From: an uncultured Collinsella sp.
GTDB taxonomy: Bacteria; Actinomycetota; Coriobacteriia; Coriobacteriales; Coriobacteriaceae
Assembly (NCBI GenBank): GCA_902494625.1
Contig: CABUUB010000001.1
Coordinates: 17,708-81,707 of the forward strand
DNA: 64,000 bases
Direction: 5' to 3'
In this document: in pieces, positions 1 through 64,000 of the stretch
How the letters are laid out: each line of letters opens with the position of its first letter
Numbering within the stretch: position 1 is the stretch's first letter
Translations under genes and position numbers: made by a program
The notes under the pieces: model-generated
What the model was told of the DNA's origin: nothing
Database searches by the model: none
Seen by the model: the letters and a program-made list of their open reading frames with translations, nothing else

Positions 1-5
1 CAAAG

Positions 6-707
6 ATGAACGGTTCTGTTAAACGTGTCATTTTGGGCGAGGCAATCGTCTTGGTGGCGTGGCTTGTAATCATGTTTGTCTGCAAAAACGCGCTGATGAA
101 TCCTATCGTCTTTGCTATGTCGCTTGGCTTTGGGGTTTTGGCTTTTGCGGTGGCTTCGATTTCGGCTACCATGTCCGATAGGCAGTCCACGGTCAAAAGC
201 ACGACCGAAATCCATTATTTGCCGGTCGCATCCAGCTGTGCCTACTTTGTCGTTGCCCTTCTGGCCAACACGTACTTTGTGTTTGCGGCATATGGGTGGG
301 GCGGCAGCACGATTCCAGTTGTCGTAAACGTTGTCCTTCTTACTGTGCTTGTCCTTGTGCAGATGGGTCTAGCCTTCAATGTCCGCCAGGTGGACCAAAA
401 GGTTGCCGCCGTGGCGGCAAAGACGGTTCAAACGGCGCAATTTGCATCGTATGTGGGACAGCTCCTTGCCGTAGCGCAAGACGCTCAGGTCAAAGCCGAA
501 CTCAAAGTGCTCAAAGACGACATCTCCTTTAGTTCCAACATGTCGCAGCCCCATGCTCAAGAGATTGAGCGACAGTTCTCCGCTGCGCTCGAGGCCGTCT
601 CGAATTCCATGAGTGCCGATGAGCCAGCAGATGTTACGGTTGGCCTTGTCCATGATGCGCGCCGTATCTGGAAAAAGCGCAATGCGGCGCTGACCGCTGT
701 CAAATAA
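6..707 (+). CDS. hypothetical integral membrane protein (about 4 TM helices plus a C-terminal helical soluble domain)
   Basis: 233-aa ORF. The N-terminal ~130 aa form hydrophobic helices (VILGEAIVLVAWLVIMFV, IVFAMSLGFGVLAFAVASI, AYFVVALLANTYFVFAAY, VVVNVVLLTVLVLVQMGLAF). The C-terminal half is A/Q/E-rich and helical. No family recognised. Confidence 0.6.
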   Translation: MNGSVKRVILGEAIVLVAWLVIMFVCKNALMNPIVFAMSLGFGVLAFAVASISATMSDRQSTVKSTTEIHYLPVASSCAYFVVALLANTYFVFAAYGWGGSTIPVVVNVVLLTVLVLVQMGLAFNVRQVDQKVAAVAAKTVQTAQFASYVGQLLAVAQDAQVKAELKVLKDDISFSSNMSQPHAQEIERQFSAALEAVSNSMSADEPADVTVGLVHDARRIWKKRNAALTAVK

Positions 708-743
708 GAACTCGTGTTGCTTTTTGCCAGGGCACTTTGATGG

Positions 744-1568
744 TTGAAGTGGGGGAAGCTATTGGAAATCAACGGAATAACTTGCGAGGGCTGCGGCAGC
801 ACCGATGTCGAGTTTGACCCCGCAACGCGAAAGGTTCATTGCAACCAGTGCGGCCGCGAGATGTATTATTCGCGGGCACGTCTGGGGGCCACGGGCAAAG
901 TCGCGTTTGCCAAGGACAATGCCATCAAGTTTTTTAAGGGTGGTAACTTTCCGGAGGCCCGCAAATTTGCCGCGGACGTGCTCAATATGATGCAAGACAA
1001 CGCGGCGGCACAGTTTATGGTTGCGTACTGCGATGAGTTTTGTGAAGGTCTTTCGGGTTCGATGGTGGTTTTCTTTAAAAGGGCCGAAGATATCCCTCTC
1101 GAATATGACGAAGTGCGTGACTTGATCGACTTGTTTGAGTCGACGCTCTACAACATGCGTGACTTTGAGGTTCAGATGGTATCGCTCGTGGTCGCCAATA
1201 TGCAGAGCATGGAGGATCGGCCTCGGCTTGAGAGCTTTATCGATGCTGTGTGCCCGTTCTGCATAGCGCGGTATGCTTCGGAAGACTTTATGACTGCAGA
1301 GCGGGAGAGTTTCTATCAAGATATTGCCGCCAACTGCAATACACCCAAAACGTGTCTTGCACTACTCAAGGGCATTAGAGAGAACCCCGGGTCCCCCTAT
1401 AAAACTGGTTCGTTTGCGTTACGAAGAAGGACTTCGTACTTTTTCGAACACTATGTGGAGCCCGTCGGTCGCATCGTCAATTCGATGAAGGCAAGCCAAT
1501 ACAAACAGAAGTTTCTTGTGGCCTATCAGCAGGTGTCCGAGCAATACCGAAGCATGGCCTCTCAATAA
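744..1568 (+). CDS. hypothetical zinc-ribbon protein with an alpha-helical C-terminal domain
   Basis: 274-aa ORF. N-terminal CEGCG-x16-CNQCG four-Cys zinc ribbon, with a helical remainder. The start is non-ATG (TTG at 744 or 762), so the 5' end is uncertain. Confidence 0.55.
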   Translation: MKWGKLLEINGITCEGCGSTDVEFDPATRKVHCNQCGREMYYSRARLGATGKVAFAKDNAIKFFKGGNFPEARKFAADVLNMMQDNAAAQFMVAYCDEFCEGLSGSMVVFFKRAEDIPLEYDEVRDLIDLFESTLYNMRDFEVQMVSLVVANMQSMEDRPRLESFIDAVCPFCIARYASEDFMTAERESFYQDIAANCNTPKTCLALLKGIRENPGSPYKTGSFALRRRTSYFFEHYVEPVGRIVNSMKASQYKQKFLVAYQQVSEQYRSMASQ

Positions 1569-1640
1569 AGCAGATGGCGGGCGCTTACTCGCTTAAAGCT
1601 ATTGGATGATCTAAACAGTGCAAACTGAAAGGTGGTACAG

Positions 1641-3296
1641 ATGAGTGATTCGGGAGTAGATACTGTCCTTATCGAGCGCAGGATCGCCGCTATTGGAACA
1701 AAAGTTGACCAGATGACCACGAAGGTCGATAAGGTCGAATCGCAAATGGAGGAAGTGCGGAAGGACCTTAAAAAGCTCCGAAAGGACTTTCTCGAGATGA
1801 TGCTCGAGCAGCGTCGTACCGCCGCACTTGAGCAGGCGACTACGGAGCTCGTGAGCGTCCGGCAGGAGATGGACAAAAAGTTCGGCAACTACTCAGTGGT
1901 TCGAAACACCATGGTCGGTATTCTCCAGGCAACCGATGCGGCGCTCGTGCGCAAGGCGACGATTTCGACGGTCTCCGAGGAGTTAATGATCTCTACCCCG
2001 GACTACTGGCTGGCACCTGTCCTGGTTGCCCTTGCGGCATGGATCAACAACAACCGAGATCTTGCAGAGCGCGCAATACGCGAGGCTGTCAAACGTGACA
2101 ACGAGCACACGTCGCTTGCGATGGCTCTGATCTGCAGACGTAATAACCGCACGGCTACGTGCTACGAATGGTTAGCGCGCTACTTCTCGACGCAAAACGC
2201 CGCCCGCATCGATGCCGATGCGATGGTCTACATCGATGCCTATATCAACGGCATCTTTGGAACCGACGAAAAGCACCTGTGCGACGACTATATGGCGGGC
2301 TGGATCGAGCAGATCAGAAATCAGAGCCCTGAGTTCGAGAACGAGCAGTCAGAGTCATGGGCGGAGTACTTTACCGGCTACGAGGAGGATATGAGCTCGA
2401 GATATCCGGCGCTCAAGGTGGTGGTCAAGGAGTTTGACTACATCAATAAGTATCTCGGAAAAGTCGAGGCAATCGAGAGCATCTCCAATGACTTCGCCGA
2501 CCTCAAGGCTTCTGATGTTGACGAGAGGACGCTTGCCGAGCAGGTTGACAGGCATTTGATGGAGCTCGTTAACTCCGATGACTCCAAGGAGCGAAATTTG
2601 CGCCGCCAGGAGGAGTATCTTCTTGCGGTCAAGGCATTTGGCGGAGACGTGGAGCGCGCCCGAGAGCTCGTCAATCGTCGCCGCGATGAGAAGCGTCAGC
2701 AGACGATGAACATCATCGACCAGATGACACGCTCGATGCGCGACCAGAGTGCGTCTGTGGATGTGCATAAGAAGAAGACCGCGATTCAGTTTTTGGGTTC
2801 CTATATCAACGGTGGTTTCAACCGGTATCGCAAGAGCGACATCCCCGAATTTCCGCAGGCGATCACCCTTGACTTCGACGGATGGACAAGCAGGGCGGTT
2901 ACCGGCGATGAGGGTAATGCGCTGCGCGGCGATTATGTTCGCTATGTCGGTGAAGAGAAGAAAAAGGAGCTCGCTGAGCTTGATGTCAAGGTTGCGAAGG
3001 GCAACAAGAGCCACAAGATAGCGGCCGTTGTCCTCGCTGTTTTGGGAGTAGCTTTCTTTGCGTTTGTAAACCAGGTTATTGGCATTCTGCTTCTTGCGGG
3101 GGCTGGCTATTGTCTAGTAAAGACGAGCCTCTCGGGCAAGCAGCGCGCTGCGGAGGCAGAAGAGATTGAGGCCAAATACTCCAAACGCATCCAGGAAGGC
3201 TGTTCCGAGATCGATCTGGTGCTTAATCAGTGGAAGAGCGCGAAGGAAGCTGCGGCCGAGCGCAGCGACCTGCTTAAGCTTGAGAAGGTTGCCTAG
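1641..3296 (+). CDS. hypothetical coiled-coil protein with a C-terminal TM hairpin
   Basis: The ATG at 1641 lies 5 nt after GAAAGGTGG. The N-terminus has heptad-like K/E/Q-rich helices. Two adjacent hydrophobic helices lie near the C-terminus (IAAVVLAVLGVAFFAFV, VIGILLLAGAGYCLV), followed by a charged tail. No family recognised. Confidence 0.6.
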   Translation: MSDSGVDTVLIERRIAAIGTKVDQMTTKVDKVESQMEEVRKDLKKLRKDFLEMMLEQRRTAALEQATTELVSVRQEMDKKFGNYSVVRNTMVGILQATDAALVRKATISTVSEELMISTPDYWLAPVLVALAAWINNNRDLAERAIREAVKRDNEHTSLAMALICRRNNRTATCYEWLARYFSTQNAARIDADAMVYIDAYINGIFGTDEKHLCDDYMAGWIEQIRNQSPEFENEQSESWAEYFTGYEEDMSSRYPALKVVVKEFDYINKYLGKVEAIESISNDFADLKASDVDERTLAEQVDRHLMELVNSDDSKERNLRRQEEYLLAVKAFGGDVERARELVNRRRDEKRQQTMNIIDQMTRSMRDQSASVDVHKKKTAIQFLGSYINGGFNRYRKSDIPEFPQAITLDFDGWTSRAVTGDEGNALRGDYVRYVGEEKKKELAELDVKVAKGNKSHKIAAVVLAVLGVAFFAFVNQVIGILLLAGAGYCLVKTSLSGKQRAAEAEEIEAKYSKRIQEGCSEIDLVLNQWKSAKEAAAERSDLLKLEKVA

Positions 3297-3339
3297 CCGG
3301 TAGGATTTGTCTCGATAATCCATGAATGGAGTGAAAAAG

Positions 3340-3531
3340 ATGGCTGATGAAGTGACTGATTTCGACCATAACGATGCTGCAATGCAGGACCTCGATGCAT
3401 TGAGCGAGCTCGATAGTCTGTTTGAAGAGGACGAGCGACTGAAGCAAGCTGAGAACAATGTTTTGACCCAAAATCTCACGGGCTTTGCAAACTGCTTTCC
3501 CGATTGGGATTTGCATCCGCCGGTAGCGTAG
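3340..3531 (+). CDS. small acidic hypothetical protein
   Basis: 63 aa counted from the ATG preceded by GGAG (the ORF opens at 3322). Very D/E-rich. It ends in FPDWDLHPPVA. It is the last gene of the same-strand run 6-3531. Confidence 0.4.
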   Translation: MADEVTDFDHNDAAMQDLDALSELDSLFEEDERLKQAENNVLTQNLTGFANCFPDWDLHPPVA

Positions 3532-3733
3532 AAAAGCGCTTGAAGCACAAGCTGCGATCATTTGGAAACATCGATGTTTCTGCGGGCTAGAAGCCATGGG
3601 GCTTTTGGCCCGCTGGCTTTCATATGCCGGTCGGCGGCATAGGGCATCAACCGTATTCAAGGTTCTTGGACGCCAGGCCGACTCGCTTCGGATCGGGCGC
3701 TACACCACCTTTCTCGACACTACCAATCTGACA

Positions 3734-3766
3734 GGGCCTCGTCCGTTCTCGGGCGGGGCCCTTTTG
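3734..3766 (+). terminator. intrinsic terminator ending the 6-3531 transcription unit
   Basis: GGGCCTCGTCCG-ttct-CGGGCGGGGCCC hairpin followed by TTTTGTGTG. Confidence 0.55.
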
Positions 3767-3781
3767 TGTGACCTAACAGGT

Positions 3782-3799
3782 TTGCTATACTGCTAGCAA
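3782..3799. promoter_or_regulatory. inverted repeat TTGCTA-N6-TAGCAA overlapping a TATACT -10 box; putative antitoxin operator and promoter
   Basis: TTGCTATACTGCTAGCAA lies 17 nt upstream of the antitoxin ATG. TTGTGT sits 16 nt upstream of TATACT as a possible -35. Confidence 0.4.
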
Positions 3800-3815
3800 G
3801 TAGGAAGGAGCCGCT

Positions 3816-4160
3816 ATGGGAATGACAACAGTGCAGCTCAACACGCGAATCGATCCTATGCTCAAAGCTGGTGGCGATGCGGTCCTAACTCGCAATGGAT
3901 TGGGGCCGAGCGATGCCATTCGTGCGCTTTGGGCCTATCTCGTCGAGCATCAAACGTTGCCGGGATTTATGGCGGCGGATAAGCGAGAGGCGCCCCGTGC
4001 GGAGAACCTGGCCGAGCAGGGGTGTGGCCTGGCTTTTTCTTCGTTGGGGCTGAGCGCGTCGGATTTTGCACCGGCCGAATCTTCGGCGGAAGACTGGGAT
4101 GCCGTACGGGATGATATGTATGACGCGATGATTGCCGACATTGAGGCGAATTGCCGATGA
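3816..4160 (+). CDS. RelB/DinJ-family type II antitoxin
   Basis: 114 aa. The N-terminal VQLNTRIDPMLKAGGDAVLTRNGLGPSDAIRALWAYL matches the RelB/DinJ ribbon-helix-helix pattern. Strong RBS (GGAAGGAG). The stop overlaps the next gene's start (ATGA). Confidence 0.7.
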   Translation: MGMTTVQLNTRIDPMLKAGGDAVLTRNGLGPSDAIRALWAYLVEHQTLPGFMAADKREAPRAENLAEQGCGLAFSSLGLSASDFAPAESSAEDWDAVRDDMYDAMIADIEANCR

Positions 4161-4624
4161 TTGAGGCAAAGCATCTCTTGGTGGATACGAACGTTTGGCT
4201 CGATTATTACCTGCAAGAGGGGGCGTTCGACGAAGCGAAAAGATTGGTTGAACTGGCCGAGGCAGGAACGATTGACCTTCTGTATGCCCCAACGACGGCA
4301 AAGGATGTGTTCTATATTTTGCCCCGGCGACTAGCCCGGCGGAATGCGAATGGGATTAACGTGTCGTTTGCCTCGGCGTCATGGGCCTGCATTGAGCACA
4401 TGATGCGGGTGGCAACCGCCTCTCCGCTTTCGTTGGCAGAGTGCGAGATGGCGCGCATGCTTGGCAAACGCATGCCGGATCTTGAAGACAACCTCATCAT
4501 CGCTTCGGGCGAGACGGCAGATGTTGACTACGTGGTCACGAGCGACCGGCGCATGCTGGAGGCGATGCCTGAAGTTTGCCTGACGCCTGCCCGTGCACTC
4601 GAGATGATTGGGATCCTCGGCTAA
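4157..4624 (+). CDS. PIN-domain (VapC-like) toxin
   Basis: The N-terminal LLVDTNVWLDYYL carries the first PIN acidic residue. The C-terminal DYVVTSDRRM is typical of the last PIN acidic motif. There is a 4-nt overlap with the antitoxin gene. Confidence 0.7.
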   Translation: MIEAKHLLVDTNVWLDYYLQEGAFDEAKRLVELAEAGTIDLLYAPTTAKDVFYILPRRLARRNANGINVSFASASWACIEHMMRVATASPLSLAECEMARMLGKRMPDLEDNLIIASGETADVDYVVTSDRRMLEAMPEVCLTPARALEMIGILG

Positions 4625-4689
4625 CCTTACCTGTCTCGTTTCGCTATCATATGGGGCATTGTGAACCTCATGCAACTTTGGAGGACGGT

Positions 4690-5157
4690 ATGGCGGATAA
4701 CGCCGAGATGCTATTCTCGCCTGAGCTGGTGTTTTTTGATTGGGAGTGCGCGACGCCGGGTGAGGTGTTTGCGCGACTCGAGGGCGAGCTCGCTCCGCGC
4801 GGCTACATTGCGTCCGGTTGGCTCGATGCCGTCCGTACGCGCGAGGACAACTATCCCACGGGCCTCGCCATGCCGGCGGCCAATATTGCCATCCCGCATA
4901 CCGATCCCGGATTTGTGGCTAAGCCCTATATCGCGGTGGTGAAGCCCTCCGCGCCCGTGACGTTCAACGCTATGGCGGGCATGGGCGCTCCCGTGCCGGC
5001 GCGGATTATTATCAATCTGGGTATTGCCGAGCCGGGCGGCCAGGTCGAGGCCCTGCAAGCGCTCATGAATATCTTTATGGATGCCGACTCCGCAGCCGAC
5101 GTGCTCGGCCAGGCCACACCCCAGGGCATGGTCGACGCCATCCGCCGCCACTTCTAA
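4690..5157 (+). CDS. PTS EIIA (fructose/mannitol type 2) domain protein, stand-alone
   Basis: The ATG at 4690 follows GGAGGA. The sequence YPTGLAMPAANIAIPHTDPGFV contains the EIIA-2 phosphorylatable-His region. No EIIB or EIIC lies nearby. Confidence 0.65.
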   Translation: MADNAEMLFSPELVFFDWECATPGEVFARLEGELAPRGYIASGWLDAVRTREDNYPTGLAMPAANIAIPHTDPGFVAKPYIAVVKPSAPVTFNAMAGMGAPVPARIIINLGIAEPGGQVEALQALMNIFMDADSAADVLGQATPQGMVDAIRRHF

Positions 5158-5169
5158 AGTGGAGCTAAA

Positions 5170-5277
5170 CCGGCACCTGGGGACGTTCCTTATGTGCCGG
5201 CGCTTGGGGACTGTCCCTAACTGCCGACAGAAAAGGAACGTTCCTGACTGCCGGCTGCCAGGGACAGTCCCCTTTGC
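5170..5277. repeat. four tandem 27-bp repeats, each with a GGrAC-N(1-2)-GTyCC palindrome
   Basis: Units at 5170, 5197, 5224 and 5251: ccggcacctggggacgttccttatgtg / ccggcgcttggggactgtccctaactg / ccgacagaaaaggaacgttcctgactg / ccggctgccagggacagtcccctttgc. Confidence 0.85.
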
Positions 5278-5382
5278 ACCAAAATGGTGCAGATTAACCT
5301 GTCCCCCATGCACCAGGTGTGCCGCGGGGGCTGCGTTGTGACACAATGGCGTTTGTTCGATTCGTGATGCGAAAGGCCAAAC

Positions 5383-6606
5383 ATGGCAAACAAGAAAAAG
5401 AACCCCGAGGTCGCGCCGACGCCCGAGCAACGGTCTTGCGCCGCCTCCAGCTCTCGCAAGAAGCAGCGCAAGACCTATGTGTCCAAGACCGTCAAGATTG
5501 TCCTGGTGGTCATCGGCGTGCTGGCGATGCTGCTCTCCGTTTCGGCCATGGCGTGCTCCGGCCTGATGTCGCAGACCGAAAGCGCCGGCTCGGGCTATAA
5601 GCTCACCGGCGGTGTGGCTGCCACCATCAACGGCACCAACCTCACCGAGGACACCGTGACCAAGCAGATTATGAGCATGCGCACGTCCTACGGCTACACC
5701 AAGGACAAGGACTGGGCACAGTACCTGGTCGACAACGACCTCACACCCAAGAAGTACCGCAAGCAGCTCATCGACTCCTACGCGCAGCAGATCCTGCTTC
5801 AGCAGGCGCAGAAGGAAAACGGCGTGACCGTCTCGGACGAGGAGGTCGAGAAGGCTTGGAAGGACGCCTGCAAGAGTGCCGGCGGCGCCAAAGCCTTTAA
5901 GAAGACGCTTAAGACCTATGGCTACACCGAGGACACCTACAAGGACTCGCTCAAGGAGAGCCTGGCGCAGCAAAAGCTCAAGGATGCCGTGGCACCCACC
6001 AGCAAGCCCAAGGACAGCGAGATTGTCGATTACATCAACGAGAACCTGTCCAACTACAATGACGCCCGTCGCTCGTCGAATATTCTGATCAAGGTCGATT
6101 CTGACGCTTCCGACGAGGACAAGGCCGCCGCCAAGGCCAAGGCGCAGGAGTGCCTGGACAAGATTAACTCCGGCGAGCTGAGCTTTGAGGACGCCGTGAA
6201 GCAGTATTCCGACGACACCGGTTCCAAGGAGAAGAAGGGCGATGTGGGCTGGGATAAGCTCACCACCTTTGTCGACAGCTACCAGACGGCGCTCGAGGGG
6301 CTCAACAAGGGCGACGTGAGCGAAGTCGTCGAGTCGACCTATGGTTATCACATCATCAAGTGCACCGACTACTTCCATGTCGATAATCAGGTCGATGACA
6401 TTAAGCAGGTGCCCAAGGACATCAAGAAGTACGTCTCCAACGTGGTGAAGACGCAGGCGGCAAGCACCGCGTACAGCGAGTGGCTGGAGCAGTACAAGAA
6501 GGACGCCGACATTACCGTCAACCCCATGCCCAAGGACGTGCCGTACAACGTCAGCCTGAAGGGCGTCACCAAGAGCTCGACCGACAATTCGTCGACGACC
6601 AAGTAA
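5383..6606 (+). CDS. membrane-anchored parvulin-type peptidyl-prolyl isomerase (PrsA/SurA-like foldase)
   Basis: A basic N-terminus is followed by one TM/signal-anchor helix (IVLVVIGVLAMLLSVSAMAC). The C-terminal PpiC domain reads ARRSSNILIKV...GDVGW...STYGYHIIKC. Confidence 0.8.
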   Translation: MANKKKNPEVAPTPEQRSCAASSSRKKQRKTYVSKTVKIVLVVIGVLAMLLSVSAMACSGLMSQTESAGSGYKLTGGVAATINGTNLTEDTVTKQIMSMRTSYGYTKDKDWAQYLVDNDLTPKKYRKQLIDSYAQQILLQQAQKENGVTVSDEEVEKAWKDACKSAGGAKAFKKTLKTYGYTEDTYKDSLKESLAQQKLKDAVAPTSKPKDSEIVDYINENLSNYNDARRSSNILIKVDSDASDEDKAAAKAKAQECLDKINSGELSFEDAVKQYSDDTGSKEKKGDVGWDKLTTFVDSYQTALEGLNKGDVSEVVESTYGYHIIKCTDYFHVDNQVDDIKQVPKDIKKYVSNVVKTQAASTAYSEWLEQYKKDADITVNPMPKDVPYNVSLKGVTKSSTDNSSTTK

Positions 6607-6660
6607 TCATGGGACGGCGCTCGCGCGAGTGCCGCCCACGCTATTGAGGAGGATTTGCAG

Positions 6661-7104
6661 ATGACCAACGAAGAGCTGCAGAAGGAAATGATTGCGGCCA
6701 TGAAGGCCAAGGACAAGGTTCGCCTGTCTATCATTCGCCAGGTCAAGGCCGAGGTGAAGAATATCGAGGTTAACGAGCGCCGCGACGTGACCGAGGAAGA
6801 CGTCAACAGCATGATCAAGCGTCTGATTAAGCAGACGAGCGAGACGCTGGAGATGTCCATCAAGGCCGGTACCGACCAGGAGCGTACCGACAACCTGACC
6901 GAGCAGGTCGAGATTCTGGAAAGTCTGCTGCCCGCGCAGGTTTCGGGCGAGGAGCTCGAGGCCCTGATCGAGCAGGTCATCGCCGAGCTGGGCGCCACGT
7001 CCAAGAAGCAGATGGGCCAGGTTATGGGTGCGCTCGGCAAGGCCACCGGCGGCAACTTCGACAAGCCGGCCGCGGCAAAGATCGTCGGAGCCAAACTCGC
7101 GTAA
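6661..7104 (+). CDS. yqeY: GatB/YqeY domain-containing protein
   Basis: LQKEMIAAMKAKDKVRLSIIRQVKAEVKNIEV...QMGQVMGALGKATGGNFDKPAAAKIV is the canonical YqeY pattern. The ATG lies 8 nt after GAGGAGG. Confidence 0.8.
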   Translation: MTNEELQKEMIAAMKAKDKVRLSIIRQVKAEVKNIEVNERRDVTEEDVNSMIKRLIKQTSETLEMSIKAGTDQERTDNLTEQVEILESLLPAQVSGEELEALIEQVIAELGATSKKQMGQVMGALGKATGGNFDKPAAAKIVGAKLA

Positions 7105-7132
7105 GGGCCGAGCGGTACATAGTTGATGTTGA

Positions 7133-7168
7133 GGGGGGGCGTGGCCGTCATGGTCGCGCCCCTTTTTG
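7133..7168 (+). terminator. intrinsic terminator after yqeY
   Basis: GGGGCGTGGCC-gtcat-GGTCGCGCCCC hairpin followed by TTTTTG. Confidence 0.6.
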
Positions 7169-7293
7169 CTGGGCTGTCCCCAATGAGTGGGTTAAAGGTT
7201 GCGGGTTCTTTACGGGAATGTGGTGTGGGCTGCGGAAATGTGGTTCTTTCCGTACAATAGTTCAACTCGTGTAAACGCAGGGAAGGGACATTC

Positions 7294-8025
7294 ATGGCAG
7301 ACATGATCGAGATCAAGCATCTCAACAAGTACTTTGGCGACCTGCATGTGCTCAAAGATATCAATCTCACCGTCAAGCGCGGCGAGAAGCTCGTAATGAT
7401 CGGGCCTTCCGGCTCGGGTAAGTCGACGCTCATCCGTTGCGTCGATTATCTGGAGGAGCCCACGTCGGGCGAGGTCGTCATCGACGGTACGCCGCTCACC
7501 AAAAAGAATCACCTGGAGATGGCTCGCAAGTACAGCTCCATGGTGTTTCAGCAGTTCAACCTGTATCCCAACATGACGGTGCTGGGCAACCTGACGCTCG
7601 CACCCATCAAGCTGCAAAAGAAGAGCAAGGAGGAGGCGACCGAGATCGCCATCGCCGCGCTCAAGCGCGTCGGCATGGCGCATAAGGCTGGCGAGTATCC
7701 GCAGAATCTCTCGGGCGGTCAGCAGCAGCGCATCGCCATCGCCCGTGCCCTGTGCACCAAGCAGCCTATCATCCTGTTTGACGAGCCGACCTCGGCGCTC
7801 GACCCCGAGATGGTCCAGGAGGTACTGGACGTTATGATTGAGCTCGCGCAGGAGGACATCACCATGATCTGCGTGACGCACGAGATGGGCTTTGCGCGCC
7901 AGGTGGCCGACCGCGTCATCTTTATGGAGGACGGCCGCATTCTGGAGGAGGGCACGCCCGAGCACTTCTTCGATAACCCCGAGAACCCGCGTTGCCGCGA
8001 GTTCCTGTCCAAGATTCTGCACTAG
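7294..8025 (+). CDS. polar amino-acid ABC transporter ATP-binding protein (GlnQ-like)
   Basis: Walker [10 protein letters not shown], signature [15 protein letters not shown], Walker [12 protein letters not shown], and the typical C-terminal [15 protein letters not shown]. Confidence 0.9.
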
Positions 8026-8033
8026 GCGCGGTG

Positions 8034-8909
8034 ATGGACATGACGGATATGACGAGGGCGGCCGTGTCGCGCCGTCACTTTTTGCAGCTGGCTGGCGCCG
8101 GCATGCTCGCGCTGACGGGGACCGCGCTTACCGGTTGCGGCAACTCCACCAGCGGTGAGGGCTCCGACAAGGGGTCCAAGCTTGCGGCCATCAAGTCGCG
8201 TGGCCATCTGAATGCCGGCGTTAAGAAGGATGTTCCCGGCTACGGCTATTACGACACCGCCAAGGGCCGCTTTGAGGGCATGGAAGTCGATTTGTGCTAC
8301 CAGATCGCCGCTGCCGTCTTTGGTGTGAGCTACAAGAAGGCTCGTGCCCAGGAGCTTGTCGAGTTTACCGACGTAACGCCCAAGACGCGCGGCCCACTGA
8401 TCGATAACGGCCAACTCGACGTGGTCGCGGCGACCTACACCATCACCGACGAGCGCAAGAAGAGCTGGGATTTCTCGACGCCGTACCGCACCGACTACGT
8501 GGGACTCATGGTCAAGAAGCGTTCGGGCTTTACCTCGATTGAGGATCTGGACGGCAAGGTCATTGGCGTGAGCCAGGGTGCCACCACGCAGGGCCTGATC
8601 GAGCAGATGATCAAGGACAACGGCTTTAGCTGCAAGCCCGAGTTTAGGGCCTTTAGCGGCTATCCCATCATCAAGAGTTCGCTCGACGCCGGCAATATCG
8701 ACGTCTTTGCCATGGACCGCTCCACGCTGGCCGGTTACATGAACGAGACCGTTGAGCTGCTGCAGCCCGAGGTCAAGTTTGGCGAGCAGGGCTACGGCGT
8801 GGCGACCAAGAAGGGCTGCGACCTTTCGGCTGTGGTCGATCAGGTGGTTTGCGATCGCCTGGCCGATGGCTGGCTCGACCAAGAGGTCAAGACCTGGGGT
8901 CTTGTATAG
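8034..8909 (+). CDS. amino-acid ABC transporter substrate-binding lipoprotein
   Basis: Tat-like SRRHFLQLAG followed by the lipobox LTGC. Family-3 SBP motifs are present (LNAGVKKDVPGYGY, DVVAATYTITDERK, GVSQGATTQ). Confidence 0.85.
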   Translation: MDMTDMTRAAVSRRHFLQLAGAGMLALTGTALTGCGNSTSGEGSDKGSKLAAIKSRGHLNAGVKKDVPGYGYYDTAKGRFEGMEVDLCYQIAAAVFGVSYKKARAQELVEFTDVTPKTRGPLIDNGQLDVVAATYTITDERKKSWDFSTPYRTDYVGLMVKKRSGFTSIEDLDGKVIGVSQGATTQGLIEQMIKDNGFSCKPEFRAFSGYPIIKSSLDAGNIDVFAMDRSTLAGYMNETVELLQPEVKFGEQGYGVATKKGCDLSAVVDQVVCDRLADGWLDQEVKTWGLV

Positions 8910-8934
8910 GCGCATCGTCCAAGGAAGGAATCAA

Positions 8935-9681
8935 ATGCTCGAAGGATTATTTGACGCCGACCGTTGGTCGACGACATTTCAAAATATGGGGCCCTTCTGG
9001 GAGGGCTTTGGCGTGACGCTACAGGTGGTCGTTGCCGGTCTGCTGTTGTCGCTGGTGCTGGGCACGCTGCTGGGCGTGTTCTCTACCACTCGTTCGCGCG
9101 TGCTGCGCGCCATAAGCCGCGCGTACGTGGAGTTTTACCAGAACACCCCGTTGCCCGTACAGGTGCTCTTTATGTACATGGCCGGTCCGCAGTTTTTGCA
9201 GGCCATAACCGGTGCCGACCAGCCGGTGCGCATCGCTCCGTTCGTGCTGGGCTTCTTGGGCGTGGGCCTGTATCACGCGGCCTACATTTCGGAGGTCATC
9301 CGCACTGGTATCGAGGCGGTTCCGCGCGGTCAGATGGAGGCGGCCCAGAGCCAGGGCTTCACCCGTGCGCAGGCGTACTGGTACATCGTACTGCCCCAGA
9401 CATTCAAGATCATTCTGCCGCCGCTGTGCAACCAGGCGCTCAACCTGGTCAAGAATACGTCGGTACTGGCGCTTGTGGCCGGCGGCGACCTTATGTACCG
9501 TTCCGACAACTTTGTGAGTCTGTACGGCTACCTGCAGGGATACATCGTCTGCTGCCTTATGTACTTCATCATCTGCTTTCCGCTCGCCATGCTGGTGCAG
9601 TGGCTCGAGCGCCGCTCCAAGGAGCGTCCGCGCGGCGTGAGCCTGGCCGAGCTGGGGCTCGACAACGTAGAGGAGGCCTAG
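8935..9681 (+). CDS. amino-acid ABC transporter permease
   Basis: His/Glu/Gln/Arg-type permease. The EAA loop reads IRTGIEAVPRGQMEAAQSQGFTRAQAYWYIVLPQ. Internal ATG chosen because the longer ORF overlaps the SBP gene. Confidence 0.85.
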   Translation: MLEGLFDADRWSTTFQNMGPFWEGFGVTLQVVVAGLLLSLVLGTLLGVFSTTRSRVLRAISRAYVEFYQNTPLPVQVLFMYMAGPQFLQAITGADQPVRIAPFVLGFLGVGLYHAAYISEVIRTGIEAVPRGQMEAAQSQGFTRAQAYWYIVLPQTFKIILPPLCNQALNLVKNTSVLALVAGGDLMYRSDNFVSLYGYLQGYIVCCLMYFIICFPLAMLVQWLERRSKERPRGVSLAELGLDNVEEA

Positions 9682-9684
9682 CGC

Positions 9685-10323
9685 ATGGAAATCTTCAACG
9701 CGACCAACCTGCTCTACATTTGGGGCGGCTTTGTTAAGACAATCGAGATCTCGGCGCTGTCGATCTTTTTCTCGCTCATCTTCGGCACGGTGCTGGCGCT
9801 CGTTAAAAGCTATGCGCCCCGCCCGTTCCGTATTTTGGTGAGCGCCTATATCGAGCTGTTCCGCTGCACGCCGAACCTGCTGTGGATCCTTTTTATCTAC
9901 TTTACGGTGCAGGGTTTGGACATTGTGATTTCGACCATCGCCTTTACGCTGTTTACCAGCGCTGTTATGGCCGAGATTGTGCGCGGCGGCCTCAACTCGA
10001 TTCCGCGCGGCCAGTTTGAGGCAGCGCAGAGCCAGGGTTTTGGCTTCTTTGCCACCATGCGCTACATCATTCTGCCTCAGACGTTTAAGACGATCATTCC
10101 GGCGCTGTTTAGCCAGTGCACGACCGTCATCAAGGACAGCTCGTATCTTTCGGGCATTAACGTGGCCGAGCTCATGTACACGGCAAATGTCGTGATGGCC
10201 CACGCGATCGACCTGTCGCAGGTGCTTATGCTCTATGGCCTGGTGTTTGCGATGTACTTTGTGCTCAACTTTGGTATCTCGCTGCTGGTCCGCGCATATC
10301 AGAGGCGAATGGTGGCAGCGTAG
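9685..10323 (+). CDS. amino-acid ABC transporter permease (second subunit)
   Basis: EAA loop VRGGLNSIPRGQFEAAQSQGFGFFATMRYIILPQ. RBS GAGGAGG. Confidence 0.85.
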   Translation: MEIFNATNLLYIWGGFVKTIEISALSIFFSLIFGTVLALVKSYAPRPFRILVSAYIELFRCTPNLLWILFIYFTVQGLDIVISTIAFTLFTSAVMAEIVRGGLNSIPRGQFEAAQSQGFGFFATMRYIILPQTFKTIIPALFSQCTTVIKDSSYLSGINVAELMYTANVVMAHAIDLSQVLMLYGLVFAMYFVLNFGISLLVRAYQRRMVAA

Positions 10324-10371
10324 AATGTGGCAAAGGGACTGTCCCTTTGTCACATAGAGAAAGGAATCGCG

Positions 10372-10995
10372 ATGAGCGATCTGGAGAATAAGAAGAATCC
10401 TGTGGTCATTACCATCGCGCGCGACTTTGGCGCCGAGGGCCACGAGATTGGTCGCATGCTTGCCGACGAGTTGGGGATTCCGCTGTACGATAACGAGCTG
10501 CTGGTGCGTGCGTCGCTGCGCGCGGGCGAGTCGCTCGACAAGATGGCTGCCTACGACGAGCGCCTGGCCGTGGAGAACATGGCGTTTCTGCCCGACCGTT
10601 ACGACGCACGTTCGTACTCGGACAAGTTGTTCCAAAAGATGAGCCAGGTGATTTTGGATTTGGGCGAGACCGAGAGCTGCATTATCGAAGGCCGCCTGTC
10701 CGATTACCTGCTGCGCAACAACCCCAACCACATTGCCGTGCTGGTGACCGCACCCTTTGAGGACCGCGTCGAGATCGTGCGCAAGAAGCGTGGCCTTAAC
10801 AAAAAGAAGGGTGCCAAGCTGGTCAAGCAGCAGCAGAAGGCGCGCGAGGCGTTCTATAAGCGCTATAGCGCCGGAAAGTGGAAGATGACGAGCGGTAAAG
10901 ACATCGTCGTCAACCGCGCCAAGCTGGGCCGCGAAGGCTGCAAGGACGTCATCGCCGCAGCCTACCGCTACAAGGTGGCTCAGCTCGAGGGTTAA
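10372..10995 (+). CDS. cytidylate kinase-like family protein
   Basis: VVITIARDFGAEGHEIGRMLADELGIPLYDNELL is the characteristic N-terminus of the cytidylate-kinase-like (non-Cmk) family. Confidence 0.65.
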   Translation: MSDLENKKNPVVITIARDFGAEGHEIGRMLADELGIPLYDNELLVRASLRAGESLDKMAAYDERLAVENMAFLPDRYDARSYSDKLFQKMSQVILDLGETESCIIEGRLSDYLLRNNPNHIAVLVTAPFEDRVEIVRKKRGLNKKKGAKLVKQQQKAREAFYKRYSAGKWKMTSGKDIVVNRAKLGREGCKDVIAAAYRYKVAQLEG

Positions 10996-11000
10996 CCGTC

Positions 11001-11045
11001 AAAACCACCACAAAGGGGACAGGCACCTTTGTGGTGGTTTTTGTT
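11001..11045. terminator. bidirectional hairpin terminator between convergent genes
   Basis: AAAA-CCACCACAAAGG-ggacaggcac-CCTTTGTGGTGG-TTTTTGTTTT. A near-identical hairpin lies inverted at 14434-14467. Confidence 0.65.
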
Positions 11046-12449
11046 TTAGGCTGAGGGAAAGGCTTTGGTGAGACCGGCGCGCGTTTGCGTGTCGGTCTTT
11101 TGGTAGATGGAGCTCAGATGACGCTGCACCATGCGCATCGAGATGCCGAGCTCCTCGGCGACCTGCTTAAGCGGGCGTTCGTCTTGGGTCACGGCTATGA
11201 GCACGTCGACTTCGCGCGGGGTGAGTCCGTGGTCGGCGATAAAGGCCTGACGCTGCTCCTCGATGCTCGGCGCGGCGAGTGCTTCCTCGGCTCGTTGCTG
11301 ATGTTCGCGCTCCTGCTCGGTTTGGGGCAGGCGGAATAGGCCCGCGGCAACGAACGCAACGCTGGCCGCTACGAGCAGCATGAGCGCGCCGATCATGATG
11401 AGGGCGACGTTGCCAGAGGTCACGAGCGCCAGTGAGATACCCGATGTGGTGAACGCGCACACATTGTTGGCCGCGCGACCCATGCCGGCCCAGAGGGCGG
11501 GCGCGTGCATGCGCGGTGCCAGCTGAGTAAACGTGGCGGTAAAGAACGTGACGAAAAAGCCCGAGCTCAGGTAAAAGACGATGAGGCCCAAGTTGGGATC
11601 GGCGCCGGCTTCCACGGCCAAAATCGAAATGGTGGAGAGTACTGTGACGCCGAGCATGACGAGCCCCATATAACGGCGCTCGGCAAGGTCAAAGACGATG
11701 CCGGCGACGAGACCGCTCGCTGCCAAAAAGAGGCGTGGCCAGGTCTGCACGGCGATGGTGCCGTGGGCGTTGGAGAACGTGACTACGTTATCGAGGGTGG
11801 AGAACAGACAGGCGAGAATCATGACGAGCGCAATGCTCCAGCACGCCTGCTTGGCGAGGGCATGCGAGGGTTCGATAAAGGGGTTGACGGTGTGGCTAGA
11901 GCCCTCGTCTGTCGCTTGGGGAGCAGCGCTCAGGGCGGAGATGACGATCGTCGTCGCTCCAAGAACGATGAGCTCTGCGATGCCGCCGCAGTCGCGCAGG
12001 TTAAGGGCGAACTGCATCAGAATGCCCGCGGCGTATGCCGCTCCTGCACCGGTGGCGAGCTTGGGATCGTCTTGGAACGCCATCGCGAACGCATGGTGCG
12101 CCGCAGCACCCAGCAGGCCGAGTCCGAGGAATGTGAGGCACCCCAGAATCTCGAGCGCAAGCGTGCCCGCGGGGAACTGTATCTGGGTCAATCCCAGGAT
12201 GGCGATGGGGACGGCGGCGCTGGCAACTGCCTGGGGCTGGCCTTTACGCTGTGCGAGCCCGAGCAGTGGCGCGTATCCGATAAAGCCGATAACGCTGGCA
12301 CCCAGGATAAAGCCCTGCGCGATCACTACACGCTCGGCACCGGCGAGCAGCCCGACATTGATATCGAAGCGAAACTCGGCGGCAAGAAAGACGAAGGTAA
12401 AGAGCGCGAGTGCCAAAAGCGCGTTGATTTTAGTCTTGCTCAGGTTCAA
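11046..12449 (-). CDS. membrane-embedded LuxR-family transcriptional regulator (multi-TM N-terminal domain plus C-terminal HTH)
   Basis: About 12 hydrophobic helices are followed by a C-terminal LuxR HTH (LTPREVDVLIAVTQDERPLKQVAEELGISMRMVQRHLSSIYQKT). I propose the TTG at 12449, 6 nt after AAAGGA. The ORF stays open to 12692, but that extension would overlap the divergent gene's RBS. Confidence 0.7.
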   Translation of the reverse strand: MNLSKTKINALLALALFTFVFLAAEFRFDINVGLLAGAERVVIAQGFILGASVIGFIGYAPLLGLAQRKGQPQAVASAAVPIAILGLTQIQFPAGTLALEILGCLTFLGLGLLGAAAHHAFAMAFQDDPKLATGAGAAYAAGILMQFALNLRDCGGIAELIVLGATTIVISALSAAPQATDEGSSHTVNPFIEPSHALAKQACWSIALVMILACLFSTLDNVVTFSNAHGTIAVQTWPRLFLAASGLVAGIVFDLAERRYMGLVMLGVTVLSTISILAVEAGADPNLGLIVFYLSSGFFVTFFTATFTQLAPRMHAPALWAGMGRAANNVCAFTTSGISLALVTSGNVALIMIGALMLLVAASVAFVAAGLFRLPQTEQEREHQQRAEEALAAPSIEEQRQAFIADHGLTPREVDVLIAVTQDERPLKQVAEELGISMRMVQRHLSSIYQKTDTQTRAGLTKAFPSA

Positions 12450-12664
12450 GAACGGTCCTTTGGGTGGACGGAACAATCGTGCCCTCGATTGTAGACCAGG
12501 ACGGTATGGGCGGGTCTTTGGAAGGCGAAGACCCCCCTCGGTGATTGCACGCTTGTCGCCTTTTGCACTGGCAGATGCGCCGCATGTGAATTTGTGCCCT
12601 GGAGTCCGGATATCTTCCCGTAACATGGTGTTACAGAAGCATCCCTTACGGCAAGGAGGCTCAC

Positions 12665-14224
12665 ATGCGAAAGCAAATCCATGACAACTCAATCAACCGC
12701 GACCGCTCGTGCGCGCTCTCCCACGGAACGTGGCGTCGCGTGGGCGTCAAGCTCGTCTGCGCGGGGGCTTGCGCGCTCATGGCCGGCCAGCTGTTGCTAC
12801 CGAGTGTGGCACTCGCCGCCGAGTGGGTCAACGTGGGTGGCACGCAGTACAGCAAGGCCGCTGGCGACGATGCCGGAACCTGGTCCTGGGACGGCGCCGA
12901 CGACATGAAGCTCAGCGGCTACGACGGCGCCAGCATCAGCGCTCAGGGCAACCTCAACATTGACGTGGCAGGCACCAACACCATCACGGCCGACGCCAGG
13001 CAGAGCGCCATCGAGGTCAAGAACGGCAACCTCACCATCACGGGGGAGGGGGCCCTCAGCGCGACGGCCGAACGATGGTGGCGCAAGAGCGCTGTTAATG
13101 TCGAGTACGGTAACCTCGCCATCTCGGGCAACGTGACTCTCAACGCAACGGCCGGGACCGATACGATAGCGGTTTCGGGGGACGGCAAGACCGGCGGCGA
13201 CGTAGACATCCGCGGTGCCAACGTTAACGTGACGGCAGCGAACAATGTGCCTGATACCATCGGCATTCACACGCGGGCAGGCAACATAACTATTAGCGAG
13301 GGCGCCGACGTCCACGTCGAGGCAAATGGGCTCGACACAGCCATTGCAGTCTGTGCCGAAAACTACTCCTCCGAGCATGGAGGCTGCATCGCGGTGGATA
13401 ACGCAAAATTAAATGCGGAGGCGCGCAATGGGAACGGTGCGTCGCTCGCCCTGTATTCGGTTGGAAGCAAGACAGATTTATGTTTGAGTATTACCAACGG
13501 GGCGGATGTTACGCTCGTGGTGAGTGATAGGGCCGATGTTTTGGATGGTGTTTGGATGCGCGCGCAGGACGGCGTGTCGCGGGTGCTCGTCGAGAATTCG
13601 AACCTTACAGCTCGATGCGGTGACGGAACTGGCTACAGTCGTAAACATGGCTACGGAATATATTCCCAATCCAGCTCCCAGTCCGCCATCCCTCGAATTG
13701 ACATCATTAATTCAAATGTTGAGGCGTTGGGCTCTACGGCGGCAATCTACGCTGTCAATCTAGGTGATGCAGCCCCTTATCTTGCAATTGATGGCGGATC
13801 GGTAGTTACGACTCCCGCCGGCGGCACCGTGCGAGAAACTACGGGAAACGGACTCGTCATCGGTGCTGCCGGGTCGTCTACTATCCAGGATGTTAGGACT
13901 TCCGACGAGGTTGCCCGCAGCGTGGTAATCAGCTCCGGAGATGCGGTCGAGCCTGAGCCCACGCCGCAGCCTGAGCCCACCCCGGCTCCCACGCCGCAGC
14001 CAGGCGGCGGAAGTGAGACTGGCACGCCGTCCGTGACGCCGACTCAGGCGAGTTCCACGGCTGCTGCCTCCAAGCCGGCCGCGAAGGCCACCGCTGCCCA
14101 GAAGTCCGTGGGCACTCTGGCCGCCACGGGCGACAACGCCGCGACGGCGGCAGCGGCCCTTGGCATCGCCGGCGCAACCGTTGCCGCTGCCGGCATCGCC
14201 GCAACCAAGCGCCGCAAGCGCTAG
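12665..14224 (+). CDS. LAXTG-anchored cell-surface protein with a beta-helix-like repeat region
   Basis: Signal peptide (LVCAGACALMAGQLLLPSVALAAEW). Repeated GNLxIxG / GNVTLNA / GNITISEGADV strands. PEPTPQPEPTPAPTPQP linker. C-terminal LAATG, then a hydrophobic helix and KRRKR (sortase sorting signal, class-E type motif). Confidence 0.8.
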   Translation: MRKQIHDNSINRDRSCALSHGTWRRVGVKLVCAGACALMAGQLLLPSVALAAEWVNVGGTQYSKAAGDDAGTWSWDGADDMKLSGYDGASISAQGNLNIDVAGTNTITADARQSAIEVKNGNLTITGEGALSATAERWWRKSAVNVEYGNLAISGNVTLNATAGTDTIAVSGDGKTGGDVDIRGANVNVTAANNVPDTIGIHTRAGNITISEGADVHVEANGLDTAIAVCAENYSSEHGGCIAVDNAKLNAEARNGNGASLALYSVGSKTDLCLSITNGADVTLVVSDRADVLDGVWMRAQDGVSRVLVENSNLTARCGDGTGYSRKHGYGIYSQSSSQSAIPRIDIINSNVEALGSTAAIYAVNLGDAAPYLAIDGGSVVTTPAGGTVRETTGNGLVIGAAGSSTIQDVRTSDEVARSVVISSGDAVEPEPTPQPEPTPAPTPQPGGGSETGTPSVTPTQASSTAAASKPAAKATAAQKSVGTLAATGDNAATAAAALGIAGATVAAAGIAATKRRKR

Positions 14225-14262
14225 GCTTTTGGTGGCAGCGCCCATTCTCGGCTTTTACAAAA

Positions 14263-14398
14263 TCTCGATCTGTAACACCAAACCTGATAGTTGGGCTCTA
14301 GGTGTTACAGATTGAGACGAACTGTTCAGCCGCTAACCTAACGTCTCGATCTGTAACACGTGGCGAGGAATTTGGTCTCTAACTGTTACAGATTGAGA
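14263..14398. repeat. hairpin-array repeat, locus A (2 units)
   Basis: The 15-mer TCTCGATCTGTAACA and its complement occur at 14263, 14303, 14344 and 14384, alternating in orientation with 40/41-bp spacing. Confidence 0.9.
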
Positions 14399-14551
14399 CA
14401 AACGTCGGAATTGGTTCGCCGGCCAAGTCCCCGACCACCACAAAGGCGCATGTCCCCTTTGTGGTGATGGGTTGGCCGGCATAGAGAAAAGTCCCCGCCG
14501 GGCGTGTGCTCGACGGGGACTTTGCCGTTTGATGGCTAGCGCTGAGGGTGA

Positions 14552-15961
14552 TTACTCGCCCAGCAGGCTCTTGGTGATGGAAGCGGCGGCCTTCTTGCCG
14601 GCGCCCATCGCCAGAATGACCGTAGCGGCACCGGTGACGATGTCGCCGCCGGCCCAGATGCGGGGATCGGTGGTCTGGCCGGTCTCCTCGTCGGCGACGA
14701 TGTAGCCCCACTTGTTGAGCTCCATCTTGCCGCCGATCTTGGCAGCGAAGGGGTTGGCGTTGGTGCCGATAGCCGAGATCGCGACGTCGCAGGGGATCTC
14801 CTCGATGGCGCCCTCGATGGGCACCGGGCGACGACGGCCGGACTCGTCGGGCTCGCCGAGCTCCATCTTCTGGACCTTGACGGCGCACACGGAGCCGTCC
14901 TCGCCAGCGACAAACTCGAGCGGGGAAACGAGCGGCAGAACCTCGACGCCCTCGGCCTTGGCGTGGTGCAGCTCGGCACGACGGCAGGGCATCTCGTCTT
15001 CGGTACGGCGGTAAGCGATGATGGCGTGCTCGGCGCCCAGACGCTTGGCGGTACGGACGGCGTCCATAGCCACGTTGCCGCCACCAAAGACGACGACGTT
15101 CTTGCCGTGCTTGGTGGGGGTATCGTACTCGGGGAACTTGTTGGCCTTCATCAGGTTCACGCGGGTGAGGTACTCGTTCGCGAAGAAGACGTTGGGCAGG
15201 TTCTCGCCGGGGACGTTGAGGAACTTGGGCAGGCCAGCGCCGGTTGCCACGTAGATGGCGTCGAAGCCCTGCTCGAACAGCTCCTCGGCCGTGGCCATGT
15301 TGCCCACGACGGAGTTGTACTCAAACTTGACGCCCATGTCCTCAAGGCCGTCAATCTCACGCTTGACGACTGCCTTGGGCAGACGGAACTCGGGGATGCC
15401 GTAGACCAGCACGCCGCCGCCGGTGAAGAATGCCTCAAAGACGGTAACGTCAAAGCCGTTACGGGCGAGCTCGCCGGCGCAGGTGATGCCGGACGGGCCG
15501 GAGCCGACGACGGCGACCTTCTTGCCGTTCTTGGGGGCCATCTTGGGCGTGGAGGCGAGCTCGGGGCGATCACCCAGGAAGCGCTCGAGCTGGCCGATGG
15601 CCACGGGCTCGGACTTCTTACCACGGATGCACTTGCCCTCGCACTGGTTCTCCTGCGGGCAGACGCGGCCGCAGATGGCGGGAAGCATGGAGTCCTCGCG
15701 GATGGTATCGAGAGCGCCGCCGAAGTCCTTCGCGCGGATCTGCTCGATAAAGCGGGGGATGTTGATGTTGACGGGGCAGCCCTCAACACAGAACGGCTTC
15801 TTGCAGTTGAGGCAGCGCTCGGCCTCGGCCAGCGCCATCTCCTCGGTGAAGCCCTTGTCGACGGGGCGGAAGTCGCAGGCGCGCTCGGCAGCCGGCTCCT
15901 CGTTATCGGGGGTGCGGGGCGACTTCATATCGGCAACGAAACGACCGTTAACTAGTGGCAT
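14552..15961 (-). CDS. nfnB: NADPH-dependent glutamate-synthase-beta-like FeS flavoprotein; NfnB-type subunit
   Basis: 469 aa. N-terminal 2x[4Fe-4S] region (CLNCKKPFCVEGCP...CGRVCPQENQCEGKC), FAD/NAD folds (VAVVGSGPSGITCAGELA, VVVFGGGNVAMD) and a GltD-like C-terminus. It overlaps the upstream NfnA-like gene. Confidence 0.8.
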   Translation of the reverse strand: MPLVNGRFVADMKSPRTPDNEEPAAERACDFRPVDKGFTEEMALAEAERCLNCKKPFCVEGCPVNINIPRFIEQIRAKDFGGALDTIREDSMLPAICGRVCPQENQCEGKCIRGKKSEPVAIGQLERFLGDRPELASTPKMAPKNGKKVAVVGSGPSGITCAGELARNGFDVTVFEAFFTGGGVLVYGIPEFRLPKAVVKREIDGLEDMGVKFEYNSVVGNMATAEELFEQGFDAIYVATGAGLPKFLNVPGENLPNVFFANEYLTRVNLMKANKFPEYDTPTKHGKNVVVFGGGNVAMDAVRTAKRLGAEHAIIAYRRTEDEMPCRRAELHHAKAEGVEVLPLVSPLEFVAGEDGSVCAVKVQKMELGEPDESGRRRPVPIEGAIEEIPCDVAISAIGTNANPFAAKIGGKMELNKWGYIVADEETGQTTDPRIWAGGDIVTGAATVILAMGAGKKAAASITKSLLGE

Positions 15962-16791
15962 GCGCAGCTCTTTTCCTCATAGGCCTTGAGGGACTCGCCC
16001 TCTTCGGAACGGTAAGCGGCCTGGCGGGCACGAAGGTCATCCCAGTCGACCAGGGTGGCATCGAAGTCGGGGCCGTCGACGCAAGCGAACTTGGTCACGC
16101 CGCCCACCTCGACGCGGCAGCAGCCGCACATGCCGGTGCCGTCAACCATGATGGGGTTGAGCGACGCGGTGATGGGGGTGTCGTACTTCTGGGCGGTGAG
16201 GGTCGAGAACTTCATCATCGGAACGGGGCCGACGCAGAAGACCTGGCTCACGGCCTTGTCCTGCAGCAGGCGCTCCAGCGGAGCGGTGACAACGCCCTGC
16301 TCGCCATAGGAACCGTCGTCGGTGGTGATGTGGATGTGGTCCTCGTCGAGGAGCTCGCGGAACTGGTCCTCCATGAGCAGGAGGTCCTTGGTGCGGGCGC
16401 CCATGATGGCGTGAACTTCGTGACCGGTCTCGACCAGGTGCTTGGCGACCGGGAAGGCAATTGCCAGGCCGACGCCTCCGCCAATGACGGCGCAGGGGCC
16501 CTCGGCCATCTCGGTGGGAACGCCCAGCGGGCCCACGACGTCGCGCAGCGACTCGCCGGCCTCGTAGGTGGAAAGCATCTCGGTGGTCTTGCCGATCACC
16601 ATGAAGATGAACTCGACCCAGCCCTCGTCACCGTTCCAGCCGGCCAGGGTAAACGGGACACGCTCGCCCGTCTCGTTGGCGCGAACCATGAGGAACTGTC
16701 CAGCGTGCGCATGCTTGGCGATTGCGGGCGCCTCGATGCGGAACTTGAACACCTTCTCCGAGAACTGCGTCTTCTCCAGGATCTTATACAT
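15952..16791 (-). CDS. nfnA: ferredoxin-NADP reductase-like FAD/[2Fe-2S] protein; NfnA-type subunit
   Basis: 279 aa. FNR-like fold (RVPFTLAGW, GGGVGLAIAFP) with a C-terminal Cys cluster (GTGMCGCCRV...FACVDGP). The pairing with the GltD-like gene is the NfnAB arrangement. Confidence 0.75.
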   Translation of the reverse strand: MYKILEKTQFSEKVFKFRIEAPAIAKHAHAGQFLMVRANETGERVPFTLAGWNGDEGWVEFIFMVIGKTTEMLSTYEAGESLRDVVGPLGVPTEMAEGPCAVIGGGVGLAIAFPVAKHLVETGHEVHAIMGARTKDLLLMEDQFRELLDEDHIHITTDDGSYGEQGVVTAPLERLLQDKAVSQVFCVGPVPMMKFSTLTAQKYDTPITASLNPIMVDGTGMCGCCRVEVGGVTKFACVDGPDFDATLVDWDDLRARQAAYRSEEGESLKAYEEKSCACH

Positions 16792-17004
16792 AGAACCCCT
16801 CTCTTGTTAGGGCCGCCGAACCGTGCCTCCACGGAAATGGACGGTAGCCCGAGTAAAACCGTACGCGCACAGGCGTTGTGCAGACATACGGTGCAAATTA
16901 TACCCTCATGGCAATGTCGCTTACGTGTATCTTTGGCAGGCGGGAAAAGTGACCTGCCAAAAAGGGACAGGTTTATTTTGGTCGGTTTTATCAGGCAAAA
17001 CGGC

Positions 17005-17046
17005 AAAGGGGGCCGGCCTCGCGCTTCGGTAAGGCCGGCCCCCTTT
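17005..17046 (-). terminator. intrinsic terminator of pth
   Basis: AAAGGGGGCCGGCC-N14-GGCCGGCCCCCTTT. On the minus strand it is followed by TTTGCCGTTTTGCC. Confidence 0.65.
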
Positions 17047-17150
17047 GGAGCGTTGCATATGTATAGCGGCACAGGGTTTATTGCGACGCAGCCGCCGCGG
17101 CGTTTCCGCAGATGAAACCTGCCAAAATAAACATCCCTAAATGGTAGGTT

Positions 17151-17780
17151 TTAGTGCTTCCCGTTGGCGGAAGCGGCGCCGTTTACGTGATCGCGGGCGT
17201 AGATTACGCCGTGGACGATGGCCAGACCGGCGGCATCTGCGGCGCGGGCGCAGGTGTTCTGGAAGTCCTCGGCCTCGCGGGCGCGCAGCTGCTTGAGCAC
17301 GTAATCTGCCACGGCCATCTTGCCGGGAGGGTTGCCGATACCGGTGCGGATGCGACTAAAGTCGCGGCTGCCCATTTTGTCGATGATGGAGCGCAGGCCG
17401 TTGTGACCGGCATGGCCTCCGCCCACCTTAACACGCACGTCGCCGGCGGGAATGTCGAGCTCGTCGTGAATCACGAGCAGCTCCTCGGCCTTGATCTTGT
17501 ACTCGCGGCAGAGCTTGGAGATGGGGCCACCCGAGGTATTCATATACGACTGCGGCTTGACCAGTACAATCTGGCGCTTACCGCCCTCTTCCTCGGGATC
17601 GTTGATGTTGATGAGCGCGACCTCGGCGCCGGCCTGGTTTTTCCAGTACGTGACACCGGCCTGACGGGCCAGCTCGTCGATTGCCTTAAAGCCGGCGTTG
17701 TGGCGGGTCTCGGCATACTCATCGCCAGGGTTGCCAAGTCCGGCAACCATGCGAATCTTAAGCGGCTGTGCAGCTGCCAT
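17151..17780 (-). CDS. pth: peptidyl-tRNA hydrolase
   Basis: VAGLGNPGDEYAETRHNAGF...KPQSYMNTSG...VIHDELDIPAG...GGHAGHNGLRSI are canonical Pth motifs. Start chosen 5 nt after GAAAGGA. Confidence 0.9.
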   Translation of the reverse strand: MAAAQPLKIRMVAGLGNPGDEYAETRHNAGFKAIDELARQAGVTYWKNQAGAEVALININDPEEEGGKRQIVLVKPQSYMNTSGGPISKLCREYKIKAEELLVIHDELDIPAGDVRVKVGGGHAGHNGLRSIIDKMGSRDFSRIRTGIGNPPGKMAVADYVLKQLRAREAEDFQNTCARAADAAGLAIVHGVIYARDHVNGAASANGKH

Positions 17781-18003
17781 GTTCATCCTTTCGTTACACA
17801 AAAGTTCAATCAACGACAAAGGCTACCACGCCCGCCGAAGGCGAGACTTCGTTTCAGCGAAATCCCACCAGACAAAAGCACGGCCGCGGCAGAGCGAGCC
17901 GTCGGAACAGAAGAAACCCCCGCGCGACCTTTGCGAGGCAAGGGGGAGCGCGGGGGTTTCTTCTGTTCCGACGGCGATGCGCCGGGTTACAAGGACGATG
18001 CGA

Positions 18004-18990
18004 TTACAGCGCGAAGTCGCCACCGACGAGCGTGGAGACGGGCTCCTCGTGGTAAACGGCGGAGATGGCCTGAGCGAACTCCTCGGCGACCGAGATGGTC
18101 TTGATCTTGCCGCCGACCTCGACGGGGATGGCGTCGGTGACGACGCACTCGACGATGGGGGCATCGTTCAGACGCTCGATGGCCGGACCGGAGAAGATGC
18201 CGTGGGTGGCGCAGACGTAGATGTCGCCAGCGCCCATAGCCTTGAGCTCCTTGACGTTGGCGCACAGGGTGCCAGCGGTGTCGATCATGTCGTCGTTGAT
18301 GATGCAGGTCTTACCCTTGATGTCACCGATGATGCCCATGACCTCGGCGGCGTTGTGGCGCGGACGACCCTTGTGGGCGATGGCCAGGTCGCAGCCGAGC
18401 ATGTCGGACAGCTTCTTGGCGGCCTTGGCACGACCCACGTCGGGGGAGACGACAACCAGGTTGTCGGTGTCGAAGTGCATGTCGTTGTAGTACTGGCCAA
18501 ACAGCGGCAGTGCGGACAGGTGGTTAACCGGGATATCGAAGAAGCCCTGGATCTGGCCCTGGTGCAGGTCGAGGGTGATGATGCGGTTGACGCCGGCGCG
18601 CTCGAGCAGGTTGGCGACGAGGCGGGCGGTGATGGGCTCGCGCGGGCCGGCCTTGCGGTCCTGACGGGCATAGCCGTAGTGGGTGATAACGGCGGTGATG
18701 GAGCGGGCGGATGCGCGCTTGGCAGCGTCGGTGGCGATGAGCAGCTCCATGAGCATGTCGTTGACGTTGCCGCCGGCCACGGACTGAATCAGGAAGACGT
18801 CGGCGCCGCGGACGGTCTCGTCGTAGCGGGCGTAAATCTCACCGTTGGCGAACTGCTTTAGCGTAAGGCCCGAAAGCTCGACCCCAAGGTACTCAGCAAT
18901 CTTCTGAGCGAGGGGACGGTTGGAGGAACCGGAATACACGCGGATGGACTTGCGCATATTCTCCGACTTCTCGGGATCATTAATCGGCAT
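18004..18990 (-). CDS. prs: ribose-phosphate pyrophosphokinase
   Basis: VYSGSSNRPLAQKIA...DLHQGQIQGFFDIPVNHL...VSPDVGRAK...IINDDMIDTAGT are canonical Prs motifs. RBS AAGGAG. Confidence 0.9.
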   Translation of the reverse strand: MPINDPEKSENMRKSIRVYSGSSNRPLAQKIAEYLGVELSGLTLKQFANGEIYARYDETVRGADVFLIQSVAGGNVNDMLMELLIATDAAKRASARSITAVITHYGYARQDRKAGPREPITARLVANLLERAGVNRIITLDLHQGQIQGFFDIPVNHLSALPLFGQYYNDMHFDTDNLVVVSPDVGRAKAAKKLSDMLGCDLAIAHKGRPRHNAAEVMGIIGDIKGKTCIINDDMIDTAGTLCANVKELKAMGAGDIYVCATHGIFSGPAIERLNDAPIVECVVTDAIPVEVGGKIKTISVAEEFAQAISAVYHEEPVSTLVGGDFAL

Positions 18991-19133
18991 TACCCTTCTC
19001 CTTTATACATCGAATGCCATATAGATGCCTTTTTGCATTGTAACCGTGCGGCGGGGTTAATCGGGTCTTGATAACGTCTTTACCGTCAACGGACACGAAC
19101 CGACCACTCATCCGGTCGCGCAGGTCACGATAG

Positions 19134-19168
19134 AAAAAGGAGCCGTCCCCAGGGAACAGCTCCTTTTG
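19134..19168 (-). terminator. intrinsic terminator of glmU
   Basis: Minus strand: AAAGGAGC-N16-GCTCCTTT followed by TTTCTAT. Confidence 0.55.
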
Positions 19169-19182
19169 TGCTTGGCGAAACG

Positions 19183-20595
19183 TTATGCCTCGTCGTCCTC
19201 GTGCAGACGGCGGCGATAATCGGCGGCCCAGCCCTCAATATTTACCTGACGGGCGCGGCCCAGACCGAGTGCGTCGGCCGGGACCGGCTCGGTGATGACG
19301 GAGCCGGCGGCCACGAGTGCGCCGTCGCCAATCTGGGCGGGCGCGACCATCATGGTGTCGGAACCGATGAAGGCATCCTTGCCGATGACGGTCTTGTGCT
19401 TGTGGACGCCGTCGTAGTTGCAGGTGATGGAGCCCGCGCCGACATTGACGCCGGAGCCCATGGTCGTGTCGCCGATGTAGGACAGGTGCGGCACCTTGGA
19501 GCCCTCGCCGATCGTGGACTTCTTGATCTCCACGTGCGTGCCGGCCTTGGAGCCGTCGAGCATGTGAGTGCCCGGGCGCAGGTAGGCACGCGGGCCGCAG
19601 TCGACGCCGTTCTCGATGACGGCCTCGATGGCGATGGTCTCATCGATGGTGCAGCCGCTGCCGACGGTGGTGTCGGTGAGGCGACTGTTGGGGCCGAGCT
19701 GGCACTCCTCGCCCACGGTGACGTGGCCGATCAGGTGCGTCTGCGGCCACACGACGGTGTCGCGGCCGATAACGGCGTCGGGGCCGATCCAGGCCTGCGT
19801 GGGATCGATGAACGTGACGCCCTCGGCCATCCAGTGCTCGTTGATGCGGTCGCGCGCGATAGCGGTGAGCTGCGCGAGCTGGATACGGCTGTTGACGCCC
19901 AGGCCATCGCGGTAGTCATCGCAGTGAAAGATGGAGACAGCCTGGCCGTGGCTTTTGAGAATCTCGAGCATGTCGGGCAGGTAGTACTCGGATTGCGCGT
20001 TGTCGTTGCCGATCTCGTTAATGTGGGCGGCGAGCTGCGCGCCGTCGAAGGCGTAGCAGCCGGCGTTACACTCGAGCAGCGTGGCGGCCTGCTCGGGCGT
20101 GCAGTCCTTCTGCTCGATGATGCGTTCGATCTGGCCGTCGGCGCCCAGCTTGATGCGGCCGTAGCCGAAGGGGTCGGGCGGGGTCATGGTCATGACGGTG
20201 CAGGCGAGCTCGCCGGTAGCGACGGTCTGCGCGAACTTGGCGACGGTGTCGGCGGTGATGAGCGGCAGGTCGCCGTTGAGCACGACGACGGGGCCTTGCG
20301 TGATGCCGCAGGCCTCGAGCGCGACCTTTACGGCGTGGCCGGTGCCCAGGCGCTCGGTCTGCTCGACGCACTCGACCTTGGTGGCGCTGTTGGCGTAGGC
20401 GCCGTCGATCAGGGCGCGCATCTCGTCGGCGTGGCTGCCGATGACGACCACGACGCGGCTGCAGCCGGCCTTGATGGTAGCGTCGACGATCCACTGGACC
20501 ATGGGCTTGCCCAGGATCTTGTGCGAAACCTTGCAGTGGTTCGACTTCATGCGGGTGCCCTCGCCGGCAGCGAGGATAATTGCGGTTGCGTCCAT
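19183..20595 (-). CDS. glmU: bifunctional UDP-N-acetylglucosamine pyrophosphorylase / glucosamine-1-phosphate N-acetyltransferase
   Basis: N-terminal AIILAAGEGTRMKS nucleotidyltransferase motif. The C-terminal half carries left-handed beta-helix hexapeptide repeats. The ATG at 20595 follows AGGAG. Confidence 0.9.
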   Translation of the reverse strand: MDATAIILAAGEGTRMKSNHCKVSHKILGKPMVQWIVDATIKAGCSRVVVVIGSHADEMRALIDGAYANSATKVECVEQTERLGTGHAVKVALEACGITQGPVVVLNGDLPLITADTVAKFAQTVATGELACTVMTMTPPDPFGYGRIKLGADGQIERIIEQKDCTPEQAATLLECNAGCYAFDGAQLAAHINEIGNDNAQSEYYLPDMLEILKSHGQAVSIFHCDDYRDGLGVNSRIQLAQLTAIARDRINEHWMAEGVTFIDPTQAWIGPDAVIGRDTVVWPQTHLIGHVTVGEECQLGPNSRLTDTTVGSGCTIDETIAIEAVIENGVDCGPRAYLRPGTHMLDGSKAGTHVEIKKSTIGEGSKVPHLSYIGDTTMGSGVNVGAGSITCNYDGVHKHKTVIGKDAFIGSDTMMVAPAQIGDGALVAAGSVITEPVPADALGLGRARQVNIEGWAADYRRRLHEDDEA

Positions 20596-20800
20596 GTGAT
20601 CTCCTGTTACGTTATAGAGACGTGTGTTTGGAAACGATACACGGCGCAATATGATACCGCAGGCATATGTTGAGCGCGTAACGATTGGCGCATTGCCGCT
20701 GATGTCGGTGCCGCCGGCGTGGTGTTTGCGCTGGTTGTGCATGGCGTCGGCGCTGCGGCGTTGGCGTTTGAGCGAGGGATGGGAGGTGCCCGTGGATATC

Positions 20801-21679
20801 ATGCGAGAGGAATCTGGCCACGAGCCCGTCGCGGCATTTTCGATGTCGCATCCGGCGGTGCCGGCGCTCTACATGGTGCTGACGCTGGGACTCACCATGT
20901 TCTCGATGCAGCCGGTGCTGATTGCACTGTCGCTTGCGGGCGGGTTGGCGTACGGGTTTGCGATGCGCGGCGCCGCGCGTACGTTGGGGGCGCTTCGCTG
21001 GCAGCTGCCGGTGATCTTGATCATCGCGGTGCTCAATCCGCTGTTTAGCGCCTCGGGCTCGACGGAGCTGTTCTGTATTGGCATGCGTGCGGTGTATTTG
21101 GAGAGTATGGTATACGGCCTGTGCATGGGCGGGTTGTTTGTGGCGAGCGTACTGTGGTTTGAGGCCGCGGCGTCGATGCTTGGCTACGACAAGGTGCTCG
21201 CGCTGCTGGGTAATGCCGCGCCGGTGATCGCGCTCATGATCTCGATGTGCATGCGGCTTATCCCGCAGTTTTTGCGTCGCGGTCGTACGGTGATGGCGGT
21301 GCAGGATGCGATTGATGTGCCGGGCCGCGTGCCGGCCGACCCCGTGCGCTCGCGCCTGCGGGCATCGAGTGTGTTGATGGGCTGGGGCATGGAAGATTCG
21401 CTGGAGCGCGCGGACGCGATGCGCTCGCGCGGGTGGGGTGCCGCGACGCGTCGTACGACGTATGCGCGGTATCGACTGGGGCGCAGCGACGTTGCCGCGT
21501 TGGTGGGGCTTGCGCTGTTTGGCGTGGTCACGGTGACAGTGGCGTGGACCGCGACGACGCAGTATTCGTTTTATCCTCAGCTCTTGGTGCCGGCGCCGTG
21601 GCCGGGCTATGTTGTGTACGCTGCCTGGATGGTGCTGCCTTGCGCGTTGCACGCGATTGATGAGAAGAGGTTTGGCTGA
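20801..21679 (+). CDS. ecfT: ECF transporter T component (CbiQ family)
   Basis: Multi-TM protein with the conserved ERADAMRSRGWG loop. Directly followed by a tandem ECF ATPase gene. The 5' end is uncertain. Confidence 0.7.
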   Translation: MREESGHEPVAAFSMSHPAVPALYMVLTLGLTMFSMQPVLIALSLAGGLAYGFAMRGAARTLGALRWQLPVILIIAVLNPLFSASGSTELFCIGMRAVYLESMVYGLCMGGLFVASVLWFEAAASMLGYDKVLALLGNAAPVIALMISMCMRLIPQFLRRGRTVMAVQDAIDVPGRVPADPVRSRLRASSVLMGWGMEDSLERADAMRSRGWGAATRRTTYARYRLGRSDVAALVGLALFGVVTVTVAWTATTQYSFYPQLLVPAPWPGYVVYAAWMVLPCALHAIDEKRFG

Positions 21680-23322
21680 TGGCTCGGTTGGATAGCTGCT
21701 CGGTAACGGGCGGGGCGTGCGGCTCCGATGTGCCTGCGATTGAGGTACGGGGCCTGAGCTTTGCCTACCCCGATGCTGATGCTGCGGTGCTCGAGGGGCT
21801 CGACTGGTCTGTTCCCCAAGGTGCATTTGCGCTGCTTGTTGGCGGTACCGGATCGGGTAAGTCGACGCTGCTGTCGCTGCTCAAGCCCGAGATCGCGCCG
21901 GCGGGTACACGCTCCGGCGAGCTGCGCGTGTTGGGCGAGCTCGTCGCCGACATGGATGTGCGGGCATCGGCGGAGCGCGTGGGTTATGTGTTCCAGGATC
22001 CCGAGAACCAGATCGTGTGCGAAACCGTGTGGCACGAGATGGCGTTTGGCCTGGAAAACTTGGGGCTAGCGCGTGATGAGATGCGCCGTCGCGTAGCTGA
22101 GACCAGCTATTTCTTTGGACTGGAAGATTGGCTTCACCGCGATACTGACACGCTTTCGGGTGGCCGCAAGCAGCTGCTGTCGCTTGCCGCCGTCCTGGCG
22201 CTGCGTCCGCGTGTGCTGCTACTCGACGAGCCCACGTCTCAGCTCGATCCCGTTGCCGAGAAGAATTTTCTGCACGCGCTGTTTCGCGTGAACCGTGAGC
22301 TGGGCTGCACGGTTGTTGTGGCTACGCATCAACCGCGGCCGATGCTCGAGTATGCGACGTGTGCGTACCGGATTGAGGGCGGTCGCGTGCGCGAGGTGGC
22401 GGATATGGCTTCTTTGGGACGCCGAGAATCGCTGTTTTCCGATGAGATGTTGGGGTGGGGTGCCATCCGATGTGCAAAAAACGGAGTATTCAGCAGGCGT
22501 GAGGACAATTTGGGCTCTCTGGAGCCGCCCGGGGACGTATCGAGCGCGAAAAAAAGTTCAGAATTGGACAAATCGTCCGAATTTGTGGCGCAAACGTCGC
22601 TCGAGAACGGCTCGGAAGCCTTCCCGCGCACGGATGGAAGCAGAATACTCCAAAAAATGCACGGCGGGTCGGCTACCACCCTGTCGGAAGGCTGGTTTCG
22701 CTACGATCGCGCGGGCGGTTGGGTGCTGCGTGGGCTCGGTGCGTCGTTTTCGGCTGGCGCGGTGCATGCGATCGTGGGCGGCAACGGATGCGGTAAGTCG
22801 ACGATACTCTCGGTGCTGGCGAAGACCGCCAAGCTGCAGCGCGGCCGCATGGTGCGCGGAGCGGCCTCGGCTGCGCTGCTGCCTCAGAATCCCAAAGCAT
22901 TGCTGGTTGCCGAGACGGTTCGCGATGAGCTGATGGAATGGGCCTCGACCTGCGGATACGACGAGGCCGCAGCACGGGAGCAGACAGCGCGCCTGGGTCT
23001 GGCGGGCCTGGAGACGCGCCACCCTTACGACCTCTCGGGCGGACAGCGCCAGCTGCTTGCACTGGCAAAGCTGCTGCTGATCGGCCCCGAGCTGCTGCTG
23101 CTTGACGAGCCCACGAAGGGCTTGGACCTGGAGAGCCGCCGCATCATCGCCCGCGCCCTGCGTGACCATGCGAAGGCTGGCGGCACCGTCATCATGGCTA
23201 CGCACGATTTGGACTTTGTCGAGCAGGTAGCCGACGACGTCGCCATGATGTTTGACGGCGAGATTGCCTGCATGGAGCCCCCGGCTGACTTCTTTGCCGA
23301 CAACGTGTTTTATAGGGCGTGA
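21679..23322 (+). CDS. ECF transporter ATPase, fused EcfA1-EcfA2 (two ABC domains)
   Basis: Two Walker A motifs (GGTGSGKST, GGNGCGKST), two signatures (LSGGRKQLLSLA, LSGGQRQLLALA) and two Walker B motifs (LLLDEPT twice). The start overlaps ecfT (TGATG). Confidence 0.85.
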   Translation: MARLDSCSVTGGACGSDVPAIEVRGLSFAYPDADAAVLEGLDWSVPQGAFALLVGGTGSGKSTLLSLLKPEIAPAGTRSGELRVLGELVADMDVRASAERVGYVFQDPENQIVCETVWHEMAFGLENLGLARDEMRRRVAETSYFFGLEDWLHRDTDTLSGGRKQLLSLAAVLALRPRVLLLDEPTSQLDPVAEKNFLHALFRVNRELGCTVVVATHQPRPMLEYATCAYRIEGGRVREVADMASLGRRESLFSDEMLGWGAIRCAKNGVFSRREDNLGSLEPPGDVSSAKKSSELDKSSEFVAQTSLENGSEAFPRTDGSRILQKMHGGSATTLSEGWFRYDRAGGWVLRGLGASFSAGAVHAIVGGNGCGKSTILSVLAKTAKLQRGRMVRGAASAALLPQNPKALLVAETVRDELMEWASTCGYDEAAAREQTARLGLAGLETRHPYDLSGGQRQLLALAKLLLIGPELLLLDEPTKGLDLESRRIIARALRDHAKAGGTVIMATHDLDFVEQVADDVAMMFDGEIACMEPPADFFADNVFYRA

Positions 23323-23326
23323 TGGG

Positions 23327-24040
23327 ATGACGGATTATCGCGTCGCGCGCCTGCTCGCAAAACTGGAGGTCCCGCTGTTGTTGGCGGTGCCGGCAGTGAT
23401 GACTGCGGCGTTGCTGGCGGGCATTGAGCAGGCGGCGCTTGCCATGCTGGTTGTAGTGGCGCTGGTGCTTGCGCTGTTCTTTGCGGGTTACGAGGCATCT
23501 CGTCCGGGTTTGCGCCAGATTATGCCTACGCTGGTGCTGGCGGCGCTGGCGGCGGCGGGGCGCATCCTGTTTGGGCCCATTCCCGACTTTAAACCGGTGA
23601 GCGCCATCGCCATTATCGCGGGGGCGGCGCTTGGTCGCCGCAATGGTTTTATGGTTGGCGCGCTGGCGGCGCTGACCAGCAATTTCTTTTTTGGACAGGG
23701 CATGTGGACGCCATGGCAGATGTATGCCTGGGGGCTCGTGGGATACGTTGGCGGTGCGCTGGCGCATGCCGGTGCGTTTGACCGTGCGGATGGAACCGTG
23801 CGCATGCCGGCGCTACTGACCTACGGCTTTGCTTCGGGTTTGCTGTACGGCGTGGTGATCAACGCGTATGACATCATTGGTTTTGTGCAGCCGCTTACTT
23901 GGGCGGGTGCCGTAGCGCGTCTTGCCACGGCAGTGCCGTTCGATATTACGCACGGCTTTGCGACCTGCGTGTTCTTGGCCGCCTTGTACAAGCCTTGGTG
24001 CCGTCGCATTAACCGTGTCGTCGTGAAATACGGACTGTAG
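23327..24040 (+). CDS. ECF transporter S (substrate-capture) component, substrate unknown
   Basis: About 6 TM helices, small size, and the last position in the T-A-S operon. Confidence 0.6.
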   Translation: MTDYRVARLLAKLEVPLLLAVPAVMTAALLAGIEQAALAMLVVVALVLALFFAGYEASRPGLRQIMPTLVLAALAAAGRILFGPIPDFKPVSAIAIIAGAALGRRNGFMVGALAALTSNFFFGQGMWTPWQMYAWGLVGYVGGALAHAGAFDRADGTVRMPALLTYGFASGLLYGVVINAYDIIGFVQPLTWAGAVARLATAVPFDITHGFATCVFLAALYKPWCRRINRVVVKYGL

Positions 24041-24078
24041 GGCATTTACTGTAAGGCATTTCGCGTTCCCTCACGAAC

Positions 24079-24141
24079 TTGCGGTGGAATAGTTCTCGTT
24101 TTTGGCTATTTGCTGCCCAAACAGGAACTATTCCACCGCAA
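24079..24141. terminator. 17-bp-stem hairpin between convergent genes
   Basis: TTGCGGTGGAATAGTTC-N29-GAACTATTCCACCGCAA. Confidence 0.5.
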
Positions 24142-24202
24142 CTTATAGGGGGAGAGGGGTCACATGATCTGTTTTCCTCCGTCCCCCAGGAATTACTTGG
24201 GG

Positions 24203-25021
24203 CTAGAGTTCTAGCGTGAGGGTGACGGGGCAGTGGTCGCTGCCAAAGATGTCGCCGCGGATGCCGGTGTCGCGTACGTTGTCGGCGATTGCGTCGCTTA
24301 CCAGGAAGTAGTCGATGCGCCAGCCTGCGTTGTTCTTGCGGGCATTAAAGCGGTAGCTCCACCAGCTGTAGACGCCCTCGACGTCGGGGTTTGCCGCGCG
24401 CCAGGTATCGGTAAACCCGGCGTTGAGCAGCTCGGTAAACTTGCCGCGTTCTTCGTCCGAAAAGCCGGCGTTGCCGCGGTTGGACTTGGGGTTCTTAAGG
24501 TCGATCTCCTCGTGTGCCACGTTAAAGTCGCCGCAAGTTACGACGGGCTTGCCGGTCTCGCGCTCAAGCGCGCTCAAAAAGCCGCGGTAGGCATCGTCCC
24601 AGGCCATGCGCACATCGATGCGCGCGAGTTCGTTTTGCGCGTTGGGCGTATAGACGTCGACAAACCAAAACTTGTCGAACTCGAGCGCACAGACGCGGCC
24701 CTCGGTTGCGGCTTGGGCAACGAGCTCGGCGGCCTCGCCCTCGCCGGCGTAGGGCAGCAGCGCGTCGGCGCGCAGCACGCGTAGCGGCTCCTGGCGGCTA
24801 AAGACCGCGGTGCCCGAATAGCCTTTGCGCTCGGCGTAGCTCCAGGTTTGGTGATAGCCGGGCAGGTCGACCTGCACCTGGCCTTCTTGCAACTTGGTCT
24901 CTTGCAGCGCCAAGATATCGACGTCGAGTTCTTGCGCGATCTGAATAAAGCTCGGGTCCTTTTTGAGCACGGCGCGCAGGCCGTTAACGTTCCACGAGGC
25001 AAAGGTGTAAGTCTGAGGCAT
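24203..25021 (-). CDS. xth: exodeoxyribonuclease III
   Basis: SWNVNGLRA...ILALQETK...GDFNVAH...SDHCPV are canonical ExoIII/AP-endonuclease motifs. Confidence 0.9.
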   Translation of the reverse strand: MPQTYTFASWNVNGLRAVLKKDPSFIQIAQELDVDILALQETKLQEGQVQVDLPGYHQTWSYAERKGYSGTAVFSRQEPLRVLRADALLPYAGEGEAAELVAQAATEGRVCALEFDKFWFVDVYTPNAQNELARIDVRMAWDDAYRGFLSALERETGKPVVTCGDFNVAHEEIDLKNPKSNRGNAGFSDEERGKFTELLNAGFTDTWRAANPDVEGVYSWWSYRFNARKNNAGWRIDYFLVSDAIADNVRDTGIRGDIFGSDHCPVTLTLEL

Positions 25022-25156
25022 GGTGTCCTTTCGACGGGGTTGGCAGGCTTAAGATTAACGCAATAAGGGCGGGGTGGGCTCCGTGCATGCTGACTTAAAG
25101 GCTGCATGCTGGGACGTCGCTCAACGCTGCCCGATTAACAAGGACGGAGGACTCAT

Positions 25157-25909
25157 ATGACTCAGGCAATATCGGACCCCAGGCAGGCCTCCGCCGCCCT
25201 GGCGGATCTGTTTGACACCCACAAGCGCGTGGTCTTCTTTGGCGGCGCTGGTGTTTCCACGGCAAGCGGCATTCCCGATTTCCGCAGCGTGGACGGCCTG
25301 TATCACCAGCAGTTTGCCTATCCGCCCGAGACCATGCTGTCGCATAGCTTTTACGAAGCGCATCCTGCGGAGTTCTTCGACTTTTACCGCACCAAGATGA
25401 TCGCGCTTAACGCTAAGCCCAACCGCTGCCACACCAAGCTGGCCGAGCTGGAGCGCGCCGGCAAGCTCGACGCCGTGGTGACGCAAAATATCGACGGTCT
25501 GCACCAGGCGGCCGGCTCGCAGCGCGTGTTCGAGCTGCACGGATCGGTCCATCGCAACATTTGCCAGTCGTGCGGCGCGGTCTATAGCGCCGAGTGGATT
25601 TGCTCGCGCGAGCACGAGGACGCCGCGGGCGTGCCTGCGTGCCCCGCGTGCGGCGGCCGCATCAAGCCCGATGTAGTGCTCTACGAAGAGCCGCTCGACG
25701 AGCATGTGTTGACCGGTGCCGTTGCCGCCATCGTCGCGGCCGATGCCCTCATTGTGGGCGGGACCTCGCTCGTGGTGTATCCGGCGGCAGGCCTTACGCG
25801 ATACTTTACCGGCGATACGCTGGCTATTTGCAATCTTGCTCCTACCGATCAGGATGCAAATGCCGACCTGCTGATTTCTTGCGACATCGCGGCCGCGTTT
25901 GCGTTCTAG
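25157..25909 (+). CDS. cobB: NAD-dependent protein deacylase (Sir2 family)
   Basis: GAGVSTASGIPDFRS...QNIDGLHQ...ELHGS...C-x2-C...C-x2-C zinc site...GTSLVVYPAA. Confidence 0.9.
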   Translation: MTQAISDPRQASAALADLFDTHKRVVFFGGAGVSTASGIPDFRSVDGLYHQQFAYPPETMLSHSFYEAHPAEFFDFYRTKMIALNAKPNRCHTKLAELERAGKLDAVVTQNIDGLHQAAGSQRVFELHGSVHRNICQSCGAVYSAEWICSREHEDAAGVPACPACGGRIKPDVVLYEEPLDEHVLTGAVAAIVAADALIVGGTSLVVYPAAGLTRYFTGDTLAICNLAPTDQDANADLLISCDIAAAFAF

Positions 25910-26004
25910 CCCGTGTGCGCGGATACAATAGAAAGACTGAGTGCAAAGCGACCCCGCCGCCAGCTCCCCAAGCTCGGCGGCGTGGGCATTTTAGGAGGAT
26001 GTTC

Positions 26005-27753
26005 ATGGCGAACGACAGCAAGACATGGCGGTGCGGAAAGTACGAGCTCAGCTTTGACCGTCCGCGCATCATGGGCGTCCTCAACGTGACGCCCGATTCG
26101 TTTAGCGACGGCGGGGAGCACTTCGACCCCGATGCCGCCATCGAGTACGGCCTGGCGATGCTCGACGCCGGCGCCGACATCATCGACGTGGGCGGTGAGT
26201 CCACGCGTCCCGGCTTTACCCCGGTCAACCCCGACGAGGAGGCTCGCCGCGTGCTGCCCGTGGTGCGCGCGCTGGCCAAGGAGGGCGCCATCGTCTCGAT
26301 CGACACACGCCATGTGGCGGTTGCCAAGGCGGCCGTGCGCTGCGGCGCCTCGATCGTCAACGACGTGACCGGCTTCACCGATCCCAAGATGGTCGAGTTC
26401 GTTAAGACGAGCACCTGCGGCGTCATCGTGATGCATGCCGGCGAGGTCGCCGCGCCCGCCCGCACGCACGCAACGGTGCAGCTCGATACCTCGGCAGCGG
26501 CGTTTGTTGCCGAGAAGGCGCGTGAGGCGGCTGCCGAGGCCGCGCGTGAGGCCGAGAAGCCGGCTCGCCGCCGTCGCGGCAAGTTGCTGGGCGAGCCTAA
26601 GCCGGAGGCCAAGCTTCCGGGCGGCGTGGTGCAGCCCTCGCTGCCGTTTGGCGAACCGGAGCCCACGTCCGAGCCTGCAACCGAACTGGGGCAGGAGACG
26701 CCGGCCGCCGAGCAGGCTGCTGCCGCCGAGACCGTCGCGCCCGCGCCCGAGGCCGCGCCCGCAGCCACCGAGGCCGCATCGGAGTCCAATGACCGCCTGG
26801 CCGCCATGATGCGCCGCAGCGCCCGCCGCGAGGAAGCCTACGTGCCCACCTCGCAGCTCCGCCGCTTCACCCTGCCCGATTCGGCGCCCATCATGCGCCG
26901 CGTCATGGGCTTTCTGTCCGACCAGGCCCGCACGCTCATCCATGCCGGCGTGTCGCGCGACCGCATCTGCATTGATCCTGGCCCGGGCTTTGGTAAGTCG
27001 GCTAACGAGGGCATCGTCATCCAGCGCGAGACTGCCAAGATGGCGTCACTGGGCTATCCGCTCATGTGCGCCGTGTCGCGCAAGCGCTTTGTGGGCGCCG
27101 TCTCGGGCGTGACCGAGGCCGCCGAGCGCGATGCCGCTACGTTTGGCGTGTGCCTGGGCGCCATCCAGGCCGGTGCCAACATCGTGCGCGTGCACGACGC
27201 CGCGGGTTTTGCGCAGTTCCTGAACGGCTACTGGGCGGTTGCCAAGCCACAGCCGCGCCGCGCGTTTGTGGCCGTGGGCTCCAACCTGGGGCATCGCTGC
27301 GATAACATCCGCGCCGCACGCGAGATGATCGCCGAGATTCCACTCACCTGCGTGTCCAACTCCTCCAAGATTTACGAGAGCGAGCCGGCCTACGAGACGC
27401 GCCAGGACGCGTTTGCCAACGCCGTCATCGAGATCAAGACCGAGCTGGCGCCGCTGGTGCTGCTCGATGAGCTCATGAAGATCGAGGCCGAGCTTGGGCG
27501 CGACCGCTCCAAAAAGGCCAAGGCCAACGGTCCGCGCACCATCGACCTGGACCTGCTGTGGATGGACGGCGAGACCCACGGCGGCAAAAAGCTGCGCCTG
27601 CCGCATCCGCTGATCGGCGAGCGCGATTTTGTGCTGGTGCCGCTCGAGGACTTGATGCACGACCCGGCGCGGTTCTTCCGCTACAACGGCGTCGAGGTCA
27701 AGGAGCCCGAGGACCGCGTGGGCCATATCGTGGGCGAATTGGGGCGTATGTAG
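26005..27753 (+). CDS. folP-folK: dihydropteroate synthase fused to HPPK (FolP-FolK), with a large low-complexity insertion in FolP
   Basis: DHPS motifs IMGVLNVTPDSFSDGG, DIIDVGGESTRPG, IDPGPGFGKS, VSRKRF and IVRVHD. The C-terminal HPPK reads AFVAVGSNLG...PRTIDLDLL...LPHP. The ATG lies 5 nt after the RBS AGGAGGA. Confidence 0.85.
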   Translation: MANDSKTWRCGKYELSFDRPRIMGVLNVTPDSFSDGGEHFDPDAAIEYGLAMLDAGADIIDVGGESTRPGFTPVNPDEEARRVLPVVRALAKEGAIVSIDTRHVAVAKAAVRCGASIVNDVTGFTDPKMVEFVKTSTCGVIVMHAGEVAAPARTHATVQLDTSAAAFVAEKAREAAAEAAREAEKPARRRRGKLLGEPKPEAKLPGGVVQPSLPFGEPEPTSEPATELGQETPAAEQAAAAETVAPAPEAAPAATEAASESNDRLAAMMRRSARREEAYVPTSQLRRFTLPDSAPIMRRVMGFLSDQARTLIHAGVSRDRICIDPGPGFGKSANEGIVIQRETAKMASLGYPLMCAVSRKRFVGAVSGVTEAAERDAATFGVCLGAIQAGANIVRVHDAAGFAQFLNGYWAVAKPQPRRAFVAVGSNLGHRCDNIRAAREMIAEIPLTCVSNSSKIYESEPAYETRQDAFANAVIEIKTELAPLVLLDELMKIEAELGRDRSKKAKANGPRTIDLDLLWMDGETHGGKKLRLPHPLIGERDFVLVPLEDLMHDPARFFRYNGVEVKEPEDRVGHIVGELGRM

Positions 27754-28455
27754 ATGATCGAGATGAATGCTGTTGCCGCCGGTACCGAGCTTGACGCCGC
27801 GCGTGACGCGGGCCGCGAGGGTGCGTCCGCGGGCTGGTGCGCTTGGAGCGTGGGCGAGGCGTCGTTGACGTTTTCGCTGGTCGTGCGCCCGGATGTGAAC
27901 ATGCATGCCTTCCACGGCCTGCCGTTTGTGGCCGCGATGGGCATGATGGACGCGCTCGTGGGAACGGCTGCGGCACCGGGGCTGGGCCTTGCCGGCAAGG
28001 TGGGTATTCAGTGGCCGAGCGACATTGTGTGCGGCGCGCCCGCGTTTGAGACGTCGTTCGCGCGCGTCGCCGTCAACGGTGGTGCCGGTGCTGCGGGCAT
28101 GTTCGGTGCCGTGACGGTGGATATTGAGCGTTCGGCGCTGAGCGAGCTTGGTGTGGACGTGGCTGACGAAGCGCTGGTCGAGACGCTGGCCGCCGCCGTG
28201 CTGGCCCGCGTGGACGCCTGGGCGGTTGTTGCCAACACGCCGCAAGGCGCCGCAGGGCCGCTGGCTCCCGTGCTGGGCGAGTACTTCGACATGGTGCCGC
28301 TGCTGGGCCGCCAAGTTGCGGCGGTGTCGCCCAACGGTTTGCCGCTTGCGGTCGGTGTGTTTGCGGGCTTGGATATCTGGGGTCGCGCGACTATCAAGAC
28401 CGACGCCGGCGAGCAGGAGTTTCCGCCCGAGGCCGTACGGATTCGCGGGCTGTAA
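27754..28455 (+). CDS. biotin/lipoate protein ligase (BPL_LplA_LipB)-like protein, degenerate
   Basis: GKVGIQWPSDIV resembles the BirA KWPNDI strand. The GRGRxGRxW loop is replaced by GREGASAGWCAW. The ATG abuts the folK stop codon (TAGATG). Confidence 0.5.
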   Translation: MIEMNAVAAGTELDAARDAGREGASAGWCAWSVGEASLTFSLVVRPDVNMHAFHGLPFVAAMGMMDALVGTAAAPGLGLAGKVGIQWPSDIVCGAPAFETSFARVAVNGGAGAAGMFGAVTVDIERSALSELGVDVADEALVETLAAAVLARVDAWAVVANTPQGAAGPLAPVLGEYFDMVPLLGRQVAAVSPNGLPLAVGVFAGLDIWGRATIKTDAGEQEFPPEAVRIRGL

Positions 28456-28552
28456 CGCGAGGCGCCCGCGCTCAAAGATAACGATGACAACAAAGCCCTC
28501 CTCGGCAGTGCCGGGGAGGGTTTCGCCTATCTGGGGAATGGGTTGCCAGCGC

Positions 28553-28595
28553 CCTGTTCCTCAAAACTGAAAAATTTTCGTTTTTGAGGAATAGG
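28553..28595. repeat. 43-bp AT-rich palindrome, copy 1
   Basis: cctgttcctcaaaactgaaaaattttcgtttttgaggaatagg. Confidence 0.9.
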
Positions 28596-28639
28596 ATTAA
28601 GGCAGCTCGGCCTTTCGCGAGGTATATTCGCTACAGAGT

Positions 28640-28680
28640 CTATTCCTCAAAACTGAAAATTTTTCAGTTTTGAGGAATAG
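28640..28680. repeat. 41-bp perfect palindrome, copy 2
   Basis: ctattcctcaaaactgaaaa-t-ttttcagttttgaggaatag (20-bp arms). Confidence 0.9.
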
Positions 28681-28706
28681 CGATAAAATACCGCGAGGAG
28701 GCCCCA

Positions 28707-29903
28707 ATGAAACTCATCAATAGAACGTCATATATGGACACGTTGACGAGCCTTATTGGCGTGCCGGACATCAAGGTCATCACGGGCATTCGGCGTAGCG
28801 GTAAATCAAAATTGCTCGAGGCCCTCCGCGATTACGTGGAGGCAAATCTGTCCAATTCGAATGTCATCCATATCAACTACAACCTCGATGAGTTCGAGGG
28901 CCTGCTCGAATATCATGCCCTGCTCGCCTATGTAAAAGAGCATCGAGTGTCCGGCAAGCAAAACTTCCTGCTTATCGACGAGGTTCAGATGTGCGACGGT
29001 TTTGAGCGTGCGATCAACAGCCTTCACGCATCCGAGCAGTACGATATCTTCATCACCGGATCGAATGCCTTTTTGCTGTCGAGCGATCTGTCGACGCTCT
29101 TTACGGGGCGCACCTTCGAGATCGAGGTTTTCCCATTCTCGTTTGAGGAGTATCGTCTCTATGGCGACGAGGGCGAGGTCGACCGCGACTTCGATGAGTA
29201 CGCGAGAACCGGCGGTATGTCTGGTTCTTACCCTTATCCACTGCAGGAGCAGCGCTATCAATATCTCTCCAACGTCTTTAAGACGCTCATTGTGAGAGAT
29301 ATCGTGCAGCGGCATAGCGTCAGAAACGAATTGGCACTGCTACGCATTGCCGATTACATGATGGACAACGTTTCCAACATTACGTCGGCGCGCAACATTA
29401 CGGACGCATTAAATGCGGATGGGCTAAAGATTACGAACAAGACGGTCGGCACGTACATGGGGTACCTGTGCGATGCGTTTGCCTTCTATAAAGTTCGTCG
29501 ATACGACATTCGCGGCAAGAAATACCTTAAGAGCGGTGAGAAGTATTACCTGGCGGATCATGCGTTTAAATATGCGCTTCTTGGTACACGTGATATGGAT
29601 TGGGGACGCGTATACGAGAACATGGTGGCAATCGAGCTGCTGCGTCGCGGATACGAGGTATACGTCGGCGTGCTCTATAAAAAGGAAATAGACTTTGTAG
29701 CAATCAAGCGAAGCGAGAAACTCTACATTCAGGTGAGCGACGACATCAGCTCGGATAAGACATTTGAACGCGAGATTTCGCCACTGCTGAGCATTGGCGA
29801 TGCGTATCCCAAGATGATTCTCGCCCGCACGCATCACGAGGCCACGGATCACGACGGAGTGCAAATCGTGGACCTGGCGAGGTGGCTGTGCGGCGAGGCC
29901 TAG
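28707..29903 (+). CDS. AAA+ ATPase (AAA_14 / DUF4143 architecture, COG1373-like)
   Basis: Walker A-like GIRRSGKS and Walker B LLIDEVQ. The C-terminal region YENMVAIELLRRGYEVYVG...KEIDFVAI...LYIQVS resembles a PD-(D/E)XK-type fold. Confidence 0.7.
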   Translation: MKLINRTSYMDTLTSLIGVPDIKVITGIRRSGKSKLLEALRDYVEANLSNSNVIHINYNLDEFEGLLEYHALLAYVKEHRVSGKQNFLLIDEVQMCDGFERAINSLHASEQYDIFITGSNAFLLSSDLSTLFTGRTFEIEVFPFSFEEYRLYGDEGEVDRDFDEYARTGGMSGSYPYPLQEQRYQYLSNVFKTLIVRDIVQRHSVRNELALLRIADYMMDNVSNITSARNITDALNADGLKITNKTVGTYMGYLCDAFAFYKVRRYDIRGKKYLKSGEKYYLADHAFKYALLGTRDMDWGRVYENMVAIELLRRGYEVYVGVLYKKEIDFVAIKRSEKLYIQVSDDISSDKTFEREISPLLSIGDAYPKMILARTHHEATDHDGVQIVDLARWLCGEA

Positions 29904-29910
29904 CAGAAAG

Positions 29911-29953
29911 CCTATTCCTCAAAACTGAAAAATTATCGTTTTTGAGGAATAGG
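29911..29953. repeat. 43-bp AT-rich palindrome, copy 3
   Basis: cctattcctcaaaactgaaaaattatcgtttttgaggaatagg, starting 8 nt after the ATPase stop codon. Confidence 0.9.
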
Positions 29954-30008
29954 ACCGATGCATTGCCTAGTTCGCCGCTCGCGCTCGTGCTCGACTTAAG
30001 CCCCCGCC

Positions 30009-30782
30009 CTACCTCTGCTCCTGCATGCGGCGGTAGATTTCGCAGATACCCTTGATGGTGAGCTGTCCGTCTACCACGTCGAAGGCGTCGGTCGAACCGG
30101 CGACGATGCTGGCGAGGCCGCCCGTGGCGATAACGGTGGCATCCTCGCGGCCCAGCTCGCGCTTCATGCGCGCGACCAGGCCCTCGGCCATGGCGGCGGC
30201 GCCCGTCACGGCGCCCACCTTGATGCACTCCTCGGTATCGCGGCCGATGGCATGCTCGGGCGCCTCGAGCGGCACGCTGGCGAGCTTGGCGGCTCGGGCG
30301 GCGAGCGCGTCCATCGAAATGCGGATGCCCGGCGCAATCGCTCCACCAATGTAATAACCGTCCTCATCGATGACGTCGATATTGGTCGCGGTGCCAAAGT
30401 CCACCACGATTGCCGGCGCGCCGTAGAAAGTTTCGGCCGCAACGGCGTTAGCGACGCGGTCGGCACCTACGGCCTGGGGACGCGCCGCGCGCAGCTTGGT
30501 CACCGCGGCCGTCTGCGGTCCGATGACGATGGCGTCTGCGGCAATGCGGTCGGCCACGGCGTGCCATTCGCGCGAGAGCTGCGGCACCACGCCCGCAAAG
30601 GCGATCGCGTCGACTGCGTCGAGCGAAAGGCCGTACATCTTAAAGAAACCCATCAGGCGCACATGGATCTCGTCGGCGGTATAAGAGCGGTCGGTGGGCA
30701 TGCGCCACGACTGCACCAGCTCGTCTCCGTCAAACAGGCCCATGGCCGTCTGCGTATTTCCCATATCGATAGCGAGCAGCAT
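30009..30782 (-). CDS. coaX: type III pantothenate kinase
   Basis: MLLAIDMGNTQT..., VVDFGTATNIDV and ATGGLA are CoaX motifs. Start chosen at the ATG preceded by GGGAG. Confidence 0.85.
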   Translation of the reverse strand: MLLAIDMGNTQTAMGLFDGDELVQSWRMPTDRSYTADEIHVRLMGFFKMYGLSLDAVDAIAFAGVVPQLSREWHAVADRIAADAIVIGPQTAAVTKLRAARPQAVGADRVANAVAAETFYGAPAIVVDFGTATNIDVIDEDGYYIGGAIAPGIRISMDALAARAAKLASVPLEAPEHAIGRDTEECIKVGAVTGAAAMAEGLVARMKRELGREDATVIATGGLASIVAGSTDAFDVVDGQLTIKGICEIYRRMQEQR

Positions 30783-30919
30783 GTCTACTCCCGGCGTTGG
30801 CATAAAAGGACGCGCACCATTGTATACGTGCCGTCGACGGCGCTCGGCTGCGATTCGTTTACGGTGATAGGGGCTGAGGGGTTTTAAATATGAAGGAATT
30901 ATGCTCTACGAGATTTTCC

Positions 30920-30948
30920 TTGCCGCTTACCGAACTCCCGCGTAATAT
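30920..30948 (+). promoter_or_regulatory. putative sigma-70-type promoter of the tRNA gene
   Basis: TTGCCG-N17-TAATAT, about 30 nt upstream of the tRNA 5' end. Confidence 0.4.
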
Positions 30949-30979
30949 TCTTTCTTGCGCACATGAGGCGCCCAGACAT

Positions 30980-31056
30980 TGCGGGGTGGAGCAGTCTGGT
31001 AGCTCGCCGGGCTCATAACCCGGAGGTCGTAGGTTCAAATCCTGCCCCCGCGACCA
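30980..31056 (+). tRNA. metZ: initiator tRNA-Met (CAT anticodon)
   Basis: 77 nt, a near-copy of the bacterial tRNA-fMet consensus (GCGGGGTGGAGCAGTCTGGTAGCTCGCCGGGCTCATAACCCGGAGGTCGTAGGTTCAAATCCTGCCCCCGCGACCA). The anticodon stem has three G:C pairs. Position 1:72 is weak (U:G). CCA is encoded. Confidence 0.9.
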
Positions 31057-31145
31057 AGAACTTGCAGCTCGTCGGCCTGGCCGGCGAGCTTTTTTGTTAT
31101 TTCGGGACCGTGTTTTCGGTCCAATCCTCGGCCTCTCAAACAAAA

Positions 31146-31361
31146 TCTCGATCTGTAACATCTAGACCCGATTTGGGCGGCTAGGTGTTACAGATCGAGA
31201 TGTTTCGGCAGGATGGTCTTCGTTTGTCTAAATCTGTAACACGAGGGACGGATTTTGCCGAGTTACTGTTACAGATTGAGATTTTCTAGCAGGCGGGTCC
31301 CGTTTGTCTCGATCTGTAACATCTGGGGCCCATTTTGCCGAGTAACTGTTACAGATCGAGA
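31146..31361. repeat. hairpin-array repeat, locus B (3 units)
   Basis: 15-mer arms at 31146, 31186, 31227, 31267, 31307 and 31347, alternating in orientation with 25-nt spacers. Confidence 0.9.
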
Positions 31362-31399
31362 CGCTGGGTCCTCGCCCGCACGGCCTTAATCGTTGGTAA

Positions 31400-32281
31400 T
31401 CAGGAACTCATCCAGGAATACATCGAGTAGATCGTTTTTCGCTGCGGCAGCCAGGCGGCGGCAATCGTCATTTCGGTCGATTTGCCTTCTATGGGAATCG
31501 CGACGACTTTGCCGTTGGTGGGAAACGCCTGCGTGAGATATCCCGGCAGCAGCGCGTAGCCCAAACCGGCGGCGACGCACAGCACGCTCGTCTCGACGTC
31601 TTCGGACACATAGGCAATCTTGGGATGCTCTTCAATCTTGGCAAGCGTGGTCGCGATCGCTTCCGATTCGCCGTACCCGCTGGCTCCGCGTGTAGCGTCG
31701 ACGATTGGATACCCCTTAAGGTCCTCGATACAGATCGACTGTCGGTGGGCGAGCGGGTGGTCGAGCGGCACCACGGCGTGCAGCGGGTAGGACCTCAAGA
31801 CCTGCCACTGCATATCGGACATGCGGTACTCGTTGTAGAGCAGGTTAATGCATACGTCGATATCTTCTCGGCGCAGTGCGTCGTAGAGCTCCGAGACGTT
31901 GTCGCGCATAAAGCTTAGCCGGACGTTGGGATAGCTCTTATGAAACCCAAACAGCATGTCGGCGAGATCGGTCCGTTCGTATCCCTTGATGTAGCCGACC
32001 TTGAGCTCGCCTTCGGGCATGTCGTCTGCCGCCCGCGCGCGCCTTACGGCCTCGGTGGTTCGTGCGACAATCGCACGGGCATCATCAAGGAACAGGGCTC
32101 CCGCCACCGTAAGCTCAACGTGATGGTTGTCGCGTTCGAACAACTGCTTTCCCACGGCGCGCTCGAGCGCCGCGATCTGGTTGGAAATCGTTGCCTGCGA
32201 AACAAAGAAATCCTTGGCGACTTTCGAAAAAGAGCGCGCCTCGGCCACGGCTATAAAGTACTCCAGCTGTTTGATGCGCAT
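31400..32281 (-). CDS. LysR-family transcriptional regulator
   Basis: N-terminal HTH MRIKQLEYFIAVAEARSFSKVAKDFFVSQATISNQIAALE plus a LysR substrate-binding domain. RBS GGAGAA. Confidence 0.85.
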   Translation of the reverse strand: MRIKQLEYFIAVAEARSFSKVAKDFFVSQATISNQIAALERAVGKQLFERDNHHVELTVAGALFLDDARAIVARTTEAVRRARAADDMPEGELKVGYIKGYERTDLADMLFGFHKSYPNVRLSFMRDNVSELYDALRREDIDVCINLLYNEYRMSDMQWQVLRSYPLHAVVPLDHPLAHRQSICIEDLKGYPIVDATRGASGYGESEAIATTLAKIEEHPKIAYVSEDVETSVLCVAAGLGYALLPGYLTQAFPTNGKVVAIPIEGKSTEMTIAAAWLPQRKTIYSMYSWMSS

Positions 32282-32423
32282 AGTTCTCCGTACATTAGAT
32301 TTCCTTATCACGTAATGCATAGATTAGCGCAAACGCCCAGCGTTTTCCCTTCTATGATTTAGGAACGGTTATTTGCGTGCGTATCGACAACACCGCAAAT
32401 TTCTTTTGAAGAGAGGGATCTCG

Positions 32424-33002
32424 ATGAAGGGCCGTAAAACCATCAAGCTTGTCCAGGCCGCCACTGGTGCCATTGCGCTCACGCTCCTTATGCAACTGAT
32501 GGGGGTGTTTGGGTACGGGCAATACACCTGGATGTGCTTTTTGCCGTTGCTGATGTTTTTTGCTTTTGGAGCCGATTTTAAGAAGATCCCCGAGATGCTG
32601 GTGAGCTATGCCGTCGGCGAGGTTTGGTGTGTGATCAACTCGCTGGTCATGGGCGTGTTTGTCTCGGCCTTTGGCGCCGATAACATGGTTATGAGCAACA
32701 TCGTCCCAACCATCCTGGTTATCTTTTGCATCTTGACGACTCACGAGAACCTGCTCGAAGGCAAGATCTGCTCCAATGTTCCATGCGTCTTTATGGGCCT
32801 TGCCACGTCGTTCTTCACGTTTATGTTGCAGCAGCCGATCAACTTTGGCCACCTCTTTGCGTTTTGGGCCTTTGGAATCGCGCTCGCGGTTTGCCTGGTC
32901 ATGTCGGGAACGCTCGTGTGCTCGGCAATCTTTGGAAAAGAGCGCACTATTCAGGCACTTACGCCACTCGATGTTCTCGAGGCGCAGCAGAACCATAAAT
33001 AA
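32424..33002 (+). CDS. small integral membrane protein (DUF1097-like, about 6 TM)
   Basis: 192 aa, hydrophobic throughout. Divergent from the LysR gene. The family call is tentative. Confidence 0.5.
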   Translation: MKGRKTIKLVQAATGAIALTLLMQLMGVFGYGQYTWMCFLPLLMFFAFGADFKKIPEMLVSYAVGEVWCVINSLVMGVFVSAFGADNMVMSNIVPTILVIFCILTTHENLLEGKICSNVPCVFMGLATSFFTFMLQQPINFGHLFAFWAFGIALAVCLVMSGTLVCSAIFGKERTIQALTPLDVLEAQQNHK

Positions 33003-33255
33003 GATAACTCGATTATCAGAGGCGGGTGCCATAAGGCACATCGCTCCTTTTGCATGTGGCGGCAAGGACCGGGCGCTCCAAATAATTGCCCAAACGCATG
33101 GTTCATCCGCACAAAGCCCATGGTCGCTATGGGCAAACATCGGTGCGCCTGCACATGGTTTTGAGCCTGTTTTCGAGCGAAAGTATGGCTGTCGATACGC
33201 ATGCAATTCGCATGAAACCCGGGCTCGTCCAAGAGCCCTATAAAGGAGGATTCAC

Positions 33256-34761
33256 ATGAAACAGTTAGAGACCGACGTCGTTGTCGTCGCCGCAGGTCTG
33301 AGCGGCCTTGCCGCAGCGGTCGCTGCAGCCGAGGCGGGCGCTCGCGTCATTGCCCTGGAGAAGGCTCCCATTACCGGTGGCGCCGCCAACATGGGCATGG
33401 GGCCTGCTGCCGCTGGCTCTCCGCTTCAGAAGGCCTCGATGATCGAGGTCACGCCTGGCGAGCTCTTCCGTCGCCATATGTTCTACACCCATTACCAGGT
33501 CGATGCTCGCCTGGTGCGCGACTACTACTTTAAGTCGGGCGACACCATCGCATGGCTGCAGGACATGGGCGTGGAGTTTAACTCCGTGCGCCCGGCGTTC
33601 CGCGCTCGCGAGCGCACGCGCGCCTATTCCGACGGCGAGTACACCTGGCATGTCGTGCAGCCCGAGGACGGCTCGGAGCCCGGTCCTCGCGCGGCCACCA
33701 CGATGACCAAGCGCATGACCGAGCGTGCTCAGGACCTGGGCGTCGAGTTTATGTTTGAGTGCCCGGGCACCGGCCTTATCAAGGGCGGGGACGGCGCCAT
33801 CTGCGGCGTGACCGCAAAGGACAAGGACGGCGAGGAGTACCAGATCTCGTGCAAGTCCGCGATTGTCGCCACGGGCGGTTTTGGCCACAACGCCAAGCTT
33901 ATCAAGGAGAAGCTCGACTTTGAGTGGGGTACCGACCTGTTCTCGTTTGCCATTCCGGGCATGGACGGCGACGGCATCAACATGTGCCACGAGGTCGGCG
34001 GCGGCCACACCCCGGTGACCATGGAGCTCATGTACCAGATCCCCGACAACATGAACCACTTCTATGTCGAGGGCGCATTCCGTCAGCCGTGCTACTGGTG
34101 CAACCGCCTGGGCGAGCGCTTTATGCCGGAGGACGAGATCTTCAACACCACCTTTGTCGGCAACGCCATCAACCATCTTCCCGGCAAGGTCGCCTATGCC
34201 ATCTTTGATTCCCGCATGCTCAAGCATTGGAAGAAGGACGGTCCGGATATCGTCAGCCACGTTCATCCGCACGACCTGTACGACGGCTTTGAGGAACAGT
34301 GGAACCGCGACCTGGAGGCTGGCTATCCGGCAATCTGCCAGGCCGATACGCTGGAGGAGCTTGCCGAGAAGGCTGGTATCGATGTTGAGGGCTTGCTCGC
34401 CAATGTCGACGAGTACAACGAGATGTGCGACAACGGCTGGGACGACATCTTTGAGAAAGAGCGCGAGTTTATGAAGCCGCTCGAGAAGGGCCCCTTCTAT
34501 TGCTGCAAGCAGTACTGTGGCGCCTACGGCACCTTGGGTGGCGTGCTCATCAACCACAAGATGGAGGTCATGACCGACGATTACGAGGTCATCCCTGGCC
34601 TGTACTGCGTTGGCACCGATGCCTGCACCATCTATGGCGACTCCTATAACTACTGCATTCCGGGTAACACCATGGGCTTCTGCCTTAACTCGGGTCGCAT
34701 CGCCGGTGAAAACGCCGCCGCAGCCCTCTTTGAGGACGCGGGCGACGAGGAGTGGTCGTAA
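33256..34761 (+). CDS. FAD-dependent oxidoreductase of the fumarate-reductase / KstD / urocanate-reductase flavoprotein family (cytoplasmic)
   Basis: N-terminal DVVVVAAGLSGLAAAVAAAEAGARVIALEK dinucleotide fold, mid ATGGFGHN, and C-terminal PGLYCVGTDA...GNTMGFCLNSGRIAGENAA. No signal or Tat peptide. Confidence 0.8.
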   Translation: MKQLETDVVVVAAGLSGLAAAVAAAEAGARVIALEKAPITGGAANMGMGPAAAGSPLQKASMIEVTPGELFRRHMFYTHYQVDARLVRDYYFKSGDTIAWLQDMGVEFNSVRPAFRARERTRAYSDGEYTWHVVQPEDGSEPGPRAATTMTKRMTERAQDLGVEFMFECPGTGLIKGGDGAICGVTAKDKDGEEYQISCKSAIVATGGFGHNAKLIKEKLDFEWGTDLFSFAIPGMDGDGINMCHEVGGGHTPVTMELMYQIPDNMNHFYVEGAFRQPCYWCNRLGERFMPEDEIFNTTFVGNAINHLPGKVAYAIFDSRMLKHWKKDGPDIVSHVHPHDLYDGFEEQWNRDLEAGYPAICQADTLEELAEKAGIDVEGLLANVDEYNEMCDNGWDDIFEKEREFMKPLEKGPFYCCKQYCGAYGTLGGVLINHKMEVMTDDYEVIPGLYCVGTDACTIYGDSYNYCIPGNTMGFCLNSGRIAGENAAAALFEDAGDEEWS

Positions 34762-34894
34762 CACCGTAGCTATTCGCGCCTGCGGACACCCACGCGTTGG
34801 GTGCAGGCGGGGATTTGCCCTACAAGCGAGGCGCTCGGGATCGCTTTGGTCCCGGGCGCCTTTCTGGACAAGAGCGACATTTTGAGGGGAACGA

Positions 34895-37027
34895 ATGAAG
34901 CTAACGATTAATGGAGCCGAGGTCGAGGCGCGCGAGGGGCAGAATGTCCTGGAAGCCGCGCTCGATGCCGGTATCTATATTCCGCATCTGTGTAAGCATC
35001 CCGATCTTGAGGCCGTAGGCGGATGCCGTCTGTGCATGGTCGAGATCGAAGGCCAAGACGAGCCGGTGTGTGCCTGCAAGACGCAGGTTGCCGAGGGAAT
35101 GGTCGTCAACACGACAGGCGAGCAGGCCGAGCGCGTGCGTAAGCTGGCAATGGAGCTTATCTTGGCCACGCATCCCGCCGATTGCACCGGTTGCCCCAAG
35201 TACGGCAAGTGCGAGCTACAGTCTATGTATCAGTACATGGGAGTTTCGCCGGCGCGCTGGCGCACCAAGAGCCGTCCGGTCGCCACGGACGAATCGAACC
35301 CGCTGATCACCCATATGTTCACCCGCTGCATTCGGTGCGGTCGCTGCGTGCGCGCCTGCCGCGAGCTGCGCGGCGCCGGCGTTTTGGACTACCAGCGCAC
35401 CGAGGACGGCATTCGCATTGGCACCGACGGCAGCGTAAGCCTGCAAGAGGCCGGATGCCGTTTTTGCGGTGCCTGTATCGAAGTGTGCCCCACGGGCTCG
35501 ATCGTCGACACACTCAATATGTTCGATGAGAACAAGTCCTATGCCGACAACGTAGTCCCCTGTCGCTCGGGCTGTCCCGCTCATGTGGATATCCCGCGCT
35601 ACCTGCGTCATATTCGCAACGGTGAGTACACCCGCGCCGCCGCGGTGGTTCGCGAAAAGGTTCCGTTCCCCGAGAGCCTGGGCGACATTTGCGTCCATAG
35701 CTGCCAGGATGCCTGCAAGCGCAATGAGCTCAACGGCACGCCGGTTTCGGTCTGCCGACTTAAGCGCGCTGCTGCCGTGCGCGATACGGGCGACTGGAAA
35801 GCGAATGTGCGCCACGAGCCGCTGAGCGGCAAGCGCGTCGCCGTTGTGGGCGCCGGCCCCGCCGGCCTGACCGCCGCGCTCTATTGTGCCGAGAAGGGCC
35901 ACAAGGTCGTGGTGTTCGAGGCCAACGAGAAGGTCGGTGGCCAGATGCGCTACAGCATTCCGGCGTATCGCCTGCCCGATGCCACGGTCGATGCCGAGGT
36001 TGCGACGATTTTGGAGATTGCCCAGGGTGATGATGCCGAGCCGCGCATTGAGCTGCGCTGTGGCGAGCGAATCGCCGACCCCAAGGCGCTTTTGGAGCAG
36101 GGCTTCGATGCCGTGCTGGTTGCGGTGGGTACCCATGACGGAACGGTGCTCCCCATGCCTGGCCACGACCTCGAAGGCGTGCTGCGCAACACCGATTTTT
36201 TGAAGGCTGCCCGCGTGGGCAACGCCCCCGATCTTTCGGGCAAACGCGTTGTGGTGCTTGGCGGCGGCAACGTGGCGTACGACTGCGCTCGCACCGCCGT
36301 GCGCCTGGGTGCCGCCTCGGTCGATGTCGCCTGCCTTGAGGCCCAAGACGTGATGACCTCGACGCCCGAGGAGCGTGCCGAGGCTGCCGAGGAAGGCGTG
36401 GTGCTGCACGACGCCTATGCCTTTACCAGCATCAACGAGACCGATAAGGGTTCGGGCAAGGTCGGTTCCATGACGATCCACAAGATCGAGCGGTTCTACT
36501 TTGACGAGAATCACCGCGCCGTCACCGAACTGCTCGACGGCGGCGAGAAGACCATCGGTGCCGACTGCGTGATCTTCGCCGTGGGCCAAAAGCCCGAGGG
36601 TACGGCTCAGATGGGCCTTGAGCTTACGCACGGTCCGTACATCGTGGCCGACGCCGAGGGCAAGACGAGCATTGAGGGCGTTTGGTCGGCTGGCGACTGC
36701 GTGACGGGCACCAAATCGGTGATTGCGGCAATCGCTGCAGGCCGCACGTGCGCCTCGGCCATAGATCGCGCCTTAGGTGGCGATGGCGACATCGACGAGG
36801 AGCTGACCGAGCGCGATACTCCCGAGCAGTGGATCGGGCATGCCCCCGAGGGCTTTTACGGCGATGCCGTGCAGCCAGAGTTTGTCGATGTCCAGGCGCG
36901 CAAGGATAACTTCGATACGTTTGAGTGCCCCTATACCGATCATGAGGCCACGTGCGAGGCGAGCCGCTGCTTGCAGTGCGATTTGCGCCTAACGATCAGC
37001 ACGCCGCGCCTGTGGAACGAGTACTAG
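34895..37027 (+). CDS. multi-cluster FeS flavoprotein: NuoG/HydA-like N-terminus fused to a GltD-like NAD(P)H oxidoreductase
   Basis: The [2Fe-2S] region reads CKHPDLEAVGGCRLCMVEI...CAC. H-x3-C-x2-C-x5-C appears as HPADCTGCPKYGKC. The 2x[4Fe-4S] region reads CIRCGRCVRAC...CRFCGACIEVCP. Then come the GltD FeS region and two Rossmann motifs (VAVVGAGPAGLTAA, VVVLGGGNVAYD). Confidence 0.8.
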   Translation: MKLTINGAEVEAREGQNVLEAALDAGIYIPHLCKHPDLEAVGGCRLCMVEIEGQDEPVCACKTQVAEGMVVNTTGEQAERVRKLAMELILATHPADCTGCPKYGKCELQSMYQYMGVSPARWRTKSRPVATDESNPLITHMFTRCIRCGRCVRACRELRGAGVLDYQRTEDGIRIGTDGSVSLQEAGCRFCGACIEVCPTGSIVDTLNMFDENKSYADNVVPCRSGCPAHVDIPRYLRHIRNGEYTRAAAVVREKVPFPESLGDICVHSCQDACKRNELNGTPVSVCRLKRAAAVRDTGDWKANVRHEPLSGKRVAVVGAGPAGLTAALYCAEKGHKVVVFEANEKVGGQMRYSIPAYRLPDATVDAEVATILEIAQGDDAEPRIELRCGERIADPKALLEQGFDAVLVAVGTHDGTVLPMPGHDLEGVLRNTDFLKAARVGNAPDLSGKRVVVLGGGNVAYDCARTAVRLGAASVDVACLEAQDVMTSTPEERAEAAEEGVVLHDAYAFTSINETDKGSGKVGSMTIHKIERFYFDENHRAVTELLDGGEKTIGADCVIFAVGQKPEGTAQMGLELTHGPYIVADAEGKTSIEGVWSAGDCVTGTKSVIAAIAAGRTCASAIDRALGGDGDIDEELTERDTPEQWIGHAPEGFYGDAVQPEFVDVQARKDNFDTFECPYTDHEATCEASRCLQCDLRLTISTPRLWNEY

Positions 37028-37044
37028 GAAAGGAGCGATAACCC

Positions 37045-37620
37045 ATGACGATCATCAACTTTATGCCCGTGCATCGACAGGCGCCCGTGGCGCTCTGGCT
37101 CCTTAAGAAGGACGTGGCGGCAGCTGCGGAAAAAATTGCAGAGACCGGCGCCCAGGCGGTTCTGGTGCCGGCGGGCGATGAGGTCTCTGCCGCGCTCGCG
37201 GATGCGTTGGGCGAGTCCTGCCGCGTGATCGAGTGTGACCCGAGCTTGGGCTTTGTCTATGCCAACGGTTCGGCTGCCGCCAAGATGCTCGACGGCGAAA
37301 AGCCGCTCCCATCTTGTTGCGAGGGCGATGGCACCGATCGCTGCCTGAGCGGATTGGAGTTGCTTGCCGCCGAAGGCAAGCGCTGGGTGTGGTTTGACGG
37401 GGCCGATGAGCCCGTTGAGCTCGGTTGCGTTACGAGCGCGAGCGCCCTGGTTGCCGCGGCGGGCGTTGCCGATGCCAAAGCGGTGGGGATTGGCTATCCC
37501 AGCGGTCTGTTGCTGAAGCCCGATGATACTTCGGAGTTTGAGCTGCACAGCGACTACGTCCGCGTCTACACCGCCAAAAACTGCATGGCAAAGGCGCTTT
37601 TGGACATTTGCACGCTCTAA
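37045..37620 (+). CDS. NuoF/HydB-like protein, N-terminal fragment (SLBB-like region; no FMN/NADH site); ends at an in-frame TAA
   Basis: 191 aa. The C-terminal ...VYTAKNCMAKALLDICTL* aligns with the stretch just before the ESCGKC motif of NuoF-type proteins. The reading frame continues after the stop. Confidence 0.55.
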   Translation: MTIINFMPVHRQAPVALWLLKKDVAAAAEKIAETGAQAVLVPAGDEVSAALADALGESCRVIECDPSLGFVYANGSAAAKMLDGEKPLPSCCEGDGTDRCLSGLELLAAEGKRWVWFDGADEPVELGCVTSASALVAAAGVADAKAVGIGYPSGLLLKPDDTSEFELHSDYVRVYTAKNCMAKALLDICTL

Positions 37621-37749
37621 CGTCACGAGAGTTGCGGACGCTGTGTCTTTGGTTACGAGGGCTCTCATCAGATTGCGACGATTCTTGCCGATATCTGCCG
37701 CAAGAAGGGCAAGCCGGGCGACCTGGCGCTCCTTCGCGACCTTTGCCCC

Positions 37750-38121
37750 GTGATGCAGACGCAGTGCCTGTGCGAGCAGGGTCGCGTGCTGGCGCGCACG
37801 GTGCAGTCGTTCTTCGACCTGTTCGAGGGCGAAATTATGCAGCACGTCACCAAGAAGGTCTGCGCCGCCGGGGAATGCCAGGCGTTTTTGACCTTCCATA
37901 TCCTCGCCTCCAAATGCCAGGCCTGCAACAAGTGTGTCGATTCGGACGTTTGCGAGGAGGACGCGATCCTGGGAAGGCCGCGCTTTATCCACGTGATCGA
38001 CCAGAAGGCCTGCAGCCAATGCGGTGCCTGCCTCGACATTTGCGACAACGGCGCGATCGTCACGGCTGGGGCCGTCAAGCCCAAGTGCCCGCCCAAACCC
38101 ATTCCCTTTAAGCACAAATAG
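37750..38121 (+). CDS. C-terminal fragment of the same NuoF/HydB-like frame: 2x[4Fe-4S] ferredoxin domain
   Basis: CQACNKCVDSDVC and CSQCGACLDIC motifs. The same frame is open from 37621 (RHESCGRCVFGYEG...QCLCEQG, a NuoF 4Fe-4S region lacking its third Cys). The first ATG is at 37750. Confidence 0.5.
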   Translation: MMQTQCLCEQGRVLARTVQSFFDLFEGEIMQHVTKKVCAAGECQAFLTFHILASKCQACNKCVDSDVCEEDAILGRPRFIHVIDQKACSQCGACLDICDNGAIVTAGAVKPKCPPKPIPFKHK

Positions 38122-38315
38122 CGCGATTCCCTCTCTCGTTTTGCCCGCATTGAGCAGGGCGGGAGGGGATTTTGTTTATCTGCACGAGGTGCCCTGCAGA
38201 CTTTCGCATGAGCCTTGGTTGCCTGGACGGTGCGCACGTTTTGCGTCTGCCGTACGCTTTTTGCGAAGTACGCACGGGCAGAATCCGTGTCCAAATGCTC
38301 TGGAGAGGAGCGACC

Positions 38316-39308
38316 ATGTCGTTTAAAGTGATGGCGATTTGTGCCGGTAGGCACGGTGGCAACGGCGAGGCTTTGGCCAAAGAGGCCCTTTGCGCGGTGC
38401 GCGAGGCTGGCGGCGAGGTCGAGCTGATCAATCTGTTCGATTACAACATCTTGCCCTGCACCGGCTGCGAGGGCTGCACCATGCAGATGGGAAAGATGGG
38501 TGCCGGCCTGCAAAAGGAATATCACGGCTGCGTCCTTAAGAAAAAGGACGACGTCGACGCGATTATCCGTGAACTGCAGACCTGCCAGGGCGTAATCTTC
38601 TCGGTCCCGACGTACGACCTCACGCCCAGCTCGGTGTACACCCGCTTTGCCCAGCGCTTCTTGGCATATGAGCTTTCGTTCTTGCTTGCCATTGGCGCCG
38701 TAAAGGAGAATCCGCATACTGTTGCCGGCCTTATTTCCGTCGGCGGCTCCATGCACGATTGGCAGTCCCTGGCGCTGGAGAGCCTGCAGGCGACCATGTT
38801 TACCATGTCGATGACCGTTGTCGATCGCTATATGGCGCAGCGCGATGGCCGCCCGGGCAATGCGTTTGTGTGGGGAGACGACGTGGAATGGGGCGGACAG
38901 ATCGCCCGCGCGCACAAGATGGGCGAGAACATCGTCAAGGCTATCCGCACGCCGGTTGACGAGCGCTGCTGGCTGGGCGACCCGGACGACGGCGTGTGCC
39001 CCAACTGCCACAGCTCCCTGGTGTACCCCGGCGACAAGCATTGGGATGGGGTCGAGTTCCCGTGGGAGTGCGCGGTCTGCGGTGCCGGTGGCGATATCGT
39101 GACCGACGAGCGAACCGGCCGTCCCAAGCTCAAGATCGCCGAGAACGGTCTGATTCGCGACCGTAATGACGACCACGCGCGCGCCGAGCACCTCAACGAG
39201 ATCAACAAGACCCGCGACGAGTTCTTTGCCCACATGGACGAGGTCAAGCCGATTATGGAGAAGTACGCCAAGATGACGTTCCCCACGCTGGAGATTAAGC
39301 GCGACTAG
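38316..39308 (+). CDS. NADPH-dependent FMN reductase / iron-sulfur-flavoprotein-like protein with a C-terminal Zn-ribbon extension
   Basis: KVMAICAGRHGGNGE...LPCTGCEGC (Isf-type compact Cys motif)...GVIFSVPTYD. The C-terminus carries CPNC-x19-CAVC. The ATG follows GGAGAGGAG. Confidence 0.7.
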   Translation: MSFKVMAICAGRHGGNGEALAKEALCAVREAGGEVELINLFDYNILPCTGCEGCTMQMGKMGAGLQKEYHGCVLKKKDDVDAIIRELQTCQGVIFSVPTYDLTPSSVYTRFAQRFLAYELSFLLAIGAVKENPHTVAGLISVGGSMHDWQSLALESLQATMFTMSMTVVDRYMAQRDGRPGNAFVWGDDVEWGGQIARAHKMGENIVKAIRTPVDERCWLGDPDDGVCPNCHSSLVYPGDKHWDGVEFPWECAVCGAGGDIVTDERTGRPKLKIAENGLIRDRNDDHARAEHLNEINKTRDEFFAHMDEVKPIMEKYAKMTFPTLEIKRD

Positions 39309-39330
39309 TTTTGCTTGAGCCCCGCTCGGC

Positions 39331-40644
39331 CTATTTGCGACAGTGCAGGTCGGCGCTGGTGCGGGGCTTAATCCTCGGCTCAAGAAAGCCAAGGTAGATT
39401 AGGGTACGAATCGAGAGGTGGAACAAAAAGAGGTCCTCTCCCGATGCCAGGTCGTTACCTGTGATTTCCTTTATGCGGTTTAGGCGATAGAGCAACGTGT
39501 TCTTGTGAAGCGACAAGATCGCGGCAGTGCGCGCCGTGTTGCAGCTGTGTTGCATAAAGGCAAAGAGTGTCTCGACCAGCTCGGAATCGTGCGACTGGTC
39601 ATGCTCCCAAAGTGCCCAGATTGCCGGATGGCAGTAGTTCATAAGGTTGATGTGGTCGTTGCAGATGTCGAGCATCTCCATGTAGGTGTATTCGCAATAG
39701 CGATACACATGGGTGTCTTCGAGGATTTTGGTAAAGGTCGAGCCGTAGCGAATGGCGGCGCGTGCCTGATTGAGGTGCGAACGCACATCCGTTGCCTGGG
39801 AAAACTCATTGCTGATGCCGACAAACAGGTTGTTTGCGGCGGCGACGCGCGCAAGGATCGCCTCGTCGTTGGCAGGTAGCTGCGTGGAGGGCGGACGGCT
39901 TACCAACGCCACGAGCTCACCCTCGTACATGGTGATAAGGCTATGGTGCAGCAGCGGCTGCAATTGTCCTCGGATGCTCTCCGCCTCGCGCGCCTCGATC
40001 TGGGAATCCTTTTTGAGCAGGCATACAACGTAGAGGGCGGGAAGCGGCGCAAAGCCGACGAGCTGCATTTTGCGTGTGCAGGTAATGGGGTTGGGGATTT
40101 CGTCGTCTAGGAGGCGCGAGAGAAAATATGGTCCCTGTTGCGGGCCGCCCAACGAAAGAAAGCCGCCTTTCTGCAGCTCTTGTGCGAGCAGTCGGACAAA
40201 GAACTCAAAGACTTCGAGATCGCTATCGCCAAAGGCGTGATTGCGCTCGATCATCATCACCCGGCCCAGGCACGTGCCGTGCACCTTGATCGCCCCGGTC
40301 ATGGTGTTGAGGCAGAACATGTCGTTATACCGTGTGAGCGGGCCTGTCGAGCGGGCGATCTTCTCGTCTAAGCCGCGTTCGATGATGTAGCGCACGGCTT
40401 CGTCTTGCAGTATGTCGCCTTCGGAGAGCTCGGCGCGGGTGATGGCTGCAAAGGGGGAGTCGTCGGCATCGTCGAGCTCAAAGCCGCCGCGAGCGGCGTA
40501 GCGGTAGACGGGATCGACGACGAGCACCGGGTTGTCCATAACGGTAGAAGCTGTTTGCGTGAGGCTCTTGAGCCCCGCGTCGCTCAAGAGCGCCTCGAGC
40601 AGCGCTTGCTTTGCGGTGGACCTATCGGTGGTGCTCGGTTGCAT
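39331..40644 (-). CDS. PucR/CdaR-family transcriptional regulator
   Basis: C-terminal PucR HTH (NTARTAAILSLHKNTLLYRLNRIKEITG) plus a GGDEF-like middle domain. Start chosen at the ATG after GAAGGGA. Confidence 0.8.
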   Translation of the reverse strand: MQPSTTDRSTAKQALLEALLSDAGLKSLTQTASTVMDNPVLVVDPVYRYAARGGFELDDADDSPFAAITRAELSEGDILQDEAVRYIIERGLDEKIARSTGPLTRYNDMFCLNTMTGAIKVHGTCLGRVMMIERNHAFGDSDLEVFEFFVRLLAQELQKGGFLSLGGPQQGPYFLSRLLDDEIPNPITCTRKMQLVGFAPLPALYVVCLLKKDSQIEAREAESIRGQLQPLLHHSLITMYEGELVALVSRPPSTQLPANDEAILARVAAANNLFVGISNEFSQATDVRSHLNQARAAIRYGSTFTKILEDTHVYRYCEYTYMEMLDICNDHINLMNYCHPAIWALWEHDQSHDSELVETLFAFMQHSCNTARTAAILSLHKNTLLYRLNRIKEITGNDLASGEDLFLFHLSIRTLIYLGFLEPRIKPRTSADLHCRK

Positions 40645-40784
40645 GGTTGTCCCTTCTGCCGCGTCTTCGCCGTAGTCGACGCATGACCAAATTATTATCG
40701 CAGGCTGCACAGCATTAGGTTGTTTAAAACGATGAGTGTGGCGGTCGTTTCCTCGAACGGGGCGGCGTTGTTGCTGGGGGGTCG

Positions 40785-40999
40785 TCTCAATCTGTAACAG
40801 GTGGAGGCCAAAAGTCGGTCTAGATGTTACAGATTGAGATGTTTGGTCGGACCGAGTTTGTTCGTCTCGATTTGTAACATCTAGGGTCGTTTTTGGTCTG
40901 TAGGTGTTATAGATCGAGATTTTCCGACGGAACGCTCCCGTTTGTCTCGATCTGTAACAGTAAGACCCGGTTTTGCTGAGTAACTGTTACAGATCGAGA
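40785..40999. repeat. hairpin-array repeat, locus C (3 units)
   Basis: 15-mer arms at 40785, 40825, 40865, 40905, 40945 and 40985: an exact 40-bp phase with alternating orientation. Confidence 0.9.
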
Positions 41000-41141
41000 C
41001 AAACCGACGGGCCGCCCTGCCCCATCCACCTGCCGCCACCTGATATTCGCCGATTTTCGTTGTGCCGCTGTGCCCCCATGCCATATCCTCTAGACAACTA
41101 CGCGGCATCATCGCCGCCGCGCCTACAAGAGAGGAATGTCC

Positions 41142-43172
41142 ATGACCGCACCTGCATCCAAGCTGCTCCAGCCCATTACGGTTGGCCCCCTTGAGCTCAA
41201 AAACCGCATTATGTTTCCGCCGCTGACTACCGGCTACGAGGAGCGTGACGGTTCCATCGGCGAGCGCAGCCTGGCTTTTTACGAGCGCTTGGCCCGTGGC
41301 GGCGTGAGTTACATCGTCATCGGCGACGTTGCTCCCGTCATGACCGCAAGCCCCACGCCCAAGCTGGCGACCGACGCCCAAATCCCCACGTTTAAGGCCC
41401 TGGCCGATGCCGTCCACAAGCACGGCGCCAAGGTCGCGCTGCAGCTGTTCCACCCCGAGTACGACGTGCCCGGTGTCGGCCGCATGGTCATGGGTTCCAT
41501 GGCCGCCGCCAAGGCCGCGCAGGAGGCCAAGGCCGCCGGCGACGAGGAGGCCTTTGCCGCCAAGATGGCCGAGTCCAACGAGATCCGCAATCAGGCCTAC
41601 GCCAAGCTGCACCACGACATGCAGCACTTTGTGAACGAGGCCAGCGTGGATCAGCTCACCCAGATCAAGGAGGCCATCGCTGCCTCGGCCGCCCGCGCGC
41701 AGCAGGCCGGCATCGACGCCATCGAGGTCCACGGCGACCGTCTGGTGGGTTCGCTGTGCTCCGCGATCCTCAACCAGCGCACCGACGAGTACGGTGGCTC
41801 GTTCGAGAACCGCGTCCGCTATGCGCTCGAGGTCGTCGCTGCCATTAAGGAAGCCGCGCCGCAGCTGATGGTGGAGTACAAGCTCCCCGTGATCATGGAG
41901 AACCCCGACGGCACGCCGCGCGGCAAGGGCGGCTTGCAGCCCGACGAGGCCTGCGAGTTCGCCAAGCTGCTCGAGGGCGCGGGCATCGATATGATCCAGG
42001 TCGCGCAGGCCAACCACACCGGCAACATGGGCGACACCATTCCGCCCATGGGTGCCATGCCCTACAACTGGACGCTGCCCGTGGCCGAGCGCGTCAAGGC
42101 CCTGGTCTCCGTGCCGGTGGCAACCGTCGGCCGCGTGGTCTCGGTCGAGGCCGGCGAGAAGATTCTGGAAGACGGCGCCGCCGACATCATCGCCTACGGC
42201 CGCTCGCTCATGTGCGACCCCGACATTGCGCTGAAGGCCGCCACGGGCGAGCCCATCCGCGAGTGCCTCAACTGCAACAAGGGTTGCGTCGACGCGATCC
42301 AAAACCGCAAGTACATCTCGTGCGTGCTCAACGCCGAGAACGGTGACGAGGCGACCATCGCCATCAAGCCGGGCGAGGGCGACAAGAAGATCGCCGTGGT
42401 GGGCGGCGGTATTGCCGGCCTGGAGGCCGCACGCGTGGCGGCCAAGCGCGGCTACGACGTGACCATCTACGAGGCGAGCGATCACTTGGGCGGCCAGATT
42501 GTGCTGGCGGCTGCGCCTCCGCGCAAGGACGAGATCATGCGCTCGGTCGAGTACTACGAGAAGATTCTGCCTGGCCTGGGCGTGAAGGTTGAGCTCAACC
42601 ACGTCGCTAGCCCCGCGGACCTCAACGCCGCCGACGCCGCGATTGTGGCTGTGGGCGCACACGACGTGATCATCCCCGTTCCGGGTGCCGACTCGGAGAA
42701 GGTCGTCTCGAGCTGGGACGTGCTGGCCGGCAAGGTGGAGCTCAGCGGCCGCGTCGCCGTCATTGGCGGTGGCCTGGTGGGCACCGAGACTGCCGAGTAT
42801 CTGCTGCAGCACGGCTGCGAGGTGGCGATCGTGGAGATGCTCGACAAGATTGCCGCGGGCGAGTCCGAGACCATTCTGCCGCTGATTATGAGCGACTTTG
42901 CCGAGCACAACGTGGAGCAGCACGTGAAGACCCGTCTGACCGCCATTGCCGACGAGGGCGTGGAGGCCATTCGCACCACCGAGGACGGCGCCGAGGAGCC
43001 GGTGAAGATCGCCTGCGATTACGTGGTGATGGCCGTGGGCTCCAAGGCCAACGCGTTTGATCTGGACGGCGTGACGGTGCCCGTGACCTGCGTGGGCGAC
43101 TGCTCGGGTGAGCGCACCGCCGACATCGCGAGCGCCATTCGCACGGCGTATCACGCGGCCAACGAGCTGTAG
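41142..43172 (+). CDS. Old-Yellow-Enzyme / 2,4-dienoyl-CoA-reductase-type enoate reductase (FMN TIM barrel, [4Fe-4S], FAD/NAD(P) domain)
   Basis: LKNRIMFPPL, HGDRLVGSLCS, the Cys cluster CLNCNKGCVD...C, then VAVVGGGIAGLEAA and VAVIGGGLVGTETA Rossmann motifs. The ATG at 41136 is also possible. Confidence 0.8.
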   Translation: MTAPASKLLQPITVGPLELKNRIMFPPLTTGYEERDGSIGERSLAFYERLARGGVSYIVIGDVAPVMTASPTPKLATDAQIPTFKALADAVHKHGAKVALQLFHPEYDVPGVGRMVMGSMAAAKAAQEAKAAGDEEAFAAKMAESNEIRNQAYAKLHHDMQHFVNEASVDQLTQIKEAIAASAARAQQAGIDAIEVHGDRLVGSLCSAILNQRTDEYGGSFENRVRYALEVVAAIKEAAPQLMVEYKLPVIMENPDGTPRGKGGLQPDEACEFAKLLEGAGIDMIQVAQANHTGNMGDTIPPMGAMPYNWTLPVAERVKALVSVPVATVGRVVSVEAGEKILEDGAADIIAYGRSLMCDPDIALKAATGEPIRECLNCNKGCVDAIQNRKYISCVLNAENGDEATIAIKPGEGDKKIAVVGGGIAGLEAARVAAKRGYDVTIYEASDHLGGQIVLAAAPPRKDEIMRSVEYYEKILPGLGVKVELNHVASPADLNAADAAIVAVGAHDVIIPVPGADSEKVVSSWDVLAGKVELSGRVAVIGGGLVGTETAEYLLQHGCEVAIVEMLDKIAAGESETILPLIMSDFAEHNVEQHVKTRLTAIADEGVEAIRTTEDGAEEPVKIACDYVVMAVGSKANAFDLDGVTVPVTCVGDCSGERTADIASAIRTAYHAANEL

Positions 43173-43621
43173 TTGAACATCGCGGCCAGGCGGGGCGGTA
43201 GCACGGATCCGTCTCGCCCGGCTGTGTCCCGTCGGGTGTCAACCGGTGCGGGGCCTGCAAGCGCAGCAGGTCCCGCCCTTTTTGTTTTGCTCCGGTGGAT
43301 GGCAATGCGCGGTAATCATGAGGAGTGAGGACGTCTACTGCCTCGCAGATCACTCAAAATTATTGGGGGAGGGGTTAATAACTATATCCTCTATACCAAA
43401 GGACATAAAGAGATGCCAATTTTGTTGACAAGCGAATGACTATTAGCTGCGAGTCGGCTACCAGCGTAAATAATCGATAAAGAAATGTCGTAATTTGGTG
43501 CCAAATGCCCAGATAACGCCGCGCCTATTTTAATTAACTGCTTTGAGCAAACAGTAAAATGCTACTATCTAACTTGCACGTAAGAAAGCAGATTAACGGT
43601 TAAGGCTAAGAAGTGGCAGGT

Positions 43622-44002
43622 ATGTCGGAAGCAACTAGGACTCGCACGCATGCGCCCGAGGTTAGGCAGCGCGCCGTCGAGATCCTCCAAGAGGGGGTCG
43701 GTCATCGCGCCCTCGCCGCGGAGCTTGGCATTCCCCAGGCCACGGCTCGTCAGTGGGCCCGCGCGTATGCCGTGGGCGGTGCCGACGCCGTTCTCAATGC
43801 CGGTTCGCATCATCACACCTATTCGTACGAAGTTAAGCTCGCCGTGGTCAAAGACCGCTTGGAAAACGGCTTAACGGTTCGCGAGGCCATGATCAAACAC
43901 AAGATTCCTAGCGAGTCTTCGGTCAAGGCTTGGTGCCGTCAGTACCGCGAGAGCGGTGAGTCCGCACTGGTCGATAAGCCGCGCGTTAAAAAGGCGGAAT
44001 AG
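43622..44002 (+). CDS. stand-alone helix-turn-helix protein resembling IS3-family transposase OrfA
   Basis: RQRAVEILQEGVGHRALAAELGIPQATARQWARAY plus a second HTH (LTVREAMIKHKIPSESSVKAWCRQY). No OrfB or DDE domain follows. AT-rich DNA lies upstream, and the gene has its own terminator. Confidence 0.6.
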   Translation: MSEATRTRTHAPEVRQRAVEILQEGVGHRALAAELGIPQATARQWARAYAVGGADAVLNAGSHHHTYSYEVKLAVVKDRLENGLTVREAMIKHKIPSESSVKAWCRQYRESGESALVDKPRVKKAE

Positions 44003-44014
44003 CAAACGGGATGG

Positions 44015-44040
44015 TGCGCCCACAGGGGCGCATTTTTCTT
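44015..44040 (+). terminator. intrinsic terminator
   Basis: TGCGCCC-acag-GGGCGCA followed by TTTTTCTT. Confidence 0.6.
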
Positions 44041-44287
44041 GCCGCGCCAACTTTTTGGACCGGCGCGAGCCTGTCGGGACATCCTCCAAAGTGGCCAATA
44101 AACCGCGCGCAGTGGCCCGCGCGCCTGTCGCTGCGATAGGGGAGCGTCGCCCCACTGCTCCAAAGCGGACGTGCCCTTGCCCCGTACGCCTAAAACTCCC
44201 CAGTTGGCCGAAAACCTGCCACCGCAACCCCGTAATTGAGCTATAACGTTAAACAATTGCAGCGTTTTTGCATGGGGGAGTGATGGT

Positions 44288-47170
44288 ATGACGCTACTGT
44301 ATTTCCTTACCCTGTTTCCGCTGGTACCTGCGCTGGGCATGCTGCTCGCGCGCGGTGACCGCGCCCGCGATGCGGTGGGGCTCATAGGCTCCGGCATTAT
44401 TATGGCGGTGACAGTTGTAGTCGCCGTCATGTTTTTTGGCACGGGTCCGCAGAGCTTTGAGGTTGCCCCCGGCACCTCGCATGTGCTCTCGATCATCAGT
44501 TCCGTTATCGACGTCATCCTGTGCGCCGTCATCCTGTACAACGCGTACAAATATAGGAACGCGCTCACCACGGTGCTCGGCGTAGTCCAGTTGGTGGGCT
44601 CGCTCGCCTTTGCAGCCATGACGCTGCCCGCGACCGAAGCCGTCACCGCAACCCCGCTCTACCTGGACTACATGAGCGTAATCATGGTCCTCGCCGTCGG
44701 CATCGTCGGCAGCCTAATCTGCGTGTATGCCCTGGGCTACATGAAGGACTTCCAGGCCCATGACGAGCACGAGGCTGCGCTGCGCGGGCAGACCGCGCCC
44801 GACCGTCGCCCGCAGTTCCTGGCGCTTATGTTTCTATTCCTCTCGGCCATGTTCGTCATCGTGACGAGTGACAACCTAGAGTGGCTGTTCTGCGGCTGGG
44901 AAATCACCACCGTGTGCTCGTTCCTCATGATTGGCTACACGCGCACGCCCGAGGCCATCAAGAACGCCTTTACCCAGATCATCCTCAACATGCTGGGAGG
45001 TATCGCGTTTTTGGCCGGACTCATGTACCTGCACGTTAACGGCATGTCGCTGACCATCTCGGGCATGATCGAGCTTTCCGGCGCTGACACCACGCAATCC
45101 GCGCTGCTGGTGATGCCGGTCATCCTGCTGTCGCTCGCCGCCCTTACCAAGGCCGCACAGATGCCGTTCCACACTTGGCTGCTGGGCGCCATGGTTGCCC
45201 CCACGCCCACGAGCGCCCTGCTGCACTCGTCAACCATGGTTAAAGCCGGCGTGTTCCTGATGGTCAAGCTCAGCCCGCTCTATGCCATCTATCCCGTGAC
45301 CGGCTTTATGGTTACGAGCGTGGGTGCCATCACGTTTTTGCTCGCCGCCCTCATGGCCATCTCGCAGAGCAACGCCAAGCGCGTGCTCGCATACTCCACC
45401 ATTTCCAACCTGGGCCTCATCAGTGCCTGCTTGGGTGTCGGCGCGCCCGAGGCTGTGTGGGCCGCTATCTTCCTGATCCTGTTCCATACGGTGGCAAAGT
45501 CGCTGCTGTTCCTGTGCGTGGGCACGGCCGAGCATCATATCGGCAGCCGCAATATCGAGGACATGGACGGTATGTTCAGCCGCATGCCGCACCTGACGCG
45601 CCTGATGATGCTGGGCATCATGGGCATGTTCGTGGCGCCGTTTGGCATGCTCGTGTCCAAGTGGGGCGCCCTGGTGGCGTTTGCGCAGACCGGCAACGTG
45701 CTCATGATCATGGTGCTTGCCTTTGGCTCGGCCGCGACGTTCTACTTCTGGGGCAAGTGGCTTGCCAAGCTTTCGGGCGTCGATCCCACGGCTCAAAACG
45801 TTGAGGTCAATGTCCATAAGACCGAATGGATGGCGCTCAACACCATCGCCGCGCTACTGATTCTGTGCTGCGTGGCGTTCCCGGTTATCTCGAGCGGCCT
45901 GGTGTCGCCTTACCTCGCCATGGTGTTTGGCCGCGTGCCGTACGTTATTGGCAAGGACGCCATGTATCTGATGGTGGTTATCGTGGCGTTTATCGCCGTG
46001 GTGCTGCTGACTTCATTCCGCGTGAGCAACAAGCCGCACGTCAACGTGTACCTTTCGGGTGTGGGAACCGACAAATATCGCCATTTCCGAGGCTCGATGG
46101 GACACGAGGTGAAGGCCGAAAAGCGCAATTGGTACTCGGAGGACGCCCTTGGCGAGAAGCGTATCGGCCCCGCGGGTAGCGTCGTGTGCTGCAGCATTAT
46201 CTTGTTTGCGCTGCTGTGCTGCGCATGGATTGGGCCCGAGAGGCTTGCCATGAGCGCGCCCTCGGTGCTGCGCGGCAAGTATTTCGAAGGTTCGGGCGTC
46301 GTGGGCATATTTATAGGCACCGCGGCGTTTGCCTTGATTGCGCCGCTTGTGGGCGGTTTGATTGACGGTCTTGACCGTAAGCTTTCGGCCCGCATGCAGG
46401 GCCGTGTGGGTCCGCGTCTGCTGCAGCCCTTCTACGACGTTGCCAAGCTGCTGCGCAAAGCCCCTGCCAGCGTAAACACCATGGATGATACCTACATGGC
46501 GTGCGCGCTCATCTTTACCGTCGTGGGCGGCGGCATCTTTGTGTCGGGCTCCAACACGCTGCTGTGTGCCTTTATGGTGACGCTCGCCGCGATCTTTGTG
46601 GTGTTGGCGTCCGCCTCGACGCAAAGCCCGTTTGCCCAGGTCGGCGCTGATCGTGAGTTGCTGCAGGTTATGAGTTACGAGCCCGCCGTTTTGCTGATGA
46701 GCGTGGGCCTGTACCTTGCCACCGACAGCTTCGATTCCATCGCCGTGACGGGGCAGTCGGCCCCCATCATCGTGTACAGCGCGCCCATTTTCCTCGCACT
46801 GCTCGCGGTGCTTACCATCAAGCTGCGCAAGTCGCCGTTTGACCTTTCGTATTCGCATCACGCGCATCAGGAGATCGTCCAGGGCGTCGCCACCGAGATG
46901 AGCGGCGGCACGCTGGCCAAGATGACCCTTATGCACTGGTGCGAGACCGTGCTCTTCTTGATGTGGGTGGGCATGTTCTTTGTTTGGGACAACCCCGTGA
47001 GCTGGGTGGTCGCCCTGGTCGTGATGGCTGCGACGTACTTTGTCGAGGTGCTTATCGACAACACCTTTGCCCGCAGCACCTGGCGCAGCTGCTTTAAGCT
47101 CGGATGGGGCGTGGCGCTGGTGTTTGGCCTGCTCAACCTTATGCCCATCCTCGTCGACGTGTTTATTTAG
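44288..47170 (+). CDS. echAB: Ech-type hydrogenase membrane subunit, fusion of an EchA-like (NuoL/antiporter) and an EchB-like (NuoH/HycD) module
   Basis: 960 aa. Residues ~130-430 carry the proton-antiporter signature (WEITTVCSFLMIGY, AAQMPFHTWLLGAM, LLHSSTMVKAG, AYSTISNLG). Residues ~680-960 carry the NuoH/HycD signature (GLIDGLDRKLSARMQGRVGPRLLQPFYD). Confidence 0.8.
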   Translation: MTLLYFLTLFPLVPALGMLLARGDRARDAVGLIGSGIIMAVTVVVAVMFFGTGPQSFEVAPGTSHVLSIISSVIDVILCAVILYNAYKYRNALTTVLGVVQLVGSLAFAAMTLPATEAVTATPLYLDYMSVIMVLAVGIVGSLICVYALGYMKDFQAHDEHEAALRGQTAPDRRPQFLALMFLFLSAMFVIVTSDNLEWLFCGWEITTVCSFLMIGYTRTPEAIKNAFTQIILNMLGGIAFLAGLMYLHVNGMSLTISGMIELSGADTTQSALLVMPVILLSLAALTKAAQMPFHTWLLGAMVAPTPTSALLHSSTMVKAGVFLMVKLSPLYAIYPVTGFMVTSVGAITFLLAALMAISQSNAKRVLAYSTISNLGLISACLGVGAPEAVWAAIFLILFHTVAKSLLFLCVGTAEHHIGSRNIEDMDGMFSRMPHLTRLMMLGIMGMFVAPFGMLVSKWGALVAFAQTGNVLMIMVLAFGSAATFYFWGKWLAKLSGVDPTAQNVEVNVHKTEWMALNTIAALLILCCVAFPVISSGLVSPYLAMVFGRVPYVIGKDAMYLMVVIVAFIAVVLLTSFRVSNKPHVNVYLSGVGTDKYRHFRGSMGHEVKAEKRNWYSEDALGEKRIGPAGSVVCCSIILFALLCCAWIGPERLAMSAPSVLRGKYFEGSGVVGIFIGTAAFALIAPLVGGLIDGLDRKLSARMQGRVGPRLLQPFYDVAKLLRKAPASVNTMDDTYMACALIFTVVGGGIFVSGSNTLLCAFMVTLAAIFVVLASASTQSPFAQVGADRELLQVMSYEPAVLLMSVGLYLATDSFDSIAVTGQSAPIIVYSAPIFLALLAVLTIKLRKSPFDLSYSHHAHQEIVQGVATEMSGGTLAKMTLMHWCETVLFLMWVGMFFVWDNPVSWVVALVVMAATYFVEVLIDNTFARSTWRSCFKLGWGVALVFGLLNLMPILVDVFI

Positions 47171-47182
47171 GAGGCGGCATCC

Positions 47183-47737
47183 ATGGATCATAAAATGTCG
47201 CGCTCGCCGTGGGTTATTCATTACGACGGCTCGAGCTGCAACGGATGCGATATCGAGGTGCTGGCCTCGCTCACGCCGCTGTTCGATGCGGAGCGCTTTG
47301 GCGTGGTCAACACTGGCAACCCCAAGCACGCGGATATCTTTTTGGTGACGGGGTCGGTCAATGCCCAGAACCTGCCTGTCGTGCGCCAGATCTACAACCA
47401 GATGCTCGAGCCCAAGTGCGTGGTGGCGTGCGGCATCTGCGCGTGTTCGGGCGGCGTGTTCCGCGATGCCTATAACGTGATCGGCGGCGTGGACCGCGCG
47501 ATTCCCGTGGACGTGTACGCGCCCGGGTGCGCCATTCGCCCCGAGACGGTGATCGATGCCATCGTGGAGGCGTGCGGCATCCTGGACCAGAAGGAGGCCG
47601 TGATGCGCGCCGGCGGCGACCCGCTTACCGTGGGAGGTGCCGCTACTTGGGACGGTGGCGTTGAGCTGGGCGAGGACGGGTTTGTGGCTGCTGCGGAGGC
47701 CGGCGACGCGACCGCCGCTGCAAAGGAGGCCGAGTAA
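47183..47737 (+). CDS. echC: Ech hydrogenase small subunit (NuoB-like, [4Fe-4S])
   Basis: GSSCNGCDIE...DIFLVTG...ACGICACSGG...PGCAIRPE are the NuoB/HycG cysteine pattern. Confidence 0.85.
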   Translation: MDHKMSRSPWVIHYDGSSCNGCDIEVLASLTPLFDAERFGVVNTGNPKHADIFLVTGSVNAQNLPVVRQIYNQMLEPKCVVACGICACSGGVFRDAYNVIGGVDRAIPVDVYAPGCAIRPETVIDAIVEACGILDQKEAVMRAGGDPLTVGGAATWDGGVELGEDGFVAAAEAGDATAAAKEAE

Positions 47738-48453
47738 TGCAAAAGGCTATCTATACCACCGTCGGGATCGAGGAGCTCCTGTCGCATGTCCAGGCGCTTA
47801 AGGGCGTCGGCGCGCGCTTTGTGCAAATGCACGCCGAGCGCAACGTCGACGACGGCTCGTATCGCTTGGTCTATACGTTTATCAACGTTCGTGCTGCTCA
47901 GGAGCAGATTGCGCAGGACGGCAGCTATGCGATCGAGAACCTGGTGGTTGAGGGCATCGACCAGTACCAGGAGATTCCGTCCATCAGCTCGTATTACCCC
48001 GCGGTGTTCCCGTTTGAAAATGAGGCCCACGACCTGTTTGGCCTTGCCATCACCGACATGCAGATCGACTTTAAGGGCTTTTTCTACCAGGTTTCGACTG
48101 CCGAGCCCATGAGCGTTATCACGCCCGAGGTGAAGGCCGCGCGCGAGAAGGCCATGAAGGTCCGTGCCGCCGCCGAAGCCAAGGCGCGCAAGGCCGCTGC
48201 CGAAAAGGCCGCCGCGGCTGCGGCTGCTGCAGGGGAGGGCGCTGCGAGCGCCGGCGATGCCGCGGGCGCCGCTGCTCAGCCCGCTGCGGCTGCCGGCTCC
48301 GATGCTCAGCACGATGAGGCTGCTGCGAAGGCCGCGCTCAAGGCTGCCGAGATGGAGGCAAAGCTCGCTGCCATGGATCCCGAGAAAGCAGCCAAGGTCC
48401 GCGCGGCGCTTGCCGCCAAGGCCGCCCGCGACAAGCAGAAAAAGGAGGCGTAA
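47737..48453 (+). CDS. echD: Ech hydrogenase NuoC-like subunit with an Ala/Lys-rich C-terminal tail
   Basis: NuoC-type core (IPSISSYYPAVFPFENEAHDLFG) followed by ~110 aa of low-complexity A/K/E sequence. Confidence 0.7.
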   Translation: MQKAIYTTVGIEELLSHVQALKGVGARFVQMHAERNVDDGSYRLVYTFINVRAAQEQIAQDGSYAIENLVVEGIDQYQEIPSISSYYPAVFPFENEAHDLFGLAITDMQIDFKGFFYQVSTAEPMSVITPEVKAAREKAMKVRAAAEAKARKAAAEKAAAAAAAAGEGAASAGDAAGAAAQPAAAAGSDAQHDEAAAKAALKAAEMEAKLAAMDPEKAAKVRAALAAKAARDKQKKEA

Positions 48454-48458
48454 GGCCC

Positions 48459-49547
48459 ATGGCACATCGCTCCGTCATCCCGTTTGGCCCGCAGCACCCG
48501 GTGCTGCCCGAGCCGCTTCATCTAGACCTGGTAATCGAGGACGACCGCGTCATCGAGGCAATTCCGCAGATCGGTTTTGTGCACCGCGGGCTCGAGAAGC
48601 TCACCGAAAAGCGTGACATGCATCAGTTTGGCTACATCGCCGAGCGCATCTGCGGTATTTGCGCCGTGGGTCACAGCTGCGGCTATGCCAGCGCCTGCGA
48701 GCGCATGCTCGACATCGAGGCGCCCGGCCGCGTGCAGTATATCCGCACCATTTTGCACGAGCTTTCGCGCATTCACTCGCACCTGCTGTGGCTGGGCCTG
48801 CTCGCCGATGCCTTTGGTTTTGAGGCGCTGTTCTATCGGTCGTGGACCCTGCGCGAGCAGATTCTCAAGATCTTCGAGAGCACCTGCGGCGGCCGCGTGA
48901 TCCTTTCGATTAACGAGATCGGCGGCCTTAAGCACGACATCGAGGACTCCGAGCTGGCGGGCATTGTCCAGACGCTCGACGCCATGCGTCCCGACTACGA
49001 GGCCCTGTTGCATACGTTTTTGGACGACAATAGCTGCGGCGAGCGCCTGCACGGTGTAGGCGTGATCAGCAAGAAGGACGCGCTGGAGCTTTCGATGGTC
49101 GGCCCGTTCGGTCGCGCCTCGGGCGTGGACTACGACGTGCGCATGTTCGGTGACGGCGCCTATGCGGATCTGGCTGCGTTTGAGCCGATCGTGGCTACCG
49201 ACGGCGACTGCTATGCCCGCTGCCAGGTGCGTTGTGCCGAGGTCACGCAGGCCATGGACATTATCAAGGAGCTTGTCGGCAAGATTCCGCACGACGGCAT
49301 CGGCGGGCGTACCAAGCTCACACCGGCCGACGGCGCGCGCGGCGAGGTTGTGATTGAGCAGCCGCGCGGCGAGGCGTATTACTATGTGCGCGGCAACGGC
49401 ACCAAGAACCTGGACCGTTTCCGCGTGCGCACGCCGACGTCGCAGAACTTGGCGGGTCTGACGCATGCGCTGCAGGGCGTACTCCTTGCCAGCGTTCCCA
49501 TGATTATCCTGACCATTGACCCCTGCATTAGCTGCACGGAAAGGTAG
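48459..49547 (+). CDS. echE: group 4 [NiFe]-hydrogenase large subunit (NuoD-like)
   Basis: The N-terminal NiFe motif RICGICAVGH and the C-terminal DPCISCTER are both present. The protein ends right after the second motif, so there is no cleavable extension. Confidence 0.9.
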   Translation: MAHRSVIPFGPQHPVLPEPLHLDLVIEDDRVIEAIPQIGFVHRGLEKLTEKRDMHQFGYIAERICGICAVGHSCGYASACERMLDIEAPGRVQYIRTILHELSRIHSHLLWLGLLADAFGFEALFYRSWTLREQILKIFESTCGGRVILSINEIGGLKHDIEDSELAGIVQTLDAMRPDYEALLHTFLDDNSCGERLHGVGVISKKDALELSMVGPFGRASGVDYDVRMFGDGAYADLAAFEPIVATDGDCYARCQVRCAEVTQAMDIIKELVGKIPHDGIGGRTKLTPADGARGEVVIEQPRGEAYYYVRGNGTKNLDRFRVRTPTSQNLAGLTHALQGVLLASVPMIILTIDPCISCTER

Positions 49548-49554
49548 GCGCGGC

Positions 49555-49896
49555 ATGAGTTTGCTGACATTTGCCAAGACGGCCTTGGGTTCTATGGTCA
49601 AGCAGCCGGTAACGGTGTGCTATCCGCATGAGAGGCTCGCGGCGCCCGAGCGCCTGCGCGGGCATATCGTCAACGACATGGACGTGTGTATCTGCTGCGG
49701 CATGTGTGCGCGTCGCTGTCCGGCGGGCGCGCTCGCAGTCGATCGCAAGGGTGGAACGTGGTCGATCGACCCGTATGCCTGCGTGGTGTGCGGTGAGTGC
49801 ATCGAGAGCTGCCCCAAGCACTGCCTGAGCATGGACACCGCCCGTACTCCAGTTGCGGCGGATAAGACTCCCACGGTAGAAACCAAGCTGGAATAG
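49555..49896 (+). CDS. echF: Ech hydrogenase 2x[4Fe-4S] ferredoxin subunit (NuoI/HycF-like)
   Basis: CICCGMCARRCP and CVVCGECIESCP motifs. Confidence 0.85.
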   Translation: MSLLTFAKTALGSMVKQPVTVCYPHERLAAPERLRGHIVNDMDVCICCGMCARRCPAGALAVDRKGGTWSIDPYACVVCGECIESCPKHCLSMDTARTPVAADKTPTVETKLE

Positions 49897-49906
49897 CGCT
49901 GGAACA

Positions 49907-49940
49907 GGGGCCGGTGGGGCAAAAATGCCCCACCGGCCCC
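49907..49940 (+). terminator. GC-rich hairpin after echF
   Basis: GGGGCCGGTGGGGC-aaaaat-GCCCCACCGGCCCC. No T-tract follows. A second, U-tailed hairpin lies at 50040-50066 inside element E1. Confidence 0.45.
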
Positions 49941-49971
49941 GCGCGTGAACGCGCGGTTGGGCTGCCACGAA

Positions 49972-50125
49972 CAAAACTATGCCGGATTACGGGGCTGGAT
50001 AGCGAACCTCCCACCATGCAGAAAAACGCAAAAACAAAACCGCAGGTAGATAGCCTGCCGTTTTTCAAAAAAAGGCTGTATGGATGAGGACTCCGACTTT
50101 AGCCCCGTAATCCGGCATAGTTTTG
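49972..50125. mobile_element. 154-bp MITE-like element E1 (25-bp perfect terminal inverted repeats, internal terminator-like hairpin)
   Basis: TIRs caaaactatgccggattacggggct / agccccgtaatccggcatagttttg. The core is aaaaCCGCAGGtagatagCCTGCCGttttt. Confidence 0.5.
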
Positions 50126-50233
50126 AAATGACATCATATTCGTAACAGCCCTTGATCTCCCATGGACGGAGGAAAACGGGCCCTTTTGTCCCGTCGATCT
50201 TGAGTCGCATCCGTTTTCCTGCGAAAACCCTCG

Positions 50234-50313
50234 TGTCTCAACTATGGTGAGACATTTGTCTCATGCCCAAAATCGAATCTGGAACATGTGTCACCTGCTC
50301 AAATTGTGTCTCA
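50234..50313. promoter_or_regulatory. cluster of TGTCTCA boxes upstream of the adhesin gene
   Basis: TGTCTCA at 50234, its complement TGAGACA at 50248, TGTCTCA at 50257, TGTGTCA at 50287 and TGTCTCA at 50307, all 50-130 nt upstream of the ATG. Confidence 0.4.
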
Positions 50314-50365
50314 TTCCGTAACTTTAGGCTGATGCTAGGTCTGAGCCTGCGAGAAGGGAGACGCG

Positions 50366-53300
50366 ATGGGTAAGTACACGAGGGGTCTCTTGGCGGTGAT
50401 ACTGGCCGTAGTGCTGGTATTGCCGGCTGCAGCATTTGCCATGCTGCCCGAGGCCAACGCCAGGTCCAGCACAGGAATGGACGGACCGGAAGCGACAAAG
50501 ATAGTCGACCACGACACCAGCAACCATTGGAAGTTCTGGGCGGGCGGCTATGACGGCAGCAAGGTCACGACGCAAAACGTCGGCCGAATTTGGACGGATA
50601 AGACGGTCCAAGCAATCGATGACGGGAAATCGGACTTTTTGACTACGCTTTCGGCGATGTCTTCGACATCCGATACGACGTCGCTGGTTTCCAAGCCGCT
50701 CGACATCGTGATGGTGCTCGATGCCTCTGGCTCAATGGATGATCCTATGGGTGGTAAAGGGTCCCCTAAGCGTATCGTTGCGCTCAAGAATGCTGCCAAC
50801 CACTTTATCGACACCATTGCCGAGCAAAACAAGAACGTTAAGGACGCGAGCAAGCAGCACCAGGTTGCCATCGTAAAGTTTGCGGGCAAGAAGAGCGATA
50901 AGGTTGGTAATGATACCTATCGCGACGACGGCAACACCTACAACTACTCCCAGACCATGTTGGGCCTCACGGTCTGCAAGGATGGGGGCGCAAAGAGCCT
51001 CAAGAACACGGTTAATTTAATCGAGCCTGCTGGCTCTACTCGTGCCGACTATGGCATGGACCTGGCCAAGGGCATCGCTGGTCGTGAAGACGCCCAGAAG
51101 ATCGTTGTGTTCTTCACCGATGGCTCTCCTACGAGTTCTAATGGTTTTGAGGCCGAGGTTGCTAAGGATGCCATCAATATCGCCAAGACCATAAAGAGTG
51201 GCGGGGCGACCATTTATACCATCGGTATCTTCAACGGTGCGAAGCCGGGCGACGATCCAACAAGCAGCCGCACGAGCAACGAGAATAAATTCATGCATGC
51301 CGTGTCGAGTAACTATCCGGATGCCACATCGTCCGTAAGCCATGGCTTTTTTGGAACTGAGGAGTGGAATGTCAATTTCGGCAACCCCGTTGCCGGTGCT
51401 AGCTACTACAAGTCGGCGACCAACGCCGCCGAGCTTGATCAGGTCTTTAAGGACATCTCGAGTGCCATTACGTCGGGCAAGGGTTTCCCGACCAAGGTCG
51501 AGGGCAACAATCCCAACGGTTCCGGCTACATCACATTCGAGGACGAGCTGGGCGCCTTTATGCAGGTCGATAGCTTTACCGGTGCCGAGTACAACGGCAA
51601 GACCTATGGGGCCGCCACCAAGTTGACCGATGGCAATATCGATACCTATACGTTTGATGGCGAGCTCGCGCATCTTGTAATTACGGTTGATCGCGCGGAC
51701 GAGAACAATCCGCAGCGCGGCGACATCGTGACGGTCAAGGTCCCCGCATCGCTCATTCCGCTGCGCCGTTTTACCGTTGACGAGTCTGCGGGCACGTTTG
51801 TGGTTGACTCCACGGATGCCATCTCGCCTATCCGCGTTGCGTATGCATCGAGCGTAAAGGCTATTGCACGCAAAAACCTGTTTACTCCCAATAACGTACC
51901 GGGACTGCAGGATTACATCAATGAGCACAAGGACGCCGATTCCAATACCGTTAGCTTCTACGCCAACAAGTGGACCGGCGACGACGTGGGCGATACGGTC
52001 GCGAGCTTTGAGCCTGCTGCCACGAACAGCTACTACTACTTCCAAAAGCTAACGCCCGTCTATACGGATGCGGCTTGCACCAAGCTTGCAACGGAAAAGC
52101 CTTCGGGCTCTAAGACCTATTGGTACAAAGATGAGTTTATGGCGCAGAACTCGTCGGGCGCGCCGTACGATGATTCCGTTTCGATCCCGGTTAAGGGAAG
52201 CGAGCTCGAGAGCTTTGAAGGCGCTTTGGTAAAGGACGGCGATCACTGGTCGATTAAGGCTGGTACTGCGCGCCTCGCCTATATTAATCAGCTCCACACC
52301 ACCAAGGAGCGTGTGGGCGGAAACCCGACGGACACCGCACGCGACGTGATCAATCCCCAGTGGAACAACACGAAGGTTGTTTCTGGTGCGACGAAGGTCA
52401 ATGTCTACCTGGGCAATAACGGCAAGATTAGCTTTACGCTCAATACCACGCCGACAACGTTGACAACTGCCGACTTTGGCCTGACCAAGGTGCTCGAGGG
52501 CCGCGACTGGACGGATGAGGACAAGTTTGAGTTTGGCCTGACGTCCGAGGACAACGCCCCGATGCCCAGGTCCACGACTGCGTTTGCAACCAAGGGCCAT
52601 GCGGACATTAGCTTTGGCGAGATTGCCTATGACAAGCCGGGCACGTATGTCTACAAGGTTAGCGAGAAGCATGCCGGGACCACGGTCGACGGCATCGCCT
52701 ACAGCAAGAACGTTGCAGAGTTCACCGTAACGGTGACACCCAACGCAAAGGGAAAGCTCGAGGCTTCTGTGAAGAAGACCTCGGGCGAGGTCGAGTTCAA
52801 GAACACCTATACCGCCAATCCCGCTGAGTCGAGCGTCACCGATCAGATTACAGTTACCAAGGTCCTGACCGGCCATAAGCTCCAGGACAATGAGTTCTCC
52901 TTTGAGCTCGTTGAGGGTGAGGGCGAGGACGCGTCGGTTGTCGAAACCGTTAAGAATGATGCCAACGGCAACGTTGCGTTCAGCGCCATCAAGTACACCG
53001 AGATCGGTCAGCACATCTATACGCTGCGCGAGGTCAAGGGCAATGCCGGCGGCATCGCCTACGACAAAACCGTCTATACCGTCGTGACGACCATCGCCGA
53101 CAATGGCAAGGGCCAGCTTGTGGCCACGCATAAGCTGAAGGGCGCCGAGGACGTCAAGAAGATTGAGTTCAAGAACTCCTACACCGTGACGCCCAAGAGC
53201 TCCAGCGTCACCGACCAGATCACCGCGACCAAGTCCCTGACCGGGCGCAAGCTTGCCGCCGGCGAGTTCTCCTTCGAGCTCGTCGAGGGCGACAAGGTCG

Positions 53301-56300
53301 TCGCCACCGGCACCAACGACGCCAGCGGTAACATCACGATGGGCACCGTCAAGTATGACAAGGCCGGAACGCATACCTACACACTGCGCGAAGTCAACGG
53401 CGGAACCACCAGCAAGGGCATCGCCTACGACGGCAAGACTTACACCATCGTGACCACCATCACCGATAAGGGCGACGGCACGCTCAAGGCCGAGCATGTC
53501 CTGAAGGATGCCAAGGCTGCCGAGTTCAAGAATTCCTACAATCTGACCCCCACTGAGTCCAGCGTCACCGACCAGGTCAAGGCGACCAAGTTCCTGACCG
53601 GGCGCGCGCTTGCCGCCGGCGAGTTCTCCTTCGAGCTCGTCGAGGGCGACAAGGTCGTCGCCACCGGCACCAACGACGCCAGCGGCAACATCACGATGGG
53701 CGCCGTGAAGTACACCGAGGCCGGCAAGCACACCTACACACTGCGCGAGGCCAAGGGCGGAACCACCAGCAAGGGCGTCTCCTATGACGCCAAGACCTAC
53801 ACCGTCGTGACCACCGTTACCGACAGGGGCGACGGCACGCTCGCGGTCAAGCATGAGCTGAAGGACGCTGGGACCGCCGAGTTCAAGAATTCCTACACCG
53901 TGACGCCCGAGGACTCCAGCGTCACCGACCAAGTCACCGCGACCAAGTTCTTGGACGGCCGTGACCTCAAGGCCGGAGAGTTCCGTTTTGAGCTCGTCGA
54001 GGGCAGTAACGTAGTTGCCACCGGCACTAACAACGCCGACGGCAAGATTGTGATGGATCCCGTCACCTACACCGCTGCCGGCGAGCACATCTACACGCTG
54101 CGCGAGACCAAGGCCGGCGCCACCGAGAACGGCATCACCTACAGCGCCGCCGAGTACACCATCGTGACCACGGTCACGGACAACGGCGACGGTACCCTCA
54201 GCGTGGAGCATAAGCTGCAGAACGACGAGAAGGCGACCTTCGAGAACGCCTATACGGTGACCCCCAAGAGCTCCAGCGTCACCGACCAGATCACCGCGAC
54301 CAAGGTCTTGACCGGCCGCGACCTCAAGGAAGGCGAGTTCTCCTTCGAGCTCGTCGAGGGCGACAAGGTCGTCGCCACCGGCAAGAACGCCGCCGACGGC
54401 AAGATCACGATGGGCGAGATCGCCTACAACGAGCCCGGCAAGCACACCTACACGCTGCGCGAGGTCCCGGGCGACGCCGGCAACGGCATCACCTACGACG
54501 GCAAGACCTACACTATCGAGACGACCGTCACCGACAACGGCAAGGGCGAGCTCGTGGTAAAGCATGAGCTGAATGGAGCCGACGAGGCGAAGTTCAACAA
54601 CGGCTACAAGCCGAATCCTGACGAGTTCAGCGTCACCGACCAGATCACCGCGAATAAGGTCCTGACCGGACGCGAACTTGCTGCCGGCGAGTTCAGCTTC
54701 GAGCTCGTCGAGGGTGAGGGCGAGGATGCCAAGGTCGTCGCCACCGGCAAGAACGCCGCCGACGGCACGATTACGATGAGCCCCGTGAAGTACGACAAAC
54801 CCGGCAAGCACACTTACACGCTGCGCGAGGTCAACGGTGGAACCACCAGCAAGGGCATCACCTACAGTGACGCCAAGTACACTATCGAGACCACCATCAC
54901 CGACAACGGCGACGGCACCCTCAAGGCCGAGCATGTCCTGAAGGACCCCGAGGCTGCGACCTTCAAGAACACCTACAGCGTGACCCCGCTCGATGCAGAG
55001 CTCGACTTTGACCTGAGCAAGGTCATCAGCGGCCGCGAGTGGACGGATGGGGACGAGTTCAGCTTTACCATTACCGCCCCCGATGGCGCCCCGCTCCCCG
55101 ATCCTGCGACCGTAACCGTGAGCAAGCACGATGCGAAGGACGGCATTGCCGCCATCAAGTTCGGCAAGATTCGCTACACGGCCACCGGAACCTACAAGTA
55201 CGAGATCCGCGAGAACGCGGGCAGCACGGTCGGCATGACGTATGACGCGCATGTCGCAACCGCCGAAGTGACCGTGACCGAGAACGGCGATGGCAGCCTG
55301 ACCGCCAACGTCACCAAGAAGGAAAACGGACGCTTTACCAACACGTACCACACTGAGCTTAACTACACCGCGGCCGGCGGTCTGTGGCTCAGCAAGTATC
55401 TGGACGGCCGCCCCATGACCGAGGGTCAGTTCACCTTTACCGTGACACCTGCTGACGATGCTTCGGCTCGCGCGCTCGGTCTGCTGCCCGGGGCTAATAG
55501 CTTCAAGTCCCCCGCAGCGGCAGAGGCAACGGTCGGACTGATCGACATTCTGGCTGGTCATGAGGTTATATTTACGCAGGCTGACGCCGGCAAGACCTTT
55601 ACGTACACCGTGGCCGAGAAGAACGACGGCCAGCCCGGTTACACCTACGACGACGCCGTGCGCACGGTGACGATCGCCATCGCCGACGACACCGCCGGCA
55701 CGCTCACTGCTACGACGACCGTTTCCGGCGGTCCCGAGGGCACGCATGAGACGGTCCACAAGAGTGGCGAGAACAAGGTCGAGAAGGCCCTGGTGCCGTT
55801 CCACAACAGTTACAGCGCTACGACCAACACGCCTGGCGGCACCGCCGCTCAGGTCGTTGCCACCAAGACTCTGACCGGCCGCCCGATGGCCGACGGCGAG
55901 TTCTGGTTCGGCATCGCCTATCAGGGTGAGCTTGTGGCATACGAAAACCTCAAGCCCAATATCGGCGGGCACGTGAGCTTTGATACGCTGCACTACGACA
56001 CTAAGATGCTTGCTAATCTTGAGGCTGCTGGGCTTGCCCATCGTACCGACAAGGACGGTAAGCTTGCCTGGACCATTAACTATACGGCCTACGAAGATTT
56101 ATTCGGGCTGCCGAATGGCGTTTCCGCTACAACGTGGAGCTTTGGCTTTAAGGTTATCGTCGTCGACAACGGTGACGGTACCCTGACGGCAACGGTCGAC
56201 TACGGCGGCGTCGAGCCCTTGTTCGAGAACGTCTACGGCGCCGAAGCCGTCGATGCCGCGCTCACCGGCACTAAGAAGCTCCAAGCTGCCGAGGGCCTGA

Positions 56301-57676
56301 CCCCGGCTGACATCACGGGCAAGTTCACCTTTACCGTGACCGCCGACGAGGCTAGTGCCCCGATGCCCGAGCGCACGACCGCAACCAACGACGCGGCTGG
56401 CAACGTGGACTTTGGCAAGATCCACTTTACGCTCGAGGACCTCAACCGCGCTCTGGGCGTGACGGACGATGCGACCGATAAGGCCGAGGCAGACGAAGCT
56501 GACGAAGCCGAGGCCGACGAGGCAGAGGCTGAAGAGGCCGACACCGATGCCAACGCCGACGAGCCCAGCGACGAGCCCGAGCCCGCAGCCCCCACCGCTC
56601 CGCGCTCGCACACCTTTACTTACATGGTGACCGAGTCCGGTAGTGCCCCTGGCGTGACCAATGACACCAACGCCACGCGCAAGGTTTCCTACACCGTGTC
56701 TGACGACGGTGCCGGGCATCTGAGCGTCAAGCGCGAAGGCGACGACGGTGCTGCCTTCACGTTTACCAACACCTACGGCGTGGCACCTACCGATTCGTCC
56801 GTGACCGATCAGGTCAAGACAGTCAAGCGCCTGACTGGACGCGACCTTGCAGCAGGCGAGTTCACGTTTGAGCTGCTCGAGGACGACGTGGTTGTCGCTA
56901 ACGGCACCAACGACGCTAACGGCACCGTGACGCTGAGCCCGATTCGCTACGAGGTACCCGGCACGCACACGTACACGCTGCGCGAGGCTTGCCCCAACGC
57001 GCTCGGCCTGTACAAGGGCGTCACCTATGACGGCACGACCTACACCGTCGTGGCCACCGTCTCCGACAACGGCGACGGCACGCTGACCGCGACGCACAAG
57101 CTCGAGGGAACCACCGAGTCGGCTGGCTTTACCAACAAGTATCACGCCATGCCCACTCAGGTCTCCATCGGCGCCATCAAGGTGCTTGAGGGACGCGAGC
57201 TCAAGAAGGACGAGTTCAGCTTTAAGCTCGTTGGCGAGGGCATCGAGTCCACCGTCACCAACGATGCCGACGGCAAGATCAACTTCGACAAGTTCGAGTA
57301 CGACGAGCCTGGTACGTACGTCTACACCATCGCCGAGGTCAAGGGCGACGAGGTCGGTATGACCTACGACAAGTCCGTCTTTACCGCGACCGTCAACGTG
57401 GCCGACGACGGCGAGGGCAACCTCAAGGCGAACGTCGCCTTTACCAAGGGCGACAAGAGCGTCGAGGGTATCGTGTTCAACAACACGTACAAGAAGCCCG
57501 AGACGCCCGTGCCGACGCCCGATCCCGGCACGCCCAAGACCGTGACGAACATCGTCAAGACGGTCAAGGGTTTCCTGCCCACCACGGGTGACCAGCAGGC
57601 CGCCGCACTGCTCATGGCATTCGTCATCGCCATGGCCGGCGTCGGAGCCCTGGTCTGGGGTATCCGTAAGCGCTAG
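50366..57676 (+). CDS. giant LPXTG-anchored adhesin: signal peptide, vWFA domain, about 15 pilin/Spy0128-type isopeptide-fold repeats
   Basis: 2436 aa. Signal peptide. MIDAS motif DIVMVLDASGSMDD. Many repeats of ...VTDQITATKVLTGRxLxxGEFxFELVEG...YTLREV...GIxYD...YTIxTTVTDNGDGTL... Acidic EADEADEAEADE linker. C-terminal LPTTG, TM helix and RKR. Confidence 0.9.
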   Translation: MGKYTRGLLAVILAVVLVLPAAAFAMLPEANARSSTGMDGPEATKIVDHDTSNHWKFWAGGYDGSKVTTQNVGRIWTDKTVQAIDDGKSDFLTTLSAMSSTSDTTSLVSKPLDIVMVLDASGSMDDPMGGKGSPKRIVALKNAANHFIDTIAEQNKNVKDASKQHQVAIVKFAGKKSDKVGNDTYRDDGNTYNYSQTMLGLTVCKDGGAKSLKNTVNLIEPAGSTRADYGMDLAKGIAGREDAQKIVVFFTDGSPTSSNGFEAEVAKDAINIAKTIKSGGATIYTIGIFNGAKPGDDPTSSRTSNENKFMHAVSSNYPDATSSVSHGFFGTEEWNVNFGNPVAGASYYKSATNAAELDQVFKDISSAITSGKGFPTKVEGNNPNGSGYITFEDELGAFMQVDSFTGAEYNGKTYGAATKLTDGNIDTYTFDGELAHLVITVDRADENNPQRGDIVTVKVPASLIPLRRFTVDESAGTFVVDSTDAISPIRVAYASSVKAIARKNLFTPNNVPGLQDYINEHKDADSNTVSFYANKWTGDDVGDTVASFEPAATNSYYYFQKLTPVYTDAACTKLATEKPSGSKTYWYKDEFMAQNSSGAPYDDSVSIPVKGSELESFEGALVKDGDHWSIKAGTARLAYINQLHTTKERVGGNPTDTARDVINPQWNNTKVVSGATKVNVYLGNNGKISFTLNTTPTTLTTADFGLTKVLEGRDWTDEDKFEFGLTSEDNAPMPRSTTAFATKGHADISFGEIAYDKPGTYVYKVSEKHAGTTVDGIAYSKNVAEFTVTVTPNAKGKLEASVKKTSGEVEFKNTYTANPAESSVTDQITVTKVLTGHKLQDNEFSFELVEGEGEDASVVETVKNDANGNVAFSAIKYTEIGQHIYTLREVKGNAGGIAYDKTVYTVVTTIADNGKGQLVATHKLKGAEDVKKIEFKNSYTVTPKSSSVTDQITATKSLTGRKLAAGEFSFELVEGDKVVATGTNDASGNITMGTVKYDKAGTHTYTLREVNGGTTSKGIAYDGKTYTIVTTITDKGDGTLKAEHVLKDAKAAEFKNSYNLTPTESSVTDQVKATKFLTGRALAAGEFSFELVEGDKVVATGTNDASGNITMGAVKYTEAGKHTYTLREAKGGTTSKGVSYDAKTYTVVTTVTDRGDGTLAVKHELKDAGTAEFKNSYTVTPEDSSVTDQVTATKFLDGRDLKAGEFRFELVEGSNVVATGTNNADGKIVMDPVTYTAAGEHIYTLRETKAGATENGITYSAAEYTIVTTVTDNGDGTLSVEHKLQNDEKATFENAYTVTPKSSSVTDQITATKVLTGRDLKEGEFSFELVEGDKVVATGKNAADGKITMGEIAYNEPGKHTYTLREVPGDAGNGITYDGKTYTIETTVTDNGKGELVVKHELNGADEAKFNNGYKPNPDEFSVTDQITANKVLTGRELAAGEFSFELVEGEGEDAKVVATGKNAADGTITMSPVKYDKPGKHTYTLREVNGGTTSKGITYSDAKYTIETTITDNGDGTLKAEHVLKDPEAATFKNTYSVTPLDAELDFDLSKVISGREWTDGDEFSFTITAPDGAPLPDPATVTVSKHDAKDGIAAIKFGKIRYTATGTYKYEIRENAGSTVGMTYDAHVATAEVTVTENGDGSLTANVTKKENGRFTNTYHTELNYTAAGGLWLSKYLDGRPMTEGQFTFTVTPADDASARALGLLPGANSFKSPAAAEATVGLIDILAGHEVIFTQADAGKTFTYTVAEKNDGQPGYTYDDAVRTVTIAIADDTAGTLTATTTVSGGPEGTHETVHKSGENKVEKALVPFHNSYSATTNTPGGTAAQVVATKTLTGRPMADGEFWFGIAYQGELVAYENLKPNIGGHVSFDTLHYDTKMLANLEAAGLAHRTDKDGKLAWTINYTAYEDLFGLPNGVSATTWSFGFKVIVVDNGDGTLTATVDYGGVEPLFENVYGAEAVDAALTGTKKLQAAEGLTPADITGKFTFTVTADEASAPMPERTTATNDAAGNVDFGKIHFTLEDLNRALGVTDDATDKAEADEADEAEADEAEAEEADTDANADEPSDEPEPAAPTAPRSHTFTYMVTESGSAPGVTNDTNATRKVSYTVSDDGAGHLSVKREGDDGAAFTFTNTYGVAPTDSSVTDQVKTVKRLTGRDLAAGEFTFELLEDDVVVANGTNDANGTVTLSPIRYEVPGTHTYTLREACPNALGLYKGVTYDGTTYTVVATVSDNGDGTLTATHKLEGTTESAGFTNKYHAMPTQVSIGAIKVLEGRELKKDEFSFKLVGEGIESTVTNDADGKINFDKFEYDEPGTYVYTIAEVKGDEVGMTYDKSVFTATVNVADDGEGNLKANVAFTKGDKSVEGIVFNNTYKKPETPVPTPDPGTPKTVTNIVKTVKGFLPTTGDQQAAALLMAFVIAMAGVGALVWGIRKR
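52829..54985 (+). repeat. six tandem ~357-bp (119-aa) intragenic repeats
   Basis: The TC(C/G)AGCGTCACCGA(C/T)CAG landmark recurs at 52829, 53201, 53558, 53915, 54272 and 54626. Confidence 0.85.
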
Positions 57677-57814
57677 GCACGCTGGCAGCGCCCGGGGCCA
57701 AAAGGCCCCGGGCGGCCGGCGGGGTTAAATCCCGACCTACTCCTACCCCCAGCCGCCACGGAGGCATCTCCCTCCTCCGTGGCGGCGCTTTTGTGCGTAG
57801 GCGAGAAGGGCCTG

Positions 57815-57972
57815 CCACGAAACCGGCCCATCTACTACGTTTAGCCCCTTACCCCCAACCATGCCAAAAAGCGCGAAAACAAAACCGCAGGTAGAACGCC
57901 TGCGGTTTTGTTCAAAACGAAGGTATGGTCAGGGGTATCGAGTCAAACGTAGTAGATGGGCCGATTTCGTGG
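57815..57972. mobile_element. 158-bp MITE-like element E2 (28-bp TIRs, 1 mismatch; internal terminator hairpin)
   Basis: TIRs ccacgaaaccggcccatctactacgttt / aaacgtagtagatgggccgatttcgtgg. The core is aaaaCCGCAGGtagaacgCCTGCGGttttg. Confidence 0.5.
57885..57912 (+). terminator. intrinsic terminator of the adhesin gene (inside E2)
   Basis: CCGCAGG-tagaacg-CCTGCGG followed by TTTTGTT. Confidence 0.6.
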
Positions 57973-58065
57973 CGCGCGGTTCCGGCTGATCCCTTGGGGA
58001 CGGAGGAAGACGGATCATTTTGGTCCCGCGAGGCTTGCAGGGGCACTCGTGCAGGGCCGCCCGAA

Positions 58066-58219
58066 CAAAACTATGTCGGTTTACTACGATGAATTCGACA
58101 TTCCCGACCATGACTGCATTTTTCTAAATATTGCAAGCGTTCTACCTGCGGTTTTGCAAGCGCGCAATTTACCGTGGTCGAAGGCGGGCGATTCATCGTA
58201 GTAAACCGGCATAGTTTTG
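58066..58219. mobile_element. 154-bp MITE-like element E3 (29-bp TIRs, 1 mismatch; core inverted and degenerate)
   Basis: TIRs caaaactatgtcggtttactacgatgaat / attcatcgtagtaaaccggcatagttttg. The outer ends and flanks (cgaacaaaactatg... / ...catagttttgaaatg) match E1. Confidence 0.5.
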
Positions 58220-58279
58220 AAATGGTATTAAATCGGTGGTAGCCATTTTGCTATGCCGGGGCGGTCGGTCGTTGGGTAA

Positions 58280-58909
58280 TTACCCTCGCAGATAGGCGAT
58301 GGCGATTTGGGTGCGGTTGCGCAGGCCCATTTTGGCAAGGATCGAGCTGATGTGGTTGCGTACCGTGCCTTCGCCCATATAGGCGGTGGCAGCAATCTCC
58401 TTGTTGTCGAGGCCGCGGGCGATGAGCTCTGCGACTTCGAACTCGCGGTCGGTCAGGCTGGCAAAGGCGGCGGGCCGGCGAGGCGTGTCGGCCTCGGACC
58501 CCGCCCCATCAAAGTCGATATCCTCGATCGCCTTGCCCTCGAGTACGCGTTTGCCGTCCATGACCTGCGCCAACGCTGGAGGAATGGCGGCGACATCGGT
58601 CTTGATCAGGTAACCGCGGGCGCCCAGCTTGAGCGCCGACACAATGTACTCGTCATCCGAGAATGTCGTCAGAAACACCACGCGCGCCGTGGGGTCGCGC
58701 TCAAGGATCTCGCGTGCCGCCGAAAGTCCGTCGCGCCCCGGCATCTGAATGTCGAGCAGCGCGATATCGGGTGCGTGTTCGGCATAGAGCGAAACCGCGT
58801 CGTTGCCGTTGGCGCCGGTACCCACCACCTCGATCTGCGGCTGGGCGCCCAGGATAATCTTGAGCGAATCGACCACCAAGCGGTCGTCGTCGACAACGAT
58901 GAGCCTCAT
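58280..58909 (-). CDS. NarL/LuxR-family response regulator
   Basis: Receiver domain (VVDDDRLV...LLDIQMPGRDG) plus a LuxR HTH (LTDREFEVAELIARGLDNKEIA...TVRNHISSIL). Confidence 0.9.
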   Translation of the reverse strand: MRLIVVDDDRLVVDSLKIILGAQPQIEVVGTGANGNDAVSLYAEHAPDIALLDIQMPGRDGLSAAREILERDPTARVVFLTTFSDDEYIVSALKLGARGYLIKTDVAAIPPALAQVMDGKRVLEGKAIEDIDFDGAGSEADTPRRPAAFASLTDREFEVAELIARGLDNKEIAATAYMGEGTVRNHISSILAKMGLRNRTQIAIAYLRG

Positions 58910-60051
58910 CGGTCCTCATCTCCTTGCTGTTTGGGAACGGTGGCAAACACGCGCCAGCCGCCGGCGCTGGCACGCGGGCCGGCGGTGAAGGTGCCGCCAA
59001 GCGCTTCGATGCGCTCGCGCATGGAGGCGAGCCCCATGCCCTCCGCAGCGCCGCGGCCGCTTGCTTGGACCCCGCCCGCGCCATCGTCGGTAACGACAAG
59101 CTGGTAAAACGACGGATGTTCCATGCATCGTACGGTGACGGTCTGGGCGCAAGCGTGGCGCATGGTATTGGAGAGCGCCTCGCGCAGGACCGCTGCAAAG
59201 CAGTTGGCGACATTTGCGGGCGCATGCTCGGCCAAAACTACAAGCTCAATCTGCGGGCCGCCGTCCGAGCGCGCGCCTTCAACAATGCGTTCGAGCTGCA
59301 CGGAAAGGTCGACGGCGTTGTCGTTGAGCGCGTGGACGCTGGTGCGCACAAGCTGGAGCGCCTCGTCAACCGTGCGTTTAACGTCGGCGAAATCGGCGGC
59401 GACGCCAGGCTCGTCGGCGTGGACCACGCGTAGGGCTTCGGCCTGCAGTGAGGCGCGCGTGAGCTGGTGCCCGACGTTATCGTGGATCTCGCGCGCGATG
59501 CGGGCGCGTTCGGCGAGTGTTGCGAGCTCGACTTCGTAGTCCTGGCGGTCGGCAAGATCGCGGTTGCGCGCCTCGAGCGCGAGGGCTCGTTCCTGCAGCT
59601 CGTCGCGGGTACGGCGCATGCGCTGCTGCTCGCGCTCCAACTGGGCGGTACGTAGCGACAGCAAGGTGGCGGCAACCGAAAGGATGGCGGTCAGCAGGAG
59701 CGTTCGGGCGGTGAGCGCGTCGCCGCGAAGGTTCGCGACAAGCGCAAAGGCAAAAGCGGAGCCAATGCCCAGCGCGATCCAGGCCTGCTCACGGCGCACG
59801 CGCCGCGCGATGTCATAGAGGGCGAGAGGCGCAAACGGCACAAACGGCGGCACGAAGACGGCCGCGATGACGTAAGCGTAGCTCGCGGCCTCGCTCGCAC
59901 GGCGGGCGCGGTTTCCCTGTGCGACCTCGGCCAGCGAGGTGGCAATAACGCCAAGGCAAAACGCCGCGACTAGGCGAGCGTCCACGGCAAGACCCATGGC
60001 GGCCGCAATACAGCACGCCAGCACGATCGATTTGTCGAAAAGCCTGTTCAT
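58906..60051 (-). CDS. sensor histidine kinase (HisKA_3 / DesK-LiaS type)
   Basis: Five to six N-terminal TM helices, H-box REIHDNVGHQLT and a HATPase_c domain (LREALSNTMRHA...VTDDGAG). 4-nt overlap with the regulator gene. Start chosen at MNRLF. Confidence 0.85.
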   Translation of the reverse strand: MNRLFDKSIVLACCIAAAMGLAVDARLVAAFCLGVIATSLAEVAQGNRARRASEAASYAYVIAAVFVPPFVPFAPLALYDIARRVRREQAWIALGIGSAFAFALVANLRGDALTARTLLLTAILSVAATLLSLRTAQLEREQQRMRRTRDELQERALALEARNRDLADRQDYEVELATLAERARIAREIHDNVGHQLTRASLQAEALRVVHADEPGVAADFADVKRTVDEALQLVRTSVHALNDNAVDLSVQLERIVEGARSDGGPQIELVVLAEHAPANVANCFAAVLREALSNTMRHACAQTVTVRCMEHPSFYQLVVTDDGAGGVQASGRGAAEGMGLASMRERIEALGGTFTAGPRASAGGWRVFATVPKQQGDEDR

Positions 60052-60249
60052 ATGGGTATTGTACGCGATGCCGCGCATGGGGGAGGCGCCACCCGGAGCA
60101 ACCGTGACATTCCTCCCACGCGGCAAAGCGGGGACGTCGGCAGGCCGCGCGACCAAGCCCCGCACTTGTGACAAAGCTCACTGGTGCGCGCCGCCCGCAC
60201 CTGCGATGATGCAATCGTACCGGGCCGAAATCAACAGAAAGGCCGCCTC

Positions 60250-61188
60250 ATGACAGACATCGTCCACGTCGAAAACCTCGTCAAGCGCTATGACGACCTT
60301 ATCGCGCTCGACCACTTTAACCTGAACATCGCCCCCGGCGAGATCTTTGGCCTGCTGGGCCCCAACGGCTCGGGCAAGACCACGTCCATCAACTGCATCC
60401 TGCAGCTGCTCGCCTACGACAAGGGCACCATCGAGCTCTTTGGCGAGCCCATGACGCCCGCCCGCTACGACCTCAAGCGCCGCATCGGCGTGGTGCCGCA
60501 ACAGGTGGCGGTGTTCGACGAGCTCACCGTGCGCGAGAACATCGACTATTTCTGCAGCCTCTACGTAAACGACCGCAAGCGCCGCCGCGCGCTGGTGGAC
60601 GAGGCGATCGACTTTGTCGGCCTGGGTGACTTTATCAAGTTCCGCCCCGGCAAGCTCTCGGGCGGCCTGGCGCGTCGCCTCAACATTGCCTGCGGTATCG
60701 CGCACAAGCCCGAGCTCATCTTTTTTGACGAGCCCACGGTGGCGGTCGATCCGCAGAGCCGCAACGCCATCCTGGGGGGCATCTGCCGTCTGCGCGACGA
60801 AGGCGCCACGGTGGTGTATACCAGCCATTACATGGAGGAAGTCGAGCAGATCTGCAGCCGCATCATGATCATGGACGGCGGCCGCGTATTGGCGCAGGGC
60901 ACCAACGACGAGCTCAAGCGCATGATCCAGATGGGCGAAAAGATCGTGATCGAGGTCGGTGAGGTGCCGAGTGCGGCACTCGCCGCCGTTGCGAGCCTGC
61001 CACATGTCCTGGACCTGGCGGCGACGGCAGGTCAACTCACGTTCTCGTGCGAGGCGAGCCCGCATAACCTGACCGACATCCTCGATGTGTTGCGCTCGCA
61101 CGACGTGCCGCTCGGCCGCATCTACTCCGAGCCGCCGACCCTCAACGACGTGTTCCTCGAGATCACCGGCCGCGAGCTGCGCGACTAG
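60250..61188 (+). CDS. ABC transporter ATP-binding protein (ABC-2/DrrA-like)
   Basis: GPNGSGKTT, LSGGLARRLNIACG and IFFDEPTVAVD, with a C-terminal accessory domain. Confidence 0.9.
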   Translation: MTDIVHVENLVKRYDDLIALDHFNLNIAPGEIFGLLGPNGSGKTTSINCILQLLAYDKGTIELFGEPMTPARYDLKRRIGVVPQQVAVFDELTVRENIDYFCSLYVNDRKRRRALVDEAIDFVGLGDFIKFRPGKLSGGLARRLNIACGIAHKPELIFFDEPTVAVDPQSRNAILGGICRLRDEGATVVYTSHYMEEVEQICSRIMIMDGGRVLAQGTNDELKRMIQMGEKIVIEVGEVPSAALAAVASLPHVLDLAATAGQLTFSCEASPHNLTDILDVLRSHDVPLGRIYSEPPTLNDVFLEITGRELRD

Positions 61189-61197
61189 GGGGTAGCC

Positions 61198-62385
61198 ATG
61201 TTCAACACCATTATTACCACGCTCAAGACGCTGCTGCGTCGGCCGAGCACGTGGGTTTGGGGCGCGGTCTTTCCCGTCGCGCTTTCCACGATGTTCATGT
61301 TTATGTTTGCGAACCTGAGCTCTGACGGCAGGGTCGACCCGGTGCCGGTTGCCGTCGTCGCCGACGAAGCCTGGAGCGCATCGACCTTTAAGGACGTGGC
61401 GGCCTCGCTTGCCGAGGAGGGCGACGATCAGCTGCTCGAGATCCACGAGTGCGACGATGTGACCGCCGCGAACCGTGCGCTCAAGGCCGGCGAAGTGGCG
61501 GGCATCTATACGGTCGACGCCGAAGGCGCGCCCAAACTCACGCTGCTTTCGAGCTACGACAGCTCGCGCGCCTCGTCGGTGCTCACCGACCGCAGCATCT
61601 TGGAGACGGTAGCGAGCTCGTATACGCAAAATGCCGAGCTCATGCGCCAGATCGCCCAGGACAACCCGGCGGCGCTTGCCGACTCGGAGGCGGTTGCGCG
61701 CGCCCTGTCGCTCGAGGGCGGCACCCGCCGCGTAAGCCTGACACGCACCACGCCCGATGGCACGGTCATCTACTACTACGCGCTCTTTGGTCTGGTGGCG
61801 ATGATGTCTGCCGAGTTTGCCGCCTTGAGCGTCGTCGATCTGCAGCCCAATCTGTCGGGCCTCGGCGCGCGTCGCTGCGTGGGCGGCCTTTCCAAGACGG
61901 CGTCGCTGGCCGGCATCTTTGTCGGCTCGTGGCTGGTTTCCTTCGCCTCGATGGCGATCGCAATCGGCTACGTGCGCCTGGTCGTGGGCGTCGACTTTGG
62001 CGGGCGCGAGGGGCTGTGTCTGGTGGGCGGCGCCGCTTCCGCGCTTGCCGCCACGGGCCTGGGACTCTTTGTGGGCACGCTTCCCGTTAAGGGCGGCAAG
62101 GCGTCCAAGTCCGGCATCCTCACGGGCTTTGCCACCACGTGCGCCCTGTTCGCCGGCCTCTACGGCGAGCCGGCGATGGCGCTTGCCGACGACGTCGCCC
62201 GCGCCTGCCCGGCCGAGTGCTGGCTCAACCCCGTCAAGCTCATCTGCGACATGTTCAACCGCCTGTATTTCTTTGAGGACCTGAGCCCCTTTGCCGTTCG
62301 CGCCGGCGCGCTGGTCCTTATGGCGCTGCTGTTCGTTGCCGCCGCCACGCTGATCTTTGGAAGGAGCCGCTATGAGCACCTTTAA
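61198..62385 (+). CDS. ABC-2 type transporter permease
   Basis: One N-terminal TM helix, a large extracytoplasmic loop, then five C-terminal TM helices. Confidence 0.75.
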   Translation: MFNTIITTLKTLLRRPSTWVWGAVFPVALSTMFMFMFANLSSDGRVDPVPVAVVADEAWSASTFKDVAASLAEEGDDQLLEIHECDDVTAANRALKAGEVAGIYTVDAEGAPKLTLLSSYDSSRASSVLTDRSILETVASSYTQNAELMRQIAQDNPAALADSEAVARALSLEGGTRRVSLTRTTPDGTVIYYYALFGLVAMMSAEFAALSVVDLQPNLSGLGARRCVGGLSKTASLAGIFVGSWLVSFASMAIAIGYVRLVVGVDFGGREGLCLVGGAASALAATGLGLFVGTLPVKGGKASKSGILTGFATTCALFAGLYGEPAMALADDVARACPAECWLNPVKLICDMFNRLYFFEDLSPFAVRAGALVLMALLFVAAATLIFGRSRYEHL

Positions 62386-63577
62386 GACCGCGCTTCGCAT
62401 GGCGCTGGCGCACCCGTTCTACCTGCTCATCTATACGGTGTTCATCTCGCTCATGGGCGTATTCATCGCGGCATCGGTGAGCTGGAACTCGTCGCAGCTC
62501 ACCGAGTACAAGCCCTACGACACCAACGTGATCGTGGTCGACCGCGACAATAGCGACCTTTCGCGTGCGCTTACCAAGCATCTGGGTTCGCGTTTTGAGC
62601 TGGTCACGGGCGTCGGCGACGACACCTACGACCTTGCGGACGCGCTCTCCAAGAGCAACAGCGCCAAAGGCAGCGTCGACTGCGTGTTCTTTATCCCGGA
62701 GGAGTTTGAGGACGACCTCGTTGCGGCTGCCCGCGCGGGGGAGGCCCTGCCCAAGCTCGATGTGACCTACGGTGCCGGCACCATGGCGGCGGCGCTTTCG
62801 TCTGTCGAGGCCTCGCGTTGGATCTCGCTCGCGGGCGCTGCGGCCGCACTTGAGCCTGCTGCCTCCAACGGTGACGTCGCCAAGGCTGCCGAACACGCGG
62901 CCACCGAGCGTGCCGAGGTCGAGATCGAGCAGGTCAAGGTCGACTCGACTGCCGCCGCCACGCTCGAGTCGTACTTTAACTTTGGCGCGTACGCGATCAT
63001 CTCGTCGGTCATCGTGTCGGTGGGACTGGTGTTCTCGGGCATGAACGAGCCCGAGCGTGTGCGCCGCATGGAGGCCGGCCCGGTCTCCGAGCGCCAGCGC
63101 TCGCTTGCCGTGTTCGCGGCTGCTGCAGTGCTCACCGTCTGCATCTGGTTTGTGTCGAGCATGATGGGCGTCGTGGGCTTTGCCGGCGCGGTTGCCGAGG
63201 TCGGCGTGGGTCGTGTGTGCCTGGCGCTGGCGGCGACGTTTGCCCTGGCGTGCACGCCTCTGGCCGTTGGCTTTGCGCTGTCGAGCCTGGGTGCGCGCGA
63301 GGAGCTGCTTAATGGTGTGGGCAACCTGCTCGGCATGCTCATGACGTTTTTGGGCGGCGCTTGGATGCCGCTGTCGCTGATGGGCTCGGCCGTGCAGACG
63401 GTGGCGCACTTTGTGCCGACGTATTGGGTGAACGACGCGATTGGCAAGGCGCTCGCTTCGGATCTGACGTCTGCCGTGTTGGGCGACATCGCCTGCGACC
63501 TGGGCGTCACCGTGCTCTTCGCCGCCGCCATTGCCGCCGTAGGCCTAGCCCTCTCACGCGCCAAATCCCGCGCCTAG
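62372..63577 (+). CDS. ABC-2 type transporter permease (second)
   Basis: Same topology as the preceding permease. The ATG follows GGAAGGAG and overlaps the previous gene by 14 nt. Confidence 0.75.
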   Translation: MSTFKTALRMALAHPFYLLIYTVFISLMGVFIAASVSWNSSQLTEYKPYDTNVIVVDRDNSDLSRALTKHLGSRFELVTGVGDDTYDLADALSKSNSAKGSVDCVFFIPEEFEDDLVAAARAGEALPKLDVTYGAGTMAAALSSVEASRWISLAGAAAALEPAASNGDVAKAAEHAATERAEVEIEQVKVDSTAAATLESYFNFGAYAIISSVIVSVGLVFSGMNEPERVRRMEAGPVSERQRSLAVFAAAAVLTVCIWFVSSMMGVVGFAGAVAEVGVGRVCLALAATFALACTPLAVGFALSSLGAREELLNGVGNLLGMLMTFLGGAWMPLSLMGSAVQTVAHFVPTYWVNDAIGKALASDLTSAVLGDIACDLGVTVLFAAAIAAVGLALSRAKSRA

Positions 63578-63671
63578 TCTGAAATAAATCCTAGGCCTCG
63601 CCCCAAAATAGTTCGCCAAGGTTTACTATTACGTTCATAAAGTAGTACGAGGCTAACAATGGGGGGATACC

Positions 63672-64000
63672 ATGGCAACGCAGGAAGCCTATGTCCAGGT
63701 TAAAGATCTTAAAAAGCACTACGGCGACGGTGATGCGCGCCTGACGGTACTCGATGGCATCGACACGTCCATCAACCGCGGCGAGATCTGCGTCATGCTG
63801 GGGCCCTCGGGCTCGGGCAAGTCGACCTTTCTCAACCTGATCGGCGGCCTGGAGGATGCCGACGGCGGCTCCATCATGGTGGACAGCTGCGACCTCACGG
63901 TGCTCAAGCCTGCCGACCTGGGCGAGTATCGCCGCCGTGAGCTGGGTTTTGTCTTCCAGTTCTACAACCTGGTGCCCGACCTCACCATCAAGGAGAACAT
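63672..64000 (+). CDS. ABC transporter ATP-binding protein (MacB/FtsE-like), 3'-truncated by the window edge
   Basis: The ATG follows GGGGGGA. Motifs VQVKDLKKHYG...[17 protein letters not shown]...RRRELGFVFQFYNL. Runs off the end of the window. Confidence 0.8.
   Translation, partial: MATQEAYVQVKDLKKHYGDGDARLTVLDGIDTSINRGEICVMLGPSGSGKSTFLNLIGGLEDADGGSIMVDSCDLTVLKPADLGEYRRRELGFVFQFYNLVPDLTIKEN

Follow-up and report, generated by a model that had tools for sequence, protein, structure and literature searches.

Intergenic arrays of an asymmetric 15 bp repeat in Collinsella, an apparently undescribed and genus-wide family of mosaic DNA elements

Introduction

What kind of element places a 15 bp motif in alternating orientation, in a 40 bp register, between ordinary genes? 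The question is raised by positions 31146–31361 of a 64 kb stretch of DNA from an uncultured Collinsella species (the window, below, means the whole of this stretch), where the motif TCTCGATCTGTAACA and its reverse complement alternate at 31146, 31186, 31227, 31267, 31307 and 31347. A preliminary description, made from the letters of the window, took this array for a row of 80 bp hairpin units of an undescribed intergenic family, and suggested a protein-binding array or a REP/BIME-like element with a dedicated transposase or binding protein. The genus Collinsella is abundant in the human gut and unusually diverse, and an interspersed repeat family has apparently not been described in it before.

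BIMEs are clusters of REP (or PU) sequences found in Escherichia coli and its relatives, each REP being an imperfect palindrome of about 35 bp, and in E. coli they bind the proteins IHF, gyrase and Pol I on DNA. Here, the arrays in the window are compared with those at other Collinsella loci and with the known families of short bacterial repeats, and the explanations that can be offered for them are weighed.

Three arrays in the window

When up to two mismatches are allowed, TCTCGATCTGTAACA is found 16 times in the window where 0.04 matches are expected, a number that was not reached by any of 100 shuffled sequences, and all 16 copies are confined to three loci, where they make up eight units in three arrays. 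The coordinates, alternation and phase of the array at 31146–31361 are as the preliminary description gave them, and the same pattern does return, as it had reported, at 14263–14398 and 40785–40999. With three arrays in 64 kb, the window is a dense region for the family. Loops are 25 nt long in all eight units and linkers are also of 25 nt, other than the two of 26 nt at 14318–14343 and 31201–31226.

Array A (14263–14398) consists of two units (A1, 14263–14317 and A2, 14344–14398) joined by the linker at 14318–14343, and lies between convergent genes, namely a 519 aa ORF on the forward strand (12665–14224), which has no Pfam match, and an oxidoreductase gene on the reverse strand (14552–15961). 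Array C (40785–40999) has three units (C1, 40785–40839; C2, 40865–40919; C3, 40945–40999) with 25 nt linkers, and occupies the divergent promoter region between a gene for a PucR-type regulator (39331–40710, reverse strand) and one for a flavin oxidoreductase (41136–43172, forward strand).

Array B (31146–31361) also has three units (B1, 31146–31200; B2, 31227–31281; B3, 31307–31361), with linkers at 31201–31226 (26 nt) and 31282–31306 (25 nt). The forward-strand arm at 31146–31160, which is the 15 bp motif TCTCGATCTGTAACA, the 25 nt loop at 31161–31185 and the linker at 31201–31226, which belongs to the 25–26 nt class, exemplify the three modules from which all arrays are built. The array sits between the terminator of a tRNA-Met gene (30980–31056, forward strand) and the end of a LysR-family regulator gene (31400–32320, reverse strand), and the tRNA gene with its terminator forms the conserved left border while the LysR-family gene, which was used to retrieve the orthologous loci, forms the conserved right border. 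A terminator scan places the tRNA-Met intrinsic terminator, with a T run after the stem, at 31066–31090 on the forward strand, so that transcripts of the tRNA gene probably stop short of array B. The Pfam-matched genes that flank the three arrays encode ordinary domains, and neither a transposase nor a Cas protein is among them.

Distribution and copy number

Species-representative genomes were scanned with the pattern ATCTGTAACA-N23-27-TGTTACAGAT, and at least 120 stretches matched. Practically all of these loci belong to Collinsella, C. aerofaciens among them, and were drawn from isolates as well as metagenome-assembled genomes, so that the expectation of finding the family beyond the window, in relatives among the Coriobacteriia, was borne out throughout this genus. 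The matches listed, taken together with the window, comprise 374 units in 147 arrays of one to eight units each. The 126 arrays with usable flanks reduce to 31 orthologous sites, and the Chao1 estimate is ~49 sites. Since no more than ~31 sites, all in closely related species, account for the 147 arrays, many of the counts given below are not independent.

The C. aerofaciens TSDC17.2-1.1 record NZ_OY725717.1 (899 693 bp), which is labelled 'plasmid' and is plainly a piece of chromosome, was examined whole. It carries 13 arrays with 30 units in total; none lies in the first 400 kb, five are within 402–421 kb, and three are in a triplicated lac region at 751–761 kb. Extrapolated to an assumed genome of ~2.4 Mb, these numbers correspond to ~35 arrays and ~80 units. 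Each genome therefore holds about 30–50 arrays at conserved intergenic sites, or roughly 80–130 units, and the earlier supposition that the genome would hold many more copies than the window is right in this sense, though the number does not run to hundreds or thousands.

Both at the loci listed and in the 0.9 Mb C. aerofaciens record, the arrays are always intergenic. The flanking genes, as found by a crude gene caller among the matches listed, are convergent in 35 cases, divergent in 35 and tandem in 42, and in the C. aerofaciens record, which has RefSeq annotation, five arrays are between convergent, five between tandem and three between divergent genes. The arrays break short-read assemblies, many contigs terminating inside them, and they may be a cause of spurious 'breakpoints' in metagenomic analyses.

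Anatomy of arm, loop and linker

The conserved element is the 15 bp arm, or ~25 bp when its flanks are included, and the longer profile reads G-W-W-T-R / TCTCRATCTGTAACA / K-C-T-A-G with G-W-W-T-R facing outward and K-C-T-A-G inward. Positions in the arm are ~94–100 % conserved, the exceptions being position 4 (C in 82 %) and position 5 (G or A, ~50:50), and the arm contains ~26.5 bits of information, or ~33 bits with the flanks. There is no internal dyad in TCTCGATCTGTAACA, and any potential for pairing lies only between two neighbouring arms.

Among the matches listed, 353 of 356 forward arms have their reverse arm exactly 40 bp on, and the phase lock reported for the window, as opposed to random spacing, thus persists at the at least 120 other Collinsella loci. 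The spacing from a reverse arm to the next forward arm, again among the matches listed, is 39 bp in 7 cases, 40 bp in 136 and 41 bp in 90. Arrays always begin with a forward arm and finish with a reverse arm, and single units occur. Hence, the basic unit is arm-loop-arm (55 bp) and the linker is a junction. Orphan arms are rare (16 among the matches listed) and most of them adjoin arrays.

In the loops, TAG and CTA adjoin the arms, the shoulders are G/C-rich, and three or four A or T in a row, in either orientation, occupy the centre. They had been described as semi-conserved with a T-rich apex. The conservation is loose only, with 319 distinct loops in the 374 units of the listed matches and the window, and A-rich and T-rich runs are about equally frequent at the apex, that of C1 being A-rich. 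The linkers, at 25–26 nt, have A/T triplets beside both arms and a G/C-rich centre. Subfamilies of both loops and linkers recur at unrelated loci; for example, the C3 loop in the window resembles the loop of unit 4 at another locus (L026), and the linker 'cattcgaattccc...' is present at two unrelated sites. The strongest harmonic in the A/T content of the variable parts is at 10.0 bp, marginally above other harmonics, which is weak support for bending or wrapping of the DNA.

Pairing between arms and strand dependence

The 80 bp hairpin unit of the preliminary description, if it were a selected structure, would be seen in the way the two arms of a unit vary. In a set of 148 distinct units, pairing is seen in 90.1 % of cells compared to 90.9 % after shuffling of the arms, with 500 of 500 shuffles as high as the observed value, and arm covariation is 0.069 against a shuffled mean of 0.080. 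At position 5, where G and A alternate, 75 % of the observed and 75 % of the shuffled combinations are pairable, and G-C, A-T, G.T and A.C occur as for independent arms. Pairing at loop and flank positions is below chance, and the loops fold at −11.6 kcal/mol compared to −11.1 kcal/mol for shuffled loops, so that they neither add stability nor extend the stem. Selection on hairpin pairing is not supported, and the arms vary independently. The missing covariation is also compatible with a hairpin that tolerates one mismatch.

Dependence on strand was not seen either. The apex A-run or T-run is the same in 110 pairs of neighbouring units and different in 91, and when arrays lie between co-directional genes the run on the sense strand is of A in 59 cases and of T in 45. 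Three A/T tracts, one at the loop centre and one at each of the two outer arm borders, are oriented independently of each other. Mismatches between arms are G.T in 169 and A.C in 163 cases overall, and the sense strand gives 63 and 56, respectively. The action of the element does not depend on strand, and the hairpin unit, with no covariation of its arms, loops that do not extend its stem and nothing strand-dependent about it, cannot be upheld as a selected structure. With neither pairing selection nor strand bias in evidence, the data speak for recognition at the level of duplex DNA and not for a structured RNA. In REP-like elements, two traits are usually confounded, namely that an inverted repeat is conserved and that a hairpin is selected for. 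The Collinsella family separates them, as it shows the former and not the latter, which suggests a protein that reads the DNA duplex at a strict 40 bp register.

Turnover and mosaicism

Orthologous arrays tend to differ in length by 80 bp or a multiple of it, with 480 bp as the largest difference, and a single orthologous site may hold from one to eight units. At the LysR/tRNA-Met site, relatives have two, three or four units with differing combinations of loop and linker, between borders that are ~90–95 % identical. When orthologous arrays are compared, the arms share 97.5 % identity, the linkers 93.2 %, the loops 89.8 % and the proximal flank 87.8 %. Of 266 orthologous pairs, 15 show a replaced loop with its flanks conserved, of 273 pairs, 41 show a replaced linker whose neighbouring loops are conserved, and one 26 bp linker is cleanly inverted between orthologous arrays. 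Flip-flop inversion of loops was considered and rejected, as it is seen in none of 266 orthologous pairs. Recent tandem duplicates of units are visible at three loci (L013, L011 and L036), and arrays also travel with gene duplications, as between the paralogues at L010 and in the triplicated lac region of the C. aerofaciens record. Taken together, these sequence comparisons indicate that the arrays are mosaics, which gain and lose whole 80 bp units and swap modules with breakpoints in the arms. The variation in unit number between close relatives provides ready-made markers for strain typing.

No clean empty site was found among the orthologous loci, the sole near-empty allele being a truncated unit common to two genomes. 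Direct repeats of 3–4 bp are in weak excess at the array edges (61 compared to 45.6 and 42 compared to 27.4), an excess that is not significant once the arrays are reduced to ~31 sites. A consistent target-site duplication was not found at the array edges, and the flank profile there is symmetric, not direct.

Resemblance to known families

The preliminary description had put the arrays down as an undescribed family, and the searches made here agree. In Rfam 15, only tRNAs scored above the gathering threshold in the window and 17 other loci, and at E values up to 10 only generic miRNA-hairpin models were added, far below their thresholds; the arrays do not match Collinsella-1 (RF01700). There was no match in the first 200 supplementary files of a catalogue of structured RNAs from the gut, the arm sequences are in no searchable paper, and a literature search returned no paper on a REP, MITE or REPIN of Collinsella. 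The arrays are, apparently, a real, genus-wide and previously undescribed repeat family of the interspersed mosaic kind.

The likeness to BIMEs is one of architecture. Both are extragenic clusters in which a short conserved repeat alternates in orientation, both have few types of separating motif, which differ between head-to-head and tail-to-tail junctions, and at conserved sites both differ in unit number from strain to strain. However, there is no sequence similarity, and whereas a REP is itself palindromic (~20–40 bp), the Collinsella arm is 15 bp long and non-palindromic. The Collinsella register is also much stricter (40 bp ±1), the copy number is lower (~30–50 arrays), and no RAYT was found in the DNA searched.

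Neisserial intergenic mosaic elements (NIMEs) are made up of dRS3 repeats flanking RS elements, where dRS3 is a 20 bp self-palindrome (ATTCCC-N8-GGGAAT) and the RS blocks are of 19–214 bp (PMC1797815). NIME arrays keep their synteny while the number of repeats changes, they have a regular G+C wave, and the dRS3 punctuation has been proposed to be the binding site of a recombinase (PMC1797815). The Collinsella arrays likewise have a short conserved punctuation repeat and many families of variable blocks common to several loci, and they are likewise syntenic with differing repeat number and a regular wave of base composition. In contrast, they are punctuated by an asymmetric 15-mer whose orientation alternates, and their blocks are fixed at 25–26 bp. 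Since the sequences are unrelated, the likeness to NIMEs is in kind only. The asymmetric 15-mer, the strict 40 bp register and the fixed 25–26 bp modules set the Collinsella arrays apart from BIMEs, NIMEs and REPINs alike.

CRISPR arrays share with the Collinsella arrays a regular period of short repeats and variable segments of fixed length. However, the Collinsella arrays have only one to eight units at ~40 dispersed sites, the repeats alternate in orientation and the spacers fall into families and are patterned, with conserved TAG/CTA, G/C shoulders and A/T tracts. The Pfam-matched genes beside the arrays in the window have no Cas domains, and the earlier dismissal of a CRISPR array was correct. 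Sites of the parS, attC and LexA types fit in neither sequence nor geometry.

Origin and probable role of the arrays

The reading that we prefer, to which we give a probability of roughly 0.5, is that the arrays are a BIME/NIME-like mosaic DNA repeat, the arms of which are duplex recognition sites for a putative protein, and that they are remodelled by recombination at the arms. The arm would be a sequence-specific site, read on double-stranded DNA by a putative trans-acting protein that may be either recombinase- or transposase-like or a binder of the nucleoid type. The geometry of a two-fold symmetric protein-DNA complex would account for the fixed spacing and for the A/T tracts, both in the loop centre and at the outer arm borders, and recombination or replication slippage between arms would cause units to be gained and lost, modules to be mixed and, rarely, inverted. 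The uniformity of the arms could be kept either by this same process or by selection for binding. Counted in support is the loop length, which is 25 nt in 353 of 356 units despite 319 of the 374 loops being distinct. The preliminary description, in proposing a protein-binding array or REP/BIME-like element, had arrived at much the same reading, which draws in both cases on patterns in the sequence. Counted against it, the weak excess of short direct repeats at the array edges could be a hint of transposition.

The arm with its flanks contains ~33 bits, whereas by our own calculation ~15 bits are needed to specify ~200 arms in a 2.4 Mb genome, and this excess means that common descent or gene conversion must contribute to the uniformity of the arms. 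Indeed, these could be enough to account for it without any protein. The arrays would then be passive and satellite-like, an 80 bp unit having been spread by segmental duplication and merely tolerated, with no dedicated protein and with slippage, unequal crossing-over and gene conversion homogenising the arms. An information content above the requirement for binding is in line with such arrays, as are the 80 bp steps, the recent tandem duplicates and the arrays carried in gene duplications. However, three observations are left unexplained by gene conversion alone: homogenisation at ~40 dispersed sites is limited to the arms, loops of free sequence keep to 25 nt (353 of 356), and the A/T tracts and TAG/CTA, whichever their orientation, keep fixed positions. 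We consider passive arrays to be unlikely.

REPINs offer another source for such arrays. They are vertically inherited and persistent, and the RAYTs associated with them are single-copy genes that are flanked by REPINs (PMC3337134). The units would on this account be non-autonomous mobile elements of the REPIN/REP type, copied as single-stranded DNA hairpins by a RAYT-like HUH tyrosine transposase, and the arrays would be clusters of doublets. REPINs and the Collinsella arrays have in common an inverted doublet around a spacer, complementary ends and tandem clusters (PMC3116915, PMC3337134), as well as vertical inheritance and long persistence, and the strictly extragenic location, the related loop and linker types at different loci (the C3 and L026 loops and the 'cattcgaattccc...' linker) and the weak direct-repeat excess can all be accommodated. 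However, each REP in a REPIN is palindromic (PMC3116915, PMC3337134) and the Collinsella arm is not. The Collinsella arms do not covary, and while a REPIN population has a master sequence with the whole doublet conserved, the spacers here are highly diverse, all 30 loops in the C. aerofaciens record being distinct. Furthermore, there are only ~30–50 sites, which are conserved across species, and no clean empty site.

The dedicated RAYT/IS200-like transposase that had been anticipated was not found in the DNA searched. Six-frame ORFs from the at least 120 loci and the window (0.85 Mb of array-proximal DNA) include no Y1 transposase, a result that is weak evidence, as the query sequences were approximate. 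In the 0.9 Mb C. aerofaciens record the sole Y1 genes are in two identical copies of an ordinary IS200/IS605 element, both of which have hairpin ends of their own that are unlike the arm, and neither is flanked by arms. On this evidence, REPIN-like mobility is also improbable. One of the two IS200 copies adjoins a truncated unit.

Other candidate parent elements and partners were also considered. The IS families annotated in the 0.9 Mb record are IS21, IS30, IS256, IS3, IS110, IS1249, IS1595 and IS200. In an IS-rich 150–200 kb chunk (two IS21 and one IS30), the sole arm-like match is a chance one inside a CDS. Nothing here supports the possibility that arms are IS termini, as there is no arm-like sequence at the IS copies of this chunk and the IS200 ends differ. 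A gene for an uncharacterised 356 aa protein has arrays on both sides in nine species, and was tried as a RAYT analogue and rejected, its site not being over-sampled. The protein has no Pfam, NCBIfam or PDB match, and its single-sequence AlphaFold model has a pLDDT of 35.6 and is unusable. The family to which it belongs has 4801 representatives across public data and, hence, is not array-specific; one paralogue has an AbiEi-like N-terminus. A link to phages was rejected too. GenBank phages contain no match to the arrays, and of 12 matches in IMG/VR, two are chance matches in low-GC phages and the others resemble Collinsella host DNA or prophage-border DNA, often at contig ends.

A structured RNA, in which transcribed hairpins would act as stabilisers of mRNA 3′ ends, as terminators or as an array of processed small RNAs, is very improbable. 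Array B can be folded into three hairpins with a strong predicted energy (−47.6 kcal/mol as DNA, z=−8.2), which is a trivial outcome of its inverted repeats. Mismatches within arrays are somewhat consistent with respect to strand (47 pure arrays compared to 28 expected, from counts that are not independent). Against this stand the lack of covariation, the balance of G.T and A.C, the random orientation of loops relative to genes and to neighbouring units, and the lack of any match to an Rfam family, Collinsella-1 included. The preliminary description had already said that the array is not a simple terminator, and this is confirmed. The scan finds only the tRNA terminator at 31066–31090 and none within array B, which sits behind that canonical terminator, there is no T run after the stems, and arrays are as frequent between divergent as between convergent genes. 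In the window, the arm mismatches are all G.U-compatible on the forward strand, as would suit an RNA, and this pattern is not general across other loci.

Finally, the 55 bp unit could be a miniature transposon (MITE) moved by a DDE transposase, to which perfect 15 bp terminal inverted repeats bounding every short variable core, and best conserved as transposase binding sites would be, lend some appeal, but this is highly unlikely given units in a strict 80–81 bp register instead of at independent positions, sites conserved across species with no empty alleles, no consistent target-site duplication, and no arm termini either in the IS-rich chunk or at the two IS200 copies of the 0.9 Mb record.

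Arrays as possible platforms on the chromosome

Returning to the preferred reading of arms as duplex recognition sites, finding the protein that binds the arm would tell whether the BIME- and NIME-like arrays of distant phyla share a common logic or merely look alike. Recombination platforms and nucleoid organisation are candidates for such a logic. A more specific proposal, which we put forward tentatively and regard as rather unlikely, is that the arrays are loading or binding platforms for a Collinsella-specific DNA-binding or recombination protein, which would recognise the 15 bp arm in duplex form, assemble on bent DNA at the 40 bp register and act in only part of the chromosome. If true, the arrays would belong to a new kind of system, one that either structures the chromosome or carries out site-specific 'module-shuffling'. 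The restriction to part of the chromosome is drawn from the 0.9 Mb stretch of C. aerofaciens DNA, in which 400 kb are free of arrays and clusters of arrays lie elsewhere.

Remodelling within the arrays

At approximately position 7058 of L098 (L-numbers denote loci fetched from outside the window), the 26-bp linker between two inverted arms has undergone a clean inversion when compared to L003, L009 and L030, sharing 88% identity with these in reverse complement versus 69% in direct orientation, and the loops on either side are both unchanged in orientation. A truncated unit, consisting of one arm and the loop, lies at the 3' end of an Nramp gene and is common to two genomes, represented by L093 (~414-452) and the C. 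aerofaciens TSDC17.2-1.1 record NZ_OY725717.1 (422700-423540). The same site includes 2-4 units in six other species, and in TSDC17.2-1.1 a copy of an IS200/IS605 element directly adjoins the truncated unit.

NZ_OY725717.1 (L152-L169) is labelled 'plasmid 6', but carries rpoBC, ribosomal protein operons, recA, ftsK and dnaE and, despite the label, is a piece of the chromosome. The first 400 kb of the record contain no arrays, and clusters of them occur at 402-421 kb and 751-761 kb.

Genes and hairpins adjoining the arrays

In nine species, arrays closely flank both sides of a gene for an uncharacterised protein of approximately 356 aa (L013:5028-6095; NZ_OY725717.1 412152-413228), and orthologues of the L013 copy were found in L019, L041, L054, L056, L072, L076, L088 and L103. 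Searches of Pfam, NCBIfam and PDB with this protein returned no match, and one paralogue includes an AbiEi-like N-terminus. With 4,801 representatives, this is a very large protein family and so is probably not specific to the arrays.

The arrays are also often direct neighbours of hairpins of a second family, CCACCACAAAGG-N8-CCTTTGTGGTGG (7 matches versus 0.75 expected), that are terminator-like and located at gene ends. Two lie in the window (11005-11037 and 14435-14467), and others adjoin arrays in L010, L022, L034, L121 and L124.

Contig ends and assembly

Arrays often lie within approximately 100 bp of a contig end, as seen for L131 and L132, both viral contigs from metagenomes; L024 and L053 are among many further loci of this kind, where the apparent end may be the cut edge of the fetched stretch. 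Short-read assemblies may be broken by the array repeats. Collinsella is prominent among reported 'HGT insertion sites' (PMC7771070) and, speculatively, the arrays might contribute to spurious breakpoints in this genus. The contig L035 (CAVCBD010000014.1), titled 'Acutalibacteraceae bacterium', includes arrays and genes typical of Collinsella and has probably been mis-binned.

Other features in the window

A 44-bp palindrome, CCTATTCCTCAAAACTGAAAAATTTTCGTTTTTGAGGAATAGGA, occurs three times (28553-28596, 28639-28682 and 29911-29954), and these copies bracket a gene for an ATPase with AAA_14 and DUF4143 domains (28707-29903) that has a lower GC3 than the neighbouring genes. An ORF of 2,436 aa (50366-57676), composed of 357-nt (119-aa) tandem repeats, probably encodes a cell-surface protein.

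What the first reader, a model, noticed from the sequence alone, without database searches (positions are those of the whole stretch)
31400..40644. Orphan soluble reductase cluster with its own multi-cofactor electron-input chain and two flanking regulators
Gene order:
- LysR regulator (minus strand)
- small 6-TM protein
- cytoplasmic FrdA/KstD/urocanate-reductase-family flavoprotein (33256-34761)
- 710-aa fusion of a NuoG/HydA-type [2Fe-2S]+[4Fe-4S]x3 module with a GltD-type NAD(P)H-FAD module
- NuoF-like SLBB/FeS protein lacking the FMN/NADH site
- Isf-like FMN protein with a Zn-ribbon tail
- PucR regulator (minus strand)

Flavoprotein reductases of this family in gut Actinobacteria usually act on specific host, dietary or drug molecules. 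Here the catalytic subunit has no signal or Tat peptide. It is teamed with a chain that resembles the electron-input side of bifurcating hydrogenases and Nfn. That suggests an NAD(P)H- and/or ferredoxin-coupled, possibly confurcating, cytoplasmic reductase for an unknown substrate.

An OYE/FadH-type enoate reductase follows, divergently from the PucR gene. I do not recognise this subunit combination as a characterised enzyme.
Basis: partly seen in the sequence, partly recalled or inferred. Interest (0 to 1): 0.62.

Follow-up and report, generated by a model that had tools for sequence, protein, structure and literature searches.

The report
Conserved multi-subunit cytoplasmic flavin reductase cluster
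A gut Collinsella carries a widely conserved, uncharacterised four-protein reductase (two flavoenzymes fed by an NAD(P)H/iron-sulfur chain) that most likely reduces plant flavonoid-type compounds; it lies next to, but is independent of, the known bilirubin reductase gene, and one subunit gene carries a stop codon in this strain.

Summary
One thing was missed. The NuoF-like gene (37045-38121) has an in-frame TAA at 37618-37620, where all 69 related loci read Tyr/Asn/Phe/Leu.

Four genes travel together in every evaluable locus:
- the FAD flavoprotein
- the 710-aa NuoG-N/GltD fusion
- the FMN-less NuoF/HydB-like protein
- an "Isf-like" protein, which belongs to the flavone reductase (FLR) family

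The trio co-occurs in 66/66 loci and an FLR gene in 54/55. This holds across Coriobacteriia and in the five Bacillota or other loci examined. LysR, DUF1097 and the OYE gene are not conserved partners. The OYE gene is the known bilirubin reductase BilR.

The flavoprotein lacks the fumarate-binding His/Arg residues. Its nearest named family is vinylphenol reductase VprA, at half the family cut-off. The Bfu-type bifurcation site (FMN plus a NuoE-like subunit) is absent.

Outside C. aerofaciens the module sits beside true FLR orthologues. It also sits with a Cys-thiolase/DUF35, ACP, phosphotransacylase, butyrate-kinase set. DUF1097 relatives flank FLR and chalcone isomerase in Clostridium.

Best reading (inferred): an NAD(P)H-driven cytoplasmic flavonoid/enone reductase. 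I found no published characterisation.

The parts
31400..32320 (-). LysR-family regulator (variable accessory gene)
   Evidence: Pfam HTH_1 + LysR_substrate. Window segment 31316-32765 is absent from most C. aerofaciens-group strains. LysR was found in only 5 of about 40 close loci.
32424..33002 (+). DUF1097 multi-pass membrane protein, a putative substrate permease (ORF opens at 32373)
   Evidence: Pfam DUF1097. It is 46% identical over 178 aa to the DUF1097 gene that lies between chalcone isomerase and FLR in C. carboxidivorans. It is 5'-truncated in most related strains. Gut metatranscriptome contigs of relatives cover it.
33256..34761 (+). Cytoplasmic FAD flavoprotein of the FrdA/UrdA/KstD superfamily, the presumed terminal reductase
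   Evidence: Pfam FAD_binding_2, 168 bits. Best NCBIfam hit is VprA at 301 bits against a 600-bit cut-off. At the Fcc3 positions His365/Arg402/His504/Arg545 it has Tyr260/Thr298/Tyr424/Cys467; the first three are invariant in 115 family members. Structural neighbours are Fcc3, UrdA, KstD and cyclohexanone dehydrogenase. Codon differences between strains are about 40 synonymous against 1-4 non-synonymous.
34895..37027 (+). 710-aa fusion of a NuoG/HydA-type N-terminal FeS module with a GltD/NfnL-type FAD-NAD(P)H module; the presumed electron entry
   Evidence: Pfam Fer2_4, NADH-G_4Fe-4S_3, Fer4_7, Fer4_20, Pyr_redox_2. PDB: residues 222-696 match NfnA 9bov_A (4e-112), StnC 8oh5_C (2e-93) and NfnL 5jca_L (4e-46); residues 1-208 match NuoG/HydA.
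37045..38121 (+). FMN-less NuoF/HydB-like FeS protein, interrupted in this window
   Evidence: Pfam NADH_4Fe-4S plus a 2x[4Fe-4S] ferredoxin domain in the C-terminal part; nothing in the N-terminal 191 aa. The C-terminal half matches the HydB C-terminus. The whole-length fold matches HydB/StnB/NfnB/NuoF. The N-terminal domain is the least constrained part and is absent from the Lachnospiraceae orthologue.
37618..37620 (+). In-frame TAA (nonsense) codon at a position that is Tyr in close relatives
   Evidence: Sequence read directly. Among 69 related loci the codon is TAT/TAC in 56, AAC in 6, TTC in 5 and CTG/CTA in 2. The truncated product is a singleton cluster on 2 contigs. The downstream codons show no decay.
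38316..39308 (+). FLR-family FMN protein ('group A' paralogue) with a CxxCxxC...C motif and a CPxC...CxxC ribbon
   Evidence: Pfam FMN_red. It matches the crystal flavone reductase 7d38 at E 1.5e-16 over residues 4-263, with both Cys motifs shared. It is only 24-25% identical to true FLR orthologues. Codon differences between strains are about 50-57 synonymous against 2-4 non-synonymous.
39331..40710 (-). PucR-family regulator (ATG at 40644, GTG at 40710)
   Evidence: Pfam HTH_30 + GGDEF_2. It is present next to the module in 22/22 C. aerofaciens-group loci and in the Olsenella-type loci that carry FLR group A. PucR-type genes also flank the Bacillota versions.
41136..43172 (+). BilR, bilirubin reductase long form (a neighbour, not part of the conserved module)
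   Evidence: NCBIfam NF045599 scores 1040 bits against a 750-bit cut-off, and NF045592 scores 525 against 425. The HGDR motif starts at residue 199. It is adjacent in 22/22 C. aerofaciens-group loci and 0/19 others. A terminator-like hairpin lies at 43248-43276.

Best explanation
The region encodes a conserved cytoplasmic multi-subunit reductase.

Shown:
- The 710-aa protein carries a GltD/NfnL-type FAD-NAD(P)H module fused behind a NuoG-type FeS wire.
- The NuoF/HydB-like protein has kept its FeS domains but has no FMN/NADH site.
- Two flavoenzymes are linked to this chain: a VprA/KstD-like FAD protein without fumarate-binding residues, and an FLR-family FMN protein.

Inferred:
- NAD(P)H is oxidised at the GltD FAD. 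Electrons then pass through the FeS clusters to the two flavoenzymes, which reduce activated C=C bonds.
- The substrates are most likely plant flavonoid-type molecules. The FLR-type protein would reduce flavone to flavanone. The flavoprotein would reduce chalcone/flavanone to dihydrochalcone, replacing the OYE-type Fcr.
- In Olsenella-type and Bacillota clusters, an adjacent Cys-thiolase/DUF35 + ACP + phosphotransacylase + butyrate-kinase set would cleave the acyl-phloroglucinol product thiolytically and yield ATP. C. aerofaciens keeps only the reductive part, as an electron sink.
- Ferredoxin could be a co-substrate through NfnSL-like bifurcation at the GltD FAD. This is open.

In this strain the nonsense codon in the NuoF-like gene probably disables the chain.
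For: Co-conservation:
- The trio is present in 66/66 evaluable loci and an FLR-family gene in 54/55.
- The same set occurs in Lachnospiraceae, Clostridium and other MAGs.
- The flavoprotein and FLR-A are under strong purifying selection.

Electron chain:
- Domain and PDB matches.
- Fold match.

Substrate class:
- The fumarate His/Arg residues are replaced by invariant Tyr/Thr/Tyr.
- The best family hit is VprA. KstD and cyclohexanone dehydrogenase are structural neighbours.

Flavonoid link:
- True FLR orthologues lie immediately upstream of the flavoprotein in 27/28 non-aerofaciens loci. They are 50-58% identical to a Clostridium FLR that matches the apigenin-bound crystal FLR at 2.9e-147.
- FLR needs an external reductant in vitro (PMC7862272).
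- DUF1097 relatives flank CHI and FLR in C. carboxidivorans.
- Clostridium SHJSY1 has a Phy-like DAPG hydrolase, PadR and an OYE gene beside the module, in place of the thiolase/ACP set.
- Flr hits in Olsenella were noted before (PMC8398226).

Thiolase set:
- The nucleophile Cys is invariant.
- The protein is a relative of PhlC and BbsB.
- The kinase is called as butyrate kinase.
Against: - There are no activity data for any subunit, and no report that Collinsella or Olsenella convert flavones or chalcones.
- The window's FLR-type protein is a distant paralogue (24-25% identity). One F. plautii FLR paralogue is inactive on apigenin (PMC8398226).
- No chalcone isomerase lies in any Coriobacteriia locus.
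- FLR occurs without the trio in Clostridium and Fusobacterium, so the trio is not an obligatory FLR donor.
- Clostridium SHJSY1 has an OYE gene as well as the trio, so 'Fcr replacement' is not required there.
- C. aerofaciens lacks the thiolase/ACP/kinase genes within 10 kb.
- Physical association of the four proteins is inferred from gene linkage only.
- Operon structure rests on the absence of terminator-like sites and on patchy metatranscriptome contigs.
Confidence: 0.5

Rival explanations
1. Bile-pigment enzyme. In Collinsella the module works with BilR on bilins, for example as the still unidentified urobilinogen-to-stercobilinogen reductase, which would reduce the unsaturated lactam end rings.
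For: - It lies next to bilR, with PucR between them, in 22/22 C. aerofaciens-group loci.
- The nearest named family reduces a vinyl group.
- The enzyme for the urobilinogen-to-stercobilinogen step was still unknown in 2026.
- Homologues at 67-69% identity occur in Lachnospiraceae and Blautia, the family nominated for this step (PMC13526984).
Against: - bilR is adjacent in 0/19 other loci, although the flavoprotein stays 80-96% identical there. This argues for the same substrate in oral, rumen and poultry taxa.
- The ancestral context (FLR orthologue, thiolase/ACP/kinase, DUF1097) does not fit a tetrapyrrole.
- Vinyl reduction is already assigned to the OYE enzyme BilV.
Confidence: 0.07
2. Simple phenylpropanoid or stilbene electron sink. 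The flavoprotein reduces free 4-vinylphenols, hydroxycinnamates or resveratrol, as VprA and the gut PF00890 reductases do. The FLR-like protein would serve only as an Isf-like electron carrier.
For: - VprA is the best family hit, and in L. plantarum it is likewise paired with a LysR regulator.
- Gut PF00890 reductases use cinnamates and resveratrol.
- The FLR-type protein has an Isf-like CxxCxxC...C motif.
Against: - The VprA score is half the family cut-off.
- VprA and the Light-lab reductases need no FeS/GltD partners.
- The constant linkage to FLR orthologues, and in Clostridium to Phy-like and PadR genes, points to C6-C3-C6 substrates.
- FLR-A is as strongly constrained as the flavoprotein, which is unusual for a generic carrier.
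Confidence: 0.17
3. Steroid or bile-acid ene-reductase. A KstD-like flavoprotein would run in reverse on a 3-oxo-delta-4 or delta-1 steroid or bile-acid intermediate.
For: - KstD, delta-4-(5-alpha)-KSTD and cyclohexanone dehydrogenase are among the best structural neighbours (TMq 0.74-0.78).
- Tyr sits at the position of the carbonyl-polarising residue.
- Collinsella is a bile-acid transformer (own knowledge).
Against: - NCBIfam KstD models score far below their cut-offs.
- No HSDH or bai-type genes lie in any locus examined.
- The context genes are flavonoid-type.
Confidence: 0.07
4. In this particular strain the cluster is a recently inactivated remnant. The nonsense codon removes all FeS domains of the NuoF-like protein, so nothing is reduced through this chain.
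For: - The TAA at 37618-37620 is unique among 70 sequences.
- The next in-frame start is at 37750, after the ESCGRC cluster motif.
- The truncated product is seen on 2 contigs from NCBI/Logan/ENA.
- LysR/DUF1097 deletions in sister strains show that the locus is in flux.
Against: - The source reads could not be found, so a base-calling error is not excluded.
- The downstream codons are undecayed.
- The Lachnospiraceae orthologue works with the C-terminal half alone, so a restart product is conceivable.
Confidence: 0.55

Closest known systems
Bfu-family transhydrogenases NfnABC / StnABC (PDB 9bov, 9n5u, 8oh5; PMC11829005, PMC10482914)
   Same: - A GltD-type FAD-NAD(P)H module is fused to NuoG-type FeS domains in one polypeptide (E 4e-112 and 2e-93).
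- The partner has the NuoF/HydB fold, with an N3-type domain and a C-terminal 2x[4Fe-4S] ferredoxin domain.
   Different: - The domain order is reversed: NuoG-type first, then GltD-type.
- There is no MopB-like domain.
- The NuoF-like protein has no FMN/NADH site.
- No NuoE-like subunit is encoded, so the B1-FMN-C1 'flavobicluster' bifurcation site is absent.
- The electron sinks are two extra flavoenzymes rather than NAD+.
NfnSL (NfnAB) NADH-dependent ferredoxin:NADP oxidoreductase (PDB 5jca, 4ylf)
   Same: - The GltD-like large-subunit module, with FAD and two [4Fe-4S] clusters, is present (E 4e-46 to 5e-55).
- In NfnSL this FAD is the bifurcating site, so the same chemistry is possible here.
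   Different: - No NfnS-type small subunit lies in the cluster. A canonical NfnAB pair lies elsewhere in the window, at 14552-16791.
- Additional NuoG-type clusters and different acceptors are present.
Vinylphenol reductase VprA of Lactiplantibacillus plantarum (NCBIfam NF053717)
   Same: - It is the best-scoring named family for the flavoprotein, over the full length (1.7e-89).
- It is cytoplasmic and a single FAD_binding_2 protein.
- A LysR regulator lies next to it.
   Different: - The score of 301 bits is below the 600-bit cut-off.
- VprA works without GltD/FeS partners.
Soluble fumarate and urocanate reductases (Fcc3, UrdA) and 3-ketosteroid dehydrogenases (KstD)
   Same: They share the two-domain FAD fold.
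   Different: - Fcc3 His365/Arg402/His504/Arg545 are replaced by Tyr/Thr/Tyr/Cys.
- There is no haem domain and no FMN_bind domain.
- KstD family models score far below their cut-offs.
Flavone reductase FLR (PDB 7d38-7d3b; PMC7862272) and the FLR-CHI-Fcr-Phy flavonoid pathway
   Same: - The window's 330-aa protein shares the FMN_red core, both Cys motifs and the C-terminal subdomains.
- True FLR orthologues are linked to the same trio in other Coriobacteriia.
- DUF1097 neighbours are shared with Clostridium CHI-FLR loci.
   Different: - The window's copy is only 24-25% identical to FLR orthologues.
- No CHI, OYE-type Fcr or Phy lies in the Coriobacteriia clusters.
- A flavoprotein/FeS trio and, elsewhere, a thiolase/ACP/kinase set stand in their place.
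PhlABC acyl-phloroglucinol C-C acyltransferase and BbsAB thiolase (thiolase-like + DUF35 pairs)
   Same: In related loci a thiolase-like protein with an invariant Cys is paired with a DUF35 protein.
   Different: - These genes are not in this window.
- They are linked to ACP, a phosphotransacylase and a butyrate kinase, which PhlABC and BbsAB are not.
- The relationship to PhlC is distant (1.8e-13).

Membership tests
Soluble fumarate reductase (Fcc3/FrdA type) | Substrate-binding and catalytic residues His365, Arg402, His504 and Arg545 (Fcc3 numbering) | tested here: not met
   The pairwise HMMER alignment gives Tyr260, Thr298, Tyr424 and Cys467. The first three are invariant in 115 family members. 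Arg381 is kept, as Arg276.
Urocanate / acrylate / cinnamate reductases with covalent FMN | An FMN_bind domain (or a haem domain) that delivers electrons to the FAD domain | tested here: not met
   Only FAD_binding_2-type hits span residues 7-465. The protein is 501 aa and has no extra domain.
Vinylphenol reductase VprA (NF053717) | Score at or above the curated equivalog cut-off (600 bits) | tested here: not met
   300.9 bits, full-length alignment.
3-ketosteroid delta-1 / delta-4 dehydrogenase (KstD) | NCBIfam equivalog cut-offs; a Tyr/Gly carbonyl-polarising pair | tested here: inconclusive
   NCBIfam scores are 65-128 bits against cut-offs of 788-793. The fold match is TMq 0.74-0.78. Tyr424-x3-Gly428 is present at the aligned site, but equivalence was not checked on coordinates.
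BfuABC electron-bifurcating enzymes (HydABC, NfnABC, StnABC) | FMN/NADH site in the NuoF-like B subunit | tested here: not met
   No Complex1_51K hit in Pfam or NCBIfam. No Gly-rich FMN loop in the 191-aa N-terminal part. The fold is retained but shortened.
BfuABC electron-bifurcating enzymes (HydABC, NfnABC, StnABC) | NuoE-like C subunit carrying the C1 [2Fe-2S] cluster | tested here: not met
   No such gene lies in the window cluster or in any of the related loci annotated.
NfnSL (NfnAB) | GltD-like large subunit with FAD, an NAD(P)H site and two [4Fe-4S] clusters | tested here: met
   Fer4_20 + Pyr_redox_2. The GxGxxG and GGGNVA motifs can be read in the sequence. PDB matches: 5jca_L 4e-46, 4ylf_B 5e-55.
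NfnSL (NfnAB) | FNR-like small subunit with [2Fe-2S] and a second FAD | tested here: not met
   Absent from the cluster. The only such pair in the window is at 14552-16791.
Flavone reductase FLR | Sequence and fold of the crystallised FLR, including the C-terminal substrate-binding 'tail' | tested here: inconclusive
   E 1.5e-16 over residues 4-263, with both Cys motifs shared. Identity to true orthologues is only 24-25%. The tail residues were not compared.
Flavone reductase FLR | [quoted passage not shown] | not testable with these tools
   This needs an enzyme assay. FLRs about 30% identical to each other are both active, but one paralogue is not.
Bilirubin reductase BilR (neighbouring gene 41136-43172) | NCBIfam NF045599/NF045592 cut-offs and the HGDR motif | tested here: met
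   1040 bits against 750, and 525 bits against 425. HGDR starts at residue 199.
PucR / CdaR-type regulator | C-terminal HTH_30 with a GGDEF_2-like middle domain | tested here: met
   Pfam scores 66.5 and 35.7 bits, both above their cut-offs.

The most novel reading that the evidence does not exclude
The module is a new type of flavin-based electron-bifurcating reductase. NAD(P)H would be oxidised at the NfnL-like FAD. One electron path would run 'downhill' to the flavonoid/enone-reducing flavoenzymes. The other would run 'uphill' through the HydB-type [4Fe-4S] domain to ferredoxin, which the Ech-type hydrogenase encoded 1 kb beyond bilR can re-oxidise. In Olsenella-type clusters this would be joined to an ACP-dependent thiolytic cleavage of dihydrochalcones that makes ATP, an energy-conserving alternative to phloretin hydrolase.
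Probability: 0.13. Interest if true: 0.85.

Novelty: new variant of a known kind. Interest (0 to 1): 0.64.

Why it matters
Collinsella is among the most prevalent gut Actinomycetota. This flavoprotein cluster alone has 1565 member sequences, so the module is common in human and animal guts.

If the reading is right, three things follow:
- It would supply the missing physiological electron input for FLR-type ene-reductases.
- It would add a non-OYE route for flavonoid C-ring reduction.
- In Olsenella and Lachnospiraceae it would show a way to gain ATP from polyphenol cleavage.

It also shows Nfn/Bfu building blocks re-used without their bifurcation site, which bears on how such complexes evolve. 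For bilirubin work it is a caution. The genes beside bilR in Collinsella are probably not bilin enzymes. They do remain the most obvious local candidates to test for the unknown stercobilinogen step.

Tried and rejected
- Fumarate or urocanate reductase: rejected on the active-site residues and the missing FMN_bind or haem domain.
- Bfu-type bifurcation: rejected, since there is no FMN site and no NuoE-like subunit.
- Selenocysteine or pyrrolysine read-through of the internal stop: rejected, because the codon is TAA.
- Checking the stop in the source reads: no run holds more than 19% of the words. The exact-product look-up for contigs gave nothing.
- Riboswitch or leader RNA in the intergenic gaps: Rfam found only tRNA-Met.
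- Promoter scan: uninformative, with 1 site found against 3.5 expected.
- BilV next to BilR, as reported for many Collinsella: there is no second OYE gene in the window.
- Chalcone isomerase, Phy or KdgT homologues in the window or in Coriobacteriia loci: none.
- Literature on the thiolase/DUF35/ACP/phosphotransacylase/butyrate-kinase combination and on resorcinol reductase: nothing relevant.
- A dearomatising resorcinol or phenol reductase was considered from the cyclohexanone-dehydrogenase and ChcC hits. It was set aside because the FLR, DUF1097 and Phy links fit flavonoids better.
- Pure-culture RNA-seq of Collinsella: none found, only metatranscriptome contigs of 90-95% relatives.
- A four-Cys FeS site in the flavoprotein: the four invariant Cys map to distant parts of the fold, so this was not pursued.

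Full report
**Origin and anatomy**

The window comes from a Collinsella aerofaciens-group genome. The flavoprotein is 99-100% identical in 41 Collinsella loci from isolates and MAGs.

- LysR, 31400-32320 (-).
- A DUF1097 membrane protein, 32424-33002.
- A 501-aa FAD_binding_2 flavoprotein, 33256-34761. It begins directly with its FAD-binding fold, so it has no signal peptide.
- A 710-aa fusion protein, 34895-37027. It reads Fer2_4, a His-ligated [4Fe-4S], two ferredoxin-type [4Fe-4S], then a GltD-type Fer4_20 + FAD/NAD(P)H module.
- A NuoF-like protein, 37045-38121.
- An FMN_red protein with Cys motifs, 38316-39308.
- PucR, 39331-40644/40710 (-).
- An OYE/FadH protein, 41136-43172.

No terminator-like hairpin lies between 33256 and 39308. 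Strong ones lie at 31066 and 43248.

The NuoF-like reading frame contains a TAA at 37618-37620, just before the ESCGRC cluster motif. In 69 related loci that codon is Tyr (56), Asn (6), Phe (5) or Leu (2), and never a stop. The next in-frame start is at 37750.

The 191-aa product is a singleton cluster, seen on two contigs from NCBI/Logan/ENA. The intact 96%-identical orthologue cluster has 1309 members. The codons after the stop show the same synonymous excess as in other strains. So this is either a very recent nonsense mutation or a base error. The source reads could not be found.

**Co-conservation**

I fetched 80 genome loci around flavoprotein relatives (80-100% identity; Collinsella, Olsenella, Paratractidigestivibacter, Parafannyhessea and other Atopobiaceae). 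I searched them with every window protein.

- The fusion protein and the NuoF-like protein follow the flavoprotein in 35/35 and 31/31 evaluable loci.
- An FLR-family gene is present in 27/27 and 27/28 loci.
- PucR and the OYE gene are adjacent in 22/22 C. aerofaciens-group loci. The OYE gene is adjacent in 0/19 others.
- Window segment 31316-32765 (LysR plus the 5' part of DUF1097) is absent from most sister strains.
There the flavoprotein is 67-78% identical.
- Between Collinsella strains the flavoprotein shows about 40 synonymous against 1-4 non-synonymous codon changes. The FLR-type protein shows 50-57 against 2-4. The N-terminal half of the NuoF-like protein is the least constrained, at 25-35 against 10-23. 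That half is missing altogether in the Lachnospiraceae orthologue.

**The electron-input proteins**

Residues 222-696 of the fusion protein match the GltD-like parts of these solved chains:

- C. saccharolyticus NfnA (9bov_A, 4e-112)
- S. ovata StnC (8oh5_C, 2e-93)
- T. sibiricus NfnA (9n5u_A)
- NfnSL large subunits (5jca_L, 4ylf_B)

Residues 1-208 match NuoG/HydA N-termini. In NfnA and StnC the GltD part comes first; here it comes second.

The C-terminal half of the NuoF-like protein matches the HydB/NfnB/StnB C-termini. An AlphaFold model of the intact orthologue (pLDDT 93.3) superposes over its whole length on HydB, StnB, NfnB and NuoF (TMq 0.70-0.78). No Complex1_51K or FMN-loop signature is detectable, and no NuoE-like gene is present.

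The Bfu bifurcation site is defined as FMN plus the B1 [4Fe-4S] plus the C1 [2Fe-2S] of the NuoE-like subunit (PMC11829005). That site is therefore absent. The only NAD(P)H site is the GltD/NfnL-type FAD, which is the bifurcating flavin in NfnSL. Whether it bifurcates here cannot be told from sequence.

**The flavoprotein**

PDB sequence neighbours are Fcc3 (1.7e-37), UrdA (3e-25) and ketosteroid dehydrogenases. Fold neighbours add KstD and cyclohexanone dehydrogenase.

In the alignment to Fcc3, the fumarate-binding and catalytic residues His365, Arg402, His504 and Arg545 are Tyr260, Thr298, Tyr424 and Cys467. The first three are invariant in 115 homologues, which share 198 invariant positions.

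The best NCBIfam family is vinylphenol reductase VprA, at 301 bits against a 600-bit cut-off. So this is not a fumarate or urocanate reductase. It looks like an enzyme for a 4-hydroxystyryl or enone-type C=C bond. That last step is an inference.

**The 'Isf-like' protein**

Its only PDB match is the flavone reductase FLR (7d38, 1.5e-16). The match includes the CxxCxxC...C motif and the CPxC...CxxC ribbon.

FLR reduces the C2-C3 bond of flavones. In vitro it had to be fed FMNH2 from a separate NADH:FMN reductase, so its natural donor is unknown (PMC7862272).

There are two subfamilies:

- 'Group B' lies immediately upstream of the flavoprotein in the non-aerofaciens Coriobacteriia. It is 50-58% identical to a C. 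carboxidivorans protein that matches the crystal FLR at 2.9e-147. These are true FLR orthologues. Flr hits in Olsenella had been noted before (PMC8398226).
- The window's copy is 'group A'. It is 24-25% identical to group B and 48% identical to the Lachnospiraceae copy.

Olsenella sp. An293 has both subfamilies flanking the trio.

**Wider context**

Outside the C. aerofaciens group, the loci with full 10-kb flanks also hold:

| Gene | Loci |
|---|---|
| Phosphotransacylase | 19/19 |
| Kinase (called as butyrate kinase, 444 bits against a 222-bit cut-off) | 17/19 |
| CocE/NonD hydrolase | 13/19 |

Many loci also hold a thiolase-like protein with a DUF35 partner and an ACP. The thiolase-like protein keeps an invariant nucleophile Cys. 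It is related to archaeal thiolases, BbsB and, more distantly, PhlC.

Other context points to flavonoids:

- Clostridium sp. SHJSY1 has a Phy-like DAPG hydrolase, PadR, transporters and an OYE gene in place of that set.
- In C. carboxidivorans the FLR orthologue sits in the order chalcone isomerase - DUF1097 - FLR - DUF1097. In Fusobacterium ulcerans the order is MarR - chalcone isomerase - FLR.
- The window's DUF1097 protein is 46% identical to the Clostridium one.

Taken together, this supports a flavonoid-type pathway: FLR-type C-ring reduction, then flavoprotein-catalysed chalcone/flavanone reduction fed by the NAD(P)H/FeS chain. Where the thiolase/ACP/kinase set is present, it would cleave the acyl-phloroglucinol thiolytically with ATP gain.

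Only the domain content and the gene linkage are shown. Every catalytic assignment is inference.

**The BilR neighbour**

The OYE gene scores 1040 bits on the 'bilirubin reductase, long form' model (cut-off 750) and has the HGDR motif.

Two 2026 preprints show that BilR reduces the methine bridges and an OYE enzyme, BilV, reduces the vinyl groups. They also report that about 88% of Collinsella genomes carry both genes. The urobilinogen-to-stercobilinogen enzyme is still unknown.

Adjacency to bilR makes a bilin role worth testing. But the adjacency is confined to one species group, while the flavoprotein stays highly conserved in taxa without it. I give that reading about 7%.

**Expression**

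Three gut metatranscriptomes contain contigs 90-95% identical to the window. They cover the DUF1097 and flavoprotein genes fully and the downstream genes patchily. This shows that relatives express the locus in vivo, and nothing more.

**Verdict**

- It is wrong or unproven on LysR, on the OYE partner, and on the carrier role of the FMN protein.
- I rate the finding a new variant of known kinds of enzyme: a soluble FrdA/KstD-type reductase, Nfn/Bfu modules and an FLR-type protein. Its most likely role is in flavonoid reduction.

Noticed in passing
window 41136-43172: The OYE/FadH gene beside the cluster is bilirubin reductase BilR, long/insertion form (NCBIfam 1040 bits, HGDR motif). No BilV-like second OYE gene is in the window, although the two are reported adjacent in many Collinsella genomes.
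   Followed up: yes
window 44288-49547: A group-4 (Ech/Hyc-like) membrane-bound [NiFe]-hydrogenase operon: a fused NuoL/NuoH-like membrane subunit (960 aa), a 20-kDa small subunit, a 30-kDa subunit and a 49-kDa/NiFe large subunit. It is a possible sink for reduced ferredoxin.
   Followed up: partly
window 14552-16791 (-): A canonical NfnAB/NfnSL pair: a GltD-like 469-aa protein plus an FNR-like 279-aa protein with a DHODB Fe-S domain. It is separate from the cluster.
   Followed up: partly
window 31316-32765 and 28598-30017: Presence/absence polymorphisms between strains. LysR plus the 5' part of DUF1097 is missing in most sister strains. The AAA_14/DUF4143 ATPase gene (28707-29903) is missing in several.
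   Followed up: yes
window 30980-31056: A tRNA-Met (CAT), followed by a strong terminator-like hairpin (31066-31090), lies just before the variable LysR/DUF1097 segment.
   Followed up: partly
window 43613-44002: A small ORF with transposase-type HTH domains (HTH_28, HTH_Tnp_1) lies between bilR and the hydrogenase operon. Sister strains differ around 44045-44148.
   Followed up: no
window 50366-57676: A giant 2436-aa ORF with 13 Spy0128/FctA-type isopeptide pilin domains and an N-terminal VWA domain, presumably a surface adhesin or pilus tip protein.
   Followed up: no
L047 8660-9742 and 15245-16234 (Olsenella sp. An293): Two diverged FLR-family genes flank the flavoprotein/fusion/NuoF-like trio in one cluster. 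Also present are an MFS transporter, butyrate kinase, phosphotransacylase, CocE/NonD hydrolase, thiolase-like protein, DUF35 and ACP.
   Followed up: partly
L082 13613-14188 (Lachnospiraceae MAG): The NuoF-like orthologue is only 191 aa (N3-type domain plus a 2x[4Fe-4S] domain). It lacks the whole N-terminal degenerate Rossmann/SLBB part.
   Followed up: partly
L087 6442-9590 (C. carboxidivorans P7) and L088 6476-8936 (Fusobacterium ulcerans): FLR orthologues lie directly beside bacterial chalcone isomerase (Chalcone_N). In Clostridium they sit between two DUF1097 genes, which suggests that DUF1097 proteins are flavonoid-related permeases.
   Followed up: partly
L082 9515-9967, L058 9293-9883, L085 8498-9016: An unannotated family of 150-196-aa four-helix membrane proteins sits immediately upstream of the flavoprotein. 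This is the position DUF1097 occupies in the window.
   Followed up: no

What the first reader, a model, noticed from the sequence alone, without database searches (positions are those of the whole stretch)
49972..58219. Three TIR-bounded ~154-158-bp elements bracket the 7.3-kb adhesin gene; their arms differ but co-vary
E1 spans 49972-50125, E2 spans 57815-57972 and E3 spans 58066-58219. Each has 25-29-bp terminal inverted repeats around a shared core, aaaaCCGCAGGtaga(t/a)(a/c)gCCTGC(c/g)Gtttt.

E1 and E3 share outer termini and flanks (cgaacaaaactatg... / ...catagttttgaaatg) and have identical length (154 bp). Their inner arm halves differ (ccggattacggggct versus tcggtttactacgatgaat), yet each is matched by its own partner arm. 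E2 uses a third arm sequence, again matched by its partner. The stem is therefore maintained by compensatory change. That points to selection on secondary structure (DNA cruciform or RNA) or to independent MITE subfamilies.

The core of E3 is inverted relative to E1 and E2.

E1 and E3 are direct homologous copies flanking the adhesin gene plus E2. This arrangement could mediate gain or loss of the adhesin by recombination. The cores of E1 and E2 also supply the U-tailed terminators for the Ech operon and the adhesin gene.
Basis: seen in the sequence. Interest (0 to 1): 0.62.

Follow-up and report, generated by a model that had tools for sequence, protein, structure and literature searches.

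The report
Collinsella palindromic intergenic repeat family
The three hairpin-forming elements around the adhesin gene are real copies of a previously undescribed, roughly ten-copy family of ~180-bp palindromic intergenic repeats confined to Collinsella gut bacteria; they resemble ERIC/REPIN/MITE repeats and do not cause the gain or loss of the adhesin in the way first proposed.

Summary
E1, E2 and E3 are long imperfect palindromes, with DNA-fold z-scores of -11.9, -10.1 and -6.4.

They belong to a dispersed family found only in aerofaciens-like Collinsella. It occupies at least 12 intergenic sites next to unrelated housekeeping genes, with roughly ten copies per 2.3-Mb genome. There are three subfamilies: A (E2), B (E1) and C (E3).

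The arms co-vary across the family: 27 of 59 stem pairs change on both sides. 83.7% of cells are paired, against 74% in shuffles and 35-43% when the partners are slid.

The best-conserved part is an asymmetric apex 15-mer, AAAACCGCAGGTAGA. It is not the small terminator-like hairpin.

No Rfam family matches, and there is no promoter, ORF or target-site duplication. Orientation relative to transcription is not fixed. G:T and A:C mismatches are about balanced, and one copy is transcriptionally silent. These points favour a DNA-level element over an RNA gene.

Units of hairpin plus a ~35-nt 'module' form tandem arrays that differ between species. Subfamilies B and C replace each other at three loci.

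Genomes without the adhesin keep E1, E2 and E3 contiguous, so E1xE3 recombination is not the route of adhesin gain or loss. The Ech operon and the adhesin gene each have their own terminator upstream of the elements.

Verdict: a new member of a known kind, of moderate interest.

The parts
49907..49940 (+). GC-rich hairpin that follows the Ech operon and is its own terminator-like structure. It is not part of the repeat.
   Evidence: 15-nt arms, 100% complementary (I12). The Ech RNA signal falls more than 10-fold here.
49960..50148 (+). E1, a subfamily B hairpin with inner arms ATTACGGGGCT. The perfect 25-nt arms are 49972-49996 / 50101-50125, and pairing extends to GCTGCCACGAA / TTCGTAACAGC.
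   Evidence: HMM 145 bits; dG -53.3, z -11.9.
50036..50050 (+). Apex motif AAAACCGCAGGTAGA of E1.
   Evidence: The motif is near-invariant across the family.
50154..50188 (+). Degenerate copy of the 'module' (GATCTCCCATGGACGGAGGAAAACGGGCCCTTTTG), 3' of E1.
   Evidence: by comparison with the module consensus GATCCCC.GGGGACGGAGGAAAACGGATCATTTTGG.
50185..57812 (+). The 7.6-kb segment present in this genome but absent from six related species. It holds the adhesin's upstream region, the gene 50366-57676 (VWA plus 13 FctA isopeptide domains) and its terminator 57749-57792.
   Evidence: (joint 50179->57812 in the RNA-seq strain).
57805..57982 (+). E2, a subfamily A hairpin with termini GCCACGAAA / TTTCGTGGC and arms CCCATCTACTACGTT / AACGTAGTAGATGGG.
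   Evidence: I1; HMM 164 bits; dG -62.3, z -10.1.
57881..57895 (+). Apex motif of E2. It forms the 5' half of a 14-bp apical hairpin, 57878-57891 / 57899-57912.
   Evidence: (I15).
57988..58023 (+). Module copy GATCCCTTGGGGACGGAGGAAGACGGATCATTTTGG, between E2 and E3.
   Evidence: The module is multi-copy in isolates, at about 5-15x single-copy depth, and is transcribed from several loci.
58054..58233 (-). E3, a subfamily C hairpin with inner arms TTTACTACGATGAAT. Its outer frame is direct with E1 and its interior is inverted.
   Evidence: I2; HMM 126 bits on the - strand; z -6.4.
58141..58155 (-). Apex motif of E3, on the minus strand.
58246..58262 (+). Solo copy of the hairpin terminus (CCATTTTGCTATGCCGG). 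It can pair with E3's right end.
   Evidence: Read. The small extra stem appears in the fold.
24164..24193 (-). Reverse-complement copy of the module, next to a hairpin of a different repeat family (24067-24153).
   Evidence: I6.

Best explanation
E1, E2 and E3 are members of a Collinsella-specific family of ~180-bp palindromic intergenic repeats. The family works like ERIC, REPIN or MITE elements and acts at the DNA level; it is not a set of RNA genes or terminators.

**Anatomy.** Each unit is a long imperfect hairpin. Its unpaired apex carries an invariant, asymmetric 15-mer, AAAACCGCAGGTAGA. A separate ~35-nt 'module' often follows.

**Shown here.**
- The family is dispersed at about ten copies per genome.
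- It is inherited at orthologous sites.
- The apex motif and the outer arms evolve more slowly than synonymous sites.
- Whole units are duplicated, deleted or replaced by another subfamily.

**Inferred.**
- A whole hairpin is copied or overwritten as one piece. This could happen through a single-stranded fold-back intermediate, or by gene conversion anchored in the shared termini.
- The hairpin and the apex motif are what a trans-acting protein recognises. That protein could be a transposase- or recombinase-like enzyme, or a nucleoid protein.
- These two points would explain why the two arms of every copy match although the copies differ.
- The tandem arrays then expand, contract and take up DNA such as the adhesin segment, by recombination in the spacers between units.
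For: **Distribution.**
- The core 18-mer gave at least 120 hits in GTDB genomes. They are essentially all Collinsella or close Coriobacteriaceae, apart from one unrelated coding-region hit, L114.
- An HMM finds 167 copies in 120 loci, all but one intergenic, at 12 or more distinct sites. Neighbours include glycerate kinase, GntR, PTS IIB, MarR and rho.
- Isolate assemblies show about 3-8x single-copy depth on the arms and apex.
- The family is absent upstream of rho in other Coriobacteriia and in one distant Collinsella.

**Hairpin and co-variation.**
- Fold z-scores run from -6 to -12.
- 83.7% of cells are paired, against 74.3% in shuffles (0 of 500 reach the observed value) and 35-43% with slid partners.
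- 412 cells have a change on both sides, against 199 in shuffles. 27 of 59 pairs have a change on both sides.

**DNA level rather than RNA level.**
- No Rfam family matches, including Collinsella-1, RF01700.
- No sigma-70-like promoter is found.
- The rho-upstream copy has 1-8 reads, against 300-490 on its neighbours.
- Orientation relative to the flanking genes varies.
- G:T mismatches on the apex-defined + strand roughly equal A:C mismatches: 123 against 99 within loci, and 75 against 59 in helices 1-2.

**Constraint in place.**
- In orthologous groups not selected through the motif, the motif is 0.94-1.00 identical and the outer arms 0.91-0.99. The rest of the apex is 0.85-0.93.
- Third codon positions of the neighbouring genes are 0.82-0.89 identical.

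**Turnover of whole units.**
- The arrays seen are E1-E2-E3, E2-E3, E1-adhesin-E2-E3, E1-E2'-adhesin and Ech-adhesin with no unit.
- Subfamilies B and C occupy the same site in different species at three loci.
- Compensatory change in hairpins is a described property of REPINs (PMC3116915).
Against: - No partner protein was found or searched for systematically.
- No target-site duplication is seen. The one filled-versus-empty comparison is a 263-nt indel that includes the module, which looks like unequal recombination rather than transposition.
- Paralogues in one genome are only 62-68% identical, so there is no sign of recent bursts.
- Conservation of each copy at its own site across species fits a host function at least as well as a selfish element.
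- Within loci most stem changes are uncompensated single mismatches. Structure is therefore only weakly maintained once a copy is in place.
- The RNA-seq strain differs from every reference I could use, so the expression evidence is coarse.
- The first set of loci was collected through the exact 18-mer, which biases that set.
Confidence: 0.45

Rival explanations
1. Cis-acting RNA structure. When read-through transcription crosses an element, the ~60-90-bp duplex becomes a substrate for a double-strand-specific RNase or a barrier to exonucleases. This would uncouple or stabilise neighbouring mRNAs, as reported for Correia and ERIC elements. The reference to Correia and ERIC rests on my own knowledge.
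For: - E2' and the adhesin leader are transcribed as one continuous stretch at a depth of about 40-100.
- E3 lies in the 3' region of the response-regulator transcript.
- All three window copies sit just 3' of a gene and point the same way as that gene.
- G:T exceeds A:C in the apical hairpin, 33 against 10.
- The stems co-vary.
Against: - Orientation relative to transcription is not fixed at other sites. The rho, GntR and divergent-gene sites differ.
- The rho copy is essentially untranscribed.
- Mismatches in the long stems show no strand bias.
- The best-conserved feature is an unpaired asymmetric motif, not the stem.
- No read-end pile-ups occur inside the elements.
Confidence: 0.22
2. A host structural or regulatory DNA site, like a BIME. 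In this view the apex motif, displayed on a bendable A/T-tract-flanked palindrome or cruciform, is the binding site of a chromosomal protein such as a nucleoid-associated protein, a topoisomerase or a regulator. The copies would be kept by selection on the host and would not be mobile.
For: - The motif and outer arms are more conserved in place than synonymous sites.
- Copy number is low and positions are stable across species.
- The elements occur in mosaics with other palindromic repeat families and with the module.
- No strand bias is seen.
Against: - Units are freely gained, lost and swapped between species without visible consequence.
- The neighbouring genes share no common function.
- No candidate protein is known.
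Confidence: 0.2
3. Invertible switch (inverton). In this view the apex segment flips between the inverted arms under a site-specific invertase and switches a neighbouring gene such as the adhesin.
For: - Long inverted arms flank an asymmetric conserved segment.
- At the E3 site and the rho site, the apex is found in both orientations relative to a constant outer frame.
- E1 lies upstream of an adhesin, a typical target of phase variation.
Against: - The two orientations at a site belong to different subfamilies, with about 60-70% identity. This is replacement, not a flip.
- No opposite-strand joints occur in about 60-100x RNA coverage of E2'.
- No promoter-like sequence lies inside the elements.
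- The neighbouring genes examined (Ech subunits, adhesin, two-component system) include no invertase.
Confidence: 0.04
4. A family of independently transcribed small RNAs, with the conserved 15-mer as the seed and the module as the terminator.
For: - A single-stranded motif is conserved at the tip of a co-varying stem.
- Tandem arrays with a 250-nt period resemble multicopy sRNA loci. This comparison rests on my own knowledge.
- The module ends in a stem followed by TTTTGG.
Against: - No promoter is found.
- There is no discrete abundant transcript, and reads run on past the module.
- One copy is silent.
- The module occurs in either orientation relative to the apex.
Confidence: 0.05

Closest known systems
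ERIC (enterobacterial repetitive intergenic consensus; also called IRU) elements
   Same: - Both are imperfect palindromes of roughly 130-180 bp.
- Both are strictly intergenic.
- Copy number is low in some hosts.
- Copies are kept at the same sites in related species.
- Stem changes are compensated.
- Neither has an ORF, an obvious target duplication or a known transposase.

The ERIC properties come from my own knowledge; PMC3116915 lists ERICs among MITE-like repeats.
   Different: - The sequence is unrelated and the host is an actinobacterium of the class Coriobacteriia.
- This family has an invariant asymmetric 15-mer in the apex.
- It forms tandem arrays with an intervening module.
- Subfamilies replace each other at one site.
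REPINs (REP doublets forming hairpins) mobilised by RAYT transposases
   Same: - Both are long hairpins built from two inverted halves.
- Compensatory changes are common in both.
- Inheritance is mostly vertical and persistence is long.
- Both cluster in intergenic space (PMC3116915).
   Different: - REPINs occur in hundreds of copies. Here there are about ten.
- In REPINs the conserved parts are the two REP ends. Here the apex is conserved as well.
- No RAYT gene has been linked to this family, and none was searched for.
TIR-type bacterial MITEs (Correia/NEMIS, RUP, bcr1 and the like)
   Same: Both are small, non-coding, bounded by 25-60-bp inverted repeats and divided into subfamilies. Insertions and deletions differ between strains.
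   Different: - No target-site duplication is present.
- The outermost termini are not the most conserved part.
- Paralogues are old, at 62-68% identity.
- No parent IS with these ends has been seen.
BIMEs (mosaics of REP/PU units and other motifs in E. coli)
   Same: Both are mosaics of palindromic units in alternating orientations, mixed with other short conserved motifs. Here those are the module and two further hairpin families. Both sit after terminators and between genes.
   Different: The units are five times longer, and the binding proteins (IHF, gyrase and Pol I in E. coli, from my own knowledge) are unknown here.

Membership tests
TIR-type MITE | Terminal inverted repeats on a short non-coding element | tested here: met
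   The arms are 25, 61 and 29 nt. A candidate short ORF through the apex was rejected because its start codon varies between copies (ATG, ATA, ATC, ACG).
TIR-type MITE | Target-site duplication flanking each copy | tested here: not met
   The flanks of E1-E3 and of representatives of about 25 sequence clusters show no direct repeat. The empty site in strain X7 differs from the filled site by a 263-nt unit that includes the module.
TIR-type MITE | An autonomous partner IS with the same ends, or near-identical young copies | tested here: inconclusive
   Paralogues are 59-87% identical. No gene is bracketed by inverted copies in about 200 loci. The one bracketed gene, in L069, is a peptidase-like housekeeping gene, judged by eye from its translated 3' end. 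No whole-genome search was possible.
REPIN / REP-RAYT system | A hairpin made of two inverted conserved halves, with compensatory changes | tested here: met
REPIN / REP-RAYT system | Tens to hundreds of copies per genome | tested here: not met
   At 80% likeness, 1 to 15 contig pieces per query (E1, E2 plus module, or E3) match in 2.2-2.3-Mb isolate assemblies. Depth ratios are 3-8x on the arms and apex. These are lower bounds.
REPIN / REP-RAYT system | A single-copy Y1 (RAYT) transposase gene flanked by the repeats | not tested
   No tool allowed a scan of a whole Collinsella genome for such a gene.
Intrinsic (Rho-independent) terminator | A GC-rich stem followed by a T-run, conserved across members, with transcripts ending there | tested here: not met
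   Only E1's apex passes the scan. The 3' half of the apical stem is not conserved: in helix 3, 7 of 12 pairs depart only by unpaired cells. Ech RNA falls before E1.
Curated RNA families (Rfam 15, including Collinsella-1, RF01700) | A match to the covariance model | tested here: not met
   Only a tRNA reaches a gathering score. At E<=10 only generic long-hairpin miRNA models hit, and RF01700 does not appear.
Integron attC site | R''/R' boxes (RYYYAAC / GTTRRRY) at the ends, and an adjacent integron integrase | tested here: not met
   The termini CAAAACTATG / CATAGTTTTG and GCCACGAAA / TTTCGTGGC do not fit the consensus, which I recalled from my own knowledge. The neighbouring genes are Ech subunits, the adhesin and a two-component system.
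Inverton (phase-variable invertible segment) | Both orientations present within one population, with a promoter inside | tested here: inconclusive
   No inversion joints appear in the RNA reads over E2', and no promoter-like site is found. Both orientations occur between species, but as different subfamilies. No raw DNA reads were available.

The most novel reading that the evidence does not exclude
The hairpins could be the sites of a dedicated recombination system in Coriobacteriia, a REPIN-RAYT-like or attC-like arrangement. A trans-acting enzyme would read the invariant apex 15-mer on fold-back DNA. It would overwrite hairpins, which would explain the B/C replacement at three loci, and would insert or excise DNA between units. 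On this reading the adhesin segment is a cassette placed between E1 and E2.
Probability: 0.1. Interest if true: 0.7.

Novelty: new member of a known kind. Interest (0 to 1): 0.36.

Why it matters
- Collinsella is an abundant and medically studied gut genus. No paper in the searchable library describes repeat families in it.
- The family marks intergenic hot spots where strains differ by whole units and, at this locus, by a 7.6-kb isopeptide-domain adhesin gene. It can therefore serve for strain typing and helps explain assembly breaks and differences in surface proteins.
- The invariant asymmetric apex motif on a co-varying stem gives a concrete handle for finding the protein that recognises such elements. 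That protein is still unknown for ERIC-like repeats.

Tried and rejected
- **Rfam.** I searched at gathering thresholds and at permissive thresholds. Nothing relevant matched.
- **Fourth copy at 42301.** It has two mismatches, lies in a coding region and is chance.
- **Small ORF through the apex (ATG...KTKPQVE...YG*).** I rejected it because the start codon and the stop positions are not conserved between classes (read).
- **Sigma-70 promoters inside or beside the elements.** None was found.
- **Phage origin.** Both lie near the ends of their held stretches, which suggests host flanks; the rest are chance.
- **Orientation statistics from an ad hoc GC3 gene caller.** This was too noisy because antisense ORFs were miscalled. 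I used manually checked sites instead.
- **RNA-seq at base resolution.** The only raw-read runs come from a strain 3-10% divergent from every reference I could use, so read ends and depth inside the elements are unreliable.
- **Integron attC and target-site duplications.** I looked for both by eye and found neither.
- **Covariance model.** I did not build one, because the profile HMM already recovered all copies.
Full report
**1. Observation**

- E1 has perfect 25-nt arms, 49972-49996 / 50101-50125.
- E2 has 61-nt arms, 79% complementary, 57805-57865 / 57922-57982.
- E3 has 29-nt arms, 97% complementary, 58066-58094 / 58191-58219.

Pairing continues a little outside the stated ends. E1 runs about 49960-50148 and E3 about 58054-58233.

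Folded as single strands, the three reach -53.3, -62.3 and -51.6 kcal/mol. Their z-scores are -11.9, -10.1 and -6.4 against 200 dinucleotide-preserving shuffles, and no shuffle folds as well.

The 15-mer AAAACCGCAGGTAGA occurs exactly three times in 64 kb: + in E1, + in E2 and - in E3. The chance expectation is 0.04.

BLAST and a profile HMM find no further copy in the window.

E1 and E3 share the outer frame CGAA-CAAAACTATG...CATAGTTTTG-AAATG in direct orientation. E3's interior nevertheless matches E1 best as its reverse complement, at 67.7% against 61.8%. 'Core inverted' is therefore right.

E3 has only the 5' half of the 'shared core'.

**2. What the elements belong to**

The 18-mer AACAAAACCGCAGGTAGA gave at least 120 hits among 185,579 species-representative genomes. 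Essentially all are Collinsella or close Coriobacteriaceae, so the window is from an aerofaciens-like Collinsella.

Clustering of the flanks showed about 12 or more unrelated genomic sites, each shared by up to 16 species.

An HMM built from 69 copies (alignment A1) found 167 copies in 120 loci, all but one intergenic.

Checked neighbours are housekeeping genes with nothing in common: glycerate kinase, a GntR regulator, PTS IIB, MarR and rho. In the window the neighbours are the Ech hydrogenase operon, a VWA plus 13xFctA adhesin and a LuxR-type two-component system.

Upstream of rho, every aerofaciens-like Collinsella with enough flanking sequence has one or two copies. Other Coriobacteriia and one distant Collinsella have none.

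I laid isolate assemblies of 2.2-2.3 Mb on E1, E2 and E3. This gave 1-15 matching pieces per query and 3-8x single-copy depth on the arms and apex. The family therefore numbers roughly ten per genome, as a lower bound.

Consensus comparison shows three subfamilies.
- A: E2-like, with termini GCCACGAAA.
- B: inner arms ACGGGGCT, which includes E1.
- C: inner arms ACTACGATGAAT, which includes E3.

Identity is 72-87% within a subfamily and 59-70% between subfamilies.

**3. Anatomy and constraint**

The family-wide consensus is GCCACGAAA..GGCCCATCTACTACGTT...ACCATG..(A-rich loop)..AAAACCGCAGGTAGA...TTTT..AAAA...TATGGT...AACGTAGTAGATGGGCC..TTTCGTGGC.

I counted pairs on A1 with a 59-pair hairpin.
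- 83.7% of cells form standard pairs. Column-preserving shuffles give 74.3% (0 of 500 reach the observed value), and slid partners give 35-43%.
- 412 cells have a change on both sides, against 199 in shuffles.
- 27 pairs have a change on both sides.

RNAalifold alone supports the outer 23 pairs, and 16 of them show compensatory change.

The apical mini-hairpin shows no co-variation, and its 3' half is often unpaired (helix 3).

I then took 65 copies that lack the exact 18-mer, which removes my ascertainment bias. In these the 15-mer is still close to 2 bits per position, while its would-be partner varies: CCTGCGG, CTTGCAA, GAGCCGT and others.

Within four orthologous groups found independently of the motif, identities are as follows.

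| Region | Identity |
|---|---|
| Apex motif | 0.94-1.00 |
| Outer arms | 0.91-0.99 |
| Inner arms | 0.86-0.93 |
| Rest of the apex | 0.85-0.93 |

Third codon positions of the flanking Ech and response-regulator genes are 0.82-0.89 identical in a comparable set of species. The motif and the outer arms are therefore under constraint, or are being homogenised, where they sit.

**4. RNA or DNA?**

The evidence favours DNA.
- No Rfam model matches, including Collinsella-1, RF01700.
- No sigma-70-like promoter is found.
- Within loci, most stem variation consists of single mismatches. G:T on the apex-defined + strand (123) is about as common as A:C (99). Double compensations are few.
- Across classes the long stems give 75 G:T against 59 A:C. 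Only the apical hairpin leans towards G:T, at 33 against 10.
- Orientation relative to the flanking genes differs between sites.

The stranded RNA-seq comes from a related strain and gives three observations.
- The copy upstream of rho has 1-8 reads, while its neighbours have 300-490.
- E2' and the adhesin leader are covered continuously at about 40-100 reads, with no read-end pile-ups.
- The module is read from several loci on both strands.

The elements are thus transcribed passively or not at all.

One caveat applies. The RNA-seq strain is 3-10% divergent from every reference available to me, so depth inside the elements is unreliable.

**5. Arrays, the module and the adhesin**

Many hairpins are followed about 25 nt later by a separate motif, GATCCCC.GGGGACGGAGGAAAACGGATCATTTTGG, here called the module. 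In other copies the module precedes the hairpin by about 35-40 nt. In the window it lies at 50154-50188 (degenerate), at 57988-58023, and reversed at 24164-24193. It occurs in either orientation relative to the apex.

Hairpin plus module form tandem arrays with a ~250-nt period.

At the Ech/two-component-system locus I found five arrangements.
- E1-E2-E3 contiguous, without the adhesin, in six species. The flanks on both sides align at more than 0.9 identity.
- E2-E3 without E1 (L052).
- E1-adhesin-E2-E3 in the window, in L010 and in isolate X26.
- E1-E2'-adhesin in L018, in L057 and in the RNA-seq strain.
- Ech-adhesin with no unit at all in strain X7.

The segment specific to the window is about 50185-57812. 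It replaces the ~35-nt linker between module 1 and E2.

The start of the adhesin leader (TCGCATCCGTTTTCCTGCGAAAA) resembles the linker plus the start of a left arm. The X7 'empty' site differs from the filled one by a 263-nt unit without any target duplication. Both points fit unequal or illegitimate recombination between units, and do not fit transposition or an E1xE3 crossover.

At three sites, subfamilies B and C are alternative occupants of the same outer frame in different species. These are the E1 site, the E3 site and the site upstream of rho. The apex sometimes faces the other way. This is replacement of a whole unit, not a simple flip.

**6. Terminator claim**

The Ech operon and the adhesin gene each end in their own GC-rich hairpin before the element, at 49907-49940 and 57749-57792. 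The second is followed by TTTTG.

Ech RNA drops from about 200 to about 10 by 49895-49925 (the strain-divergence caveat applies).

Only E1's apex passes the terminator scan. The apical stem is not a conserved feature of the family. The cores are therefore not the terminators of these genes in any general sense.

**7. Mechanism**

*Shown:*
- a dispersed, Collinsella-restricted family of palindromic repeats with three subfamilies;
- hairpin potential kept in every copy although paralogues have diverged by 30-40%;
- an invariant asymmetric apex motif;
- gain, loss and replacement of whole units;
- no autonomous transcription.

*Inferred:*
- The unit is copied or overwritten as a whole. The route could be a fold-back single strand, as proposed for REPINs (PMC3116915), or gene conversion anchored in the shared termini.
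- The apex motif on the hairpin is a protein recognition site.

I rate this DNA-level, ERIC/REPIN/MITE-like reading at about 0.45. The rivals are as follows.

| Rival | Confidence |
|---|---|
| Cis-acting RNA duplex in read-through transcripts | 0.22 |
| Host protein-binding structural site, like a BIME | 0.20 |
| sRNA genes | 0.05 |
| Inverton | 0.04 |

**8. Comparison and novelty**

The family behaves most like ERIC elements and REPINs.
- It is not a REPIN by copy number, and its link to a RAYT is untested.
- It is not a classical TIR-MITE, because it lacks target duplications and its termini are not the most conserved part.
- It is not a terminator, not an attC site and not a known Rfam family.

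I found no description of such repeats in Collinsella or Coriobacteriia in the searchable literature.

It is a new member of a known kind. Its interest is moderate and rests on three things: the invariant apex motif, the replacement of subfamilies at fixed sites, and the arrays that bracket a variable adhesin.

Noticed in passing
window 14302-14359, 31142-31379, 40779-41005: A second palindromic repeat family, TCTCGATCTGTAACA / TGTTACAGATCGAGA, is present in several copies. One cluster lies just downstream of the tRNA gene at 30980-31053.
   Followed up: no
window 28553-28680 and 29911-29953: A third palindromic repeat family, CTATTCCTCAAAACTGAAAA / TTTTCAGTTTTGAGGAATAG, is present as near-perfect hairpins.
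   Followed up: no
window 24067-24153; also L008, L069 and L134 beside the main elements: A fourth hairpin family, GTTGCGGTGGAATAGTTC...GGAACTATTCCACCGCAAC, co-occurs with the main family in other genomes. In the window a reversed module copy (24164-24193) follows it. Together these give BIME-like mosaics of several repeat families.
   Followed up: partly
L020, L021 and L069 flanks: Another recurrent hairpin, GGGACGGGGCTATTTTGACTAC...GTAGTCAAAA..CCGTCCC, lies next to elements at other loci. It is absent from the window.
   Followed up: partly
window 52788-55086 (inside the adhesin gene 50366-57676): The gene contains 357-nt tandem repeats that encode FctA/Spy0128 isopeptide domains. Repeat number differs between strains: contig joints skip 1084 and 1797 nt in X7, and the E1-E2 distance is 6.2 kb in isolate X26.
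   Followed up: partly
window 58246-58262: A solo copy of the hairpin terminus (CCATTTTGCTATGCCGG) lies 25 nt beyond E3 and can pair with E3's right end. It may be the remnant of a lost unit.
   Followed up: no
window 57878-57912 (E2 apex): From memory only: the apical hairpin AACCGCAGG...CCTGCGGTT resembles helix 45 at the 3' end of 16S rRNA (AACCGUAGGGGAACCUGCGGUU in E. coli). Only the 5' half is conserved in the family. I did not test this.
   Followed up: no
L129 about 2131 (rho locus of C. aerofaciens ATCC 25986): RNA-seq 5' ends pile up at about 2131-2132, which marks the likely start of the rho transcript downstream of the element. The long conserved rho leader follows.
   Followed up: no
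L007, L014, L031, L042 and L100 (flank classes 5/6 and 5/17): The exact 18-mer AACAAAACCGCAGGTAGA also occurs at an orthologous site in five genomes without any recognisable hairpin around it. It is either a decayed copy or an independent use of the motif.
   Followed up: no
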